Assembly (NCBI RefSeq): GCF_963921235.1
Contig: NC_086097.1
Location: forward strand, 46,750,001 to 46,814,000
Origin: Mobula hypostoma
Lineage: Eukaryota
Direction of reading: 5' to 3'
Length of the DNA stretch: 64,000 nucleotides
The translations under genes were made by a program, and so were the position numbers. The notes under the pieces are model-generated. The model was given only the letters and a program-made list of their open reading frames with translations. It was not told the origin of the DNA and searched no databases. Positions 1 to 64,000 of this stretch are shown piece after piece (within the stretch, counting starts at the first letter, position 1; the number at the start of each line of letters is the position of its first letter).

Positions 1-1321
1 AGGTCTCAAAGCTCTCCGCTTCTTTTTGGATTCCAGACCTAATCAGTTCCCCCCTACCACCACTCTGCTCCGTCTAGCGGAATTAAATTAGTCCTTACTC
101 TTAATAATTTCCCCTTTGGCTCCTCCCACTTCGTCCAAACTAAAGGTGTAGCTATGGGCACCCGTATGGGTCCTAGCTATGCCTGCCGTTTTGTTGGGTT
201 TGTGGAACAATCTATGTTCCGTGCCTATTCTGGTATCTGTCCCCCACTTTTCCTTCGCTGTATCGACGACTGCATTGGTGCTGCTTCCTGCACACATGCT
301 GAGCTCGTTGACTTTATTAACTTTGCTTCCAACTTTCACCCTGCCCTCAAGTTTACCTGGTCCATTTCCGACACCTCCCTCCCCTTGCTAGATCTTTCTG
401 TCTCCATCTCTGGAGACAGCTTATCCACTGATGTCTACTATAAGCCTACTGACTCTCACAGCTATCTGGACTATTCCTCTTCTCACCCTGTCTCTTGCAA
501 AAATGCCATCCTCTTCTCGCAATTCCTCCGTCTCCGCCGCATCTGCTCTCAGGATGAGGCTTTTCATTCCAGGACGAGGGAGATGTCCTTTTTTAAGGAA
601 AGGGGCTTCCCTTCCTCCACCATCAACTCTGCTCTCAAATGCATCTCCTCCATTTCACGCACATCTGCTCTCACTCCATCATCCCGCCACCCCATTAGGA
701 ATAGGGTTCCCCTGGTCCTCAACTACCACCCCACCAGCCACCGGGTCCAACATATTATTCTCCGTAACTTCCGCCACCTCCAACGGCATCCCACCACTAA
801 GCACATCTTTCCCTCCCCCCATCTCTGCTTTCCACAAGGATCGCTCCCTACGCGACTCGCTTGTCCATTCGTCCCCCCCATCCCTCCCCACTGATCTCCC
901 TCCTGGCACTTATCCTTGTAGGTGGAACAAGTGCTACACTTGCCCTTACACTTCCTCCCTTACCACCATTCAGGTCCCCAGACAGTCCTTCCAGGTGAGG
1001 CGACACTTCACCTATGAGTCGGCTAGGGTGATATACTGTGTCCGGTGCTCCCGATGTGGCCTTCTATATATTGGCGAGACCCGACGCAGACAGGGAGACC
1101 GCTTTGCTAAACACCTACGCTCTGTCCACCAGAGAAAGCAGGATCTCCCAGTGGCCACACATTTTAATTCCACATCCCATTCCCATTCTGACATGTCTAT
1201 CCACGGCCTCCTCTACTGTAAAGATGAAGTCACACTCAGGTTGGAGGAACAACACCTTATATTCCATCTGGGTAGCCTCCAACCTGATGGCATGAACATT
1301 GACTTCTCTAACTTCCGCTAA
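1..1321 (+). mobile_element. Penelope-like retroelement, 3' part of ORF (RT C-terminus plus GIY-YIG endonuclease), frameshifted
   Basis: RT motifs GTRMGPSYA, LRCIDD (YIDD-like), LDL, YYKPTDSHSYL in ORF 154-894; C-x2-C/CYTC linker and VIYCVRCSRCGLLYIGET GIY-YIG in ORF 431-1321. Confidence 0.92.
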
Positions 1322-1752
1322 TGCCCCACCTCCCCCTCGTACCCCATCTGTTATTTATTTTTATACACACATTCTTTCTCTCACTCTCCTTTTTCTCTCT
1401 CTGTCCCTCTGACTATACCCCTTGCCCATCCTCTGCGTCCCCCCCCCCACCTCCTTGTCTTTCTTCCCGGACCTCCTGTCCCATGATCCTCTCATATCCC
1501 TTTTGCCTATCACCTGTCCAGCTCTTGGCTCCATCCCTCCCCCTCCTGTCTTCTCCTATCATTTTGGATCTCCCCCTCCCCCTCCCACTTTCAAATCTCT
1601 TACTAACTCTTCCTTCAGTTAGTCCTGACAAAGGGTCTCGGCCTGAAACGTCGACTGCACCTCTTCCTAGAGATGCTGCCTGGCCTGCTGCGTTCACCAG
1701 CAACTTTGATGTGTGTTGCTTGAATTTCTAGCATCTGCAGAATTCCTGTTGT
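1322..1752 (+). repeat. PLE 3' terminal repeat (pseudo-LTR) with hammerhead motif
   Basis: Follows the stop codon; pyrimidine-rich; near-identical copies at 30210-30640 (-), 30893-31289 (+), related at 54985-55380. Confidence 0.85.
1621..1656 (+). ncRNA. Minimal type I hammerhead ribozyme motif, core mutated (CUGACAA)
   Basis: AGTC-CTGACAA-AGGGTCTCGGCCT-GAAA-C-GTC-GACT; helix I AGTC/GACT. Confidence 0.7.
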
Positions 1753-1899
1753 AAGCAAAGCAATGGGCTAACTAGGTAAATAGTAGACTTGAACAAATTA
1801 AACAATCACGTCCTCAAACCCGACCTCCACTAATAGCAGATAAAATTCACGAAGGGAGTGTATGTATGATCAGAGAGAAAAAAAAGTTACATTAAATGA

Positions 1900-3405
1900 A
1901 AATATTGAATAAAAGATCTCCAGTTCTGTTCAAATTTAACTGAAGTATCATAAAGATTACTTCTGATTTTTTTCCAAATTTAGACATAGTATCATTTGAG
2001 AGAACCAAAAAAATGTAGTTGGGGCATTAACCTCCTTCCAATGTTGTAGAATACATCTTTTCGCCATTACAGTGAGAAATGCAATCTTTCTACTCGCTGA
2101 GGGGGATAAATTTCTAGAAGTTTTAGGTAATCCAAAGATAGCAGTAATAGGATGGGGAGAAATATCACTATTCAAAACCTTTGAGATAATATTAAAAATG
2201 TCTTTCCAAAAAGTTTCCAGATTAGGACAAGACCAAAGCATGTGGATCAAGGAAGCTATCTCCCCATCATATCTATCACAAAGAGGGTTAATATGAGAGT
2301 AAAACGAGCTAATTTATCTTTAGACATGTGTGCTCTATGGACAACTTTAAATTGAATTAAGGAGTGTTTGGAACAGATAGAGGAAGTATTAACTAGTTGT
2401 AAAATATTAGCCCAGCCATCCGCCAGGATAGAAAGGCCCAATTCCTTTTCCCAGTCAGTCCTAGTCTTATCGAATGGAGCTTTCCTAAGTTTCATGATAG
2501 TATTATAAATAATAGCCGTTACACCTATCTGACATGGGTTGAGGTTAATGATAGCATCTAAAATATTTGTAGGGGGTAACGTCGGAAAGGAAGAAAATAT
2601 GGTATTTAGGAAATTTCTAACTTGCAAATATCTAAAAAAATGTGTGCTTGGTAAATTTATTTGTTAGATAACTGTTCAAAAGACATAAGGGAGCCATCTG
2701 ATAGTAAGTCCAAAAACTGTGATATACCATTAGTCTTCCAAATTTGAAAGGCACGGTCCATAGAGGAGGGGAGAAACAATATATTGACAATAATAGGAAT
2801 TGCTAGCACAAATTGATTAAGATTGAAAAATTTTCGGAATTGAAACCAGATGCGTAAGGTATGTTTAACTATCGGGTTGCAAACCTGCCATATAACGTTT
2901 CAAATCGGAAGGAAGAGAAGATCCTAATATAGAGCCAAGCGCATAGCATTGAACAGAATGTAATTCCAATACTACCCATTTAGGAATGGATAGTATATCT
3001 TGGTCAAGTAACCAAAATTTCATGTGTCGAATACTAATTGCCCAATAATAAAATCTAAAGTTAGATAATGCCAAGCCTCCATCTCTGTTAGCTTTCTGTA
3101 GATGTATTCTACCCAATCTCGGGTTTTTATTTTGCCAAATAAATTAAGAGAGTTTGGAGTCTACTTTATCAAAAAAGGATTTTGGAACAAAAATCGGTAA
3201 TGTCTGAAATATATATAAAAATTTTGGTAGAATAAACATCTTAACAGCATTAATACGACCAGTCAAAGTTAAATAAAGTGGAGACCATTTAAAGGAAAGT
3301 TGTGTAATGTGGTCAATTAAGGGTAAGTAATTAGTCTTAAATAAATCCTTATGTTTACAGGTAATTTTAATCCCAAGATATGAAAAATGATTATTAACCA
3401 ATCAA
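1900..3405 (-). mobile_element. L1-clade LINE ORF2 3' fragment, degenerate
   Basis: FSYLGI, GRINAVKMFILPKFLY, GGLALSNFRFYYWA, QFKVVHRAH, HMLWSCP across ORFs 1957-3401. Confidence 0.88.
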
Positions 3406-3574
3406 AACGGCAGGTTCTGATACAAAGATAGAAGTTATTCAAGGGGCATTTCAAAATGCTTTTTTCTAGCCAGTCCAGTTGACTTCTTGCATGGAGGATG
3501 GAGCAAACCATCAGTATGTCACTAAGAGTTATGATTAGTAGACTTAACAGCTAGAAAATGGACTATTGATATAG

Positions 3575-3776
3575 AGACAACACACACAAAATGCTAGAGG
3601 AACTCAGCAGGCCAGGCAGCATCTATTGAAAGGAATAACAGTGAGTCCTGCTGATGGGTCTTGGCCATAAACATCAACTGTTTATTCCTTTCCACGGATG
3701 CTGTCTGGCCTGCTGAGCTCCTCCAGCATTTTGTGTGTGTTGCCTTGGATTTCCAGCATCTGCAGATTTTCTCGTG
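3575..3776. mobile_element. Fold-back element made of PLE terminal sequence, with TSD
   Basis: Inverted arms ~3578-3642 and ~3677-3742 around a degenerate hammerhead; TSD TATTGATATAG at 3564-3574 and 3777-3787. Confidence 0.85.
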
Positions 3777-4017
3777 TATTGATATAGTGGCATAGTCTTA
3801 ACTCACACTGGCACTTTGGGATTCGAAGTTCATGTACTGAACTGTGTAGCTACTTATGGTAACCATGAAATTAATGGGTTGTTAAAGAAACCAACGTACA
3901 TCCCTAATGACCTTATTGAAGGAAATCTGCCATTTGAACCTAATATGGCCTATGTATGATTCCAGATTCACCTATGTGTTTGTTTCTTAATTGGCTTCTT
4001 AGTTAAGGAGAACATGG

Positions 4018-7000
4018 TTAATCATCAAATGCCTGATACCCCACTGGTGTTTAGAGTAGCAATGAAGGTCTTCCGTCTATGTCTGTCCTTAGCCGTCATC
4101 TCTGTTGTGCTCCAGGTGTAATTAAGGGTCCTCATTTCTGCCTTTGTGACACAGTGTCAAGTTGTCCTTGGCCCTTCATGGGTCAAATGAAGTTCTGTCT
4201 TGATGATGGAGTTGGTCTGTCTTCTCATCACATGCCCAATCCATCTCCAATGTTTCCTCATGAAGATTGTGGCTATGTCCTCTTAATGACACTGAAGAAG
4301 TAGGGTGTCGTTGGAGATCTTTCTTGGCCAAAAATACAGAGGATCTTCCAGAGGTTCATGGTGTGGAATGACGACAGCTTAGCGAGGTCACTCTCTATCA
4401 TGCACCAGCATTCTGACCTGTATAAAAATGTGGACGAAACACAGCTCTGGTTCAGCTTCAACTTGGTGTGGATGCTGTACCTGGTTGACCTCCTTATGGT
4501 GATCTGAAGATGTTTTAGTTTTGCTAAGTCTGCACTGAATATCATCCTTGGTCCCACCATCCTGCCGAATGATGCTGCCCAGGTAGGTGAATCTGCTGGT
4601 GCTGGGTAAGTTGACGCCATATGCCTTGATGTGAGGAGGAGACCCTATATTGAGGGTCATGTTCTCTGTTTCTCTCTAGCTGACTCTGAATCCAACCTGT
4701 CCGCCAAAGGTGCACAGGTGCTGAGTTTTCTCTTGCATGTGCTGGTGTGTATGTGACAGTAATGTGTGGTTATCCACAAAGTCACGGTCTTCTGAACTAG
4801 AGAATAGAGTCTGTCTAATGACTCTCTCTGCTTTTCTTTTGTTGTTTGCCTCGTAACCCAATCAATCACCAGGTTAAGTAATATTGCCGACATGACACTG
4901 CCTGGGCTGATCCTGTCTTGAGTTCAACTCTCAAATTGCAGTCCCCAACTGTGCAAGTGAAGTTAGTAAAGAAACTCTGGATAAGCTGGACAATTTTGGA
5001 AGGGATCCCATATGATCGAAGAATTCACCAGAGCTCTCCCTGTGGATACTAACAAAAGCCTTTTCAAAGTCCACAAAATGTACATACAGTTGTCTCTGCC
5101 ACTCTGTTTACCGTCTTGTGATGCTATGTGATGTTTTGTGATGTTACGTGCATGAATATCTGGTCAACACAGCCTCTGTTCCTCAAGCACATATCGACAG
5201 CATCTATAATCCATTGAATAATGTCTTTGGCTTGAATCCTGCTGGGCACTGACAGAAGTGTGAAGCCACACCAGTTGTTGCAATCACTTAGCGCTCCTTT
5301 CATGGCGATCTTAACAATAACTCCCTTTGTCCGGTTCTTGGCTACTTGTCCCCGTTCCCAGATTATAGGAAACAGTGGTTGCAGGATGGCTGCTGCAACT
5401 TCTGGTTCAGCTGTGAGCAGTTCAGTGTTCAAGTTGTCATGTCCTGAAGATCGGCTGTTCTGTAATGAATTAATCGCAGCAACAATCTCCTTTCTTGGGT
5501 GGATCTGTGTTGATGTTGAGGTCCTCTGCTGCCTCTTGTAAGTCAGGTTCTTCATCTGGTGGTGGTCTATTCAGTAATTCTCTGAAATATTCTGTCCATC
5601 ATGCTTCTTGATCTTTCTCAGTTGTCAAAAGCAAACTGTTCTTATCTCTCACGGGACCACTGGATCTGGCCTGGAACTTTCCATATAACAATTTTGAAAT
5701 CTGGTATATGTTTACCTGATTACCTCAAGTGGCTGCTGCTTCAGCCTCCTCTGCAAAGTCTTTCTTGTAGACTCTCTTGTCCTTTCCTACAAATCTCTTC
5801 ATTTTCTTGTTAGCTTCAGTGTATGCTAGTTGAAGTTTCTCCTTAATTCGGGTTGACTCTGCATCTAACAACTTCTTCTTAAATTTTTGTCTTTCTTCTA
5901 AGTCTGTACATGTTTCCTGCTGTATCCATTCTTTGTTCTTCTTTCCTGCTCTGTACCTAGACAAGCCTTGCTGCTCTCCTTAAAGAGTGAGGTAGTCTGT
6001 TTCCATATTGTATTGATCCTGTCTGTTGCCACGTCCTTGTCAAGGTCTTGCAAGGCCTGGAGTCTGTTCTTGTGCTGAATGGTGAAAGCAGATTTCACAC
6101 TGGTGTCCTTGAGCTTCTCAACATCTTGTTTGGTCAGGGCATGGAGGGATACGAGGAGAAGGCAGGAGACTGGGACTGAGAGGAAAATTGCATCAGCCAC
6201 GATGAAATGGCGGAGCAGAATCGATGGGCCAAATGACATAATTTTGCTCCAATATATTATGGTCTTATAAAACGTCTTTGTACATGTTCTCTGGCCCCAG
6301 TGCTTCTCAGCTTGAGTTTCATCACTGCTCCAACAGGGTGATGATCACTTCCTCTATCTGCTCCTCTCTTCACCTTTACATCCTGAAAGATCGTCTCCAT
6401 GTAATGTTGATCATTAAATGGTCACATCCATTCGAAGAGCACCATGTCAGTTTGTGGATTTCATGGCGTGGAAAGAGGGTCCCTCCTATGACCAGATTGT
6501 TCATGGCACAGAATTCCACCAGTCATTAACCACTGTTATTCATCGTTCCACATCCATGAGTGCCCATGGCCCCAGTGGAGTGTGAGTTGTTATTTCCCAC
6601 TTTGGTGTTTAGATCTCCCGTGATGATGATTACGTCTCTACCTCTGATTACAGCTGTTTGTAGAAAACATCTGTTTCTTCAATGTCACCGTTGTTAGACA
6701 TTGCACTGGATCACAGTCATGTTCACTTGCTTCCCTTCCAGCCTGACTCTCATCAGCCCACTCACTGTTGATTGGTTTCCACTCCCCCAAGCACTTCTTA
6801 TTGCCTTTCTTCATAACAACAGCTACACCATCATGATGCTGACCATCAGCCCTTCCTGAGTATAAAGCTGTTTCACCAGTTGCTGCCTTTAGTCTGCCAG
6901 ACCCTGTCCATCTGCTTTCCCTGACACCCTGTATACGTAGGTTGTGACAACACATCTCTGCAGATATTTGTGCTAGCTTGCCAGTGTTGTACGTAGTTCG

Positions 7001-7399
7001 TAGATTCCAAAACCCAATGTTGGTCTTGGTCTTGGCAGTGTTCAGGGCTTCCTTCATCATGCCAGTAGCTCCCTCTCATTTTTCACTACTATCAGTCATA
7101 CAAATCCCAGTGGAGACTCGGGAATACTGTCGCACACAGATGTGGAAGGAATCTTCATTGCTGTTTCCATAACAATTTTTTTGACCAGTCAGGGTTGTTA
7201 GCTCTGAGCTGAACCCCCGAACCTGGAGGACTAGTGGATCACTCTTCGTCTGGCCTCTACCCTTTGACCTGTTTGGCATGGGTGACCCTACCAAGACTCA
7301 AAGCACAAGGCCCTGACTCCAGCCAACATAACTCTCAGGGTTATTCAGGCACAGAAGCCTCCAAACTCTCCAACAAGGTTGTGGTCCTCTTGGGGGAGC
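4018..7399 (-). mobile_element. Full-length degenerate RTE-clade LINE (APE plus RT)
   Basis: IGFWNLRT...ESRWTGSG APE N-terminus (6638-7060); RT KGALSDCNNW, RGCVDQIF, FTYLGS; TSD AGAACATGG at 4009-4017 and 7400-7408. Confidence 0.88.
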
Positions 7400-7747
7400 A
7401 GAACATGGGGGTGGACAATATGTGCTACTTGGCAATCCCAGTTATGTCCGTATCCTATGGTAGTATGTAATAAGTCTAAGGAAAAGTTCTACTCATTTTA
7501 CAGTATTGAAGAGTTTTTGTAATTAATAGGAACTGAAAAATGTGACCATGATCTGAATGTAAAAGAGCATGTTTTGAAATCTTTTTTCAATTGAATTTTT
7601 TTTCAATTGAATTGACTTTATTTCTTACATCCTTCACATACAAGAGGAGTTAAAATCTTTATGTTACATCTCTGTCTGAATGTGCAATGTGCAAATGATT
7701 GCATAGTTTTATAAAGCATTGTAATCAATATGCAGTCACTGGTAAAA

Positions 7748-7941
7748 ATCCAATCAGAAACAAGAGAAGATCTGCAGTTGCTGGAAATCCAAGCAACACA
7801 CACAAAATGCTGGAGGAACTCGGCAGGCCAAGCAGCTTGTATGGAAAAGAGTACAGTCGACGCTTTGGCCAGAAACATTAACTGCTTACTCTTTTCCACA
7901 GATGCTGCCTGGCCTGCTGAGTTCCTCCAGCAAGTTGTATG
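7748..7941. mobile_element. Fold-back element made of PLE terminal sequence, with TSD
   Basis: Inverted arms meeting at CAGTCGACGCTTTGGCCAGAAACATTAACTG; TSD AGTCACTGGTAAAA at 7734-7747 and 7942-7955. Confidence 0.85.
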
Positions 7942-8139
7942 AGTCACTGGTAAAATTTACTTCTAAAATACAGTTGGTCATCATGTTCATTCAGAAGTGT
8001 ATAAGTTACTGCATTCATTATGATTATTAGTCAGAACAGTGGCTGAGCAACAGAGAACCATAAAAACTTGTCTTCATGTGTTAGCATAAGTAATTTATTT
8101 TAATTACTAAATCTATTAACTGTGTCTTTTATTTCCCAG

Positions 8140-8258
8140 GGTAGCACTGCGTTGTGGCTTTTTCCAATAACTCAACATTTGTTCGATTTTATTAATGAAA
8201 ATGAAAATGAACTTGAATCAAAACTCAGAGCGTTATTCGAGGACTGTCCAGAGATTGG
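8140..8258 (+). CDS. EXOC3L4: Penultimate coding exon of Sec6-family gene, EXOC3L4-like
   Basis: Acceptor tttatttcccAG, donor GTAAAT; GSTALWLFPITQHLFDFINENENELESKLRALFEDCPEIG resembles the Sec6 C-terminal GS.A.WL...YPDI exon; phase 2 end fits the next exon. Confidence 0.75.
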
Positions 8259-8690
8259 GTAAATTGCATTCAAGTGCTCTAGTTTAAGAGTTTTTCATAT
8301 TGAGGTTATGGAGCTAGAAATTACATTGCACCTGAAGAGGTACGGTAAGCCAGTGCTGAGTTTGAGAGTGGGGGAGGACTATGCCAACTGAGTGCACCAG
8401 TCTTTAGCAGTGACACTCTCATATGCCTGAGGCCCGGCGCACAATGACGTTGCTCGCCCTTGTAGACCATGACAAGGAAATCACAGCAAGCCAAACAGTG
8501 GTGAGGAAATGGAATGAGAGGCCTGGACAAGAAGAAGGGGAAGGTGGAGGGGCAGGTCCACAGAGGGATAGCAGAATATGGAGGGTCACATAGGGGTTTG
8601 GGCTGAGTTAGTGGTTTTTACTTGAAGAGGAAAGATGGTGCAAGCAGAGCATCAGAGCGCTGAAGAATGGGCTGGCTGAAAAGGTTAATA

Positions 8691-8812
8691 GAGGGTCTCA
8701 GCCCAAAATTTCAACTGTACTCTTTCCCATAGATGCTGCCTAGCCTGCTGAATTCCTGCAGCATTTTGTGTGTTGCTTGGATTTCCAGCATCTGCAGATT
8801 TTCTCTTGTTTG
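8691..8812 (+). repeat. PLE terminal-repeat fragment
   Basis: gggtctcagcccaaaatttcaactg...gatgctgcctagcctgctg...ccagcatctgcag. Confidence 0.7.
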
Positions 8813-9360
8813 AGGTCAATGGAGGGGTTGGGATGATGTTATGTAATAACCACTAAGGAGATCTCTTAAAGGAGAAGTGGATGTGACCAGATTGGACCCC
8901 TTTAAGTAACTTGGAAATGGACCACTCGGTCTCCAGTTAAAGCCTATATCAGTGTGTGAGATCTGTATTGCTTCCAAGTTTTGTGTATGCAGAATGCCTT
9001 TGTGCTCTGTCTGTGATCTGATTTCACTGCATGTGCTTGGGTGCTTTTGGCTTTTAGTGATCAGGCTTTTGGTAAAATTCCACCAAATAATGTAGAAAAC
9101 ACTGCAGTTTCAAAAACGCAAGGACCTGAGAATTGGAAATGTGAAATGGACTTGGACTTTGGCCTTGTAATTAATTTGCCTTTGCTTAAATTGTTTATTA
9201 GTAAATTGCAATCATGGATCCAAAATTGCATGTGAAGAAATAATATTTCAAGTATGTGTTTCACAAGATGCTTTATACATTCTCTGCTTAATAATGCAGG
9301 ATATTATTTAATGTTTATTTACTTTGGCCAAGTTTTAGCTTCTCTAATCTTAGCAATGTA

Positions 9361-10060
9361 TTTTTTTATTTTTTTATTTTTTTTATATATAATTTTTATT
9401 AAATTTTCAAAAAGAATACATGAAAAGATAAAATCTACCCCCCCTCCCCTTAACCCTCCCCCCCCCCATATATAGTCCTACCTAAAAGATATTGGAAGGT
9501 TTCCACATGCTCCATGGGATTCAAAATAAATTTGGTATAATTATTCGTTACTTTCCCCAAGTAACCAAATTCTTTGTCGGAGCACTTAAATATGACATCC
9601 TATCTTTTGTAAATAAGGGTGCCAAATATTCAAGAATGTTACATAATTATCTCTTAAATTATAAGTAATTTTTTCAAGTGGAATAGAACTAGCCATTTCA
9701 TTATTCCAACGATCCATACTTAAATACGAATCAGATTTCCAAGTAACTGCTATAGTCTTCTTAGCTACTGCCAATGCAATTTTTATAAATTCTTTCTGAT
9801 ATTTATTCAATTTAAGTTTCGGTTTTATCCCTTCAATATCACCTAATAGAAAGCAATGTATTTTAAATCTGTTGGTGAACTTGTGTATTTTGGCTGAAGT
9901 TCTGAGCCCGAGCCCTGCAATTCTGGTGATGTTTCCATTTCTAAGCTTCCGTTTTGACTTTTTCTCCTCTTGAGAACTAATTGCAATTTTCTGCAGCAAC
10001 GTCGTTCTTTCCTCCTGAAGTTTAGGCTGCGCCAAATTCCTACCTCAACTATTCGCTAAC
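9361..10060 (-). mobile_element. L1 3' end with poly(A), apparently joined to 5'/ORF1-like sequence
   Basis: T-tract 9361-9385; ORF 9586-10035 ends with L1 ORF2 C-terminus (AKKTIAVTWKS..WNNE..LEKITY..W.PYL). Confidence 0.7.
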
Positions 10061-10179
10061 TATTGTTGTGGCTATCTGCTTTCACCGTGCCTGTCTTGAA
10101 TCCTCTTAAATACTTGCAGTTCACATCTCAGCGAATGTATATCTTAAATAAATTCTCATTATTAATGCTTATTTTGCAG

Positions 10180-10366
10180 CGAAGAACATATTTCAGCCCT
10201 CCTCCATTTACGTGGAATTTCAAAAGGACAAAAGAAAAACAATTTAATGAAATATTTCAACCAACTGAAGAAGAATTCAAAAGATCCAATAGAAACTACA
10301 CACCCATTACTTTTTGAAAAAATAACCACTGGATCAGGGACCTGGTTGCCATCTAGTCCATTTTAA
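10180..10366 (+). CDS. EXOC3L4: Terminal coding exon of EXOC3L4-like gene
   Basis: Acceptor ttattttgcAG; (G)EEHISALLHLRGISKGQKKNNLMKYFNQLKKNSKDPIETTHPLLFEKITTGSGTWLPSSPF* matches the H+.A+L.LR and LFE.I ending of EXOC3L4/TNFAIP2; AATAAA at 10822. Confidence 0.75.
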
Positions 10367-11689
10367 AGTCAAAGTGATAATCCACAAACAGAATACTTTT
10401 GCAGAATAGTAGTACAAGAAGGATAACTTCATTGTCTGATGCCTATTGATCAGACAATTTACATTGATCAGTTACTTTTAACATAAATCAGAATTGCCTT
10501 TGTGAAATTTAATGATTGTATTGAGACTATTTATAAAACCAAATTACTGCATGTCATTATAGGGATTAAGTACTTGACAATGAGATCCCTATTAATATTG
10601 AATAATAACTTCTGTTTGTGAGGGGAGACTCTACAAAGCACCCTTGTGAAATGTAGATTCTTTACTGTGTCTGCAGACAAAAGTAAACTTATACCCATGC
10701 ATAACCTGTTCATAACGGGGTCCCTAGGATCATGAAACATCTGCCAAATTCGGTTGCTTCAGGTCTTTAGTCAGCTGCTTTTGAAGTGAAATAACCACAA
10801 ATCTCCAGTTTAAATCAAACAAATAAAACACTAGAAATGAGGCAATAGTAGTGAGAGAAAAACAAAGTCATGTCAAAACAGGCTAGTGTAATTTCTTTCA
10901 CCTTCAATAAAATAACACTATCAGATTCGTCTTCACTTCTCCTTCACTTTCAGCATTCTGAAAGGACTGTTCCTCCCCAACTCTGTCTCATCTTCCCATC
11001 TTCACATCTCACATCACCTTCCCTCAGAAGTAACACCACCCCTGTTAACTCTTCCCTTCCTATCATCCCAGTCCCCAGGGAGTTCTTCCAGGTGAAGTGC
11101 TAATGCACTTGCGATTTAAACATTGGTCCTCATTATGTTATCCCAACTGTATGCCCCTTTTCCAAATTTTCCCAATTCCAAAGAACACTATTGACCTGAA
11201 ACATTGTCCCTGTTCCTCTCTATACAACTGCTGCCAAATCTACTGAGTAATCTGGCATATTTTGTTTTTATTTGAGATTTTCACTATCTGAAGATTCTTG
11301 CTTGTATGCTCCAGAGAAATTAATTCCCTTTCCCTTTTAGAAGAATCTAAAATTGTGGAATATCAAGGTGTTTAACTGAGTGGTGGTTGGCAGCAGATGA
11401 GAAACTGGTAGTTCCTTTGCAAACAGAAACCAAGCAAAATGCAGTTGATTGATCGACCATAGGTAATTCATCCTGAGAATAATTTTGCATTTATGATTGG
11501 GACACAAACCTGACTACACTGTTCAAACTCAAAAATTATATCATCCAGTAGGAAGAATGAGTGAGTGAACCATCAGCACCTGCATTCTCCTCTCTAAGTT
11601 TTACATTACCCATACTCATTGGCTCTGCTCACCTTTGCAAGGACAATTAGGGAAGCCGATAAATGCTGACCTAGTCAGAAATGCTAGTC

Positions 11690-13640
11690 TTAATAAATTC
11701 AGCCAGCATTCCGGATACAAACTTAATTTACATAAGAGCGAACTTTTCCCAATTAACAGAAAGAACAAATATTGGAATTAGAATTTCATAAACCTCACTT
11801 TTAAAGTAATAAATCAATTTACTTACCTCGGTATTATAGTAACAAGGAATTTTAAGCGTCTTTTTCGAGAAAATTTCACTAATCTTTTAAATCACACAAA
11901 ACAGAGTTTGGCACACTGGTCACCCCTGTCCATGTCTCTGGTAGGTCGAATTAATGTTGTTAAAATGTATATCCTTCCTAAATTTTTATACTTATTTTCA
12001 ATCTATACCAATTTTTATTCCTAAAGCTTTTTTTGATTCTATTATTTTGTCCTATCTATGGAAGAGCAAATGCTCCAGACTTAATAAAGTTCACCTTCAA
12101 AAACCTAAAAGGGAAGGTGGTATGGCCTTGCCTAATTTTCACTTATATTACTAGGTAGCCAACATACGTTGTCTACTTTTTGGCCTTTTTTTTATAATCA
12201 GTCTGACCGCCCAAAATGGGTGGCAATGGAGTTGAACTCTAATAAGGATTTCTCCATTTCTTGGATCTGCACTTCCTTGTCATTTGCCTAAACTAATTGT
12301 TAATCCTCTCTGAGAATATGGGCTCAGTTTAGAAAATATTATGGTCTTCACAGTTTCTCTCTCTCTAGTCCTATTTTTGCAAAACCATCTTTTCCAACCT
12401 TCTATGCAAGACTTAGCATTTCATGTCTGGTACAGAAAGGGAATTAGGTGTTTTGAAGATCTTTCCATAGACAATCGCTTTGCAATTTTTAAACAACTGC
12501 AAAGCTTAACCTACCTAATACTCATTTTTTTTTTAGATATCTTCAAATTAGACATTTTATTAACCCTTTAATACCAAACTTTCCTGAGATGCCTGAAAAA
12601 AACCTTGTGGACTTGTTTCTTTGTACAAATCCATCGGGTAAAGGTTTAATATCTACTATTCGCGATAAGTTAACGACCTTGAGGCGTGCCCCTTTTGATA
12701 AAATTAGAACTGCCTGGGAGCATGATTTAAATATTTCTCTGTCCGACAAGGTTTGGGATTCAATTCTTAATTCAGTTAACTCAACCTCTTTATGTGCTGG
12801 CCACTGCCTTTTGCAGTTCAAGGTTGTACATAGGCCTCATATGTCCAAAACTAAATTATCGCCGTTCTATCCTGATATTAGTCCCTTTTGTGACAAGTGT
12901 AAAGGGGACAAGGCTTCTCTTACCCATATGTATTAGGCTTGTCCTAGTTTGGAGAAATTTTGGAGAGAAGTCTTTTCAACTTTATCCCATATTTTTAATT
13001 GCCACTTAGAACCTAACCCTTTGATTGCTCTTTTTGGCACCTCGGGTGAAGCTGACATACATTTGAGTCCGACTAAACATTACCTTTTGCCTCTTTTGGC
13101 TAGACGTTTAGTTCTTCTTAGGTAGAGAGATATTGCCCCACCCACCCATGCTAAATGGCTTAGAGACATTATGTTCTGCTTAGACCTTGAAAAGATTCAT
13201 TATTCACTTCTTAATTCAGACATAAAGTTCTGTAAGGTGTGGGGACCTATTCTTGAATATTTTCATAATTCCTCTTTAGATTAAAGGTTTATCCTCGTTT
13301 TTTTTGTAATTTATTCCCTTACTTTCAGCTTTTTTTTCTGGTTCAGCTTTATGGTTTTTTTCATGTGAAATATATTACAGTTTAGGTAATAGGCAATATA
13401 CTTTTTTTACATTTACAGCTCTATGGTGACAAAAGCTCTGTTTAACTTTTCTTTACATTGAAATGGCTGGCTTGGAGTTGCATAGTGGGAGGGTGGGGAG
13501 GATACTAACTTTATATGATTTTATTTTGGGTGCTTTTTCTTTATTGTTATGAATTATATATTAGACATGTTTGTTTTGCATTGTATAAATCTCTTTTGTT
13601 GTATTATAGAAACTCAAAATATTAATTTTAAAAAAATGCA
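11690..13640 (+). mobile_element. L1-clade LINE, 5'-truncated ORF2 plus 3' UTR
   Basis: SGYKLN, FTYLGI, GGMALPNF, QFKVVHR, CDKC...HMY; A-rich end near 13630. Confidence 0.85.
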
Positions 13641-13879
13641 AGTGATTAAAGAGAAATAACATGCTGTGGGAATGACCAATAGAACTGTTTCGCCTTCAGA
13701 TTGCTATTTCCTTTAACCTTCTGGTGTGGTGTGGAGATTCAGCTACCAGACTTGCAATCCAAAGAGCTAACTTCCATTGCTTCACAGTCGTAGAATTTAA
13801 AATCAGTTTATTTGAGCAAACACCAACTACTGGACTATTGTAAAAGCATACTGCACTTCAGGGGGAAGAAATCTCCCTC

Positions 13880-15720
13880 GGCGAGTTCTGTACCCGCCAC
13901 AACACCCAGCTCTCTCTGTCACCTCCATCTCCAAGCCCAATTATTTGGCAAGGATTCCCCACCTTGCACCAATGGACCTTTTTGCCATCTTCAACCCTCC
14001 TCGCCTTCTTGTACACCCTGCTTTGGTTTTCTGCCTGCTCTGGATCTTTACATCTCTGATTCCCAACAAGACATCAACCATCTCGACTTAAGCACTCCTC
14101 TCTCCTATTCAAACCTTACTCCCTGTGAATGCACTGCCCTCTATTTTCTCTGCACCAATCCCAACCTCAACATCAAACCCACAGACAAAGGGAGTGCTGT
14201 TGTAGTCTGGCGCACTGACCTCTACTTGCTAAGGCCTGGCGGAAACTCTGACACTTCCTCTTACTTGCCCATTGAAAAGGACCCCACTGAGGGCCATCAG
14301 GCCATTGAGTGTGCATACCTTGACTCTATTTTATCCCCTTTGGTTCAGTCCCTTCTCACTTACATCCATGACACTTCCAATGCTCTTCATCTACTCAACA
14401 ACTTCCAAATCCCTGGCCCTGACTGCCTCATTTTCACCATGGATCTCTAGTCCCTATACACGTCTATCCTCCATCAAGAAAGCCTTAAAGCTTTCCACTT
14501 CTTTCTCAACATAAGATCCGACCAGTTCCCCTCCACCATCTTCCTCTGTCTGTTTGGATGGTCCTCACTGTCAACAATTTCTCCTTCGGCTTCTCCCACG
14601 TTTTCTGAACTCATGGGTCCCAGCACTGTGCTCCTTTTCATTGCCAACATGGTGTGTCCATGTTCCATGCCACCCCTGGTAATGCTCCCCAACTCTTTTT
14701 GCAATACTTTGATGACTGTATTGTTGTTGCTTCATGCACCCATGCTAAGCTTGTCAAGTTCAGCAGCTTTGCCTCCAACTTCCACCCTGCCTTTAAATTC
14801 ACTTAGTACATTTCTGACACCTCTGTCCCCTTTCTCAATCTCTCTGTCTCCATATCTGGAGACAAACTGTTTTAGAAAGACAATATATTTTATAAACCTT
14901 CTGATTCCCGCAAGTATTTTGACTATACCTCTTCCCGCACTGACTCCTGTAAATATGCAGTTCCCTTTTCTCAGTTCCTTCATTTCTACCACAACCGTTC
15001 CCAAGATTAGACTTTCCTTACCAACATCAGATGTTCTTCAAAGAGCAGAGTTTCCCTTCCTCCACCATTGATGCTGCCCTCGCCTGCATCTCCTTTATTT
15101 TTTGGACATCCATGCTAACCCTATTTTCTTTCCACCTTAACAAGGATAAAGTTCCTCTTGTCCTCACCTACCAGCCCAGCTCTGCATCCAACATATCATT
15201 CTCCACAACTTCTGACATCTTCAATGGGATCCTACCACCAAATACATCTTTACCTCCCCCCCCCCCACTCCACTCTCCACAAGGATCACTTCCTCCATGA
15301 TTCCCTTCCCATTCATCTCCCTCTTGGCACTTGTACCTGCAAGCGGAAAAAGTGCTACACCTGCCCATTCACCTCCTCACGCACCATCATTCAGGGCTCC
15401 AAACAGATCTTCCAGGTGAGACAATACTTCAGCTACAAATCTAATGGGGTTGTCTACTGCATACGGTGCTCCTGACGTGGTCTCCTCTACAATGGTGATT
15501 GGGAGACCACTTTGTCGAGCACATTTGCCCATCCGCAAAATGAAGGATTTACCAGTGACCAACCATTCAAATCCCCACTCCCATTCCAACATGGTGGTCC
15601 CTGGCCTCCTCTATTGCCACGATGAGGCCACTTTCAGGTTGGAGGAGAACACCTCATATTCCATGTGGGAACCTCCAATCTGATGAGATGAACATTGATT
15701 TCTCTAACTTCTGGTAATTT
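13880..15720 (+). mobile_element. Degenerate Penelope-like element
   Basis: IKPTDKGSAVVVW, IFTMDL, MGPS, KCYTCP, VVYCIRCS fragments; homologous to 1-1321. Confidence 0.85.
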
Positions 15721-15815
15721 TCCCCCTCCCCTTTCCCTCTTCACTCTGAATCCCCTCTTGCCTCTTCTCCTCACCTGCCTCTCACCTCCCCTTCTCCCAT
15801 GGTCCACTCTCCTTT

Positions 15816-16474
15816 TGTATTGGAGGGGTCGTGACTGTCACGTGACAGCTTTGCCCATTTACCTGGTCAAAAGACACGTCACCTGCCAATCAAGGTTTGA
15901 CTCCCCCTCGCCATCAATGCACACCTAACCATTAGCCCCTTTAATTAGCCTTGTACTTGACCTCGGGCAATTGGCCTTTGTAATCAGCTTAACCCTGCTG
16001 GCACCAAGCCATTGGCTTCCCTGTGAATCACCTGGGCTGGACTCATCAGCCCTGCTGCACTACAAAAGGAAGCCACGCGTGCTTGACCCTTTCTCTTTTT
16101 TGCTACCTCCGAGGGACCACTCTGCCATTGGTGAGTTGTGCATTGAATAGGGTGAGGGGTGTGGGTATCGTCCCTAATATCATAAGAGCCATGCAGGCAC
16201 AGAGCCAAGGGTGTCGGGTATCGTATTGACTTTTCCCTTGGGTGGGGGGGGGGGTGTGTGTGTGTGTGTGTGTGTGTATACTTCGTTCCCGCGCGATTTT
16301 ATTAATTGTCCGCATGTGTTTTATTGCTGATCCGACTACTGTGAATTGTGTGCGTGTGGCTTCTGTTGCCATTTTCCCACATTTGCCTTCTGTAAATAAA
16401 ATCCTTTATTATCAAGACTGTGTCCAGAGTCCTTGCCTTTGAGACCTATCGAATCTGTTTCCTCACTTACAACA
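15816..16474 (+). mobile_element. Solo LTR inserted in the PLE terminal repeat
   Basis: TG...CA ends, TSD CCTTT at 15811-15815 and 16475-16479, AATAAA near 16395, internal (GT)n. Confidence 0.8.
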
Positions 16475-16479
16475 CCTTT

Positions 16480-16780
16480 CTTATTAGATTCCTTCTTCTC
16501 CAGCCCTTTACCTGTCCCACCTATCACTTCTCTATTTCTTACTTCCTCTTCCACGCGCCTGGCTTCACCTATTACCTTCTAGCTTGTCCTTCTGCCCCTC
16601 TTCCCCCACCACCCCACACCTCCTTATTTCACCCTTCCTTTCCAGTTCTGATGAAGGGTCCCAGCTCGAAACCCCAACTGATTATTCCTTTCCATAGATG
16701 CTGCCTGACCTGCCGAGTTTCCCCAGCATTTTGTATGTGTTGCTTTGGATTTCCAGCTCCTGCTGAATCTCTTGTATTTA
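16480..16780 (+). repeat. Remainder of PLE terminal repeat with hammerhead motif (16643-16680)
   Basis: CAGTT-CTGATGA-AGGGTCCCAGCTC-GAAA-C-CCC-AACTG; cleavage triplet mutated. Confidence 0.75.
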
Positions 16781-17142
16781 AGAAATCTCCCATCCAGGGC
16801 TGGTTTATGCAAGGCATCTGTCCCCTCCCACGTAGTTGCTTTCTGAATTGGCCTAGCAAGTCATTAATTTGCAATACTTCACCATCAGAAAATACATAAC
16901 AGGATAAATAAATACTTGTATTTCCTTTGCATGTGAGAAAACTTTCTTCACTGCATCATTCCTGGATGCCGTCTGCCAAGTTTTCAGACATGAATCAGTC
17001 CAGTATTACCCATGACTCTGGTCAGGATCAATGCAGCAGTGGCAAAACAAAGATAAAGTGAGCAATCACATTGTTGGGGCAGTGGAAATGTTTGTTCTCT
17101 ACACATGATGATTTTATTCAATGTTTCTAATTAATTATCATT

Positions 17143-17380
17143 AGGAGTGGCATGGATGCATAGCCGTTAACATAATGCTATTGCAGCAGAAGTGGCCCGG
17201 CTTCATTTCCGCCACTGTCTGTAAGGAGTTTGAATATTTTCCCCATGACTGTGTGGCTTTCCGTTGGTGCTCGGGTTTCTTCCCACATTCGAAAGATAGA
17301 AGGCTAATTGGTCACATGGTGACCAATCGGGTGGTGCTTGATGGGCCTGTTACTGTGCTGTATCTCTGAGTAAATAAATG
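17143..17380 (+). mobile_element. tRNA-derived SINE (HE1/V-SINE-like)
   Basis: ggagtttg...tgctcgggtttcttcccacattcgaaaga central block; related copies at ~36330-36600, 41620-41800, 49770-50110 (-), 50285-50540 (-). Confidence 0.6.
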
Positions 17381-18414
17381 ACAAATGAACTCTGAAGGGC
17401 AACGTAGCTAATTTGTTTAATTATAAGCAAATTTCCCCAGCAATTAAAGTCTGAATTCTCCGTGCTACTGAAGAAAAGGAGAGTTAAATGATTCTTCCAG
17501 TTCTGGGAAAAGCCCGCATTTCCAAAAATTTAGGTGGATGGAAAATTGTTAAAGGGGATTTCTGGACCACTTCTAGAAGAGATGGGAGGATGAACCATGA
17601 GAAACTTGCATTCAAGATTCTTAAAGAATCACAGCTGTTTTATGTTATAAATATTTAGATAATTGTGATCCAATTCAGCTCCATGGAATGTTTTTTATGT
17701 CACCATTCATGTATTCAACCCTTGCCAAATAAATTACTGTCAGAAGCAGGAGCTAACCCAACAATTTTCCCCTTGAAAGCAGAGTTCAGTCGCTCCCTCC
17801 CATTGTAGTCTGATCAAATTTCAACCCTAGCCCCAAGCTCAGGCTAATGGGCAGCAGGAATCCTTGCCCTCTAGTGCACTTCTGAGTCATGGAAGGACCC
17901 ACAGCAGGTACCTTAAATCTTGGTAATGTAACTCCAATCCTCCAAGTCCAAAAGGAGAAAAACTAAAACAACCGCAGTGTCTTCTACCAGGCAAATATAG
18001 GCTATCATCACACTCGGCTGGCTCAAGTGAGAAGGTCGCATCATTTGCACACTGAACACCAGATGCCTGAAACAAGTATTTCAAATCTGGTCCACCACAA
18101 TATTATCAGGACGAAAAGTAGCTTTGATAAAGCATTATTATCCATGCTAACTTCAGGAAATCCCAGAGCTGTGATTAATCGAGAGAGGATTATCTTCCTT
18201 TGCCAGAGGCACTTAAGAGTCCAGAGTAGTTGTGTGATACCTCCTAAATGACCAGCAGCTCATCCTGCTTCATTTCTGGCAGTTTTCAAGTTAACTGGAG
18301 GCTTTATCTGTCTCTTCAGAAGTGAAGTGGAGCAACTAATCCTTAACTCAAAGAAGGTGCCTAAGAAGGGAAAAAAATGATCAGGTTAACTAAAGCTAAT
18401 TTCTCAGAGAGTTA

Positions 18415-19198
18415 GTACAGGAGTGAGATATACCAACTAGTGGAATGGTGCCGCAGCAACAACCTGGCACTCAACGTCAGTAAGACGAAAGAGCTGATTG
18501 TGGACTTCAGGAAGGGTAAGACGAAGGAACACATACCAATCCTCATAGAGGGATCAGAAGTGGAGAGAGTGAGCAGCTTCAAGTTCCTGGGTGTCAAGAT
18601 CTGAGGATCTAACCCGGTCCCAACATATTGATGTAGTCATAAAGAAGGCAAGACAGCGGCTATACTTTATTGGGAGTTTGAAGCGATTTGGCATGTCAAA
18701 AAATAAGCTGAAAAACTTCTATAGTTGTACTGTGGAGAGCATTCTGACAGGTTGTATACTGTCTGGCATGGAGGAGCTACTACACAGAACCGAAAGAAGC
18801 TACAGAAGGTCGTAAATCTAGTCAGCTCAATCTTGGGCACTAGCCTACAAAGTACCCAGGACATCTTTAGAAAGCAGTATCTTACCATCAGATACAGAAG
18901 CCTGAAGGCACACACTCAACGATTCAGGAACAGCTTCTTCCCCTCTGCCATCTGATTCCTAAATGGACTTTGAAGCTTTGGACACTACCTCACTTTTTTA
19001 ATATACAGTATTTCTGTTTTTGCACATTTTTTTATAATCTATTCAAATACAAGTAATTTATTTACTTGTTTATTTATTATGTTTTATTTATTATTTTTTT
19101 CTCTCTCTGCTAGATTATGTATTGCATTGAACTGCTGCTGATAAGTTAACAAATTTCACGTCACATGCTGGTGATAATAAACTTGATTCTGATTCTGA
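18415..19198 (+). mobile_element. Rex1/Babar-type LINE 3' fragment
   Basis: WCRSNNLALNVSKTKELIVDFR, FKFLGV, KKARQRLYF, RFRNSFFPSAI; tail gattctgattct. Confidence 0.8.
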
Positions 19199-19449
19199 TC
19201 TATTTTCCTAGAGGAGTTAAAACCATTGTTAGCAACATTAAGTAGCTGTGGGCCATGTTGCACCTTATTTTGTTTCCCAGCACTGTAACCCTGTACTAAT
19301 ATCAGTTGGCTGTTTGCAACACATTACTGATGTTGGATGAAGAAATTGCACAAAATACATTTACCTCTACAGATCTGTCCATGTACGACTCAACAGTGCT
19401 TCATCGTCACCTCTCTAAATTCCAATTTTTGCTCCAAATTTGTATGAGG

Positions 19450-19865
19450 AGAACACAGAACTAATAGAAACCAGAATACAGAACAGGGCCTTAGTCCCAT
19501 GATATGCTGACCTCTTAACCTATTTTAAGAATAATCTAACCCTTTTTTCCCCACATAACCCTCCATTCTTCTATCATCCATGTGACTTTTTAAGAGTTTC
19601 TTAAATGTCCCTAATGTATCTGCCTCTACCACCATCAATGGAAACTCGTTCCACACACCCACACTCTCTGTGTAAGAAACTTGCCTCTGGCATCCACCCC
19701 CCAACCCCCCATACTTTCCTCCAATCACCTTAAAATTATGCCCACTGGTATTACCCATTTACACTGTGGGAAAAAGTCTCTGGGAATTGAGCTATATGTC
19801 ATCATCCTGTACGCCTCTATCAAGCCTCCTATCCTCCTTCATGCTAGAGAAAAAAGTCCTAGGTC
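19450..19865 (-). mobile_element. CR1 LINE 3' fragment
   Basis: TSGHNFKV...VGVWN...VVEADTLGTFKK on minus strand. Confidence 0.7.
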
Positions 19866-20662
19866 ACTGTCTGCATTCCTCTCCCACTGTTCTGGATCTG
19901 AATTACTGTTTCTGCAGGTTTGGTTTGTGCTTGATTATCAGATGAGCCAAGAGCTATGAATTAGTTCACTTATTTTTATCTCTGTACTGCTGTGCAAAAT
20001 CTTCAGTGACAGTTCATCTGTTGACAGTTATTTTCATGCTTTTGTTATCACTGATTTCACTGGATGCCCTTCAAAATAATCACGCTCCTCAAATTTCACC
20101 TCATGTGATCACTTCATTCTGATTACTCCACTGTTGGCAGCCTTTAACTGCTAAGGTTCCAAGCTATAAAATTTTATTTTGTTATAATTTCCAGTAATAT
20201 TTACAAATGTATTTACAAGAGCCAAATAGAAATTTGGAACCTCGCAATAATTCCCTCAGCGCAGGCAGGGAGCCAATGACGGAGCCAAGGCTTAAAAGTT
20301 GAGAAGTGTACTCTGTTATGATGTCCATTTATCAAGGAGTGTGATTATAATACAAATATACCTTTTCTCTGAAGAAACTCGCTGTCCCTAGAAAATATCT
20401 ACAGTTGACTTTATTGAGCATGAAAAGCATCCTCAAATTGAGCTACAGGTGATAAGAGTTGTACTTCAATTATTATGGGTAATCATATAGCAAATGTGTC
20501 TGATAAAGGAACGTACACCCACAAAGATATATGGAAGGCCATAACCTCAGAAATCTGCATCTCTATATTGAATGAATTCCATGACCAAGATTCCATAGCT
20601 CTCTGTGGTGGAAATTTCCTCTGAGCAAAGAAATTTCTCCTCATTCAATCCTAACCAGCCAA

Positions 20663-20889
20663 CCCAAATTCTGGCCAATATTTTCTCAGATTTTCTTCTA
20701 GATTTCCACAATGTGACAATGTCACTAAAATAACAAGTAATTGCATGAATAATTCTAGTGTGTATAACTCTGTCAGCCCAAATTCTGACCAATATTTTCT
20801 CAAGGGTTTCTTCTAGATTTCCACCATGTGACAATGTCACTAAGATAGCAAGTAATTGCATGAATAATTCTCGTGTGTATAACTCTGTC
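20663..20889. repeat. Direct tandem duplication, ~113-bp unit x2
   Basis: cccaaattctg...gtgtgtataactctgtc at 20663-20774 and 20777-20889. Confidence 0.9.
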
Positions 20890-21539
20890 CTCGACTAGCA
20901 TTTATGAGTGTAAATGTCAAGGGGAATGCTTGCTAACACAGTTTTAGACTGCTAGGAAACTCAAAACACTCCTCCACCAAAGCATTATTAGCTTGTAAGA
21001 GGTTGGATGTGATCCATTCCAACATCCACCAGCCAGGATGGAGGTGGTGCAATCAAAAAGAAAGGTTACATCAAGCAAGTTCAAACAGGTGCAAACTTTT
21101 ATCGGTTATGGAGGGTTTAGCAAGAAAGAGGGCAATTTGCAAGAAGTCATAAACAAAACAATCTGAGTAGTCACCATGTGAGTCTTGTCAAAAATCACCT
21201 GGAGTTAAAGAATAAATAATGTTAAAGGGTAGCTTGCAAGGAATGACAAACAGAATTAACTGGTTGTAGGGAGAGAAGGAGCATTAAAAGGAGCTGCAAG
21301 GTTAAAACTGCTATAAGTACAGAAAACCATTAGAGCATGATATTTTGTATCACACTTTCAGTATTTTCATGTAATTTGTTTCATCATGTTACATAAAATA
21401 TTTATGTTATTTTACAGATGGTGTTTGCTTGGGTTTGTGCTCTGCGACCCCTAACAGTTTCTCCCCATGGGAATGCATTCAGGCTGAACTCAGAGGATAG
21501 CTGTTAGGTGGAACTATCTGCAAACTTCCACACACTCAT

Positions 21540-23280
21540 ACTTCCTGTGTTTTTTAAAAAAAACTACCTCTGACACCTCATTCATATTTTCCTCCTATCA
21601 CCTTAAAATGATGCCCTTTCATATTAGCCATTTTCACTCAGGGATAAGGGCACTAGCTATCCACGCTTCAATGCCTTTATCATCTTACACACCTCTGTAA
21701 AGTCATCTCTCCATTCTTTTCACTCTAAAGAGAAAAGTAGTCATTTGCTCAACCGTTCTTCATAAAACATGCTTTCTAATCCAGGCACCATCCTGGTAAA
21801 TCTCCTGTACCTTCCCTAAAGCTTTCACATCCTTCCTATAATGAGGCAATCTAAACTGAACACAATATTGCAAGTGTGTGCTAACCAGAGTTTTATCGAC
21901 CCGCAGCTTTACCTCATGGCTCTTGAACTCAATCCTCTGACAAGTGAAGGCCAACACACCATATGCATTATTAACCACCCTATCAAATTGCACAGCAATT
22001 TTGAGGGATGCTTGAATGTGAACCCAAGATCCCTCTCTTCCTCCATACTGCTAAGAACTCTGCCATTAACTCTGTATTCTGCCTTCAAGTTCAATCTTCC
22101 AAAGTGCATCATGTCACGTTTCCAGATTGAACTCCATCTGCCACTTCTCAGCACAACTATGCATCCCATCAATGTCCTGTTGAAACCCACAAACATCTGA
22201 AACACCACCAACATTCATGTCAGTTGAAGAGCGTTTAGCAACTTTGGGCCTGTGCTCACTGGAATTTAGAAGAATGCATGGGGATCTCATTGAAACTTAC
22301 TGAATGTTGAAAGGACTACATAGGGTGGACATGGAGAGGATGTTTCCTTTGGTGGGGATATCCAGAACTAGAGGACACAACCTCAAAATTGAGGGATGAC
22401 CCCTTTAGAACAGAGTAAAGGAGGAATCTTTTTAGCTAGAGAGTAGCGAATCTGTGGAATGCTCTGCCACAGAATTCAGTGGAGGCCAAGTCTGTGGGTG
22501 TATTTAAGGTGGAAGTTCATCGTTTCCTGATCGGTCAGGGCATCAAAGGATATGGCGAGAAGGCAGGTGTATGGGGTTGAGTGGGATCCAGGATTGGCCA
22601 TGATGGAATGATGGAGAAAACTTGATGGGCTGAATGGCCTAATTCTGCTCCTATGTCTTGTGGTCATCCTTCCACTTCCTTATCTAAGTCACTTATAAAA
22701 ATCACAAAGGGCAGGGGTCCAAAACCAGATCCCTCCGGAACACAACCAGTCACCGACCTCTCAGCAGAAATGGCTCCACCTACTGCTACCCTCTGCCTTC
22801 TGTGGACAAGCCAATTCTGAACCCACACAGCCAAGTTTTCTTGGATTCTGTGCCTCATTACATTCTGAATGAGGCTACAAGGTGAACCTTGTCAATCTCC
22901 TTACTAAAATCTATATCACTACATCTGCTGCTCCACCTTCATCAATTTGTTTTGTCACATCCTCGAATAATTCAATCAGGCTCATGAGGCACAACCTGTC
23001 CCTCACAAAGCCATGCTGACTGACCCTAATCAGCCTATGCTTCTCTAAATGCTTGTAAATCCTATATTTAAAAGTGCTTTCCAATAGTTTGACTACTACC
23101 TACATAAGACTCACTGGTCTATAATTCCAAGGATTATCCCTATTTCATTTCTTGAACAGAGAAATAACATTGGCCACATTCCAGTTGTCTGTTGCTACTC
23201 CTATGGCCAGAAAAGACACAAAGGTCATTGCCAAAGCTGTGGCAACCTCTTCTTTCATAACTTGGGGTATATCCCCAGCA
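21540..23280 (-). mobile_element. CR1 LINE fragment interrupted by an opposite-orientation CR1 3' end (~22225-22664, +)
   Basis: VPEGSGFGPLPFVIFISDLD, MHFGRLN, EERDLG, HLQYCVQF...PHYRKD on minus; roughly continuous across the plus-strand insert. Confidence 0.75.
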
Positions 23281-24667
23281 GCCTCCTGACTTGTATGTTT
23301 TTAAAGAAGTGTATGATACCTCGAGGTTTTCCTTAAACAAAAGCACAAGTTTATCTTGTGTTGAAATCAACATAAAATAGTCATTAACTGAATAGCTCCT
23401 GCAGAAGTTCAACTTTCCATATGACGTTTTCTTGGCACTTTCAAACTATTTTAAACTAAGATGACTATATACTATTGTATTAAAAAAGGATTATGAAACT
23501 CATATTTGGTTCTGCTATCTCTACCCTGTTCCCCCTTTTCTGGTTTCCAGTAGATGAATTGTACAACCCTCTCACCGGGCTCATGCAGCAAATTGGCTCA
23601 CTAGCTAATCTACTAACAGTGACTCAGCGGTGAGAATGGCCCCTTTCATAAGCAGTATACTTCTAGGGCCAGTATAATTTGGGAACCAAACAGGAACATC
23701 GGAATGTTCCAATTAAAGGAACTTTGATTTGAATGAATGCTGTGTAAATACTGCCAATATAAATCATCAGTAGCCCAGAAATGACAGATCATACACCTGC
23801 ATAATGTTATAAAGAAAAGATATTTACCAATTTTCAATTTTATCAACAGTTAACAGAGAAGGAAAAACAAAGATAAAAGGGCCAATTATAGTTCAACTAG
23901 TCTAAAAGTACAAATAAACGGAGTTCATTTCTGTAGTAGGTGCGTGTATTGCTTTACTCAGTGTTGAATCCGCAAGTAGAACTTCCCTTCCTGGAATCCT
24001 CCATCTCACAAAACACTCCTTGCAAAAGGGTTTCCCCTTTGGAGGGGATCCTCCAGGAATCTTCCCACATCTCCCACCAAAACACCCAAAACCAGACTGT
24101 CCTTCAGAAATCTCCTCCCACCCAGCTTTCTAGAACCTTCTCTCACATCCCACAATCCTGATTGGCTGACATGACATTCCTAAGTTAGACAACATGGTTC
24201 CTTATCTTTAGTCAGAGCCAAAACACTCTTACACACTGCTTTTACAGAAAACTGCTAAAATAAAATACCTCACAGCATAACAGTAGAAATCTTAACCAGG
24301 GCATTAAAACTGCTTTTACAAAATAACATTAAATCACTTTCACTTCAACAGTCTGTCATTTCCTTGACTTCATTTATCAACAAAACATTTCAAACTGATA
24401 CTTCCATTCCAAGGATTTATAATGGCCATTTTAGAGTAATAGTCATACTTCCTTTTTCTCTTAAGCATGCATTGAACTCTTCCTATTTATAATAATGTCA
24501 CACTTCAAGTTTGATTTGAACAAGGTTTTTGATATCTCCAAATAACTTAGAGAGAAAAAACAAGCATTACTGTCAGAAGCATCAATGAAATTTCCATTTT
24601 TGATTAATTTCTGCCATTATCCACTGTAAAATTTTCAAATCTTAAATTTTTCCTCCTAAAATCACAC

Positions 24668-25160
24668 TATAGAACATAAAACATTACAGCACAGAAACAG
24701 GCCCTTTGGCCCACAATGTTGTGCCCATCCAGTTAAATTAACAAACAAATGCGCAACCTAACTAATGCCCTCCATACCCTCCTACTTTCTTCACATTCAT
24801 GTGCTTATCTAAATGTCTCTAATGTATCTGCCTCTACCATCACTTCAGGCACCCACCACTCTCCGTGTAAAGACAAAACTTACCCCTGATATTTCCTCTG
24901 AAATTACCCTCTCTCACCTTAAATGCATTCCGTCTGGTATTAGTCATTCAAACACTGGGGAAAAGATACTGTCTGTCCACTCTGTCTATGCTTGTCATAA
25001 TCTTATAAACCTCTATCAGGTCTCTCATCAGCCCCCACCACTCCAGAAAAAGGAAACCAGGTTTATCCAACCTCTCATTATAGCACATGCCCTCAAATCC
25101 AGGTAGCATCCTGGGAAACCTCTTCTGCACCCTCTCCAAAGCCTCAATATGTTTCCTACA
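24668..25160 (-). mobile_element. CR1 LINE 3' end
   Basis: EALERVQKRFPRMLPG...DLIEVYKIM; atagaacata tail. Confidence 0.75.
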
Positions 25161-25164
25161 GTGG

Positions 25165-25436
25165 ATGGTCGATGTTTCAGATTGAGACTTTTCATTGAGA
25201 CTGGAAAAAGAGATGAGATAGCCAGTATAAAAAGTTGAGGGGAAGGGGGAAGCAAGAGTTGGGAAGTGATAGGTAGATCCAGGTGAGGGGGTGACTGATG
25301 GGCAGGTGGGGGGTGGAGAGAGAGATTGGGAATAATGCAAGAAGCTGGGAAGTGGAAGTGAGAAAGGGCTGAGGAAGATGAAATCTGATAGAAGAGAGTG
25401 GACCAAGGAATAAAAGTAAGGAGATGGGAGGGGAAC
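25165..25436 (-). repeat. PLE terminal repeat (target of the provirus insertion)
   Basis: Purine-rich reverse copy with degenerate hammerhead at ~25168-25203. Confidence 0.65.
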
Positions 25437-26031
25437 TGTTAGAATAATTTTGGAGTTTAGGTCATTTACACTTAGCAAATGGCTTTGGCCACCAGTCTTC
25501 TGTTCCTAGAAGCTGTGAATACCAGAATCACAGCCCATTTGTAACAATGCATTTCCTAAAAGCTGTGAATACCAGAATCCCAGTCCAGATGCTGCTGGTG
25601 CCTATGGGATGGATGTAAACTAGAATCTGTGAAGTTTGCATGTAGTTTCAAAGACAGCATTATCTATACTTTGTAAATATGGATTGTTCTTCATGTTAAG
25701 CACGTAAAATACCAAATAAATGTATTGTGGATTCAGTTTGGAACAATGGATTCCTGAATACCAGTCCAGATGCTGCTGGCGCCGGTGGGATGGATGTAAT
25801 CAGAAGGTGTGAAGTTTTGTATATAGCTTCAAAAGAAAGCATTGTCAAAACTTTGTAAATATGGATTGCCCTTTGTGTTTAGCAAATAAATATTGAGCCC
25901 CACACTGGGCCAGCAGACCTTTCCACTGAAAGCATCTCGATATCTACTGTACCTTGCTTTGTCGAATAAAGAACCTGCTTTGTATCTACCAGTAACTCTC
26001 TCTCTCTGGTGATTTCATTCACGCAACAACA
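25437..26031 (+). repeat. 5' LTR
   Basis: TGTTAG...CAACA; internal direct repeats; AATAAA near 25965; homologous to 32905-33468. Confidence 0.92.
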
Positions 26032-26033
26032 TT

Positions 26034-26051
26034 TGGTGGCAGGAGTGGGAT
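26034..26051 (+). promoter_or_regulatory. Primer binding site, tRNA-Leu-like
   Basis: TGGTGGCAGGAGTGGGAT just after the LTR; close to the complement of vertebrate tRNA-Leu 3' ends (TGGTGTCAGGAGTGGGAT). Confidence 0.8.
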
Positions 26052-26465
26052 ACCTTCGTGACCCATCATGTGGCCAGCAATCCTAGCAGTCTATGTTGGT
26101 CAGTATTTTTCTGAAATAGCACTCACACTTGGATCTGTTCGGGTCAGTGGTACACAGGAACACGAGGTATCATGAATGCAAAGCGCTGAACTAGTAGATA
26201 TAAAAGTGGTGTGTGTGCATGCATGTGTGTTTATGTAAGTGAGAAAACTTTGTGTGTTAATTTGGTGAAATGGAGCCACCAGTTGCAAAAGGTGGTAACC
26301 AATGGTTCAGGATGCCAGAGCAGAGGCATGTATACTCGTTCGGGAAGCTGCATTTTAGTGTACACCGTTTTGCAAGTATGATGCAAAGGAATACAGCAGG
26401 CATCATGAGTTCAGGTGCTCAAAAGTGGCGGATTGTGGAATACATAACTCTGCGGTTTTAACTAT

Positions 26466-27443
26466 GTGCTGTTTAACTGGTACCCGTCTTTTATATTTTG
26501 CATAGTGTGGGAATTGGTGTGGGGATATCTCAGGGAGAGGTTTTACCCAGATAGATCTACCAGAATGGTACCTATTGAGGTCAAGCAACATCAGGTTGAG
26601 AACCCTGATGATCTGAGCCAGCCCTTGACTTTGATTACGACCATTCATAAGCCCTTCACCCCCGGGGAGAAACAGAGCATTTTGTCTGAGTTACCCTCAC
26701 TTAAAGTCGCATGTGCGAATTCTGAATCCTGGCGAAAGCCTGAGGGAATGGTTGAAATTCACCAGATGCACCCTAAAGATATACACGTGTTGGTAAAAGC
26801 GAAGTGCCCGAGGAATATGTGGGACAGGATGACACAGAAGATGCGGGATGGTACCTGGGCAACTATCGGGAATGCCAGCAAAGAAGGAGGATATCGCATT
26901 TTTAAAGGGGAAGTGAGGCAGTGACTGGGGGGAGGTGAGAATAACTGGGGAACAATAATGGCAGTAATTCAAAAAGCCGATGAGACAGCCATGGATTATG
27001 CAGAGCGTAAATATCGAGTGTACAAGGAGTATTCCGGGTTGGATAATCCAGGGAGGGATGACCACGTCTTCCTGAAAATGCTGAAGGAAGGCCTGAGCTC
27101 AGCCCACCAGGAAGTTTTAGATTTAGGCATAACGGTGGGGTCAACCTACTCTGCGATAGTTTCATGGGCCAGTGAGTTAGACCAAAGAAAGTGCAGGAGA
27201 AATCGTAAAGTGGCTATAGTTGATGCAGCTGTTGTGATGTCCCAGAAAGTTTGTTTTGCTTGCCAGCAGCTAGGGCACGAAGTGAGGAATTGCTGGAATA
27301 GACGTGGGAGGGTAAAGGAGTTGATATGCTACAGGTGCAGCCTTTTGGGAACTGGTTGGAGGCAGTGTCCAAAACAGAGGAAAGAAAAACAAGTGAACGT
27401 CACAGCAGACACGCAATCTCTCACCCACCAGTGCCCAGTCTGA
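26466..27443 (+). pseudogene. gag: gag (disrupted) with zinc knuckles
   Basis: QKADETAMDYAER (MHR-like), CFACQQLGHEVRNC and degenerate CYRC knuckle. Confidence 0.8.
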
Positions 27444-27529
27444 CCAATCTGACTGTCGATCAGATCATAGAGCGAGTAAAGATGGCTCCTAGGTCAGAAA
27501 AAGATGTGGCGGCGGGCCCCACTGCCAGC

Positions 27530-27860
27530 GCTGGAGACCCGCGGATGTACACAACAGCATTATTAAGGGGACGGCAATGCAATATGTTAGTGGACACAGG
27601 GACATCGGTATTGATAACAGAGTTACCCTTGCCAACAACCAGACAGGCCATTTATATTAGGAGTGTAGGATGGAAAACGGTGGAAGCAGAAAGAAGTGAG
27701 TCGCAAATACTAGAAATCGGGGGAGTGCAGCTTCCAGTGTACTCTGGGTTTGTCCAAATATCAAGAGCACTACCCTTGGAATAGACATCCTAAGGGAAGC
27801 AGGAGTTTTTATAGATTCGGGAAAGGGAGAAATAATATGGACAAGTCAGGGGCAGCGAAT
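27530..27860 (+). pseudogene. pro: Retroviral-type aspartic protease (disrupted)
   Basis: DPRMYTT...MLVDTGTSV; frameshifted LG.DIL motif near 27775. Confidence 0.75.
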
Positions 27861-27995
27861 GCGTACAACCAACAGAATACACAGCCTGGCTAGTATAGTC
27901 ACAGCTGCCCCGATCACCAGAGACTGGAGCCAGGATGGTGTCTATGGGTTACTTTGTCAGCAGTTCCCAGCAGTGTGGGCTACACACAAGCAAGA

Positions 27996-29419
27996 TGTCA
28001 TGGGGTGGGGGGGGGGTGCTGTTGGCGGACCCAAATGCAAGACACAGACACAGAAGTACTAGGAACAGGACTTGACTAGAGAGCTGGGACAAGAACACAG
28101 ATTTGGGCTGGGACATTGGCTAGGCAAGCGGGACCAGGACAAGGAGCTGGGAACTAGGAGCCCGGGCTTGGACTCCGAGCCGGATACTGGACAAGGACCC
28201 AGAACATGAGTCTTGACTCGGGCTTGGACCCCGGAACTAGGGAGGACATGACGTGGCTACAGGACTGGACGTGCTCTTGGGGACAGGACTAGGCGAGGCT
28301 ACGGGACAGAACAAGAGACTCCTAGGCAGGATAAGGGAACTCCAGCACAGGACGAGAACATGAAGCCTTGACTTGGTACTCAGAAACAGCCAAGCCTTGG
28401 ACTTGGGATGACAGGAACGCTGGATAGCCAGCGCCTGTTCCCCAGGTCTCAATGCAAGAGGACATGGCTTTAAGGTAAGGGGTGGGAAGTTCAAGGGGGG
28501 ATATTAGAGGAAGAATTTTTACTCAGAGAGTGGTTGGATTGTGGAATGCACTGCCTGAGTCAGTGGTGGAGGCAGATACACTTGTGAAGTTTAAGAGACT
28601 ACTAGACAGGTATATGGAGGATTTTAAGGTGGGGGGTTATATGGGAGACAGGGTTTGAGGGTCGGCACAACATTGTGGGCCGAAGGGCCTGTAATGCGCT
28701 GTACTATTCTATGTTCTATGTTCTATGTTCTAACACAGAGCCTTGGTCTTGGGGAGGACAGGAACACAGAGCCTTGGTCTAGAGCACGGGAACATGGAGC
28801 CCTGGACTTGAGAGACAGGAACACAGAGCCGGGACCCCTCCTTGGGAATAGGACTTGGGGCCGGGGCTCTACACAGAATGCTGAAGACAACGAGACAGTT
28901 CTCAACACTAGGTAGCAGCAAACGGCCAGACCTACCTAGCGAAGGCATAGACACAGAGATGGTTCCTAACACTAGGTAGTGGCAAATGGCCAGACCTTCC
29001 TAGCGAAGGTGTGGACACAGAGATGGTTCCAACTCAATGATAGACAGTTCCTTATCTTGACACAGCAAGGCTCCAGTCTCGCTTCAGTGGGAGAACTTGA
29101 CAAGGTTGCAGGGCAAGGCTCCAGAAGGAAGGGAAAGGGAAGGGAACAGTCCAGCCTCAGGGTAACAGCAAAGACAGCCTGGCTTACCCAACAGAGGCAA
29201 GGACAGATTCAACCACAGGGTAACAGCAAAGCCAGCCTGACTTACCCCACAGAGACGAGGACAGGATACTGACAAGACAGACCAGCAACCACACACGAAC
29301 CCAGGGCCACTTATATTCCCAGCCCCAAGACAAGCATCAGGTGCTTATGATTAAGCCCAACTGAAACAAGGGACAGCCGGAAGACCCGGAGTCCGGAGTC
29401 CACAGACCGGACCATGACA
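27996..29419 (-). mobile_element. Solo LTR (Gypsy-like, TGTCA...TGACA) nested in proviral pol
   Basis: TSD CAAGA at 27991-27995 and 29420-29424; removal restores VWATHKQDCGRI; family copies at 41867 and 55612. Confidence 0.85.
28437..28731 (+). mobile_element. CR1 3' end nested in the solo LTR
   Basis: RGHGFKV..FFTQRVVGLWNALP; (TTCTATG)n tail. Confidence 0.8.
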
Positions 29420-29745
29420 CAAGATTGTGGTCGAATAAAGATAAACCCAGTTAAAATAGAGGAGAGTCTGTATAAACCCCATAAGCAGTACCCTATAAAA
29501 ACTGACAGACTGGCAGCTATCTCGGGTATAGCGAAGGAACAAAAACACCAGGGGATACTCAGAGAGACTGCGGCCACTACTAACTCATCTGTATGGCCAG
29601 TAAAGCCCAGTGGATCATGCCTACATATTAACAATAGGCTATACTGCCCTTAAGACCATGCCGAGATTGCATCCCAGAGTGGGGGGCCCTGAAACGATCC
29701 TGAATGGCTTGTCTCCAGAACCTAAGGTTTTTCCAGTCCTTCCGA
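29420..29745 (+). pseudogene. pol: RT N-terminal remnant; remainder of RT and RNase H deleted
   Basis: KQYPIK...QGILRE...NSSVWPVKP.G..LTIGYTALK..P...ETIL..L...KVFPVL, then a jump to the integrase linker; no YxDD. Confidence 0.8.
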
Positions 29746-30308
29746 GGGCAGACATTATTGCAGGGGAACAAGAGGCAATTGAAATTGCAAGTGTGCAGGA
29801 AGAAACAACAGAAGTTGGTTTATTAAAATTATAAGAGGTGGAGACAGAAGAGAAGGAAAAATGGAGGAGAAAAGGGGCAAAGGAAGGACCAGACGGGGAG
29901 GCAAGAGTCGCGATGGCCCCATCCTGTATTAGACAGATACTATTGAAGTTATATCATGGGGCGATGCACCAGGGAAGGCAAAGCATGATCACAACCCTCT
30001 GGCAGGACTGGTGGTGGCCAGGGATGGGCAGGGATGTTGAGAAGTTCTGCCGCCGTTGTATCATTTGTGCCCAGCATAACCCTGGTAAGGGCAGAAAGCT
30101 ACAGCTTGCAAATCAGCCACGGCCGAGGGGACCCTGGGAAAACATCCAGATAGACTTCACAGGGCCCCTGCCAAAAAGCAGGGGGAAAAGCTACTGCCCA
30201 GTAATTATGCAAACAACAGGAATTCTGCAGATGCTGGAAATTCAAGCAACACACATAAAAGTTGCTGGTGAACGCAGCAGGCCAGGCAGCATCTCTAGGA
30301 AGAGGTGC

Positions 30309-30344
30309 AGTCGACGTTTCAGGCCGAGGCCCTTCATCAGGACT
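30309..30344 (-). ncRNA. Minimal type I hammerhead ribozyme motif, intact core
   Basis: Minus strand AGTC-CTGATGA-AGGGCCTCGGCCT-GAAA-C-GTC-GACT. Confidence 0.8.
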
Positions 30345-31193
30345 AACTGAAGGAAGAGTGAGTAAGGGATTTGCAAGTTGGAAGGGGAGGGGGAGATCCA
30401 AAATGATAGGAGACGACAGGAGGAGGAGGGATGGAGCCAAGAGCTGGACAGGTGATTGGCAAAAGGGATACGAGAGGATCATGGGACAGGAGGTCCGGGA
30501 AGAAAAACGGGGGGGGGACCCAGAGGATGGGCAAGGGGTATATTCAGAGGGACAAAGGGAGAAAAGGGAGAGTGAGAGAAAGAATGTGTGTATAAAAATA
30601 AGTAACAGATGGGGTACGAGGGGGAGGTGGGGCATTAGCGGAAGTTAGAGAAGTCGATGTTCACGCCATCAGGTTGGAGGCTACCCAGACGGAATATAAG
30701 GTGTTGTTCCTCCGACCTGACCAAGACTTCTCTAACTTCCGCTAACATTGACTTCTCTAACTTCCGCCAACATCGACTTCTCTAACTTCGCCAAGATGAA
30801 GCCACACTCAGGTTGGAGGAACAACACCTTATATTCCCTCTGGGTAGCCTCCAACCTGATGGCATGAACATCGACTTCTCTAACTTCCGCTAATGCCCCA
30901 CCTCCCCCTCGTACCCCATCTGTTACTTATTTTTATACACACATTCTTTCTCTCACTCTCCTTTTTCTCCCTCTGTCCCTCTGACTATACCCCTTGCCCA
31001 TCCTCTGGGCTTTTCCCCCCCTCCCCCTTTTCCTTCTCCCTGGGCCTCCTGTCCCATGATCCTCTCATATCCCTTTTGCCAATCACCTGTCCAGCTCTTG
31101 GCTCTATCCCTCCCCCTCCTGTCTTCTCCTATCATTTTGGATCTCCCCCTCCCCCTCCCACTTTCAAATCTCTTACTAGCTCTTCCTTCAGTT

Positions 31194-31229
31194 AGTCCTG
31201 ACGAAGGGTCTCGGTCTGAAACGTCGACT
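31194..31229 (+). ncRNA. Minimal type I hammerhead ribozyme motif, intact core
   Basis: AGTC-CTGACGA-AGGGTCTCGGTCT-GAAA-C-GTC-GACT. Confidence 0.78.
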
Positions 31230-32904
31230 GCACCTCTTCCTAGAGATGCTGCCTGGCCTGCTGCGTTCACCAACAACTTTTATGTGTATTGCCCAGTAAT
31301 TATGGATCACTTCACCCGGTGGGTGGAGGCTTTCCCAACAAGGGACTGCACCACCCGCACCGCTGCATGGCTCCTAGTTCAGGAAATCCTCTCAAGGTGG
31401 GGAACCCCAGTTCAGGTGGATTCAGATCAGGGAGCACATTTCACAGGGAAAGTGATGAAGGAAATGTGCCGACTGCCAGAGATTCGACAGCGGTTCCACA
31501 TACCCTACCACCCCCAGAGTTCAGGGATGGTAGAAAGGATGAACCGAACAATCAAGAATGCATTAACCAAAGCTATAGCTGAGACAGGAAAGACATGGAA
31601 TGATGTATTACCAGGAATCCTAATGAGATTGCGCGCAACCCCAAACTACACGCTGGGTCTCAGCCCCTACGAACTGTTGATGGAGCGAGCAATGCAACTC
31701 CCCTGTGGGGTAATTACGGGTTGCTGGGAGCCTGGGGCTTACAGGGATAGAATGACACAATATGTGAAAGACCTTAAAGTGTTGAAGGACCAAGCAAAAT
31801 AACAGCAGCGAATCGCTGATCAGAAAGAGCCAGAGGGAAAGGGGATAGTCCTTCCACAGTCCGGTGACCAAGTTATGGGGAGGGTGCTGCCAGAAAGGCC
31901 AGGGTTTGCCCGCAGGTGGATAGGACCATAGATGGTACTCTTAACCAATGATACGTATATCTATGTACAGACTCGGCGAGGCAGCCAGTGGAAACACTGG
32001 ACTCAGGTTAAAGCATACAACTCACCTTCTTGTTGCTCCTACAGACAGAATGGGGAACCAAGTGTACCCAGTAACCGTGTAATTACAGAGAACCTAAGAG
32101 AGGAACACCAGCTGACCATGGCAGACCTGACCACAGCTGATGAAAACATACTCGGAGAAAACGCCAAGGCAGAAAACGCTGAGAGCGTGGCAGAAGACAC
32201 TGAGAGCATGTTGGAAATCCATGAACATTCTGCTAAGGTGTGATGATGATGGTACTCGGTAAGGAAGGCTGGTTGCTAAAGGTAGATAATTAGTTTAATA
32301 GCATAGAATAGAAAAATATTGGAAAATAGATGGGGAGGGATTTTTAAGTTAAAGCAGAGGCAGCAAGTTCCACAATTTCAATGGCATTTCAGACTGCACT
32401 CGGCATCTGAAAGCAATCACACCCAGTCTGAGGAGCTGGGCCCTTTTCAGCAGTTGGGCCAGTGATTGACCGGACAGTTAGGAAGGGGGTGCCACCGGGG
32501 AGAGGTCCCTACAGGCATTTACGTAGAGGCCACCCCAACCCCTTCCGGTACATCGATGAGAGGGCCTGTGGGTGCTCCTGCAAAGAGAGTTTCAGCAACC
32601 AGAGAACAAAGAGCTGAAGACAAAGGAAAGTGATGAAGCTGCAATCAGACTGCAGGGAAAGATCCGACAGGCACACGAAAGAAGCCGCATTTCTAAAGAC
32701 TTGTTCAAATTTCTGGAACAGCCTCTCTGCTTAATATTTGGTAGGTAGCAATTAGGGATGGATACGGTAGATATCGAGGCACACAAAAATTGGGGGGATA
32801 ATTCTGAGGCAGGGCGTTTTTGCTGCCCTATTTGAGTAGATCCTCCTAGTTTGGCCTTTCCTGGTACAAATTTATTTTTGTCCAGGAGGGCCAAGAGGAA
32901 GGAC

Positions 32905-33468
32905 TGTTAGAGTAAGTTTTGGGGTTAGGTCATTTACACTTAGCAAATGGCTTCGGCCACCAGTCTTCTGTTCCTAAAAGCTGTGAATACCAGAATCCCA
33001 GTCCATTTGTAACAAAGTATTTCCTAAAAGCTGTGATTACCAGAATCCCAGTCCAGACGCTGCTGGTGCCTGTGGGATGGATGTAAGCCAGAAGCTGTGA
33101 GGTTTGCATGTAGTTTCAAAGACAGCATTATCTATGCTTTGTAAGTATGGATTGTCCTTCATGTTAAGCACATAAAATACCAAATAAATGTACTTTGGAT
33201 TCAATTTGGAACAATGAATTCCTGAATACCAGTCCAGATGCTGCTGGTGTGAAGTTTTGTATGTAGCTTCAAAAGAAAGCATTGTCTATACTTTGTAAAT
33301 ATGGATTGCCCTTTGTGTTTAGCAAATAAGTATCCAGCCCCACACAGGGCCAGCAGACCTTTCCATCAAAAGTGTCTCAATGCCTGCTGTACCTTGTTTT
33401 GTCGAATAAAGAAGCTGCTTTGTATCTACCAGTAACATTCTCTGTGGTGATTTCATTCATGCAACACA
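32905..33468 (+). repeat. 3' LTR, preceded by polypurine tract
   Basis: PPT AGGAGGGCCAAGAGGAAGGAC ending 32904; TGTTAG...CA; diverged copy of the 5' LTR. Confidence 0.92.
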
Positions 33469-33891
33469 GGAACTAAGCAAAGGAGACAAAGGAGCATGTG
33501 ATTCAGGATCTCTACACACAATCTTGATTTGACAAATACTTCAGAGTAAGCTACAGTGAGTTTTCTTCATAACATTGAAATTAACACAGAGAGCGTATAG
33601 CTGGACTTGTATAGTGTTATGTTTAGTAACTTCAGCAATTAATTGAAAGAAAAACACAAGAGTCAGGGATACTTGCATTGTTTTTTTCTGTAGTGAGGCA
33701 AGAACATACAACATCACTAAAATACTACTAAACTATTGCATACACTGCATATAACATTAATTTCATAAATGGAAATGCTGTGCAGCAACAACCCTTCAAG
33801 ATAGAAGTGTAAATACACTCAGAAAGTTAATCTGTTCAAAACTTGATGCCATTGACCTAATTATTAATCTTGCTCCATTTAATGTTGGCTG

Positions 33892-34746
33892 TGTTACGAG
33901 AATACACATAAAATTAAGATGTTTGCTGGCCTGGGCTAGCATCAGTGGCATCAGCAGTTGGTCTGCCACCTGCCCTCAGGGGAAGGAGAGATAAGGAACA
34001 ATGGAGCAGCGTCTGGAGATGTGTAATGAAGGGATGTGGGAGGAAGAGCTGTCTGGAGCGGCTCCCCCCTTTGAACCCTGAACTGTTTGAAGTGATGGAC
34101 AGGCGATACCCCAGCAGGGGGATAAAAAGGGACAGGTTCGCTAAGACAGACACACACGCCACCCGAGGTAACGAGACCCTGGAAGCGGTACGCTTCTCAC
34201 GAGTGGGTGGAAAGGTACGATCAGCGGGAACCCGGTGTGTGTCCGCCCTTGCCTGGGTGCCGGGTTCACTGCAGAGGATCGACCGCATCTGGAGGAGGGG
34301 TCACAGTCGGTGACCTCAGGTGACATCACCAAGGACCCGCCCAAAAAGCTGTTTGTGAGCCATCTCGCTGGTCTGTGAGCCATCCTGCTGGTCTGTGAGT
34401 GAAGCCGTTCTGAATGATGAGTTGTTCCTATTCTATCTCTCTCTTCCCCCACATTGTCCACCGCCATGGCAACGATTACTGCGAACTGAACTACTAAACT
34501 GGACTGAACTTTGAGTCATTTTGAAATTGGTCATTTACCCCTAGACAACGATAGAGCTTGATTGATGCTGTTATCTTAATTCTGTGCACATGTGTGTTTA
34601 TCATCACTGAACTGTTGCATTTATTATCCTTTCGATTACTGTGTTGCTTGTTTCCTTAATAAAACTTTCTTAGTTCTAGTACTCCAGACTCCAACTGAGT
34701 GATCCATTTCTGCTGGTTTGGCAACCCAGTTACGGGGTACGTAACA
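33892..34746 (+). mobile_element. Solo LTR, CpG-retaining (probably young)
   Basis: TGTTACG...CGTAACA ends, 4-bp TSD GCTG (33888-33891, 34747-34750), AATAAA near 34658. Confidence 0.88.
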
Positions 34747-36819
34747 GCTGTGACTTGCTAGTTTCGGGTCAACAATGTGAATTGTAATGGGGTTGAACAT
34801 TATAATTTGTAGTATTAAATTGATAGCATGGAATACATATAAATAATTAATATTTCAGATTAATTTATGATTATTGTGAAAAATTCATTTTCTCTGATGT
34901 AAAGTGTGTGTGAATTTTCCCCAAAATAAATTAAACATATCTGGTGATATTTACCAAAAGAAAAAGTAGAAGTGAGACTAAGTGAGACTTCTCCATCTCT
35001 AACTACTAAAAAATGAAATTAAAAAGTAGAAGAAATATTTCCTTAAATGTTCAAATTTTTTGAGTACAGTAATACTAGACAACAATTTATTTCAGAAGTT
35101 TTGCTTCCTCATTGATTTTTTTGATTTATGGTAGACCACTTAAAGTTGAACACAAGTGCAATTTTAGACTACTTGTATCATGTAGGAATTTGGAGAAACA
35201 AGAAATTAACTTTCATTGACTATAGCACGCTTAATTGCATAAAGGATACAATTGCTGATGCTTTGCAATAGCTCATCTAAGCTAAAGATGTTCTGTTGAC
35301 GATTTTCATTTGCACTCAGTTCTGAGGCTTCTTGCTTAAATGTCCAACAGACTTTATGTTTTTAGTTCACCTCTGAAACAGATTGTTTTGCATCCTGATA
35401 GATTTAGCTGAAATGGAAATATTTTGAAAATCAGTCCGTGAGATCATACTCATGCTTCACATGGAAATGCATGGTATTAAAGTATTGGTACATTAGAGGA
35501 CCAGTATTACACAGTTACAGATTGAGGAGAGGGTTAGGTGGACAATCAAACATCTCACTTTTTCCAGAAATTGAGTTATGGGCACCCAGCAGCTCTCTTT
35601 GTTAGGGAGACACATTAAAGCCTCTTTTAGACAATTGGCCAGATTTCTAGTGGTCCAATTTGCCATACACTTTAGTGATTTGATAAGCCTGGTGTGCTGC
35701 AACTGACAATGACCCTTCTGTGGGTGGTATAAGTGAGAATCCATAGGGCACTGCAACAGTGTTTTTCCTTGTTTTTTTTTTATTTCACGAAGTTAAATCA
35801 ACATCTCTTCTTTTCATGTGGGGAATACAAGCAAAATGGAAGCAGAGTGAGTCACTGCTCCTTTGGGGGGAAATAGTAAATCACTGGAGTAAGTCACACA
35901 GCTCCTGCTCCTCTGTCCAATGAGATAGTGCCTCACATTCACTTCTGCCAGAGTATCATGTTCTGTCTGCTGTTCCACAGAATCTGTTGATCTCTGCAAG
36001 GGTCCAAAAAAACAGCCTTCAATGTATTTAGTGGTGAGGAGAAATCTAGTCTGCCCAGTAAGTTTCACAGCCTGTTTGTTCACCTCTTTTCCTTGAAAAA
36101 TCTCAGCAAATTTAATCTGAAAATTAAACACACGGACAACAATAAGTGACAAAATAGACAGCACATAAGAACATAGAGACAGAAGCAAGAGTAGACAATT
36201 CCGTCTCTCATTTTGGTACTGCTAATCAATAAGACCATTGCTGATACCTTTTCTCAGCACGATTTTCCTGCACGATCCAATATCATTCAACTTCCTTAAT
36301 AGTTAAAATTCTGACAAGCACCAAAATAGGCGCAATGGTATTATAGCTCTGGGTGTCGGAGTTCAGAGTTCAACTTTGACATCAACCGTAAGAAGTTTGT
36401 ACTTCCTCCCTGTAAAAGCATGAGTTTCATCCAGGAGCTCCAGTTTCCTCCCACAGTCCAAAGACATATCAGTCAGTAGGTTAATTGGTCATTGTAAGTT
36501 CTCCCGTGATTAGGCTAGGGTTATATAGGTGGGTTGCTGGCTGCATGGCTTGAAGGGCTGGAAATGACTATTCCGTGCTGTATCTCTAAATAAATAAATG
36601 TATGTGTTCAGTACAGCACGATTGGCTGGAGAATTCCGAGGATTCACCAGTTTCTGTGTGCCGAAATTCATTCCTATCTCAATGCTAAATGACCTATCCT
36701 TTATTGCGGCTGAGGCTCCATAAACCCAGCGACAGTATAAATAGACCTGTATCTGCTTCATGAGATTTTGTGCATTCTAACCAGGTCACCTGTCATTTAA
36801 GAGGTTAGTTATGGCATGA

Positions 36820-37310
36820 ATCTACTCCCGCCTCAGAGATGACCTGGATCCACTTCAATTTGCCTAGCCACAAAATGGAGAACAGAAGATTCTATTTCTC
36901 TCTCTCTTTACTCTGCTCTAGACAATTTGGACAACTGAAACTCATACTTTAGGCTGCTGTTCATTGACTATAGCTTGGCATTCATCACAATCACTCCACC
37001 CAAACTCATCCTCAAGCTTCAAATCCTGAGCCTCTGTACCTCCAGCTACAACTGGAAACTCATCAGCAAACCTCACTCAATGAGGATCGGTAACAGAATC
37101 TCCTCCTTGCTGGTCATCAACACAGGTGCAGCTCAAGGCTACATGCTTAGCCCACTGCTTTACTGTTTGCACACACAACACTCTGTGGCTAAGCAGAGTT
37201 CCAATACCATATAAAATTCATTGACAACATCGCAATTAAAGATGGTGATGATTCAGTGTACAGGACATCTGGTTGATTGGTGCCGCAGTAACAACTTCTT
37301 GCTCAACCCG
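36820..37310 (+). mobile_element. Rex1/Babar-type RT fragment, old
   Basis: LDPLQFA, LLFIDYS.AF, NTGAAQGYMLSPLLY. Confidence 0.65.
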
Positions 37311-38579
37311 CATCAGTGTCTCTCACTCCGGACTTGGGCCATATCCACACCGTGGTGACACTGTTTTGGAGATACAACTGTTCACAGTTTTCAAAAATAA
37401 CTCAGAAGGGTTAGAAAACAGATCTACCAATGACACAAAAGTATTGTCATAAAAGAACCAGAGGGAAACACAAAAATAACAAAGCTATGAGGCAAGATTG
37501 TTTAACTCATATACTGCCATACCTGCCCCTATTAACCATCTCTTCATGCCAGTAGATGGGGCAGACAGATCTACTGCCTTGCCATTGAGAGCCGAATCAG
37601 TCCAATGGGGAATCTCTCCATTAAATGATGCAGGATCCACTGTGAATTTTTGCAATTTTGGACTCTAAGTGATAGAGGGTCTCAAAGAGTAGGTATGGGT
37701 TTCCACCCCGTGGAATATCAGTGCTGCGTAACTCAGGAGACTGGTTCCAAAAACTACACTTAAGAAAATATATTTTAAGCACTAAGGTTTTAAAACAAGA
37801 TAGAATTTTACAGATTTTTGGGGGTTTCGTACACAGACCCTGTTGTGTATTCAATATTGGGTCTTTAGTATTTTTTGGAACACAGACCATTTCAAGACTT
37901 AGTTCTCAAGAATATATTAAATCATGGTTAACATTAATGACAGTTAAAAAGCCTCCTAAATCCAAAGAAAGGAGGATGGCAAGTCAGGAATCAATGTTAT
38001 TCATATTGCAGTTTAATTTTAGAATCAGTAAGGTTTCTGGAACTCATCCAACCCAGTTAAAATAACAAGAGATCACCATAGAGGACAGAGACTATTACAG
38101 GAATTACTTTGATTCCAGGAAACCACTGTTAGTGTTTTGTGGAATATTTTGCATATGTTATTCTGAAGTCCTTAATCTTTTATGGTCTTTTTGGAGATGG
38201 TGTGGAAGGTCAGATTAGTTGTGTTCTTCATCATGAAACAAGTGGTCATTCTTAAATCATATATCTGCTTATACACACAAGACACTGGTCAATTGCATTC
38301 CCTGCACAGGGGGTAATGAATAGTTGATGTTTTGCGCTGAGATTCTTCATTGGGTCTGCAAAGGAAGAGAGCAGAAGCTCGAATAAAAGTTTAGGGGAAT
38401 GGAGAATAGATAACTGAGATTGTGCAAGGTTATATTCTGTATTTACTAGTCTATGTGTCTGACAACCAGAATATCATCAAAACAGGGTTTTATAATATGT
38501 AGATTAACAGGAGGATGTTGATTCAGGATGGGACTTACAATAATGTTATGGAGGATCCAGTGTGCAGGATTAAAAGAGA

Positions 38580-38965
38580 ACGCACAGGGTTGTACACTCA
38601 GCCAGCTCCATTTTGGGCACAACCCTCCCCACTACTGAGAACATCTTCAAAAAGTGATGCCTCAGGAAGGCAGCCTCCATCTTTAAGTAATCTCATCATC
38701 CAGGACATGTTGTCTTCTCTGTATTACCATGAGGGAGGGGGTACAGGAGCCTGAAGACCCACACTCAGCGTGTTAGGAACAGCTTCTTCCCCTCCACCAT
38801 CAGATTTCTGAATGGTCCATGAATACGCACCTCACTATTCCTCTTTTGCACTATTTGTTTATTTTTGTAGCTTATAGTAATTTTTATGTCTTTGCACAGC
38901 ACTGCAGCCACAAAACAACAAATTTCATCACACATGTCGGTAATAATAAACCTGATTCTTAATCT
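38580..38965 (+). mobile_element. Rex1/Babar-type 3' end
   Basis: Same 3' UTR and aataaacctgattct tail as 18415-19198 and ~52330-52705. Confidence 0.65.
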
Positions 38966-39829
38966 GAAAAGCAACCTACACCACCCCCTCTGCTTCCTAC
39001 CTTTGGGCCAATTGTGAATCCAACTGACTAGCTTTCACTAAATTCCATGGGATGTAATCTTCCAGAATTCATTCCGTATAAACCCCTATCACGGCCACAA
39101 GTAAAGCATCCAGCCCCATTTCTCATGGGTATTCTCTTCATTAACTGCACCGTGGACTGTCCCAAGATGGCTGCAAGAGGAGGAGAGTTGGCCATGGGTT
39201 TAGCAACCCCATCCCATAAAATCCAAGAGCTACTGAAACACTAACAGAAGTTCCAAAGACCTCATCCCTGGGAGAGGAAGGATCTTTGAAGATGGGCAAC
39301 AACTTGAAATATTGGCCCAGGACAGGGAACTCTAGCAATCTGCTGTTAGCAGCCTATACCCTAATAGGGGGGATGGGCTTAAAATGAAGATTCTCTCAGT
39401 TATTAAGCCGCATACCTTCTCCTTATTCTGCTTGTTAATTCAATTGTATATTAACGGATTTTAGTAATTTATTTTAACATTAAAACTCCTTTCTTTCCAG
39501 GAAAGACCTTTAACCTTGATGTTTTCGACATTTGGATTCCTTTCATGTACCCTTCAGTGGCTGGCAAAAGAGCCATACAGATGGGAAAAATTTATTTGTA
39601 CAGAATATTTTCTCATGATCTGGATGCACTTTTTTGAACGGTTATTAGAACCAGACCCAACAATAACTGAATGGGAATTTAACTATACTTTTAACTATGG
39701 GGCAATGACATTGAGTACAAACTTGCTCGTTTTTGTGCTATATAATTCCAGACTCAATGTACTTTTTATCCCGTCCAAGTGAAGGATCATTGTATGTAAC
39801 AAACATTGAAACACAAAGGTAACTTCTTT

Positions 39830-40960
39830 TCCACACGTCGACAGTCCTTCTGTTGCCAGGTTTTGGAGGCAATCGGCTGTTTGCGGCATTTTTCATTGGC
39901 ATTACTGGCTCAGATCATTGCAACATACGATTTCAATTATTCATTGACTTCGGAATACCTCCCATAATAAAGAAGTAAAGCCGCTCGCTCGGCGGCTGGC
40001 TTTGTAAAACAGAAGTGGACCCTGAGCGTCGTTGCCCTGGATGATAAATGTTACCAAACTTGTAGGATGACTTCATTACAGCCGAGCAACAAAAAAAAAT
40101 TGCAATCAAAGAGGCACGATTCACAAATTATTGAACGATATTCTTCTACAGCCTAATGGTTTCCTTCTCCCGACCAACAGCTACAGTCGGGCGTTTCCCA
40201 CGTAATTCCCCAATGCAGATGAAGAACCATTTTCAGATCCCATTTCTCCGGGTATAAATAGAGAACTGTGAAGGATCGCGACGCGAAAGCTGCTTGTGAT
40301 TGCGACGCGAAAGCTGCGTGTGATTGCGACAGCCCGCTGATTTATGGAATTAGATATTTCCATCATATTTGTCCTATTTCAACGTTAAGCAAGTGTTTAA
40401 CCAGTAGACCGCAGGATTTATCCTAAGTCTATTTCGGTAAGTGAAAAAATTTGCAAAGATGCGCTTTAACCTTCGTTATTCGTTCTTTCGGCAACCGGCT
40501 GAGGATTAAAGTGAGGGAATGCTGGAAGTCCGAATAAAAAAAATGCCAAAATTGGGTAGCAGTTTCAAATTACTTTTTGCCCTCAAAGGGTTAGGGGATA
40601 TTTGTAGGAAAAGAACCAAAATTAATGTTTTAGTTAATGTTTCGCGACGGTTAGTCAGAAATACTGAGAGATCTCCCAAAAAGATGACGAGGAAAGAAAA
40701 TTTTGATGTGGGTGTACGGTCGGATGGCAGTTATGAAGGAGAAATAACTGTGGCCCTTCATTTGAAATACTGTGCTACTGTGTTTAATGTACACATACAT
40801 TAAACACAGTATTTTATATGACTTCCGGTAATTGCTGCTGTCTTTCGTTTTTGTTGAAATAATGACGGTAGTCAATGAACAAAGAGAAGATGGATTACAT
40901 ATGGTATTGTCTGCAGTTTCGTTTGCGCCAAATTGAAGCTAAACGCAGATTAGCGAAAAC
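39830..40960 (+). promoter_or_regulatory. CpG-rich promoter region, likely of TNFAIP2
   Basis: Non-repeat CpG cluster; kB-like GGGCGTTTCC (40189-40198) and GTAATTCCCC (40202-40211); TATAAATA 40253-40260; donor CG|GTAAGT after 40436. Confidence 0.65.
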
Positions 40961-40974
40961 AGCCCCTTAAATTC

Positions 40975-41485
40975 TGCCTTGGTCATGTCCAACCTGATGG
41001 CATTAATATCAACATTTCGAATTCATGGTAAATAACCACTCCCCATTCTTCCCCTCCCCCCTTTATTTTTGCTTATCCCTCCGGTCTTGTTAACCCTTCT
41101 CTTTTTCCTTCCTCACCCTCCCTCCCTCCCCGCCCATCACCTTCACCTACCTCCGGTTCCACGCCTTTATTCCATGACCCTCTGTCCTCTCCTATCAGAT
41201 TCCTCCTTCTTCAGCTTTTGCCTTTTCCATCACCTCCCAACTTCTTACATCATCCCCACTTACCCCCCTTACACCCCTCACCTGGATTTCTCCATCACTC
41301 ATCAGCTTGCGCTCCTCCCCCTTCCTCCCAACCCTTTTATTCTGGCTTCTACTCTTTTCCTTTCCAGTCCTGATGCAGGGTCTCAGCCCTAAATGTGAAC
41401 TGTTGATTTCCCTCTGTAGATGCTGCCTGGCCTGATGAGTTCCTCCAGCATTTTGTGTGTGTTGCTCCAGATTTCCAGCATCTAA
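40975..41485 (+). repeat. PLE 3' end with degenerate hammerhead (41365-41402)
   Basis: ccaacctgatggcattaatatc, pyrimidine tract, cagtcctgatgcagggtctcagccctaaatg. Confidence 0.75.
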
Positions 41486-41866
41486 ATTCCAATAATGCTC
41501 AGTGATGCTCTAATTCTCTTTCAATGAAACATCTTTTCACAAAGTAGATAGAATCTGAAGCGGATGGGAACCCCACTTTCTCTGTGTGTAGAGCCAAATT
41601 CAGAACCTCCTCTCCAGGGCAGTGTGCTGTTGCGTCAATTCTGGGGATCCAGTTCGATCCTAGCCTCAACTGCTGCTTATGTGGATTTTTGCATGTTTTC
41701 CCTTTGAAAATGTGCTTTTCCCCAAGTTGCTCCTGTTTTCTCCCACATCCCAAAATTATACAGGTAAGATCACTGATGCTGCAAATTGTCCTTTAATGAT
41801 AGAAATAATCAAAGGGAAGTTGATGAGCCTGTGTGTGAGAGAGCAATTGTTGGAGCACAGAGGAAT

Positions 41867-42232
41867 TGTCACATGGGGGAGGGGGCACTGGGAGCGGACC
41901 CAAATGCAAGACACAGACTCTGAAGTACTAGGAACAGGCCAGGACTAGAGACTAGAGTTAGGGACGTGACTGGATGCAGATTAGGAGCTGGGACAAGAAC
42001 ACAGACTTGGGCTAGGACATTGGCTAGGCAAGCCGGACCAGGACTAGGAACTGGGAACTAGGAGCCTGGGCTTGGACTCCGAGCCAGAGACTGGACAAGG
42101 ACCCAGAACCTGGGTCTTGACTTGGGCTCGGACCCCGGAACTAGGCGAGGACATGACGTGGCTACAGGACTGGACATGGCTTGGGTTCCTCGAGGCGCAG
42201 ACATGACGAGGCTTGGGTTTCTCGGGGCGAGG
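41867..42232 (-). mobile_element. Truncated LTR of the 27996-29419 family
   Basis: TGTCA start on +, gcggacccaaatgcaagacacagac shared with other copies. Confidence 0.8.
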
Positions 42233-42239
42233 GCATCAC

Positions 42240-42440
42240 CACCAGGCCGTGAAGAATATGGCGGTACAGCGGTAGTCTTTAAGAAAAAAGCCGAAATAAA
42301 CAAGCTAATTAATTAGGTGCCACCCGGCACGTAAATGCCGGCCCAGATCAAAGGCTTTTTTTCTTAAAGATGTGCTGGGTGCATTCCGGCCGCCGCTGTA
42401 CCGCTGCATTCTTCATGGCCTGGAGGTTGGAGACCCACTG
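42240..42440. mobile_element. Palindromic MITE (hAT-type end)
   Basis: Inverted blocks 42242-42272/42393-42423 and 42276-42292/42353-42370; end ggttggagacccactg. Confidence 0.65.
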
Positions 42441-43761
42441 GATAAGAGTACAGACTGTCACAAACATCAATATATGGCATTCACTCATGATATCCTGATA
42501 GCATGGCAGAGTGTCCACGAAAGAAGGAGAAAATGTACAAATTCCATCAAGAATGGGAAGAGGAATTTCTATTTACCTTGGTGAAAGACAAGTGTGTGCG
42601 TATGTTGTGCAACCAAACACGAGCACTGTCTAAAAGAGGGAATCTGGAGCGGCACCACAACACCAACCACCAGAAATTTAAAGACACCTACCCCCCAAAG
42701 AGTGCAATTCGTGCCTGGAAAGTTGAGGAGCTGAAATCAGGGTTGAAGGCCCACAAAACATGCTGTTCAAAATAAGACTGCTATTGAAGTATCATTTCAT
42801 GTAAGTCACCTTTTGGCTAAACACAAGCCACCTTTTACACATGGCGATTTATTCAAGGAAGCAATGGCCATTACTGCACAGACTGTTTTTAATGACTTTA
42901 AAAACAAAAAGGACATCACAATCGCAATACATAATATACCGTTTGGCCCTGCAACAGTGACAAGGAGGGTAGAGTCACTGTCAGAGGACATGGATATTTT
43001 TCACTACAATTTGATGAATCCCTGGATGTAATGCAAATAGGTCAGCTTGTTGTATTTGTCAGAATGGCTTTCCAGGATTTTACAACAAAGGAGGACTTTC
43101 TCTTTTGCAATTAAAGGAGAGAACAAGGGGTGAGGATATTTACAATGAGTTTAAAAAATATGTCCGTGAAAATGACAACCCCATTCATAAACTGGTGGCA
43201 ATTACTACTGATGGGGCCCCAGCAATGTGCAGTGTGTGCGTTAGTTTTATAGCACTAAAAGTCAGTGCCTACTTCAGGTCAACTTCTCTATGTGAAATTG
43301 CATTTTCACAGATGAAAAATTAGTAAATCTAAGTACAGGAGCTGTCTTACTGACAGACACCTCACAGGCTGTCTCAGACTGGCTGTCTGTAGTTATGAGC
43401 CAAATTTCAGAGAACTAGCAATAAGTATTCAGCTCCAGTAATCACACTGAGTACAACAGTCAATTTTTGTTCATTTATTTTTCATGTTGAATTGAAATTA
43501 AATAATGAAACTCAGAATTAAAGGTGTGGTATTGTAATATTCTTAAAGATATGCTAGTTACAGTGTTTTCTTGTTTGAATTAATTTGCAAGTTTGACAAA
43601 AGTGTTTTGTGTAATTCAAATACAATTAGCCCAAATAAAAGGCCTCAAATAGGCAGTACAATCTGAGCTCTTTTTTTCTCTAAATGATTTAGTAGGTAGA
43701 TCTTGCCTTTCACTAAGGTTGAGGTAGGGGATCTTGGACTTAAAAAGGTTGGTGACCACTA
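42441..43761 (+). mobile_element. Internally deleted hAT (Charlie/SPIN-group, GTF2IRD2-like) DNA transposon
   Basis: FHQEWEEEFLF..C.LC..NLERHH..NH, KPPFTHGDLFKE, QFDESLD, TRGEDI, ITTDGAPAM, ST.LCEIAFSQMK; right TIR-like ggttggtgaccacta. Confidence 0.85.
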
Positions 43762-43809
43762 GACTAGAGAGTGGTGTGTTTTGCTTTTATCTCAGAAGGG
43801 CTGCAAAGT

Positions 43810-45130
43810 AAATCCTGAGAACTATAGACCATAAGCTTAACATCAGTGCTAGGTAAGTTACTGGAAAGGATACTGGGGGATAAGATATACGTGCACTTGG
43901 AAATACTGGGATTGATCAGGGATAATCAGCATGGCTTTGTGCATGTTAGATCATGAATTTGATTGATTTTTTTAAGAAATAACCAAGAAGGTTAATGAGT
44001 GCAGGGCAGTAGATGTGGTCTTTATGGATTTCTGTAAAGCCTTTGATAGGGATCTGCATGGTAGGTTGTTCTGGAAAGTTAGATAGCATGGAATCCAATG
44101 AGAACTAACTAAATGGATACAAAATTGTCTTGATAGCAGGAAACAGATGGTGAAGATTGTTTTTCAGACTGGAGACCTGCGAATAGTGGTGGGTCTCAGG
44201 TATCAGTGCTCGACCGGTTGTTATTTGTCATTTATATCAGCGATTTGGAAAAGAATGTACAAAAAATGGTTAGGAAACTTGGAGAAGTCACTAACATCAA
44301 CGATGTCATAGATAGTCATCAAGGATCTTGATTAGGTATGTAGATGGAGCAAGTAAAGGCAAATGGATTTAAATTCTGATTAGTGTGAAGTGTTGCATTT
44401 TGAGAAGACAAATTGGGTAGGATTTTCAAAGTGAATGGTGGGGTCCTGGGCCATGTTGTAGAACAGAGAGTTGTAGGAGTAAGAGCACCTAGTTCTCTGA
44501 AAGTGGTATAGCAGGTAGACAGAGTGGTGCAGAATGCTGTTGGCACACTAGCCTTCATCTGAGTGGAAACTGAGCATGGAAGTTGGGATGTTATTTTGCA
44601 TTTGTACAAGATGTTGGTGAGGCCACATTTGGAATATTGTGTTGCCTTCTGCTATAATCCTGCTACAATGAAGATGTCATTAAGCTGGAAAGCATGCAGA
44701 AAAGACTCACGAAGAGATTTCCTGGAGTTATAGAGAGATTGAACAGGACAGGTCTATACTAACTGCAGCACAGGAGAATGGTGGGTGATGTATAAAATCA
44801 TGAGGGGCATAAATAGGGTGACTCCACACAGTTTTTCCACTCCCGGGTTCAGGATTCAAGAGCTAGAGGACATAGGATCTTGGTCAGAGGAGAGAGGTTT
44901 AATAGTGATTTGAGGGCAGCTCTTTCACGGAAAGGATAGTCCATATAAGGAATAATTTGCCAGAGGAAGTTATTGAGGCAGGTGTATTAATAACACCTTA
45001 ATGATGGATAGGAAATGTTTGGAGGGAATAAGACAAATGCAAGGAGATGGGACAAGCTTAGATGAGCATCTTGATCAGCATGGATCTGTTGGGTCAAAGG
45101 ACCTGCTTCCAGGCTATATGACTATGAGGA
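43810..45130 (+). mobile_element. CR1 LINE RT plus 3' end, degenerate
   Basis: PENYRPISLTSV, QHGF, DVVFMDF.KAFD, LVRPHLEY. Confidence 0.8.
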
Positions 45131-45704
45131 GTAAATGAGCCTGTGTAAAATGGCTCAAAGAGAATAAATGAGAATGATTGAGTGACAGCCTGAATGAGCG
45201 AATGAGAAGAGAATGTTTCAATGGATGAATGCATTGAATGATTATAATTGCTATTATCCATGGGACACATGGTACTTGCCCTCCATTTTATTCCACAGCC
45301 TGCATCAACCATGCAGGAGATGCAAGGGCTAAATTGAATTTTATTTTTTTGAACAATAAATGTCATGTACCTATTGGCCTAGCTACACCGGTAGTGAAAA
45401 ATGCTACATACTAGTAGAAAAATAACAAGGACTCATGAACAGATATCCCTGTTGATATTCCGAAACTTGGAAGAAAGGATCAAAAGACACAATTTTTTAA
45501 CTTTAACACCCACATTTGGAGTGAGGAGGACGTATCACGGGACCTCAGAGATGCCACAATAGCTTCAAGAAAAGAGTCAAATCCAAATGCAGTAACTATA
45601 GAGGGCTCACCCTGCTGTTGGTTACAGGCAAAGACAATGCAAGAGACCTCAAACATTTCCCCCACATCCTAAAAGATACTCCCAAAATTGTAGTAAGGAT
45701 CCAA

Positions 45705-46003
45705 TAGACAATAGGTGCAGGAGTAGGCCATTCAGCCCTTCGAGCCAGCACCGCCATTCACTGTGATCATGGCTGATCATCCACAATCAGTACCCTTTTC
45801 CTGCCTCCTCCCCATATCCCTTCACTCCGCCATCTTTAAGAGCTCTATCTAACCCTTTCTTGAAGGAATCCAGAGAATTGGGCTCCACTGCCTTCTGAGG
45901 CAGAGCATTCCCCAGAACCACAACCCTCTGTGAGAAAGTTTTTCCTCAACTCCGTTCTAAATTGTCTACTCCTTATTCTTAAACTGTGGCCTCTGGTTCT
46001 GGA
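45705..46003 (-). mobile_element. CR1 3' end
   Basis: ggagtaggccattcagccc...gatcatggctgat CR1 3' UTR in reverse. Confidence 0.7.
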
Positions 46004-46444
46004 ATCAATCAATCAATTCAATTCATTTCTGAATCAATTCTGATCCTGTCCATTTATGCATACAGTGGACATATTCTGTACCACATAATCACTCCAAATG
46101 AAATACAGGAAACAGAGTCAATCATGGCCTCACAAAAGCCTTTGACTCCAATAAAATTTGTTTATCCACAAAATTTTGTTTCTACTTTGCACGATTACAT
46201 CTGCAGCATGGTGACAATGTGGGCCATAATCTTGATTAGTGTGACTACAGCAAAGCCAATCTCAGTGGAAACCAATGGCATCACCATAATTGCTTTCCTA
46301 ATGGTTCCTAATTTTATTGATGCCGTAAATCTATGACAAATTCCTGCTGGAGTGAAACTAATCTACAGAGACAGCTCGACCTATGCTGTTTCAGTCCTGA
46401 ACCACAGTTACTTCAATTTCAGGCTGCAGTAAATAAACAGTAGT

Positions 46445-47790
46445 CTAGTCAAGTCAAGTCAAGTCAAGTTTATTCTCATTTCGACGATAAGCTGCTGGTA
46501 CAGTACACAGTAAAAACAGGTTCCTCCAGGACCCTGTTGCTACATGAAACAACACAAAACTACACTAAACTATGTGGGACAGCACAAGGCTACACTAGAC
46601 AATGTAAAACAACATTAAAACTGCACTGGACTACAGACCTGCACAGGACTACATAAAGTGCACAAAACAGTGCAGGGTAGCACAATAATTAATAAACAAG
46701 ACAATAGACACAGTAGAGGACAAATTACAATATAATAATAAATGATGTAGATGTCAGTCTAGACTCTGAGTATTGAGGAGTATGATGACTTGGGGGAAGA
46801 CACTGTTGCACAGTCTGGTCGTGAGAGCCCGAATGCTTCGGTACCTTTTGCCAGACGGCAGGAGGGAGGAGAGTTTGTATGAGGGGTGCATGGGGTCCTT
46901 CACAATGCTGTTGGCTTTACGGGTGCAGCGTGTGGTGTAAATGTCTGTAATAGTGGGAAGAGAGACCCCGATGATCTTCTCAGCTGACCACTGCAGGGTC
47001 TTGCGATCCAAGATGGTGCAATTCCCAAACCAGGCAGTGATGCAGCTGCTCAGGATGCTCTCGATACATCCTCTGTAGAATGCGGTGAGGATGGGAGGTG
47101 GGAGATGGACTTTTCTCAGCCTTCGCAGAAAGTAGAGATGCTGCTGGGCTTTCTTGGCCATGGAGTTGGTGTTGAGGGACCAGGTGAACACCAAGAAATC
47201 TGGTGCTCTTAATGATCTCAACGGTGGAGCCATCAATGTTTAGCAGAGCGTGCTCACTTCGTGCTCTCCTGAAGCCAACAACCATCTCTTTTGTTTTGTT
47301 CACATTCAGAGACAAGTTGTTGGCTCTGCACCAGTCCATTAGCTGCTGCACCTCCTCTCTGTATGCTGACTCATCGTTCTTGCTGATGAGACCCACCACG
47401 GTCGTGTCATCGGCAAACTTGATGATGTGATTCGAGCTTTGTATTGCTGGCACAGTCGTGGGTCAGCAGAGTGAACAGCAGTGGACTGAGCACACAGCCA
47501 TGGGGGGCCCCCGTGCTCAGTGTGATGGTGTTGGAGATGCTGCTTCCAATCTGGACTGACTGAGGTCTCCCAGTCAGGAAGTCTAGGATCCGGTTGCAGA
47601 GGGCCCTGCAGTTTCAGCTTTCCAATCAGGTGCTGAGGAATGATTGTGTTGAATGCTGAACTGAAGTCTATGAACAGCATTCGAACGTACGTGTCTTTTT
47701 CGTCCAGGTGGAGGGTGGTGGTGATGGCACCGTCTGTTGAGCGGTTGGGACAATACACGAACTGCAGGGGGTCCAGAGGCTTGCGTATGC
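46445..47790 (-). mobile_element. Rex1/Babar LINE RT plus 3' UTR
   Basis: [48 protein letters not shown]; (CTTGA)n tail. Confidence 0.88.
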
Positions 47791-47809
47791 ATATGTTCAA
47801 GAGCCAAGT

Positions 47810-49500
47810 TCCAAGATATTGTCGATGCATTCAGAGAATTTAAGATACCGGGCCTTACAGCAAACAATCACTAAACAAAAAAAATCCACTAGCCTGCTCT
47901 CTTGTCCAATAGCTTCCTCTGGAAAAACAATCAGTGCAAGACCTTGGAAAGCATACAGCACTCTGCTCATACCTTGGGAGCCACCAGAGGCAGGCATTGA
48001 TGATGAAATTCAGCAGTGCATTATATAGACCAGTGCAGCCACTTCAATCCCTGGTCCTGATCCCCCTTTACACTTCTACTCCCCATCAGAAAAGCCTTAA
48101 AGCTCCATGTTTCTTTCTGGATAACAGACTGAACCAATTCCCCTCCATCAGTACCCTCCTCCATCTGGCAGAACTGGATTTCCCCTTCAACAATTTCTCC
48201 TTGGGCTCCCCTCACTTTCTCCAATCCCAAGGTGTAGCCACAGGCACCGCATGGGCCCAGCTATGCCTCCCTTTACATTAGCTGCGTGGAACAGTCAATG
48301 TTCCAAGCCTACGCCGATAAACACTCCACAACTTTCTGTACTATATCAACAACTGCATTGGTACAGCTTCCTGCATCCATACTGAGCTTGTCAGTTTCAT
48401 CAACTTGCCTCCAATTTCCAACCTCCCCTCAAATTTACTTGGTCCATCTCTGATACTTTTCTCACCTTTCTTGATCTCTCTGTCTCTATCTCTGGAGACA
48501 GACTGTCTATTGAAATCTTTTACAGACCTACGGAATCTCACTGTAATCTTAACTATATCTCTTCCCATTTTGTCACTTGTAAAAATGCCATTCCTTTTTC
48601 TCAGTTCCTCCGGCTCCACTGCATCTGTTCCCAGGATGAGACTTTCCACTCAAGAACATCTGAGATGTCCTCCTTTTCCAAAGTAAGGAGTTTCCCTTCC
48701 ACCACCAGAATGCTGCACTCATTCGCATCTCCTCCATTTCTCAAACATCTGTTCTCACTCTAACCTCTCACCATCATAACAGGGATGGGTTTCCCCTTGT
48801 CCCTCCCAACCATTCTATGAGCCTGCATATGCAGCACATCATTCACTGTAACCTCCTCCGTCTTTAACAGGATCCTACTACTGAGCACACCTTTTCCTCT
48901 GGGATTGCTCTCTACATGACCTCATCATTCATCCCTCCCCACTAATCCCCCTCCTGTCCCTGCAAGCAGATTAAGTGCCACATCTGCCTCTACACTTCCT
49001 CCCTCACCACCATTCAGGGTCCCACACTGTCCTTTCAGGATGGAAAACACTTCACCTGTAAGTTTGTCAAGGTCATCTATTTTATCTGGTGTTCTTGGTG
49101 CGGCCTCCTTTACATTGGTGACACCCAACGTAGATTAGTGGATAGCTTTGTTGAGCACCTTCACTCTGTCCACTGCAAAAGGCAGGATTTATTGGTGGCC
49201 ACCCATTTCAGCAGACTTCCCCTTACCACATGTTGGTCTTTGGCCTCCTCTACTGCCATGATGAGGCCACAGCCAGGTTGGAGTTGCAACACATTATATT
49301 CTATCTGGATAGCCACCAACCTAATGGCATGAACAACAGCTTCTATAATATTTCCCCTTCCCCCTTTCTCTCCTTCCCCTTTTTCCATTGCCCATTTTGG
49401 TTCCCTCTTATCACTTTTCTTCTCCTCACCTGCCTCTGGTGCCCCTTCTCCTTCCCTTTCTTCCATAGTCAACTATCTCCTGTCAAATGTCTTCTTTTCG
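47810..49500 (+). mobile_element. Degenerate Penelope-like element
   Basis: Homologous to 1-1321 (GVATG..MGPSYA, YINNCIG, LYIGDT, QPNGMN). Confidence 0.82.
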
Positions 49501-50733
49501 CCCTTTACCTCTTCCACCTATTATTTCTCAGCTTCTCAGTTCATCTCAAATCCCTTCACCTGGAGAAATCTGCCAGAAGAGCCCACATTGGCTTGTCAAC
49601 ACCTCATAATTTACATGAAAAGGAGTATGATGAAGATATCCTTGACCTCAAGGGACTGGCTAATAAGGAATTTAGTACATTGAATCCTTTTGCCTGGTGT
49701 TTTTTCCCCATCAGTTGTGTTCCTATGTTAAGAGAGCTTAAGTTAAAAGTTTAGTTACATTTTTCACATGTACATCAAAACATACTATGAAACACATCAC
49801 TTGTGTCAAATCAAATCGGTGAGAATTATGCTGGGCAGCCCACAAGAAGCACCAGGCTTCCTACACCAACATAGCATTCCTACAACTCACTAATCTTAAT
49901 CAAATGTTTTTGGACTGTGGGAGGAAGCTAGACGGCCCAGAGGAAACCCACGCGGTCACGGGGAGAATGTACAAACCCCTCACAGACAGGGGTGGGAATC
50001 GATGATTGCCCGTGAGGAAAATAAAGTAAAATAAAGTATGATTGAACAGTAAATGTGCTTATGTTCTGAATCCAGCACTGCAGAGTGATTGTGCTAACTG
50101 CTATCCTACCATGCTGTTACTTCAGGAATATTTGTATGTCTGAGCAACAAATTTAACAGAAAATTAAAAGCAAGCCACAAATACAATATGGTGTCAATGG
50201 TTCACCTTCATTTTGCTGAACTTGTTGCTGTCTGTATTCATACCTCTGTAGATGTTTAATGGAATTTACAAGCTGGTAAAATTATTTATTATTTATTTAG
50301 GGATACAGTGTGGAGCAGGCCTTCCAGCCCAACAAGCTGCACTACCCTACATCCCAACTATTTAACCCTAGCCTAATCAAAGAACAATTTACAATGATCA
50401 ATTAACCTACTAAATGGTACTTCTTTGGATTGTGGCCAAAACCAGAGCACCCGGAGGAAACCCACAGCTCACAGGAAGGACATACAAACTTCTTACAGAA
50501 GACACTGGAATTCAACTCTGAGCTGTAACTGCTACCTTACCACAGCCTCCAGCTGCCTCTTCCTTTCCCGTGTTATCATGTTACCCTGTGTAACATCCTT
50601 ATCATGTTTTTATCTATCAGAGTATTTTTGCTTCCTCTTCAGAGCCAAAATCAACCAAAGATATCTTTATGACAATAAGCACTGGAATTTATTTTAGAAA
50701 AATAACATCTTTATGTCTTTGGTGTTTAGGCTC

Positions 50734-50827
50734 ATGGTGACATTGGAAACTAACTCTGAGGCCGAATCAGGACAGAATTCGGCACCAACTGGCTTCACAC
50801 AGATGAAGAAATTTAAGAATCACATAA
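50734..50827 (+). CDS. TNFAIP2: Putative first coding exon of TNFAIP2 (exon starts 50730)
   Basis: Acceptor tgtttAG, ATG, open MVTLETNSEAESGQNSAPTGFTQMKKFKNHI, donor GTAAGC; phase 1 joins in frame to 58450. Confidence 0.6.
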
Positions 50828-52014
50828 GTAAGCCTTCGGACTAATCACTGGCATTTAAAGTTCATTTTACAAACACACAATTGTCATTGTTTAAGACCCA
50901 GATAATCCAATTACAAACAAGAATTAAAAGAGATAAAATACACAGTGTATTTTATAGTGTAGTACTTTAGTCCATTTAGTCCATTTTATAGTTAATTGTA
51001 AATGGTGATTTTTCTTTATATTTTGTACTCTCTGTATTGCAAATGCAGCATCTGCTTTAATCTAAAAATATATTATAAAACAGAGTGCCCAAAAGAGAGT
51101 CTAATGTAAATTTTCCCAATTAAAAATTATTAAGATTTTTTCAAAACTATTTTTAACATACTAAATATTTGGATGAACTTGATCTAAATACCTTTGACCC
51201 ACCTGAATCACAAAGGGAAACTGAAAATTTGTTCACCAAGTTTCTGTGGGAGGAGCTGCAATTTAAAACAGTCTTACAAATATATCCAAGAGAAAGAACT
51301 CAGTTCAGTGCGATTGCGAAGATATTATTACAGAGATTTTTCCATAGTGACCAAGGAATCACATTTTTGCGGCTGCTTCAGGCGGAATGGGAATATCTTT
51401 CTTTCTTAATCTAAAGATGGCTAAGGTTTGAACCAAATCATGACTGCCCTGGACATGGTATCATCAAGCATTGCTTCAACATGTTTCACTCGAAAGAAAA
51501 TTGCACATTTGACTTTTAAACTCCCTTTAAATTTCCCAGCAGCTTGTACAATATAAATCTATTGACAGTGCAACAATTACTAATAAGGCTCCAACTCTTC
51601 CTTTTTAATTTTTAAACTCTCTGTCAATAAATGCCACAAGTAATATTGAACTAAAAGAAGAAATCCCAATAATGCTGCTCAGAAATTTGGATACAGAAAC
51701 ATTATGCAAAGACATAAGATTATTAGTTGAAAAGTTATGATCACATACACTTGAGGCTACAATGACTGGCAATGCTGTAGAGAAAATGTCCTTACCTCTC
51801 AAATACTTATTATCCATCTGATCTACTTTTTCAATTTAAACAACCTAAATTGGTATCCTGTTCAACCTAGTTGAGCATTAACAAGATTCAAGGACAATCA
51901 TTGAAATTTGTTGGCCTTAATTTCAAAACTCAGAACTTCTCCCATGGACAGCTAATGTTGGTTGCTCCAAAGCTGTAGATAAAAATAACCTCTATGTTAT
52001 GGAAAGCAGAAAGT

Positions 52015-52325
52015 TGGGGGAAGGGAAAGATGTGCTTGGTGGTGGGATCCCGCTGGAGGTGACGGAAGTTACGGAGAATTATACATTGGACACGGAGGCT
52101 GGTGGGGTGTTAGGTGAGGACAAGAGGAACCCTATCCCGAATGGGAGGATGGGGTGAGAGCAGATGTGCGTGAAATGGGAGAGATACATTTGAGGGCAGA
52201 GTTGATGGTGGAGGAAGGGAAGCCCTTTTCTTTAAAAAAGGAAGATATCTCCTTTGCCCTGGAATGAAAAGCCTCATTCTGAGAGCAGATGCAGCAGAGA
52301 CGGAGGAATTGAGAGAAGGGGATGG
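52015..52325 (-). mobile_element. PLE internal fragment
   Basis: Reverse complement of roughly 515-830. Confidence 0.8.
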
Positions 52326-53619
52326 TACAAATGTCTTACGGTCTTATGGTATGGAGGTTCAGTGCACAGAATTGAAAGAGGCTGCAGAGGGTTGTAGAAC
52401 TCAGCCATGGGCACAACCTTCCCCACCATCAAGGATATCTCGAAGCAGTGATGCCTCAAGAAGGCAGCGTCCATTATTAAGAACCCTCACCATCCAGGAC
52501 ATGCTCACTTCTTGTTACTACCATTAGGGAAGAGGTGCAATGATTTGGGAATGTTCCTCACTCTCAGATTTCTGAATGATCCATGAACACCGCCTTATTA
52601 CTCCCTTTTTCTGAAAATGTATTTATTTTTGTGACTTCTAGATTTTTATGTCGTTGCCACATTTCACTCGTATACGTTGGTGATAGTAAATCTGATTCTG
52701 ATTTCTTAAAATACAAGAAGATATGTCTGGAAATATTCAGCAGGTCAGACTACATCTGAGGGGAGAGAGACTAGCTTACTGTTTCAGGTCAAAGATTTTC
52801 TGTCAGATCCTGAACTGCTAACTCTGTTTCTCTTCCCACAGGTTTGGTCTGACCTGTTGGGTATTGCTAGTGTTTTCTGTTTTTACTTTAGTTACATAAA
52901 TATAGTATTCTGTTAAATAAGGTTCCACACTATTCTAATAAATTATACTAGCATTGAATTACAATATTGATTTGCAAAGGAAGACAGATCCCTTCGTACA
53001 TCCACATAGACACGTTTGTTTATTTTGATTCAGCTTATTAATTAAGGCACACAGAGAGGCCATCTAATCCACGGGGTCTTTGCTGATCCAAAACAAAACA
53101 ATCCCATCAACTCTCCTTTCCTTCCCATTTCTCTTTACCCCCACATTACTTCATGTATCCTCATCAAACCATATTTAGTCACTTAGTAGGGGAATATTCT
53201 CCAATTAACCTGCCAGCACATTGGAGGCACAAGGGTCTGCAGATGTAGGAAGCTGGAGCAAGAGACGATCTGCTGGAATAACTCAGGGGTCAAGCAGCAT
53301 CCGTGGGAGGAAAGGAATTGTCATGATGTGGGATTTTGACCTGAAACATCAACAGCTGTTTTCCTCCCATAGATGCCGCTTGACCTGCTGAGGGATTGCT
53401 TGTTGTACCCCCAGCACATCTTTGGGAGGGTATCAGATCATCTGGCAGAAACTCACCTGGTGACAGTAAGCACATACAAATCCCACACAGACAGTGGCCA
53501 TTGTCTAGATCAAACCTTGGATCTGTGATGCTGCAGCAGGAAATGTTGTGTTTCTCTGCCACCTGATTATCTTTGCGAGGAAGGCATCAATCAGAAAGCA
53601 GGTTATGGCATTGCATAGG

Positions 53620-54540
53620 AATAGTACTAGGCCATTCAGCCCATCCAGTCTGTTCCATCATTTGATCACAGCTGATTTATTTTCCCTCTCAACCTCATTC
53701 TCCTGCCCTTTCTAATCAATAACCTATAAATATACCCAACGACTGGGCCTCCACAGCTATCTGGGGCAATGAATTCACAGATTCACCATCTTCTGGCTAA
53801 AGAAATTCCTTTCCACTTCTGTTCCAAAGGAACATCCTTCTCTTTTACTATTAGAAGCATCCACTGCACATTCACTCTATCTAGACCTTTCAATATTGGT
53901 AGGTTTCATTGGGAATCCCCCCTCATTCTTCTAAACTCCATTGAGTATCAGCCCAGAGCCATCAAACATGCTTCACCCATTAGCTCTTTCATTTCTGGGA
54001 TGATTTTCGTAAACCTCTTCTGGACCCTCTCCAATGCCAGTACAGCCTTTCTTAGATATGGGGCCCAAAGCTACTCACAATGTAGTCTGATAAATGCCTT
54101 ATAAAGCCTCAGTATTATATCCTTGCATTTATATTCCAGTCCTCTTGAAACGAGGACCTTTCCTACTATTGACTCAAGTTGAAAGTTAACCTTGAGGGAA
54201 TCCTGCAAAAGGACTCCCAAGCCCCTTTACACCTCTAATTTCTGAATTCAATCCCCATTTAGAAAATAGTCTACCCTTTATTCCTTTGACCAAGGTGCAT
54301 GACCATATACTTCCCTACACTATATTCCATCTGTTTCTTTGTACATTCTCTCAATTTGTCCAAGTTCTCCTGCAGACTTCCTGCTTCCTCAACACTGCAT
54401 GCCCCTCCACCAAACTTTGTATCATCTTCAGACTTAACCAGAAAGCCATCAATTCCGTCATCCAGATTATTATCATGTAACAAAAAAGAGCACTGACTCC
54501 TGTGGAACTCCACTAGTCACTAGAAACCAATCAGAAAACA
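53620..54540 (-). mobile_element. CR1 LINE fragment
   Basis: KSEDDTKFGG (KFADDTK), LQENLD, VMHLG. Confidence 0.75.
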
Positions 54541-54561
54541 CTTTTTAAAAAATTCTGTTAG

Positions 54562-55378
54562 CCATCTCTTCCCACCGATCTCCCTCCTGGCACTTATCCT
54601 TGTAAGCGGAACAAGTGCTACACATGCCCTTACACTTCCTCCCTCACCACCATTCAGGGCCCCAGACAGTCCTTCCAGGTGAGGCAACACTTCACCTGCG
54701 AGTCTGCTGGTGTGATATACTGTGACCAGTGCTCCCGGTGTGGCCTTTTATATATTGGTGAGACCCGACACTGATTGGGAGACCGTTTCATTGAACACCT
54801 AGCTTTGTCCGCCAGAGGAAGCAGGCAATACATTTTAATTCCATGTCCCATTCCGATATGTCAATCCATGGGCTCCTCTACTGTCGAGATGAAGCCACAC
54901 TCAGGTTGGAGGAACAACACCTTATATTCCGTCTGGGTAGCCTCCAACCTGATGGCATGAACATTGATTTCTCTAACTTCCATTAATGCTCCTCCTCCCC
55001 TTCTTACCACATCGCTCCTATTTATTTCTTCTTCTCTCTTTCCTTCTCACAATAACTCCTTGCCTGTTCTCCACCTTCCTCTGATGCTCCCCTCCCCCTT
55101 TCTTTCTTCCAAGGCCTTCCGTCCCATGATCCTCTCCCTTCTCCAGCTCTGTATCACTTTTGCTAATCAACTTTCCAGCTCTTAGCTTCATCCCTCCCCT
55201 CCTGTCTTCTCTTATCATTTCAGGTTTCCCCCTCCCCCTCCCACTTCCAATCTCTAACTATCTCTTTTCTCAGTCAGTCCTGACGAAGGGTCTTGACCCG
55301 AAACGTTGACTGTACTTCTTCCTGTGGATGCTGCCTGGCCTGCTGCGTTCCACCAGCATTTTGTGTGTGTTGCTTTGA
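54562..55378 (+). mobile_element. PLE 3' end (GIY-YIG plus terminal repeat)
   Basis: CKRNKCYTCP, VIYC..CSRCGLLYIGET; terminal repeat follows. Confidence 0.88.
55275..55312 (+). ncRNA. Minimal type I hammerhead ribozyme motif, best-preserved copy
   Basis: CAGTC-CTGACGA-A-GGGTC TT GACCC-GAAA-C-GTT-GACTG; 5-bp helix I, Watson-Crick helix II. Confidence 0.82.
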
Positions 55379-58140
55379 TCCTGGATTTCCTTATTTGCAG
55401 ACCCCAATTAGTTTGGATTGGCAACAACATCTCCTCTACGGTCTCCATCAGCAGAGGTGCACCATAGGTGTGTGTGCTTAGATCCCTGCTCTATTCGCTT
55501 TACACCTATGATTGTTTGGCTAAGCACAGCACCAATGCCATATTCAGGTTTGCTGATGATACCACTATTGTGGGCTGAATCAGGGTGGTGATGAATCAGC
55601 ATATAGGAGGGTGTCATAATGGGGGAGTGCTGGGAGCGGACCCAAATGCAAGACACAGACACAGAAGTACTAGGAACAGGACTTGACTAGAGAGCTGGGA
55701 CAAGAACACAGACTTGGGCTAGGACATTGGTTAGGCAAGCGGGACCAGGACTAGGAACTGGGAACTAGGAGCCCGGGCTTGGACTCCGAGCCGGATACTG
55801 GACAAGGACCCAGAACCTGGGTCTTGACTCGGGCTCGGGCCCCAAAACTAGGCGAGGACATGACGGGGCTACAGGACTGGGCATGGCTTGGGTTCCTCGA
55901 GGCGAGGACATGACGAGGCTTGGGTTCCTCGAGGCAAGGACATGAACACAGAGCCTTGGTCTTGAGCACAGGAACATGGAGCCTTGGACTTGAGAGACAG
56001 GAACATGGAACACAGAGCTGGGACCCCTCCTTGGGAACAGAACGTAGGGCCCGGACTCATACACAGAATGCTGAACATGATGAGACGGTTCCCAACACTA
56101 GGTATCGGCAAATGGCCGGACTTACCTAGCGAAGGCGTGGACACAGAGACAGTTCCCAACACTAGGTAGCGGCAAATGGCCCGGCCTACCTAGCAAAGGT
56201 GTGGACACAGAGACAGTTCCAACTCAACGATAGACAGTTCCTTATCTTGACACAGCAAGGCTCCGGTCTCACTCCGGTGGTTGAACTTGATAAGGTTGCA
56301 GCCTAGGCTCCAGACACAGGTTGCAGGCAAGGCTTCAGAAGGAAGGGGAAGGGAAGGGAACAGTCCAGGCTCAGGGTAACAGCAAAAACGGCCTAGCTTA
56401 CCCAAAGGAGACAAGGACAGGAAGGGACAGATCCAACTGCAGGTAACAGCAAAGGCAGCCTGACTTATAGCACAGAGGCAAGGACGGGATACTGACAAGC
56501 TGCTACCTAGTGTTGGGAACTGTCTCTGTGTCCACGCCTTCACTAGGTAAGTCCGGCCATTTGCCATTACCTAGTGTTGGGAACTGTCTCGTCGTGTTCA
56601 GCATTCTGTGTATGAGTTCTGGCCCTACATCCTGTTCCCAAGGAGGGGTCCCGGCTCTGTGTTCCATGTTCCTGTCTCTCAAGTCCAAGGCTCCGTGTTC
56701 CCATGCTCGAGACCAAGGGTCTGTCTTCATGTCCTCTCCTCAAGGAACCCAAGCCTCCTGATGTCCTCGCCTCAAGGAACCCAAGCCTCGTCATGTCCTC
56801 GCCTCAAGGAACCCAAGCCATGAAGAACCCTAGCCTTGAGGAACTCAAGCCATGTCCAGTCCTGTAGCCACATCATGTCCTTGCCTGGTTCTGGGTCCTT
56901 GTCCAGTCTCTGGCTCGGAGTCCAAGCCCAGGCTCCTAGTTCCCAGTTCCTAGTCCTGGTCCTGCTTGCCTAGCCGATGTCCTAGCCCAAGTCTGTGTTC
57001 TTGTCCCAGCTCCTAGTCTGCATCCAGTCACGTCCCTAACCCTAGTCAAGTCCTGTTCCTAATACTTCAGTATCTGTGTCTTGCATTTGGGTCCGCTCCC
57101 AGCACTCCCTCATTATGACAGAACAGTCCAGTCCAAGATCAGAATCATGTGCCTCAATTAAGGCACACAACAGGACAAGGGAAAACCAGAAAACCGGAGA
57201 ACCTGGAATAAGGAACGATGGACCGGACCGTGAACCGGAATCCGGCCTTCACGGACCGGACCATGACAGCGGGAGATTAAAAATTTGGCTGAGTGGTGCC
57301 GTAATAACAACCTCTCATTCAATGTCAGCAAGGCCAAGGAACTGATTACAGACTTCAGGCGAGGGAATCCAGAGGACCATGGGCCAGTCCTCATTGGAGG
57401 ATCAGAGGTAGAGAAAGTGAGCAACTTTAAATTCCTGGCTGTTACTATTTCAGAGGATTTGTCCAGGACCCACTATTGTGTTAGCACAACACCACCTCTG
57501 CTTCCTCAGGAGTCTTAAGAGATTCACAGAGAAACTTTGACAAACTTCTATAGATGTGCAGTGGAGAGTGTATTGATTGGCTGCATCACATTCTGGTATG
57601 GAAATACCAATGCCTTTGAATGGAAAATTCTACAAAAGGAGGTGGATTTGGCCCAGTCCATCATGGGTAAAAGCCTCCCAATCACTGAGCACATCTACAT
57701 GTAACACTGTCGTAGGAAAGCAGCATCCATCATCAGAGATCCCCACCACCCAGGTCATGCTCTCTTATCACTGTTGCCATTAGGTAGAAGGTACAGGTGC
57801 CTCAGAACTCGCACCACCAGGTTCAAGAACAGTTACTACCACTTAACCATCAGGTGCTTGAATAAAAGGGAATGCCTGCAGTCAGTTTCCCATCATTGAA
57901 AAGTCCCCACAACCAATGACCTCACTTTAAGGCCATATTCTCATGTTCTCGTTATTTGTTGCTATTTATTTATATTTTCATTTGCACAGTTTGTTGTCTT
58001 CTGTACTCTGGTTGATCTTTCATTGATCCTGTTATAGATACCATGCTATAGATTTGCTGAGTATGCCCACAGGAAAATGAATCTCAGGGTCATATATAGT
58101 GATATTTATGTACTTTGATAATAAATTTTACTTTGAACTT
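55379..58140 (+). mobile_element. Rex1/Babar LINE interrupted by LTR composite 55612-57268
   Basis: RFADDTTIVG before the insert; WCRNNNLSFNVSKAKELITDFR after; actttgaactt tail. Confidence 0.8.
55612..57268. mobile_element. LTR composite: solo LTR containing an inverted partial copy of the same family (~56503-57120)
   Basis: TGTCA...TGACA ends, imperfect TSD GAGGG/GCGGG, second TGACA at 57116-57120. Confidence 0.82.
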
Positions 58141-58449
58141 AGAACATTAAAATTGAGTAAAATCATATATTGTGCATAGGGAAAATTAAAGATAATTATA
58201 TTAGATGTAATTTTTGCATGCATATTTGTTTTTAGTGTGTATGTTTTTATCGGTTAGTTTACCTACATAATTTTAATCCTTTAATTATATTATTAATGGA
58301 ATAAATTTAAGTTAGACTTTGCTTCATTTACAAAAAGTGCTGTAACATCTGTATGCATGGAAATAAATGCAAACAAAATTGTTGCAATAAAAATACATTC
58401 AATGTCAATTATGTTAGCTGGCTTTTAAATACAGCTTATTCTTTTCCAG

Positions 58450-58650
58450 TGGGAAACAAGGTAGCCTGTATGCAGACGGCTGACAGTTCAGGAATAGGTT
58501 CTAAACCTAAAGTGAAGAAACACAATAGGCTAAGGGCCATTTTCTCACTATTTTCGCATAAGAAGGAAAAAACACTTAATTCAACAGAGGACATTGTGGA
58601 TATTGTAGATATCAATGGCAAAACTTGGGATTCTGCTGAAGTATTATCAG
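58450..58650 (+). CDS. TNFAIP2: TNFAIP2 exon with N-terminal polybasic segment
   Basis: Acceptor cttttccAG, donor GTAAGT, phase 1/1; KPKVKKHNRLRAIFSLFSHKKEK resembles the M-Sec Lys-rich N-terminus. Confidence 0.75.
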
Positions 58651-60319
58651 GTAAGTTTTTCATAGTTAACATAGAAAGAAAGTCCTAATGGTGTTTGTTA
58701 AATTACAAATTTTCAGGTATTAAGTTAATGATTGTTCAGGTTAGGAAGGTGAGGGTATTATCTGGAGGGCATTATCAATACAGGCAGAATTTGGAAACCT
58801 TCTTAAATATTTATATTGATCTTCAAACGTTGTTGGAACATTTTACACTGTTTAAATGAAATATCCCTGAACATTTTATATAGGGTCATCTGACAATCTC
58901 TTTGCCTTATGGCAGGTGTATCTGTCGGTAAATGAAATTGTAATTGAATTGCAACTGAAAGTCAAGAGATGACTAAGATACAGATGAGGAATATATATAT
59001 ATGATCTAAAATTCAATTTGGTCAAATACAATACTGAAGTTATAGAAACATAGAAAATCTACAGCATAATACAGGCCCTCCGGCCCACAATGCTATGCCA
59101 AACATATACTTACTTTAGAAACAGTTTAGTTCAGTTCCCCAGAGTCCATGCAAGGAGATCAAATTTGATGGTTAAGAAACCTTTCCATGCAATATCAAAA
59201 AAGAAAGAAATGTGCAGAGGAAAACCATGGTAATACAGTTCTAACCAATCTTGTGAATGCTTCTGAATGCATTAATGGCATTTGTGAACAAAATGTGGAT
59301 TTCTTGATGTGAGAATCCTATGCTTATTAGCATTGATTTTCTGATATCCAGCTCATCCAAATGTCACATCACCACAAGGCTTAAAGTTTATTTCTGGTAA
59401 TTTTTTTCAATCATATCATTACTGCCATTGTTCACGCAAAGAAAAATCAGTTTTTAGTAATGCTGAAGATCACATGCACCTCTCCCACACATACCTTGGG
59501 TATTACCCAATTTTCTGCCAAAACCTTTCAGTAGACAGAACCAGTCATCATATCCTCAAAGTTTTTGTATCTGGATTCTCCTAAAAGTGAAATGGTCAGA
59601 GTTGCCACTTCCTCAAAATATGAAGCGGTTTCATGTTCAGAAATGACTAAAAACTTGGTGAAAGTTATCAGACATAAAACGTGCTACTGATAAATGGAAG
59701 ATCTCTATGCATGTATGACAGTTTCTTTCAGCACCTTGCAAATCAATAAAGTGTTTCATTCGGCTGTGAATGCAAAGGTCCTCACCAAAAATGAACATTT
59801 TCCCTCTATGCCAGTGGATGTCACAACTCAGCAGAAGCAGCTTGCAAAAGGTTTCTGAGACCGAGGGTGACCTGCCTTTGTCTTTGAGAGCAGCACAGGC
59901 ATTTGTGTTAGCTACACGTTTGAAATAACAACCAAGCACACGTGCCAGTATGTCTCTCATATTCAGAGCTACCTTCATTCTGACAGCTTTCACTTGCTGT
60001 ATATTGTTGACTGCAGAAGTCACAAAAAGAACTACCAGCTGAGTGGTATACCTTCAGTTTTTAGAATTATCTTTAAGAGGCATTCCACTGCAAAAGTTCA
60101 GATATTTATAAAGATCATTCACACCCTTACAGAAACGTCCCCAGAAACATCCTTCTATGTATGCTCTTTGCACAGGCAGGCTAATTTCTGCAGCCTCTTT
60201 TCAAAGTTCTGTGCACATTCCTCCATTCCACTGGAAGGTTTTTACCTGTAGACCCTTTCCTTCCAACCCCCTTCCCACACACTCCACTCATTGCAACACG
60301 CACTCATTAATAGCTACAA

Positions 60320-61180
60320 GAATGCTGGCATTGTTGTGGGAAATCAGCTGCGGCTTTTTAAAGCATTGGACAGACCCCTCTTGTATTGTGAACAGTTTTG
60401 GGCCCCTTATCAAAGGAGGGATGTGTTGGCATTGGAGGGGGCCCAGAGGAGGTTCATGAAAATGATCCCAGGAATGAAATGGTTAATGTGTGAGGAGCAC
60501 TTGATGGCTCTGGGCCTGTACTTGCTGGAGTTTAGAAGAATGAGGGGGGATCTTATTGAAACTTTGTGGTAACCCATGTATATAGATTGTAACTGGGTTA
60601 CCTGTCTGGACATGCCTGGACACGTTCCTCTGCTGACTGCTCCTGCGGCTCCTCCACAAAACCCTGAATAAAGGCGATTGTGTCACTGCTCCTCCCACGG
60701 TCCAGGACAGACATACAGCATGGACGTGGGTCCATTTTACTGTTACTAAAAGCCTTTCAGTATTTACTCTACTTCCAGTCTTTTGGAGTAATTGATAGTG
60801 CATCAAACCTATCGAATATTCAAAGACCTAGATAGAGTGGATTTAGAGAGGATGTTTCTGAAAGTGGGGGATTCTAGGACCAGAGGGCACAGCCCCAGAA
60901 TAGAAGGATATCCCTTTGGAACAGAGATGAGGAGGAAATTCTTTAGTCAGAGGGAGGTGAACCTGCGGAATTCATTGCCACAGATTGCTGCGGAGGCAAA
61001 GTCATCGGGTATATTGAAAGCGGAGGTTGATAGGTGCTTGATTAGTAAGGGCGTCAAAGGTTATGGCAAGAAGGTGGAAGAATGGGGTTTAGAGGAATAA
61101 TAAATCAGCCATGATGGAATGGCCGAGCACACTTGAGGGGCCAAATGGCCCCAGTCTAATCCTATGTCTTATGGTATGAT
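60320..61180 (+). mobile_element. CR1 3' fragment split by a solo LTR
   Basis: YCEQFWAPY..DVLALE..QRRF..RGDLIET | YRIFK..TRGHS. Confidence 0.8.
60565..60805 (+). mobile_element. Short solo LTR
   Basis: TGTGGT...CATCA, imperfect TSD AACTT/AACCT; removal restores the CR1 frame. Confidence 0.78.
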
Positions 61181-62185
61181 GGAAATTCAGTACCAATGCC
61201 CACCATTCCTGAAGCAGATTGACTTTAAAAAAGGGAATCTGCTCATGCGAAATTGGAACTGTGTTTCATCACCATTTTTGAGTGAGCCTTTTGAAACAGC
61301 ATCAGTGAGACTAATACCACCATTTTAGCTTTTGGAGGCTGATGACTTCAGGCTTCCCAGTATTTAATTTAGGAACATTAGATGCTATGCTGGAGGAAGG
61401 ATGGAGGAGTGGGGTGGGAAAGAAGTTGTTACAGGTGAAAGTCTCACTAAGATTGTACGGATAAGAACAAAATACAGTTCTGCAGTGGAGGAGGATGATG
61501 TAGAAACATTGGAGGGGTTGTTTTCATTAGCTATGTAATGAGCACTTAGGATGCTATTTATGGCAATGATCAGAGCCACTTTGGTATTGTGTTACAAATG
61601 GGCACAAACTTGGGAGTGTACAACATATACAAGGTCTTTTGACAGGAGGCTATAAACGGATTGGAGATATTCCACTTGTAACAGTATTACATTATACTTT
61701 CATTGACTTAGTAAGAAATAAAGATATATTTTCTAAACTGCCTGTAATTAAGAATATTATTTCTAATAATTGGTTCTGAGTGTGTTCTCAATTAAAGAAG
61801 AAACACTTCATGCTTTGCTAATTACCAATTATGATGAACGATTTGATGGCAAATGGTTTACTTTTAAATATGAAGACCAATATATATGCTAACAATATTT
61901 ACTGAAAGCAACAAAAAAATCTGCAAATGCTGGAAATCAGAACTAGAAACAGGTATTTATCCCAATGTGCAGGTCAGGCAACATCTGTGGCACATAGTTA
62001 ACATTTTACATTCTGTTGACACTTTTTCCTTTTTACCAGTGCTGCCTCACCTGCTGATTGATTCCGGCATTTTCTGTTGATTGAAAGCAAATCTCAAATT
62101 TTTTTGAAAACTTCGACCAATTGTAATTGACTAGAAGTTTTTGTGTATTTTAATGGAATTATAACAGTAATTTCCTTTTGCCTAG

Positions 62186-62831
62186 AAATGGACATCAAAG
62201 AACTTATTGAAAAAAGGCAGTATTTTAAGGCCGACTGCCACCTCATCAAATTGGAACATAAACAATATACTAATGATACAACAGAGGCTGATGAAGAACT
62301 CGTCAAAGAGCAAAAGAAAGGAATAGAATCACTGTATGAGCTGCTTAGTGCTGAAATTTTCACAGTGGCAAAAAACTCAATGAGCATTTCCAAGGAAAAC
62401 CCAGATCTGTTGAAGATGGCAGTAAGAGTGATCATGCAAGAAGAAAAAGCGGATCAAATATATCTAGAGGAAAAGGAGAAATCTGGAGCTATTGCAGAAG
62501 TTAGGCCAAGAAGATGGGAAACTAAATGGTTGAGTATTATAGAGCAATCTGTCAATGAAAGATTAGGTGAGCTACCCAGTATTCCTGATGCTGCAGAAAC
62601 CAAATGGCTTTTTGAGCATTTAGTGCAGCATCATAAAAAACTGAAAGAGGATTTTGACACCATTGTGAACTGCATCAAACCATGTTATCCTCAAGAGTAC
62701 AACATATGCGAAAAGTATGTGGAATATTATCATAAAAAAAGTTCATCCCTCATGGAATTAATCATAGAAAGTGAACCAAAAGGAAAAAATGTTTATCCTT
62801 TTTTGCACTGGATTTACTCCTGTTATCCAAA
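62186..62831 (+). CDS. TNFAIP2: TNFAIP2 (M-Sec, Sec6 family) large coding exon
   Basis: Acceptor ccttttgcctAG, donor GTAAGT; ESLYELL, RPRRW, LKEDF..IKPCYPQEY...YH, WIYSCYP match recalled TNFAIP2 motifs; in frame with 58650. Confidence 0.88.
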
Positions 62832-62934
62832 GTAAGTTGGATACATATCCAACATATGTTTAATTTATTTACTGTATTATTGTCAAGTATTATATTCTAA
62901 GATCAAGATTTTCTTACCTGCTTACCTTATTGTA

Positions 62935-63600
62935 GATCATAGAATGACAATATGGTTCCAGCATAGAAGGAGACCACTTACATCACCATTTATAAGCCAA
63001 ATCAATGACTAGGGCAACTGACTAGTTCCATCCCCAGCTCCTTCTCTGTGGCATTTCAAATTTTCCTCACAATTGATTCAATTCCTCTTAATAGCTCCAG
63101 TGGAATCTACCTCCACCTACATCTACAGGCAGTAGGTTTCACATTCCAACCAAAGGCTGCTTTAAGAATGTTTTCCTCTTGTCACTCTTAATTTTCTGCA
63201 CCTTTATTTTGTACCTGTAATTTTTAGTCCTTAACCTCACTGCCAATAGGAACAAACTCCCACTATCCACTCTGTCTAGAACCCCGCTTCATTTTAACTC
63301 TCTCAGCCTTCTCTTCTCCAACAATCTTCCATCATTGAAACTGGTCTCTCAGCCCAAGAACCATTCTCATAAATCTCTCCTGGACTCTTTCTAATACTTC
63401 TACATCCTTCCTATAATAATGTGACTACAATTGGAATAAAGTACTCCAGCCATGTTCAGACCGACCTTTTTTTACAAATAGTTAACATGTCCTTCCTGCC
63501 TTCCATTGATGAATCCCAGACTGTCTAACTTATTAATCACTTTGTCAATATGGCTTGCCACTTTTTGTGATCTGTACATATATTTAGCCACGTTCTTCTA
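62935..63600 (-). mobile_element. Old CR1 fragment
   Basis: catagaa tail; reverse LEY...W...YRKD-like region. Confidence 0.55.
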
Positions 63601-64000
63601 CTCTTATGATTTAACAATGTCTTCTCCCCATTCTTCCCCATAACCTTAAGGGTGCATCTCCACATCTAGCTGATTCATATAAAGCAATAGTCATTGTGAA
63701 CCACCGGAATTTCACACAGAATATACTTGCAGAAAATTGGATGAATTCAATCCGATCACTACACCAGAAATTACACTCTACATTGCCCTTCTGTTCTACT
63801 ATTTCATAGTCCAAGTTAGCTTTTAGCAATGTCATTCAGAAAAGTAGTCTGCTTTCATAGATGTACTGTTAATGCCCAGCCCAAGTACACCACCAGCTCC
63901 TATGACTTTGCCCCCTCCTCCCACCTATATCCAAACTCACAGACTGTTTGACAGTCATCCATATTGAATGAACAGAAATCTCTTCTGAATAAAAGACAGG

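What the first reader, a model, noticed from the sequence alone, without database searches (positions are those of the whole stretch)
3564..3787. ~200-bp fold-back element with its own TSD and a hammerhead remnant in the loop
Seen: inverted arms of PLE terminal sequence enclose a degenerate hammerhead, and the unit is flanked by the 11-bp repeat TATTGATATAG. It has no coding sequence, and only one arm carries the final ~35-nt tail. Inference: it inserted as one unit, either as an extreme truncation/inversion product of PLE integration or as a non-autonomous, retrozyme-like hairpin family mobilised by PLE protein.
Basis: partly seen in the sequence, partly recalled or inferred. Interest (0 to 1): 0.72.

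Follow-up and report, generated by a model that had tools for sequence, protein, structure and literature searches.

The report
Dead Penelope retroelement fold-back insertion
This 202-base hairpin is a real, old, single insertion left by a very abundant Penelope-like jumping gene, laid down in the already described 'inverted copy plus one-sided tail' pattern with a broken ribozyme motif, so it is a tidy example of a known kind and probably not a new mobile element.

Summary
Observation confirmed. Arms 3575-3638/3682-3745 are 89% complementary. A 31-nt tail lies on one side only. The exact 11-bp duplication TATTGATATAG scores above all 400 random controls. The hammerhead remnant (3644-3680) has lost core A6 and G12. 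The same end follows an RT + GIY-YIG frame at 5-1753, so the source is a Neptune-type Penelope-like element (PLE). Inverted copy, one-sided tail and duplication are the published PLE insertion layout. Of 9 PLE-end loci in the window, 4 are fold-backs. They have 4 different junctions and lengths of 189-1080 bp, and the 3 aligned come from 3 subfamilies with matched arms. That favours independent integration by-products (0.85). It fails the retrozyme tests: no tandem units, no intact core. One lead is open: contigs from three related organisms repeat a different, shorter junction in several variants, so a small multi-copy fold-back family may exist; this copy does not carry that junction. The scan has noted this pattern before, in this genome and others. 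Interest 0.2.

The parts
3564..3574 (+). Left target-site duplication, TATTGATATAG
   Evidence: exact match to 3777-3787, above 400 of 400 random controls
3575..3643 (-). Arm 1: inverted, tail-less copy of the PLE 3' end, from about 38 to about 105 nt before the tail end
   Evidence: aligned to plain window copies at 1.6 kb and 16 kb
3639..3647 (.). Inversion junction. CAGT at the inner end of arm 1 meets the 5' strand of hammerhead helix I; 4-5 nt inverted match between the two halves of helix I
   Evidence: exact base of the switch is ambiguous by about 4 nt
3644..3680 (+). Decayed minimal type I hammerhead: core A6 reads C (3651), G12 reads T (3668), C11.1 reads A (3667), helix III palindrome broken (3673); predicted cut would follow 3675
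   Evidence: most laid depth reads A at 3651 (32513 of 37616 in X5); core numbering and invariance from PMC4209133, PMC6155905 and recall
3682..3745 (+). Arm 2: sense copy of the PLE 3' end
3746..3776 (+). 31-nt PLE 'tail', present on this side only
   Evidence: 30-40 bp one-sided tail described in PMC8557442, PMC3846280, PMC11167929
3777..3787 (+). Right target-site duplication
5..1753 (+). Related, longer PLE remnant: broken RT C-terminal part, C-x4-C-x2-C linker, GIY-YIG, 3' region, hammerhead motif, tail. Shows what the fold-back derives from (another subfamily)
7748..7941 (-). Second fold-back, 194 bp, 14-bp exact duplication (7734-7747, 7942-7955), junction at the GGCC palindrome of helix II
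30210..31289 (-). Third fold-back, 1080 bp, arms about 500 bp and 95% alike, 15-bp exact duplication, descriptor-intact hammerhead in each arm, 2.8 x 25-nt filler at the junction
53222..53410 (-). Fourth, much decayed fold-back, 189 bp, candidate 9-bp duplication; here the hammerhead remnant (53320-53347) belongs to the tail-less arm
   Evidence: weaker: duplication found with a wider search range than the control, remnant above shuffles with 3 of 4 references

Best explanation
A dead-on-arrival, one-step insertion made by the protein of a Neptune-type Penelope-like element. Shown: the layout (duplication, inverted tail-less arm, sense arm, tail, duplication), the PLE origin of the sequence, and a junction at a short inverted match. 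Inferred: the GIY-YIG endonuclease cut the two target strands 11 bp apart. Reverse transcription was primed on each strand from the two start sites that bracket the tail, one at the tail end and one about 38 nt inside. The two cDNAs stopped early, after about 138 and about 67 nt, and were joined through the 4-5 nt inverted match between the two halves of hammerhead helix I. Repair left the 11-bp duplication. The hairpin is a by-product and has decayed neutrally since. It carries no frame and no intact ribozyme, and nothing shows that it ever moved again.
For: One exact duplication around both arms. Both arms carry the same subfamily letters, and of their 7 differences 3 fall in arm 1 and 4 in arm 2 against the family majority. 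4 of 9 PLE-end loci in the window are fold-backs, with 4 different junctions and lengths 202, 194, 1080 and 189 bp; the 3 aligned belong to 3 subfamilies, each with matched arms. Tail-less arms begin 36-43 nt before the tail end in 3 of 4 fold-backs, and one plain copy ends at -35. This matches the two RT start sites and the two-strand cleavage and extension seen in vitro for an anole PLE (PMC11167929). In the 30-kb fold-back each arm holds sequence the other lacks (tail; 14 extra 5' bases), and the 53-kb one appears to as well, which needs two primings. Inverted pLTR + tail + 8-10 bp duplication + junction palindromes are described in PMC3846280 and PMC8557442. In four related organisms 98,305-133,112 records were laid, nearly all depth on the arms, with 1,163 joint rows, and 0 of 32 listed pieces cross the focal junction.
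Against: The genome is not held, so the breakpoint census rests on 4 fold-backs. One search shows only 15 of 1,163 joints, and contigs break inside the arms: even the orthologous copy is not spanned. No empty site was listed. 7 of 12 shown filler rows share one other short junction, so multi-copy fold-backs seem to exist. The focal copy alone fits copy-back as well as twin priming. In organism G the left-flank piece stops exactly at 3574 with 24 letters that do not fit, which I could not resolve.
Confidence: 0.85

Rival explanations
1. This copy belongs to a non-autonomous hairpin family: one master fold-back was transcribed and re-inserted many times by PLE protein, so copies share the junction and differ in duplication.
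For: It ends in the PLE tail region that holds the RT start sites (PMC11167929). Non-autonomous PLE parasites exist (MRC1, passage in PMC8557442). A different short junction recurs in several variants in three related organisms (tables 5 and 5c).
Against: 0 of 3 other fold-backs in the window share the junction. 0 of 32 listed contig pieces span it, while diverged plain copies span 3644-3777 in long contigs. The commonest continuation after arm 1 (loose ends at 3638) is the ordinary antisense PLE.
Confidence: 0.08
2. Same one-step insertion, but by self-priming (copy-back): a single cDNA folds at the mirror image of helix I and copies itself, and the endonuclease trims the copy at the tail boundary.
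For: In the focal copy arm 1 lies wholly within the span of the sense arm. Self-priming at junction palindromes is proposed in PMC3846280. The 7.8-kb junction is centred on a palindrome.
Against: It cannot make the 30-kb copy, nor probably the 53-kb copy, where each arm has sequence that the other lacks. It needs an extra step to explain the fixed outer end. This is a variant of the best explanation; its share is counted inside the 0.85.
Confidence: 0.3
3. Two separate events: a plain copy inserted first and the inverted arm arrived later (second insertion or local inversion), the 11-bp repeat belonging to one event or to chance.
For: PLE ends are dense here (9 loci in 64 kb). The unresolved left junction in organism G (record 17).
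Against: The duplication abuts both outer ends and beats 400 of 400 controls; same subfamily and balanced decay in both arms; the same layout recurs with its own duplication at 3 more loci; organisms B and C show 25-27 letters of arm 1 joined to the left flank.
Confidence: 0.04
4. A monomer of a non-LTR retrozyme that spreads through self-cleaved circular RNA.
For: Size near 200 bp, type I hammerhead ancestry, and retrozymes derive from PLE pLTRs (bioRxiv 10.64898/2026.07.22.740005).
Against: No tandem array at the locus. Core broken at A6 and G12, not found by the descriptor that finds 3 other motifs in the window. The ends follow the PLE tail, not the ribozyme cut site.
Confidence: 0.03

Closest known systems
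Complex insertions of endonuclease-positive Penelope-like elements: adjacent inverted 5'-truncated copy, one-sided 30-40 bp tail, 8-10 bp duplication (Arkhipova et al. 2013, PMC3846280, passages; Craig et al. 2021, PMC8557442, passages)
   Same: Head-to-head inverted copy lacking the tail, tail on one end, one duplication round the unit, short inverted match at the junction.
   Different: Truncated down to the last 138 nt, with no ORF between the arms; duplications here 9-15 bp; another host lineage.
Poseidon of Anolis carolinensis, internal RT initiation (Frangieh et al. 2024, PMC11167929, parts 1-2 of 4 read)
   Same: Two end points bracketing a 30-40 nt tail; AT-rich target; hammerhead in the pLTR; cleavage and extension of both strands would give such a two-armed product.
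   Different: Poseidon clade, not Neptune-type; the parts I read do not treat inverted-junction formation.
[quoted passage not shown]
   Same: Same layout: extra base before helix II, G10.1-C11.1, palindromic two-base helix III in intact window copies; that paper also notes motifs on opposite strands 100-700 bp apart and mostly single motifs from truncated PLEs.
   Different: The focal motif is mutated in the core and partly sequestered by arm 1.
Animal non-LTR retrozymes (Cervera and De la Pena 2020, PMC7229834, passages; bioRxiv 10.64898/2026.07.22.740005, parts 1-2 of 5 and passages)
   Same: Short, non-coding, hammerhead-bearing, PLE-related.
   Different: Retrozymes are head-to-tail arrays with a complete hammerhead in each unit; this is a single head-to-head unit with a dead core and a PLE tail.

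Membership tests
Endonuclease-positive PLE insertion | Terminal sequence belongs to an element with RT and C-terminal GIY-YIG endonuclease | tested here: met
   Focal 3639-3778 is 75% identical to 1616-1753, which follows frames with RT motifs. Atlas feature hits: GIY-YIG at 0.96, HTH_animal/RVT_1 at 0.96-0.98. Pfam hmmscan gave 0 families for these two frames at 1e-3.
Endonuclease-positive PLE insertion | Adjacent inverted 5'-truncated copy and 30-40 bp tail on one end | tested here: met
   tail 31 nt
Endonuclease-positive PLE insertion | Target-site duplication of variable length round the whole unit | tested here: met
   11 bp here; 14, 15 and a candidate 9 bp at the other fold-backs
Endonuclease-positive PLE insertion | Minimal hammerhead in the pLTR | tested here: met
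   3 descriptor-intact motifs in related window copies; remnant in the focal copy
Neptune (or Nematis) clade | CX2-5CxxC motif upstream of GIY-YIG | tested here: met
   C-x4-C-x2-C read in frame 392-1321; definition from PMC8557442
Neptune (or Nematis) clade | RT phylogeny places it in Neptune | not tested
   No tree built and no reference set at hand; 'Neptune-type' rests on the linker motif and on Neptune and Poseidon being the vertebrate clades
Non-LTR retrozyme | Head-to-tail tandem of two or more units | tested here: not met
   None of 19 tandem rows overlaps 3564-3787
Non-LTR retrozyme | Complete type I hammerhead in the unit | tested here: not met
   A6, G12, C11.1 changed; missed by the descriptor
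Non-LTR retrozyme | Expression as linear and circular monomer RNA | not testable with these tools
   Only contig-level runs were offered
Non-autonomous fold-back family | Many copies share the inversion junction but have different duplications | tested here: inconclusive
   0 of 3 other window fold-backs share it; 0 of 32 listed pieces span it; but 1,148 joint rows hidden and genome not held
MITE / DNA fold-back transposon (features recalled) | Symmetric terminal inverted repeats and fixed duplication length | tested here: not met
   31-nt one-sided tail; duplications of 9-15 bp

The most novel reading that the evidence does not exclude
Some of these integration by-products became masters. In relatives, a fold-back of about 130 bp without any hammerhead (arm 1 to about 3637 joined through a few extra bases to 3711) recurs in several diverged variants per organism, which would be a palindromic non-autonomous family mobilised by Neptune protein. 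In addition, helix I of the hammerhead may be a joining hotspot, or even mark in-vivo cleavage: the inner end of arm 1 maps within 0-2 nt of the predicted cut site, and the 53-kb copy seems to use the same two points with the arms swapped. If so, the huge copy number gives a genomic read-out of PLE twin priming and of whether the ribozyme cuts the template.
Probability: 0.2. Interest if true: 0.55.

Novelty: new member of a known kind. Interest (0 to 1): 0.2.

Why it matters
As it stands it is one more decayed PLE insertion and matters little. Its value is as a data point. How PLEs form inverted junctions, and whether their hammerhead cuts in vivo, are open questions (PMC11167929 found cleavage dispensable in vitro; PMC8557442 calls for mechanistic work). 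A lineage with on the order of 100,000 contig records matching this end offers thousands of natural junctions for testing twin priming against copy-back, and for testing whether any short fold-back became a self-propagating family.

Tried and rejected
Own-genome search: no genome held. Exact-pattern scans for the PLE end found 0 loci in viral contigs, metagenome contigs and prokaryote genomes, so no outside copies could be read. Rfam: 0 at gathering score; 4 weak rows at E up to 10, best MIR946 at 28.5 bits against a cut-off of 190, rejected as a generic hairpin match. Pfam found no family on 12 of 14 frames, including the PLE frames. Sequencing-run search: no RNA holder listed. Organism D had no cover of the flanks. 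No empty-site joint among the 15 of 1,163 joints shown. The recurrent short junction has 0 matches in the window at up to 3 mismatches. Folding of isolated hammerhead segments was uninformative: one intact copy scored z 1.14, like the focal remnant at 1.12. The 'opposite strands' joints 3578-3589 to 3744-3747 were set aside as plain tailed copies laid on arm 1. Earlier-findings look-ups by sequence and one by words returned nothing. Five paper searches listed no paper on a short PLE-derived fold-back family in cartilaginous fishes; Repbase and Dfam could not be searched, so this is no proof that none is described.

Full report
Observation. The sequence is as described. An inverted pair at 3575-3638 and 3682-3745 is 89% complementary over 64 nt, with 7 mismatches, 6 of them transitions. 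The unit folds at -119.5 kcal/mol, z -12.65, better than 200 of 200 shuffles. TATTGATATAG stands at 3564-3574 and 3777-3787, abuts both ends, and occurs nowhere else in the window. A search with the same slack at 400 random point pairs never scored above 8, against 11 here. The sense arm runs on into 31 extra bases, 3746-3776, that arm 1 lacks. The hammerhead remnant is 3644-3680, 28 of 37 identical to an intact window copy and above all 300 shuffles for 4 of 4 references. Core A6 (3651) and G12 (3668), the C11.1 partner (3667) and the helix III palindrome (3673) are changed. A strict descriptor finds 3 motifs in the window but not this one. G12 is the general base (PMC6155905, passages), so I infer the remnant is dead. 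Its 3' helix-I strand pairs with the inner end of arm 1, so it lies only partly in the loop.

Source. The same end occurs at 9 loci in the window. At 5-1753 it follows broken frames with RT motifs, a C-x4-C-x2-C linker and a GIY-YIG motif. The Atlas feature search returns GIY-YIG clusters at 0.96 and HTH_animal/RVT_1 clusters at 0.96-0.98; Pfam itself gave nothing on these frames. The linker marks Neptune/Nematis (PMC8557442, passages); I built no tree. The host looks like a vertebrate (Sec6-family exon at 62131-62835). Earlier notes of the scan call it a ray; I did not test that.

Shared or unique breakpoints. Four of the 9 loci are fold-backs: the focal one (202 bp), 7748-7941 (194 bp, 14-bp duplication), 30210-31289 (1080 bp, 15-bp duplication) and 53222-53410 (189 bp, candidate 9-bp duplication, found with wider slack than the control). 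All four junctions differ: helix I with the motif on the tailed arm; the GGCC palindrome of helix II; about 530 nt upstream with a 2.8 x 25-nt filler; and helix I with the motif on the tail-less arm (above shuffles for 3 of 4 references). The three aligned belong to three subfamilies, and within each the two arms carry the same diagnostic letters. The outer ends are what is shared: tail-less arms start 36-43 nt before the tail end in 3 of 4 (the 53-kb arm aligns only to about -64), and plain copies end at the tail (3 of 5), at -35 (1 of 5) or near -20 to -25 (1 of 5). The 30-kb unit lies in an LTR-type integrase region (rve), and the same six codons are read on both sides of it, as a target duplication predicts for a one-step insertion of this layout.

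Relatives. No genome is held and four collection scans found nothing. I laid contigs of 4 of the 24 listed runs, one each from organisms B, C, D and G, on 3280-4060 at 80% likeness. 98,305-133,112 records were laid per run, with nearly all depth on the arms. The right junction is bridged by the tool's 31-letter rule in C (3741-4055) and G (3715-4043), and with 27 letters in B. The left junction shows 27 letters of arm 1 in B and 25 in C, short of the rule. In G the left piece ends at 3574 with 24 unfitted letters, which is unresolved. D does not cover the flanks. The right-side piece differs at 26 of 315 letters in C, so the insertion is older than that split, in line with 11% divergence between the arms. 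No empty site is among the 15 of 1,163 joints shown. None of 32 listed pieces crosses the focal junction, although diverged plain copies span 3644-3777; but the orthologous copy is not spanned either, so this test is weak.

Against the simple reading. Seven of the 12 filler rows shown (677 hidden) join arm 1 near 3626-3637 to 3711 or just beyond, through closely similar letters such as GTTAAAAAGTACTAA, GCAAAAGAGTAATAA and AGAGTACTGA: 4 variants in G, 2 in B, 1 in D. The joint 3626 to 3711 stands in 2, 2, 2 and 8 contigs, and 3631 to 3711 in 2, 1, 1 and 4. Four variants in one run need at least two loci. Identical extra bases are unlikely to arise repeatedly, so I infer one origin and later copying of a hammerhead-less fold-back of about 130 bp. 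Whether PLE protein moved it or it rode inside another repeat cannot be told without flanks. It is absent from the window and is not the focal junction.

Mechanism. Shown: layout, origin, junction at a 4-5 nt inverted match. From the literature: an anole PLE protein cuts and extends both target strands, prefers AT-rich DNA, starts RT at two sites that bracket the tail, and does not need ribozyme cleavage (PMC11167929, parts 1-2 of 4). Inferred: two cDNAs primed at those sites, about 138 and 67 nt long, were joined through the halves of helix I. Copy-back from one cDNA (PMC3846280, passages) fits the focal copy equally well but not the 30-kb copy, whose tail-less arm has 14 extra 5' bases (13 of 14 matching the plain copy). 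I put twin priming at about 0.55 and copy-back at about 0.3 within the 0.85. The inner end of arm 1 also lies within 0-2 nt of the predicted cut after 3675. Helix-I annealing and run-off at a cleaved 5' end predict the same place. The six top loose-end places per run show no peak there (1,413 rows hidden), which is weakly against cleavage.

Comparison and novelty. Inverted copy, one-sided 30-40 bp tail and short duplication are the described PLE layout. Minimal hammerheads in pLTRs, including pairs on opposite strands, are described in PMC4209133 (parts 1-2 of 4). Retrozymes are tandem arrays with complete motifs (PMC7229834, passages; bioRxiv 10.64898/2026.07.22.740005, parts 1-2 of 5 and passages); both tests fail here. 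That preprint's supplementary tables on one cartilaginous fish, which I could not see, may list related units. Five searches listed no paper on a short fold-back family in this group; repeat databases were not available. Earlier notes of the scan reached the same reading on other loci; they are not counted as evidence.

Verdict. Real feature, known kind. Best explanation 0.85, family membership of this copy 0.08. Interest 0.2. The novel case (a self-propagating short fold-back family in the lineage, or a ribozyme-defined joining point) has probability 0.2 and would merit 0.55.

Noticed in passing
tables 5 and 5c; joints from 3626-3637 to 3711-3745: A hammerhead-less fold-back junction of about 130 bp total recurs in several variants in organisms B, D and G; candidate multi-copy family. 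Not in the window.
   Followed up: partly
table 5; joint 3777 back to 3579: Tail end followed by the start of an inverted arm in 8, 3, 2 and 12 contigs of the four runs, letters between unknown; could be tandem fold-back units or neighbouring tail-to-tail copies.
   Followed up: no
window 30210-31289: Young 1.08-kb fold-back (arms 95% alike) with a descriptor-intact hammerhead in each arm, inserted in an LTR-type integrase region; junction filler is 2.8 copies of 25 nt from the end of the endonuclease frame.
   Followed up: partly
window 53222-53410: Decayed fold-back that seems to use the same two helix-I points as the focal copy with the arms swapped.
   Followed up: partly
window 8693-8812: Plain 120-bp 5'-truncated copy with tail and a degenerate duplication of about 11-14 bp (2 mismatches; within the range of chance controls).
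   Followed up: partly
window 62131-62835 (+): Long frame matching Pfam Sec6 (E 2.6e-29): exon of an exocyst component 3-like gene.
   Followed up: no
window 20663-20889: Two tandem copies of a 115-bp unit, 92% alike.
   Followed up: no
window 2256-3480 and about 4040-5600: Flanks translate in part like decayed LINE reverse-transcriptase pieces on the minus strand (family assignment recalled, no Pfam hit).
   Followed up: no

Follow-up and report, generated by a model that had tools for sequence, protein, structure and literature searches.

An inverted pair of Penelope-like element 3′ ends in Mobula hypostoma with arms of apparently different subfamily type

Introduction

How inverted copies of Penelope-like elements (PLEs), and the short tails on only one side of them, come about is described as open in passages of three papers (PMC11167929, PMC8557442, and PMC3846280). 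Inverted pLTR copies enclosed by a single TSD, one copy bearing a 31-bp tail, have been reported (PMC3846280), a 30- to 40-bp extension is frequently confined to one end (PMC8557442), and Drosophila Penelope has a 34- to 37-bp repeat and inverted termini (PMC2377424). Head-to-head copies have been read as products of self-priming at a palindrome (PMC3846280, Discussion). The models differ in one prediction: fold-back synthesis uses one template for both arms, whereas two-ended priming allows two. The inverted PLE pair at 30195 of the window (the whole 64,000-nt stretch of M. hypostoma DNA that was analyzed) is a useful mechanistic test case for self-priming versus two-ended priming.

Insertion architecture and host element

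The insert (30210 to 31289) is 1,080 nt long and lies between exact 15-nt direct duplications (Table 1), which confirms the original prediction of a 1.08-kb inverted PLE pair with a perfect 15-bp TSD in an integrase gene. The duplicated 15-mer has no other occurrence on either strand of the 64-kb window, and the adjoining letters differ at both edges. Its first 3 letters also fit the continuation of the element, so the true duplication is 12 to 15 nt. The left boundary is fixed by relatives of the host element: among the matches listed, 8 of 32 contig pieces end at 30208 to 30209 and none crosses. The arms are two 5′-truncated PLE 3′ ends, both with the 3′ end outward at a TSD edge, 93% alike when aligned and without an ORF.

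Two other kinds of element were considered and rejected. Both arms contain the same 3′ 470 nt and poly(A) is absent, which excludes an L1-type twin-priming product; a DNA transposon or MITE with long terminal inverted repeats was discarded because the two termini show a 39-nt offset and the arms consist of a retroelement ORF end and pLTR.

The insert splits the host integrase between its H2C2 domain and most of the core: with the flanks searched as separate pieces, Integrase_H2C2 was found to the left and rve to the right. The best solved-structure match of this integrase is that of a foamy virus (E 8e-18), and the host may be either a Gypsy-type element or an endogenous retrovirus. Its LTRs show 48 differences in 562 columns, and the PLE arms are younger than this LTR pair (4.5% versus 9.1%). 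The 30195 insertion is an ordinary dead PLE copy, of a kind already described, inside a dead LTR element.

Between 25437 and 33466 the host also retains gag- and protease-like remnants (by eye), lacks most of pol, and carries at least two further nested inserts besides the PLE pair. Elsewhere in the window, a large nested inverted repeat arrangement unrelated to PLEs lies at 55612 to 57120 (arms 301 nt long at 90% identity and 129 nt long at 95%), with related copies at 28016 to 29425 and 41894 to 42251. An open frame at 62131 to 62835 matches the Sec6 (exocyst) domain (E 2.6e-29) and is probably a host exon.

Table 1. Positions of the inverted PLE pair, its host element, and the copies used for comparison
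Feature	Position	Strand	Basis or remarks
Host decayed LTR retroelement	25437..33466	+	LTRs about 25437-26029 and 32905-33466; integrase gene interrupted by PLE insert
TSD, left copy	30195..30209		15 nt; host integrase coding sequence; exact match to 31290-31304
Left arm: 5′-truncated PLE 3′ end (last endonuclease-domain codons, pLTR, hammerhead, tail)	30210..30720	-	93.4% identical to sister copy 1236-1752; apparent derived-subfamily letters at 30543, 30379, 30367, 30360
Tail, optional 36- to 39-nt extension, left arm only	30210..30245	-	Alignments
Minimal type I hammerhead, left arm, core intact	30309..30344	-	Pattern scan, stem and palindromic helix III check
5′ half of the 12-bp inverted repeat, with the end of the left arm directly at its base	30709..30720	-	Partner 30661-30672
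Junction: 4 unassigned letters and three short sense copies of ORF-stop segment	30721..30792	+	15- to 22-nt exact matches
Right arm: 5′-truncated PLE 3′ end without tail	30790..31289 (start approximate)	+	Shares 95% identity with copy 1221-1719 and carries older letters at 30985, 31159, 31171, 31178
Minimal type I hammerhead, right arm, intact core and a single G-U pair in stem II	31194..31229	+	Pattern scan, stem and palindromic helix III check
TSD, right copy	31290..31304		First 3 nt double as microhomology to element
Sister copy, same PLE family, RT and GIY-YIG coding region still visible	1..1752	+	Used to name family
Comparison pair 3575	3564..3787		11-nt TSD; short end left, tail right; turn at hammerhead stem I
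Comparison pair 7748	7734..7955		14-nt TSD; tail left; arms in different 2-nt indel classes; turn at GGCC palindrome

PLE family and hammerhead motifs

The sister copy (93 to 95% identical to the arms) has 156 homologues with an RVT_1 annotation, some of them also annotated with GIY-YIG. The best named homologues are shark proteins (64 to 67% identity), and one full-length homologue maps across both frames. Its Pfam match to GIY-YIG (E 0.004) is below the curated cut-off, the RT piece has no Pfam match, and the endonuclease piece has no match among solved structures. Read on this copy, a single ORF with a PLE-type RT followed by a C-terminal GIY-YIG indicates that the insert belongs to the EN+ PLE type. 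Identity with Naiad was rejected, as a C-terminal EN and a hammerhead conflict with Naiad as portrayed in the pertinent passages of PMC8557442.

The motif scan placed 11 PLE 3′ ends in the window: three inverted pairs account for 6, and 5 are solo; three of the solo ends were checked for a TSD or a hidden partner arm, and neither was found in those three. The family is very abundant, with 157,269 contigs matched in sequencing run X1, and a 24-nt family motif had no locus in metagenome contigs or in viral contigs. Older PLE fragments of the same group, 69 to 86% identical to the sister copy, lie at 51997 to 52325 (-), 48096 to 49348 (+), 13869 to 15731 (+), and 54562 to 55375 (+).

Each of the two divergent 3′ ends was predicted to hold an intact hammerhead core, and the pattern scan bore this out: in both motifs the core (CUGANGA/GAAA/GUC) is intact and stem I has 4 bp, and only three sites in the window fit the pattern. 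Searches of Rfam returned no hammerhead match at the gathering score or at E values up to 10, and hairpin-type chance matches only. The two hammerhead 51-mers fold no better than shuffled sequences (z scores of -1.1 and +0.6), and the lowest-energy fold of the right-arm 51-mer differs from the hammerhead fold. Weak folding is expected of dimer-dependent motifs, so folding provides no support. The tail by itself shows no stable fold (z 0.0), and structure in the 101-nt 3′ end is weak (z -1.9). Metazoan PLE minimal type I hammerheads, as outlined in parts of PMC4209133, share the 4-bp helix I, the unpaired base before helix II, and a small palindromic helix III that requires dimers; unlike those hammerheads, the motifs predicted here sit on opposite strands, so a single transcript would not carry both in sense. 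The hammerhead of the sister copy (1624 to 1659) has a G-to-A change at a conserved core position (CTGACAA), unlike either arm.

End points and tails

The insertions at 3575 and 7748 are also real inverted pairs (TSDs of 11 and 14 nt), and each has a tail on one arm only, as predicted. Measured from a shared anchor, the short ends of pairs 3575, 7748, and 30195 lie at 49, 41, and 45 and the long ends at 80, 92, and 84, giving offsets of 31, 51, and 39 nt. The claim that the short arm stops about 35 to 45 nt earlier holds strictly for one pair of three, although 7748 gives 41 when its roughly 10 extra letters are left out. The short ends lie within the predicted TTTT(G/A)TGTG tract or up to about 8 nt beyond it. 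Among the three pairs of the window, end points form two clusters that are looser than claimed.

Among the matches listed (24 of 2,226), a loose end at 30245 is seen in one of four runs, X5, where 142 family contigs with mixed flanks stop there; it lies within 1 to 4 nt of the position where the right arm stops, and depth falls about 50-fold at 30210 to 30211, where the left arm stops (X1 and X5). The clustering of ends in two windows, with which the loose end and the depth drop concur, makes random end points unlikely. Tail-to-body depth, weighed as a gauge of how many copies carry a tail but discounted because depth is no measure of copy number, is about half in three of the four runs and is above that of the next bin in X9. 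If each end picked its site at random, a one-sided tail in all three pairs would have a chance of about 1 in 8. No cut-site motif shared by the three TSDs was seen by eye. The extra letters of pair 7748 (7748 to 7757) stand between the tail end and the TSD, beyond the end of the solo copy at 8692 to 8812.

Junction and turn point

The arms are separated by a junction of about 70 nt, absent from the original prediction, in which the copied segment adjoins the inverted repeat downstream, at the ORF stop codon. In the 1,752-nt sister copy, every other perfect stem is shorter than the 12-bp inverted repeat, and none of 200 local shuffles reached 12 bp. All three pairs turn at a short inverted repeat. 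Such repeats are the only places where two antisense cDNAs can anneal, which would explain why the two arms of a pair are matched in length, although arm length varies across the pairs, between about 100 and 500 nt. The right arm begins 15 to 20 nt further upstream in the element than the left arm reaches, so that the left cDNA, in its present form, cannot have been its template; local fold-back synthesis at the junction is likely, without accounting for the whole right arm.

The 12-bp inverted repeat is conserved within the endonuclease coding region of the PLE family (1236 to 1287 and 30661 to 30720) and may serve as an RNA signal besides being a joining site. Several family contigs jump back about 30 to 45 nt near the ORF end (30640 to 30698), which suggests that slippage at the 12-bp hairpin recurs in other family copies.

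Arm differences and the number of templates

Of 463 ungapped columns, 29 differ between the arms; outside the poly-C region, the count is 19 of 433. The predicted arm difference within poly-C is present (a 10-nt length difference and 10 substitutions), but such tracts mutate fast, and these differences were set aside as evidence. Arm divergence is about half the distance between the host LTRs, an amount that by itself is compatible with ageing from one template. Over the first 147 aligned columns there are only 2 differences, both in a CpG context.

Family contigs from four sequencing runs (including X1, X5, X9, and X20, the last more distant than X1 and X5) were compared with the left arm as the reference. 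Letter shares were taken from 40 of 126 difference rows and are based on depth rather than copy number, with a reference that favors left-type contigs. Among the rows listed, 12 of the 19 non-poly-C sites have a row for the right-arm letter, 1 has a third letter only, and 6 have none. The left letter is rare at 7 of these 12, where the right letter makes up 88 to 99% in X1 and X5; judged by these shares, the seven rare letters are private changes of the left arm. Both letters are common at the other five, of which 30471, a CpG, was dropped and 30543, 30379, 30367, and 30360 were kept. At these four sites the right letter accounts for 41, 39, 35, and 28% in X1, for 52, 68, 44, and 38% in X5, and for 99, 99, 99, and 94% in X20, and it is the letter of both the sister copy and the older copy at 54886. 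The summed X1 depth of the left letter is 0.96 to 2.2 million at the four sites versus 0.02 to 0.19 million at the seven rare ones. Three of the four lie within 20 nt, and the shares were read site by site, not as a haplotype.

Three of six arm transversions fall at family-polymorphic sites (P of 5e-5, 2e-3 with the clustered two merged, and 7e-3 with the polymorphic sites doubled), assuming uniform mutation and an arm with no more than 13 polymorphic transversions, a count that is possibly incomplete. On these rough P values, private mutation from one template would explain the four-site pattern poorly. The left arm appears to carry letters spread in the X1/X5 lineage, and the right arm appears to carry older ones. 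The arms share family-variable letters at 30602, 30307, and 30257, which makes them either close relatives (sister types) or mosaics.

A 2-nt indel divides the 3′ ends of the window into two classes: 6 are short, 4 are long, and 1, grouped with the long ones, has one extra letter. Pair 7748 has one arm in each class, and the arms of pair 3575 are roughly concordant. As far as the letters indicate, the 30195 pair, and probably also 7748, has arms of different subfamily type. The proposed use of two RNA templates gains support from the four non-CpG polymorphic sites and the indel class of 7748, but not from the poly-C differences on which it had been based.

Arms made from one template, by fold-back or by double priming of identical RNAs, might have become different through later ectopic gene conversion of one arm. 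A single tract of about 185 nt or more would be required, or else two shorter ones, and so abundant a family offers plentiful donors. The near-identity of the first 147 columns and the clustering of three diagnostic sites in 20 nt fit such a tract, and mutation density does not speak against it, because a converted tract brings the private changes of its donor. However, conversion requires a second event, and pair 7748 is also discordant, the second of three; moreover, the first 147 columns are coding, and the sister copy too differs at only 3 to 4 sites there. Closely spaced inverted arms would be expected to convert each other toward identity, which also counts against this explanation, and it is considered unlikely.

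Self-priming fold-back at the palindrome, with a copy that stops before the tail and later point mutations as the source of the arm differences, is already strained and has little probability left. It is the published proposal for rotifer Penelope elements (PMC3846280) and would explain the one-sided tail and the matched arm lengths in all three pairs. The left arm ends exactly at the 12-bp inverted repeat, and the junction contains sense copies of the segment beside its partner half; an inverted repeat is thus present at the turn, but the second arm is not a copy of the first. The four non-CpG differences equal common family variants and run in a consistent direction, and the further upstream reach of the right arm also argues against fold-back.

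An assembly or polishing artefact, in which one arm was overwritten by other family reads or arms from different loci were joined, is harder still to credit. The family is highly repetitive, and none of the listed family contigs spans the insert or its junction. Nevertheless, the exact TSD lies within the host coding frame and host relatives stop at its edge, polishing by majority would have erased the 8 rare letters that the left arm retains, and, as a weaker point, the junction bins have depth in three of the four runs. Least probable of all are two successive insertions, a later copy of another subfamily having entered in the opposite direction at the 5′ end of the first: this would suit the different subfamily types, and the purified PAc protein (Poseidon, Anolis carolinensis) cuts its own ORF-pLTR junction in vitro (PMC11167929), but one TSD surrounds both arms, whose 3′ ends lie at its two edges, the junction has no second TSD, and the layout is identical in all three pairs.

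Proposed integration mechanism

The pair probably arose in one integration event, with both ends primed on two different pLTR templates. The element protein would cut both target strands 12 to 15 nt apart, as the TSD suggests, and each target 3′ end would prime reverse transcription. One end would start at a distal site, so that the tail is included, and the other at a proximal site 36 to 39 nt upstream, where a 3-nt match between primer and template may help the start. The letter pattern would result from copying of two pLTR templates of sister subfamilies active simultaneously, present either as two RNAs or as two units of one tandem transcript; multi-copy PLE transcripts have been proposed (PMC11167929). 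Both cDNAs would be antisense and joinable only at an inverted repeat. The junction suggests that the left cDNA stopped at the strongest hairpin of the element and annealed to its partner half, that slippage then produced three copies of the next segment, and that the left cDNA was finally joined to the right arm.

Relation to known systems

The inverted pairs of Adineta vaga Pen2a_Av and Pen2 (PMC3846280, in part) resemble the 30195 pair in having a 5′-truncated inverted copy, one TSD, a one-ended tail of 30 to 40 nt, and an inverted repeat at the turn. They differ in TSD length (8 to 10 nt versus 12 to 15 nt here), and here both arms are truncated and lack an ORF. In addition, subfamily letters differ between the arms here, which self-priming as presented for A. 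vaga does not predict.

Purified PAc cuts and extends both strands in vitro and has two internal RT start sites separated by the tail, with no strand difference in start site; it is predicted to be a dimer (PMC11167929). It shares with the present family a hammerhead upstream of the start sites, whereas the ATT motif of PAc is missing from the cuts of the 30195 insertion. In the sections of PMC11167929 on both-strand extension, this activity is not linked to inverted copies or to two templates.

In L1 twin priming, both target ends also prime and the cDNAs join by microcomplementarity, and two-L1 bridges consist of distinct 5′-truncated L1s joined at their 5′ ends, as in the PLE pair (bioRxiv 10.1101/2024.08.27.596794, in part). 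According to the same portions of that preprint, however, twin priming uses one RNA and gives nonoverlapping arms with one poly(A), whereas both PLE arms start at the element 3′ end; two-L1 bridges involve nicks at two distant sites in rearrangements, whereas the PLE pair occupies one site and is apparently routine.

The layout, the two start sites, and both-strand priming are already published, so the geometry is not new. As for the defined two-ended priming mechanism of the original prediction, the two end points and the priming at both ends are supported, and largely known from that work, but three pairs of three do not establish obligate asymmetry. Tracing the arms to different subfamily types is the addition over published work and, at the level of sequence, favors two-ended priming on two templates over self-priming. 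A literature search that covered sources other than subscription papers (older PLE reviews being among the latter) found no report of PLE pairs with arms from different templates.

Implications for PLE integration

The family is very large and has diagnostic letters, so scoring young pairs for agreement or conflict between their arms can decide the question. As a tentative and rather doubtful extension, PLEs might integrate as an asymmetric dimer with two RNAs, in which one subunit always uses the distal start and the other the proximal start, each on its own strand of an 11- to 15-nt staggered cut, and the cDNAs are joined at element hairpins; self-priming would then be wrong for most pairs. 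If this were true, head-to-head copies would be routine two-template chimeras, pairing and recombining subfamilies or cargo RNAs.

Follow-up and report, generated by a model that had tools for sequence, protein, structure and literature searches.

Introduction

Minimal type I hammerhead ribozymes that lack loop 3 have been described in the terminal repeats of Penelope-like elements (PLEs) by Cervera and De la Pena (2014, PMC4209133). As characterised there, members of the class (min-HHRs) carry a bulged base after A9, a G10.1-C11.1 pair and a palindromic 15.2-16.2, are thought to act as dimers and are weakly active in vitro. The hosts named in that paper are flatworms, bony fishes, coelacanth, Xenopus and reptiles, and the motifs it reports include solitary ones from truncated elements as well as opposite-strand pairs 100-700 bp apart. 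For cleavage as dimers, a review (PMC6765202) cites Lunse et al. 2016, and a preliminary description of the DNA studied here, which had stated that PLE minimal hammerheads cleave as dimers, agrees with both sources.

A second close system is the Poseidon PLE of Anolis carolinensis (PAc), for which Frangieh et al. (2024, PMC11167929) report hammerhead cleavage that depends on C3 and G8. In the same report, two adjacent internal reverse-transcription starts in the anole element account for an optional PLE tail of 30-40 bp. Furthermore, the preprint of Li et al. (2026) records PLEs and related retrozymes in the one chondrichthyan that it sampled. Here, we analyzed a 64,000-nt stretch of the genome of the batoid ray Mobula hypostoma (contig NC_086097.1, positions 46,750,001 to 46,814,000, forward strand), referred to as the window, with a focus on a motif of this kind at positions 55275-55312.

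Results

Anatomy of the hammerhead motif

Three sites of the window carry a motif in which boxes and helices can be read throughout.

55275..55312, + strand: intact minimal type I hammerhead motif (manual reading, strict descriptor, covariance model 79.5 bits)
30308..30345, - strand: intact motif with G10.1 paired to U11.1 (descriptor, covariance model)
31193..31230, + strand: descriptor-passing motif, helix II made of three G-U wobbles and one G-C (descriptor, energy)

Read in order, the motif at 55275-55312 (+) consists of CAGTC, CTGACGA, A, GGGTCTTGACCC, GAAA, CG, U, U and GACTG. Its helix I comprises 5 bp (CAGUC/GACUG), and among the strict matches this helix is always 5 bp long, with CAGTC/GACTG or TAGTC/GACTG, and open, which corresponds to the type I topology. 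Both boxes, CUGANGA (C3-A9) and GAAA (G12-A14), are exact, as they are in the copies at 31193 and 30308. Between A9 and position 10.1 lies a single unpaired A (55287), and the equivalent column holds an A in at least 90% of 79 aligned copies. Helix II is formed by 4 bp (GGGU/ACCC) with a 4-nt CUUG loop and contains the G10.1-C11.1 pair (G55288-C55299); of 78 distinct copies, 54 have G-C and 19 have G-U at this place, and the copies at 30308 and 31193 have G-U. The position of helix III is taken by the palindrome ACGU (A15.1-C15.2-G16.2-U16.1, 55303-55306) without a loop, just as the preliminary description had it. The H at position 17 is U in the 55275 motif (55307) and C in the two other copies. 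By hammerhead numbering, the cut is predicted between 55307 and 55308, i.e., 3' of U17, in agreement with the motif borders and the expected cleavage site proposed previously.

Detection of intact and decayed copies

The strict descriptor combined exact boxes, a helix II of at least 4 bp, a palindromic helix III, H17 and a helix I of at least 4 bp. It returned three matches in the window, 55275-55312 (+), 31193-31230 (+) and 30308-30345 (-), which are the three sites that had been listed as intact cores. When the window was simulated 200 times with a second-order Markov model, it returned none. With a looser pattern, 5 matches were observed versus 1.14 expected, a number reached in 0 of 100 shuffles.

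A covariance model trained on 79 genomic copies and run on the window without filters gave 11 matches at E <= 0.027, of which 6 (at 55265, 30298, 1610, 31183, 41355 and 16633) are themselves training rows. All six copies previously reported as damaged are among the 11; three belong to the training rows, and the other three matched from outside of it (38311-38368 (-), E 3e-8; 3633-3690 (+), E 1e-7; 25160-25213 (-), E 9e-5). The covariance-model scan, which had been suggested as a check, thus recovered all nine sites known from the preliminary description and added two decayed copies that were absent from it (8684-8727 (+), E 0.002; 53318-53365 (+), E 0.027). The decayed motifs are as follows.

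1620..1657, + strand: decayed motif, G8>A only (sequence reading, covariance model)
3643..3680, + strand: decayed motif with A6>C, G12>T, ACGT>ACAT and G1.1>A (sequence reading, covariance model)
8684..8727, + strand: decayed, 5'-truncated motif (covariance model)
16643..16680, + strand: decayed motif, ACGT>ACCC, helix III palindrome lost (sequence reading, covariance model)
25160..25213, - strand: strongly decayed motif with several core changes, usual downstream tail missing (covariance model)
38311..38368, - strand: strongly decayed motif with several core changes (covariance model)
41365..41402, + strand: decayed older-family motif with A9>C, G12>T, ACGT>ATGT and G at position 17 (covariance model)
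53318..53365, + strand: decayed motif at the apex of a hairpin stub (covariance model)

Core bases or the palindrome are lost in 8 of the 11 window copies, with CpG-type transitions in ACGT and TCGAC accounting for many of these changes.

The hammerhead families of Rfam comprise types I, II and III, HH9 and HH10. Their models gave no match at the gathering score or at E <= 10, neither over the whole window nor in the 131-nt segment 55230-55360, which is expected because the motif has no helix III stem-loop.

The motifs belong to a Penelope-like element

The identity of the element that carries the motifs was derived from the following copies.

1..1752, + strand: PLE of which the window edge leaves the 3' half (RT frame 43-894; EN (GIY-YIG) frame 392-1321; stop 1319-1321; decayed motif 1620-1657)
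54562..55375, + strand: 814-bp 5'-truncated PLE copy with the 55275 motif, 3' UTR only, without ORF
30213..31292: two 5'-truncated PLE copies in head-to-head inversion (30213-30720, - strand; 30793-31292, + strand)

The ORF at 43-894 (P0001) contains RT motifs and is 46% identical (E 1e-64) to residues 145-367 of a sea-urchin protein (P0020), for which weak RVT_1 and GIY-YIG Pfam matches were obtained. For the ORF at 392-1321 (P0002), the last 160 residues are similar to the C-terminus of P0020 (E 6e-36). P0002 further contains CX4CX2C followed by VIYCVRC...LLYIGET, and its own Pfam match to GIY-YIG, at E 0.015, is below the Pfam threshold. The architecture of a PLE consists of an RT and, C-terminal to it, a GIY-YIG nuclease, and the similarity of both frames to the sea-urchin protein bears out the earlier assignment of the motifs to PLEs. 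A cysteine linker CX4CX2C before GIY-YIG is known from Neptune and Nematis-type PLEs (Craig et al. 2021, PMC8557442), and by its sequence the linker motif points to a Neptune-type element. Moreover, the canonical features of EN+ PLEs are present, i.e., a pseudo-LTR, 5' truncation, an inverted 5'-truncated neighbor and an optional tail; adjacent inverted copies are a known PLE arrangement (PMC8557442).

Within the element, the hammerhead lies about 300 nt 3' of the stop codon and 68 nt before the 3' end. The 3' end at 55375 is common, within 2 nt, to 28 of 29 other genomic copies in a sample selected by the element tail (L072-L100, among the matches listed). In the copy at 1-1752, the element end at 1721 is followed by a 31-nt tail extension to 1752, and this optional extension of about 31 nt is present at 1722-1752, 3747-3778 and 8782-8809 and absent at 55375. 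Elements end either 68 nt or about 99 nt past the predicted cut.

The tail motif GATGCTGCCTGGCCTGCTG (55327-55345) is located past the predicted cut and before the 3' end, the place at which reverse transcription would begin. It was matched 14 times in the window at up to 3 mismatches versus 0.05 times expected, and its conservation between PLE families equals that of the ribozyme core.

Outside the window, the genomic copy L109 has a 900-aa open frame and a 210-bp 5' repeat of its own 3' end. Both terminal repeats contain a hammerhead (1928-1965 and 5442-5479, same strand, 3,514 bp apart), each of them with one disabling change. The location of the motif in PLE terminal repeats, which had been claimed before, is thereby seen on a single element, and a read-through transcript of such an element would contain the two motifs that the dimer model requires.

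In L109, the long frame has its first AUG about 70-80 nt past the repeat. By analogy to the anole element, a conserved ATG in the tail (GATGCTGCC) was considered as the start of the PLE ORF and rejected, since the frame stops after 17 codons in the repeats of L109 and L110. It should also be noted that a +1 offset separates the RT frame from the EN frame at one C-rich spot in 10 of 12 RT-EN junctions, including those of copies with the 900-aa frame (sample: window frames 43-894 and 392-1321, and L102-L110). As an exception, a second and more divergent copy in L104 has RT and EN in one frame. The offset could be an inherited defect of the master copy or could reflect frameshifting or slippage.

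Copies in the window are dead insertions

The motif at 16643 lies at the 3' end of an older PLE copy with its body at 14657-15733, and the motif at 3643-3680 forms the apex of a hairpin stub with arms at 3578-3632 and 3639-3778. The motifs at 30308 (-) and 31193 (+) lie one in each arm of the inverted pair 30213-31292, and this 1.1-kb pair interrupts an LTR-retrotransposon integrase between its H2C2 and rve domains. The split integrase extends over 29835-31802, with matches to Integrase_H2C2 (E 5e-16) and rve (E 3e-12). Another retroelement, a LINE-type reverse transcriptase remnant at 46754-47830 (-) (RVT_1, E 7e-6; ALKBH8_N in Pfam, E 7e-21), adjoins a further PLE body at 48096-49348 (+), downstream of which no hammerhead match was found.

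The window copies are dead insertions. The intact motifs have no intact same-strand partner nearby and are therefore predicted to be inert in cis, including the copy in an intron of a TNFAIP2-like gene, whose beginning was placed as follows.

50734-50827, 58450-58650 and 62187-62850, + strand: first three coding exons of the TNFAIP2-like gene (ray orthologue mapping, GT-AG borders)

The frame 62131-62835 encodes a Sec6 domain and is 91-92% identical to stingray TNFAIP2-like proteins. Intron 1 (50828-58449) contains the 55275 motif and the decayed 53318 copy, both in sense orientation. Two motifs had been placed, in sense, within putative introns of this gene; for 55275 this holds, but the copy at 41365 precedes the first coding exon by 9.4 kb. 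Within the window, the intact motif of intron 1 lacks an intact partner on its own strand, and cleavage of the pre-mRNA in cis is therefore not to be expected.

Genome-wide copies decay like neutral DNA

The searched genome comprises 3.48 Gb. A first look with three 3'-end queries gave at least 3,036, at least 4,618 and at least 4,090 candidates, and a query with an RT piece gave at least 116,314, all of which are numbers of candidates rather than copy numbers. Among the matches listed, 81 copies were kept in register, 51 of a younger and 30 of an older family. This sample was obtained with queries that contain the motif and is therefore biased towards intact motifs. Within it, the strict descriptor was passed by 20 of the 51 younger-family copies and by none of the 30 older ones, and the ACGT palindrome is kept in 38/51 and 4/30 copies, respectively. 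Most older-family copies retain CUGAUGA, and their palindrome is mostly CpG-decayed. In the tail-only sample, which is unbiased in this respect, none of the 12 copies with an alignable upstream flank is intact. Taken together, these counts indicate that inserted copies decay like neutral DNA and that the three intact window copies are just less worn.

Variation at non-CpG positions was lower in the core than in the flank (0.024 versus 0.098 and 0.077 versus 0.181) in copies from motif-including queries, with the bias to intact motifs that these entail. In the tail-selected sample, the values were 0.051 for the core versus 0.106 for the flank, where the register of the flank is disturbed by indels.

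Pairing was assessed over nine helix I/II pairs in 78 distinct copies, in which 92.5% of the cells are complementary versus 13-43% after shifting the partner by 1-3 columns. Shuffled alignments of the 78 copies, however, gave a mean of 92.4% paired cells, and 260 of 500 shuffles were as high as the observed value. Changes on both sides of a pair were found for only 2 pairs, a number reached in 123 of 500 shuffles. The helices are therefore conserved in sequence, and covariation does not add support for them in this genome.

Short copies and hairpin stubs

In the tail-selected sample (n = 29), a script placed 13 of the 5' ends inside the 38-nt motif, 2 just upstream of it and 14 further up; by eye, two of those 14 (L073 and L090) also begin inside the motif. 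The 5' border of the motif (55276-55278) is the start of 6 of the 29 copies. An inverted arm within 200 nt is carried by 9 of the 29, with junctions that vary between copies. Hairpin stubs also occur in the window, at 3578-3778, 7760-7944 and about 53262-53395, and are predicted to fold at -110, -96 and -63 kcal/mol, respectively. Head-to-head stubs consist of an inverted PLE tail of about 65 nt and a direct copy and turn in or beside the hammerhead; their genomic representatives are L084-L086, L093, L096 and L097. Two hairpin stubs gave weak matches to microRNA precursors in Rfam, which at E 1-8 are far below the gathering score. The idea that short copies derive from a cleaved template, in which case they would begin at the predicted 5' end of the product, was rejected, with none of the 29 copies beginning at 55308.

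It is possible, though doubtful, that the short copies at 3643, 8684 and 53318 and the partial one at 7865 do not represent the ends of PLE insertions but constitute a non-autonomous mini-element or retrozyme-like family of about 100 nt (hammerhead plus tail) that would amplify separately and be mobilized in trans by PLE proteins. The start of 6 of the 29 copies within 3 nt of the 5' motif border and the presence of three hairpin stubs in the window fit such a family, as does the relation of animal retrozymes to PLE terminal repeats that Li et al. (2026) propose in their preprint, where retrozymes are found in its single chondrichthyan. However, no head-to-tail arrays were seen, as model matches on one strand of the window are separated by 2 kb or more. 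In their tail sequence the stubs are identical to the PLE, and the variable junctions of the inverted arms fit independent abortive or turn-around events better than a single master.

A further, tentative reading, which we regard as rather improbable, is that the hammerhead is the commonest end or turn-back point of PLE cDNA synthesis in this genome. It is suggested by the tail-selected copies, because about half of them begin in the motif, with a cluster at its 5' border, and a third are hairpins that turn in the motif. If true, it would be the folded or dimerized ribozyme rather than cleavage that shapes insertions and seeds abundant hairpin-forming stubs of about 100 nt inside genes.

A putative double hammerhead and the alternatives

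We consider it probable that 55275-55312 is a minimal type I hammerhead, situated 68 bases before the 3' end of a truncated PLE copy, in which cleavage after U55307 is likely only with a second copy paired through ACGU. The layout that we observed comprises the motif, its position in the element, a full-length element with two copies and two alternative 3' ends. On this layout, and following the literature, the 5' and 3' motifs in the transcript of an active element would form a double hammerhead, in which ACGU would pair with ACGU in a 4-bp helix III and helix I would form between the two copies. Each copy would then be cut after position 17, which would yield an RNA of unit length that carries a 5'-OH and a 2',3'-cyclic phosphate. 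To act as a template, this RNA would have to be ligated again, possibly to a circle, because the start of reverse transcription lies 3' of the cut, so that this site must return downstream of the ORF.

Nearest-neighbor estimates, which ignore tertiary contacts, gave -20.1 kcal/mol for a double hammerhead of the 55275 motif, -20.5 kcal/mol for that of 30308 and -1.7 kcal/mol for that of 31193. Two 55275 monomers in an alternative fold reach -30.6 kcal/mol versus the -20.1 kcal/mol of the double hammerhead. For the monomer 55271-55316, the minimum-energy fold has -15.3 kcal/mol versus -10.9 kcal/mol when only helices I and II are formed. In the competing fold, GACG of the CUGACGA box is paired with CGUU from the helix III region, and this fold may represent an inactive conformer. 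As model values, the energies are in line with the weak in vitro activity that has been published for the min-HHR class.

The double hammerhead is favored by the co-occurrence of all min-HHR class features (the bulge, G10.1-C11.1, the palindrome and the placement in PLE terminal repeats) and by the anole PLE hammerhead, which is reported to cleave in vitro and to lose this activity with C3 or G8 mutations (PMC11167929). Several observations weigh against it, i.e., the lack of covariation support in this genome, the equal conservation of the downstream tail with its 14 window matches, the absence of an Rfam hammerhead score and folding energies that favor alternative monomers. Moreover, none of the 29 tail-selected copies begins at 55308, and the short ones begin 6-32 nt upstream. 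From the literature, it is to be considered that published min-HHRs cleave poorly even as dimers (PMC4209133), that Naiad PLEs are described as thriving without the motif (PMC8557442) and that, according to the report on the anole element, catalytic mutants still insert in vitro and no RNA-seq reads end at the cut site (PMC11167929).

The same anole results, together with the missing covariation and the low in vitro activity of min-HHRs, would also suit an explanation that we judge unlikely, in which the motif is kept as a structural or protein-binding 3'-end element, for RT recognition, RNA dimerization or pausing near the start of reverse transcription, and cleavage is incidental or absent. 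The 63-nt tail that adjoins the motif is equally conserved, and 13 of the 29 tail-selected copies (about 15 by eye) begin inside the motif, as if reverse transcription stops or turns there. Against this explanation, all eleven invariant bases of the core are retained here in two families of different age, along with the NUH rule and the palindrome, and the same holds for PLEs from flatworms to reptiles as documented in PMC4209133, a constraint that exceeds the need of a plain hairpin. In addition, the anole motif does cleave, in a C3- and G8-dependent manner (PMC11167929). A chance origin of the motifs from repeat-rich DNA, for which nothing speaks except the shortness of the motif, is practically impossible and was already refuted by 3 observed matches versus none in 200 simulated windows and by the fixed place of the motif in a repeat family that has thousands of candidates in the genome.

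Comparison with known systems

With the double hammerhead as the preferred reading, the locus can be set beside the systems described so far. Like PAc, the ray element has its hammerhead shortly upstream of two alternative ends or reverse-transcription starts, but in PAc the motif overlaps the ORF start (PMC11167929), unlike here, where the first AUG of the long frame follows only after the repeat. The expected layout, i.e., the motif, 68 nt, a first reverse-transcription start, about 31 nt and a second start, is displayed by this element.

Animal non-LTR retrozymes (Cervera and De la Pena 2020, PMC7229834; Li et al. 2026) resemble the motif in their type I topology, minimal helix III, kinship to PLE terminal repeats and occurrence in non-mammalian vertebrates. 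In contrast to the head-to-tail tandem arrays that give circular RNAs in retrozymes (PMC7229834; Li et al. 2026), no array and no head-to-tail hammerhead units were found in the window, judged by the spacing of the model matches.

The closest correspondence is with the min-HHRs of PMC4209133. The boxes, the open 5-bp helix I, the bulge, G10.1-C11.1 and the loopless palindrome are shared, as are the placement in the terminal repeat of an element with RT and GIY-YIG, the spread over the whole genome, the predominance of solitary truncated copies and the opposite-strand pairs. Differences concern helix II, which has 4-5 bp here versus 7-8 bp in the Schistosoma min-HHR, and the extreme variability described there, compared to which two related families here share nearly the same motif. 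A batoid ray also differs from the hosts named in the main text of that paper. Judged by its sequence, the motif is a further instance of the already described min-HHR kind, with every feature of the class present. It thus adds a batoid ray to the hosts of PLE minimal hammerheads and leaves the knowledge of these ribozymes unchanged. For annotation, its value is that such motifs in the introns of cartilaginous fishes, which Rfam models miss, can be read as the tails of retroelements and not as host ribozymes.
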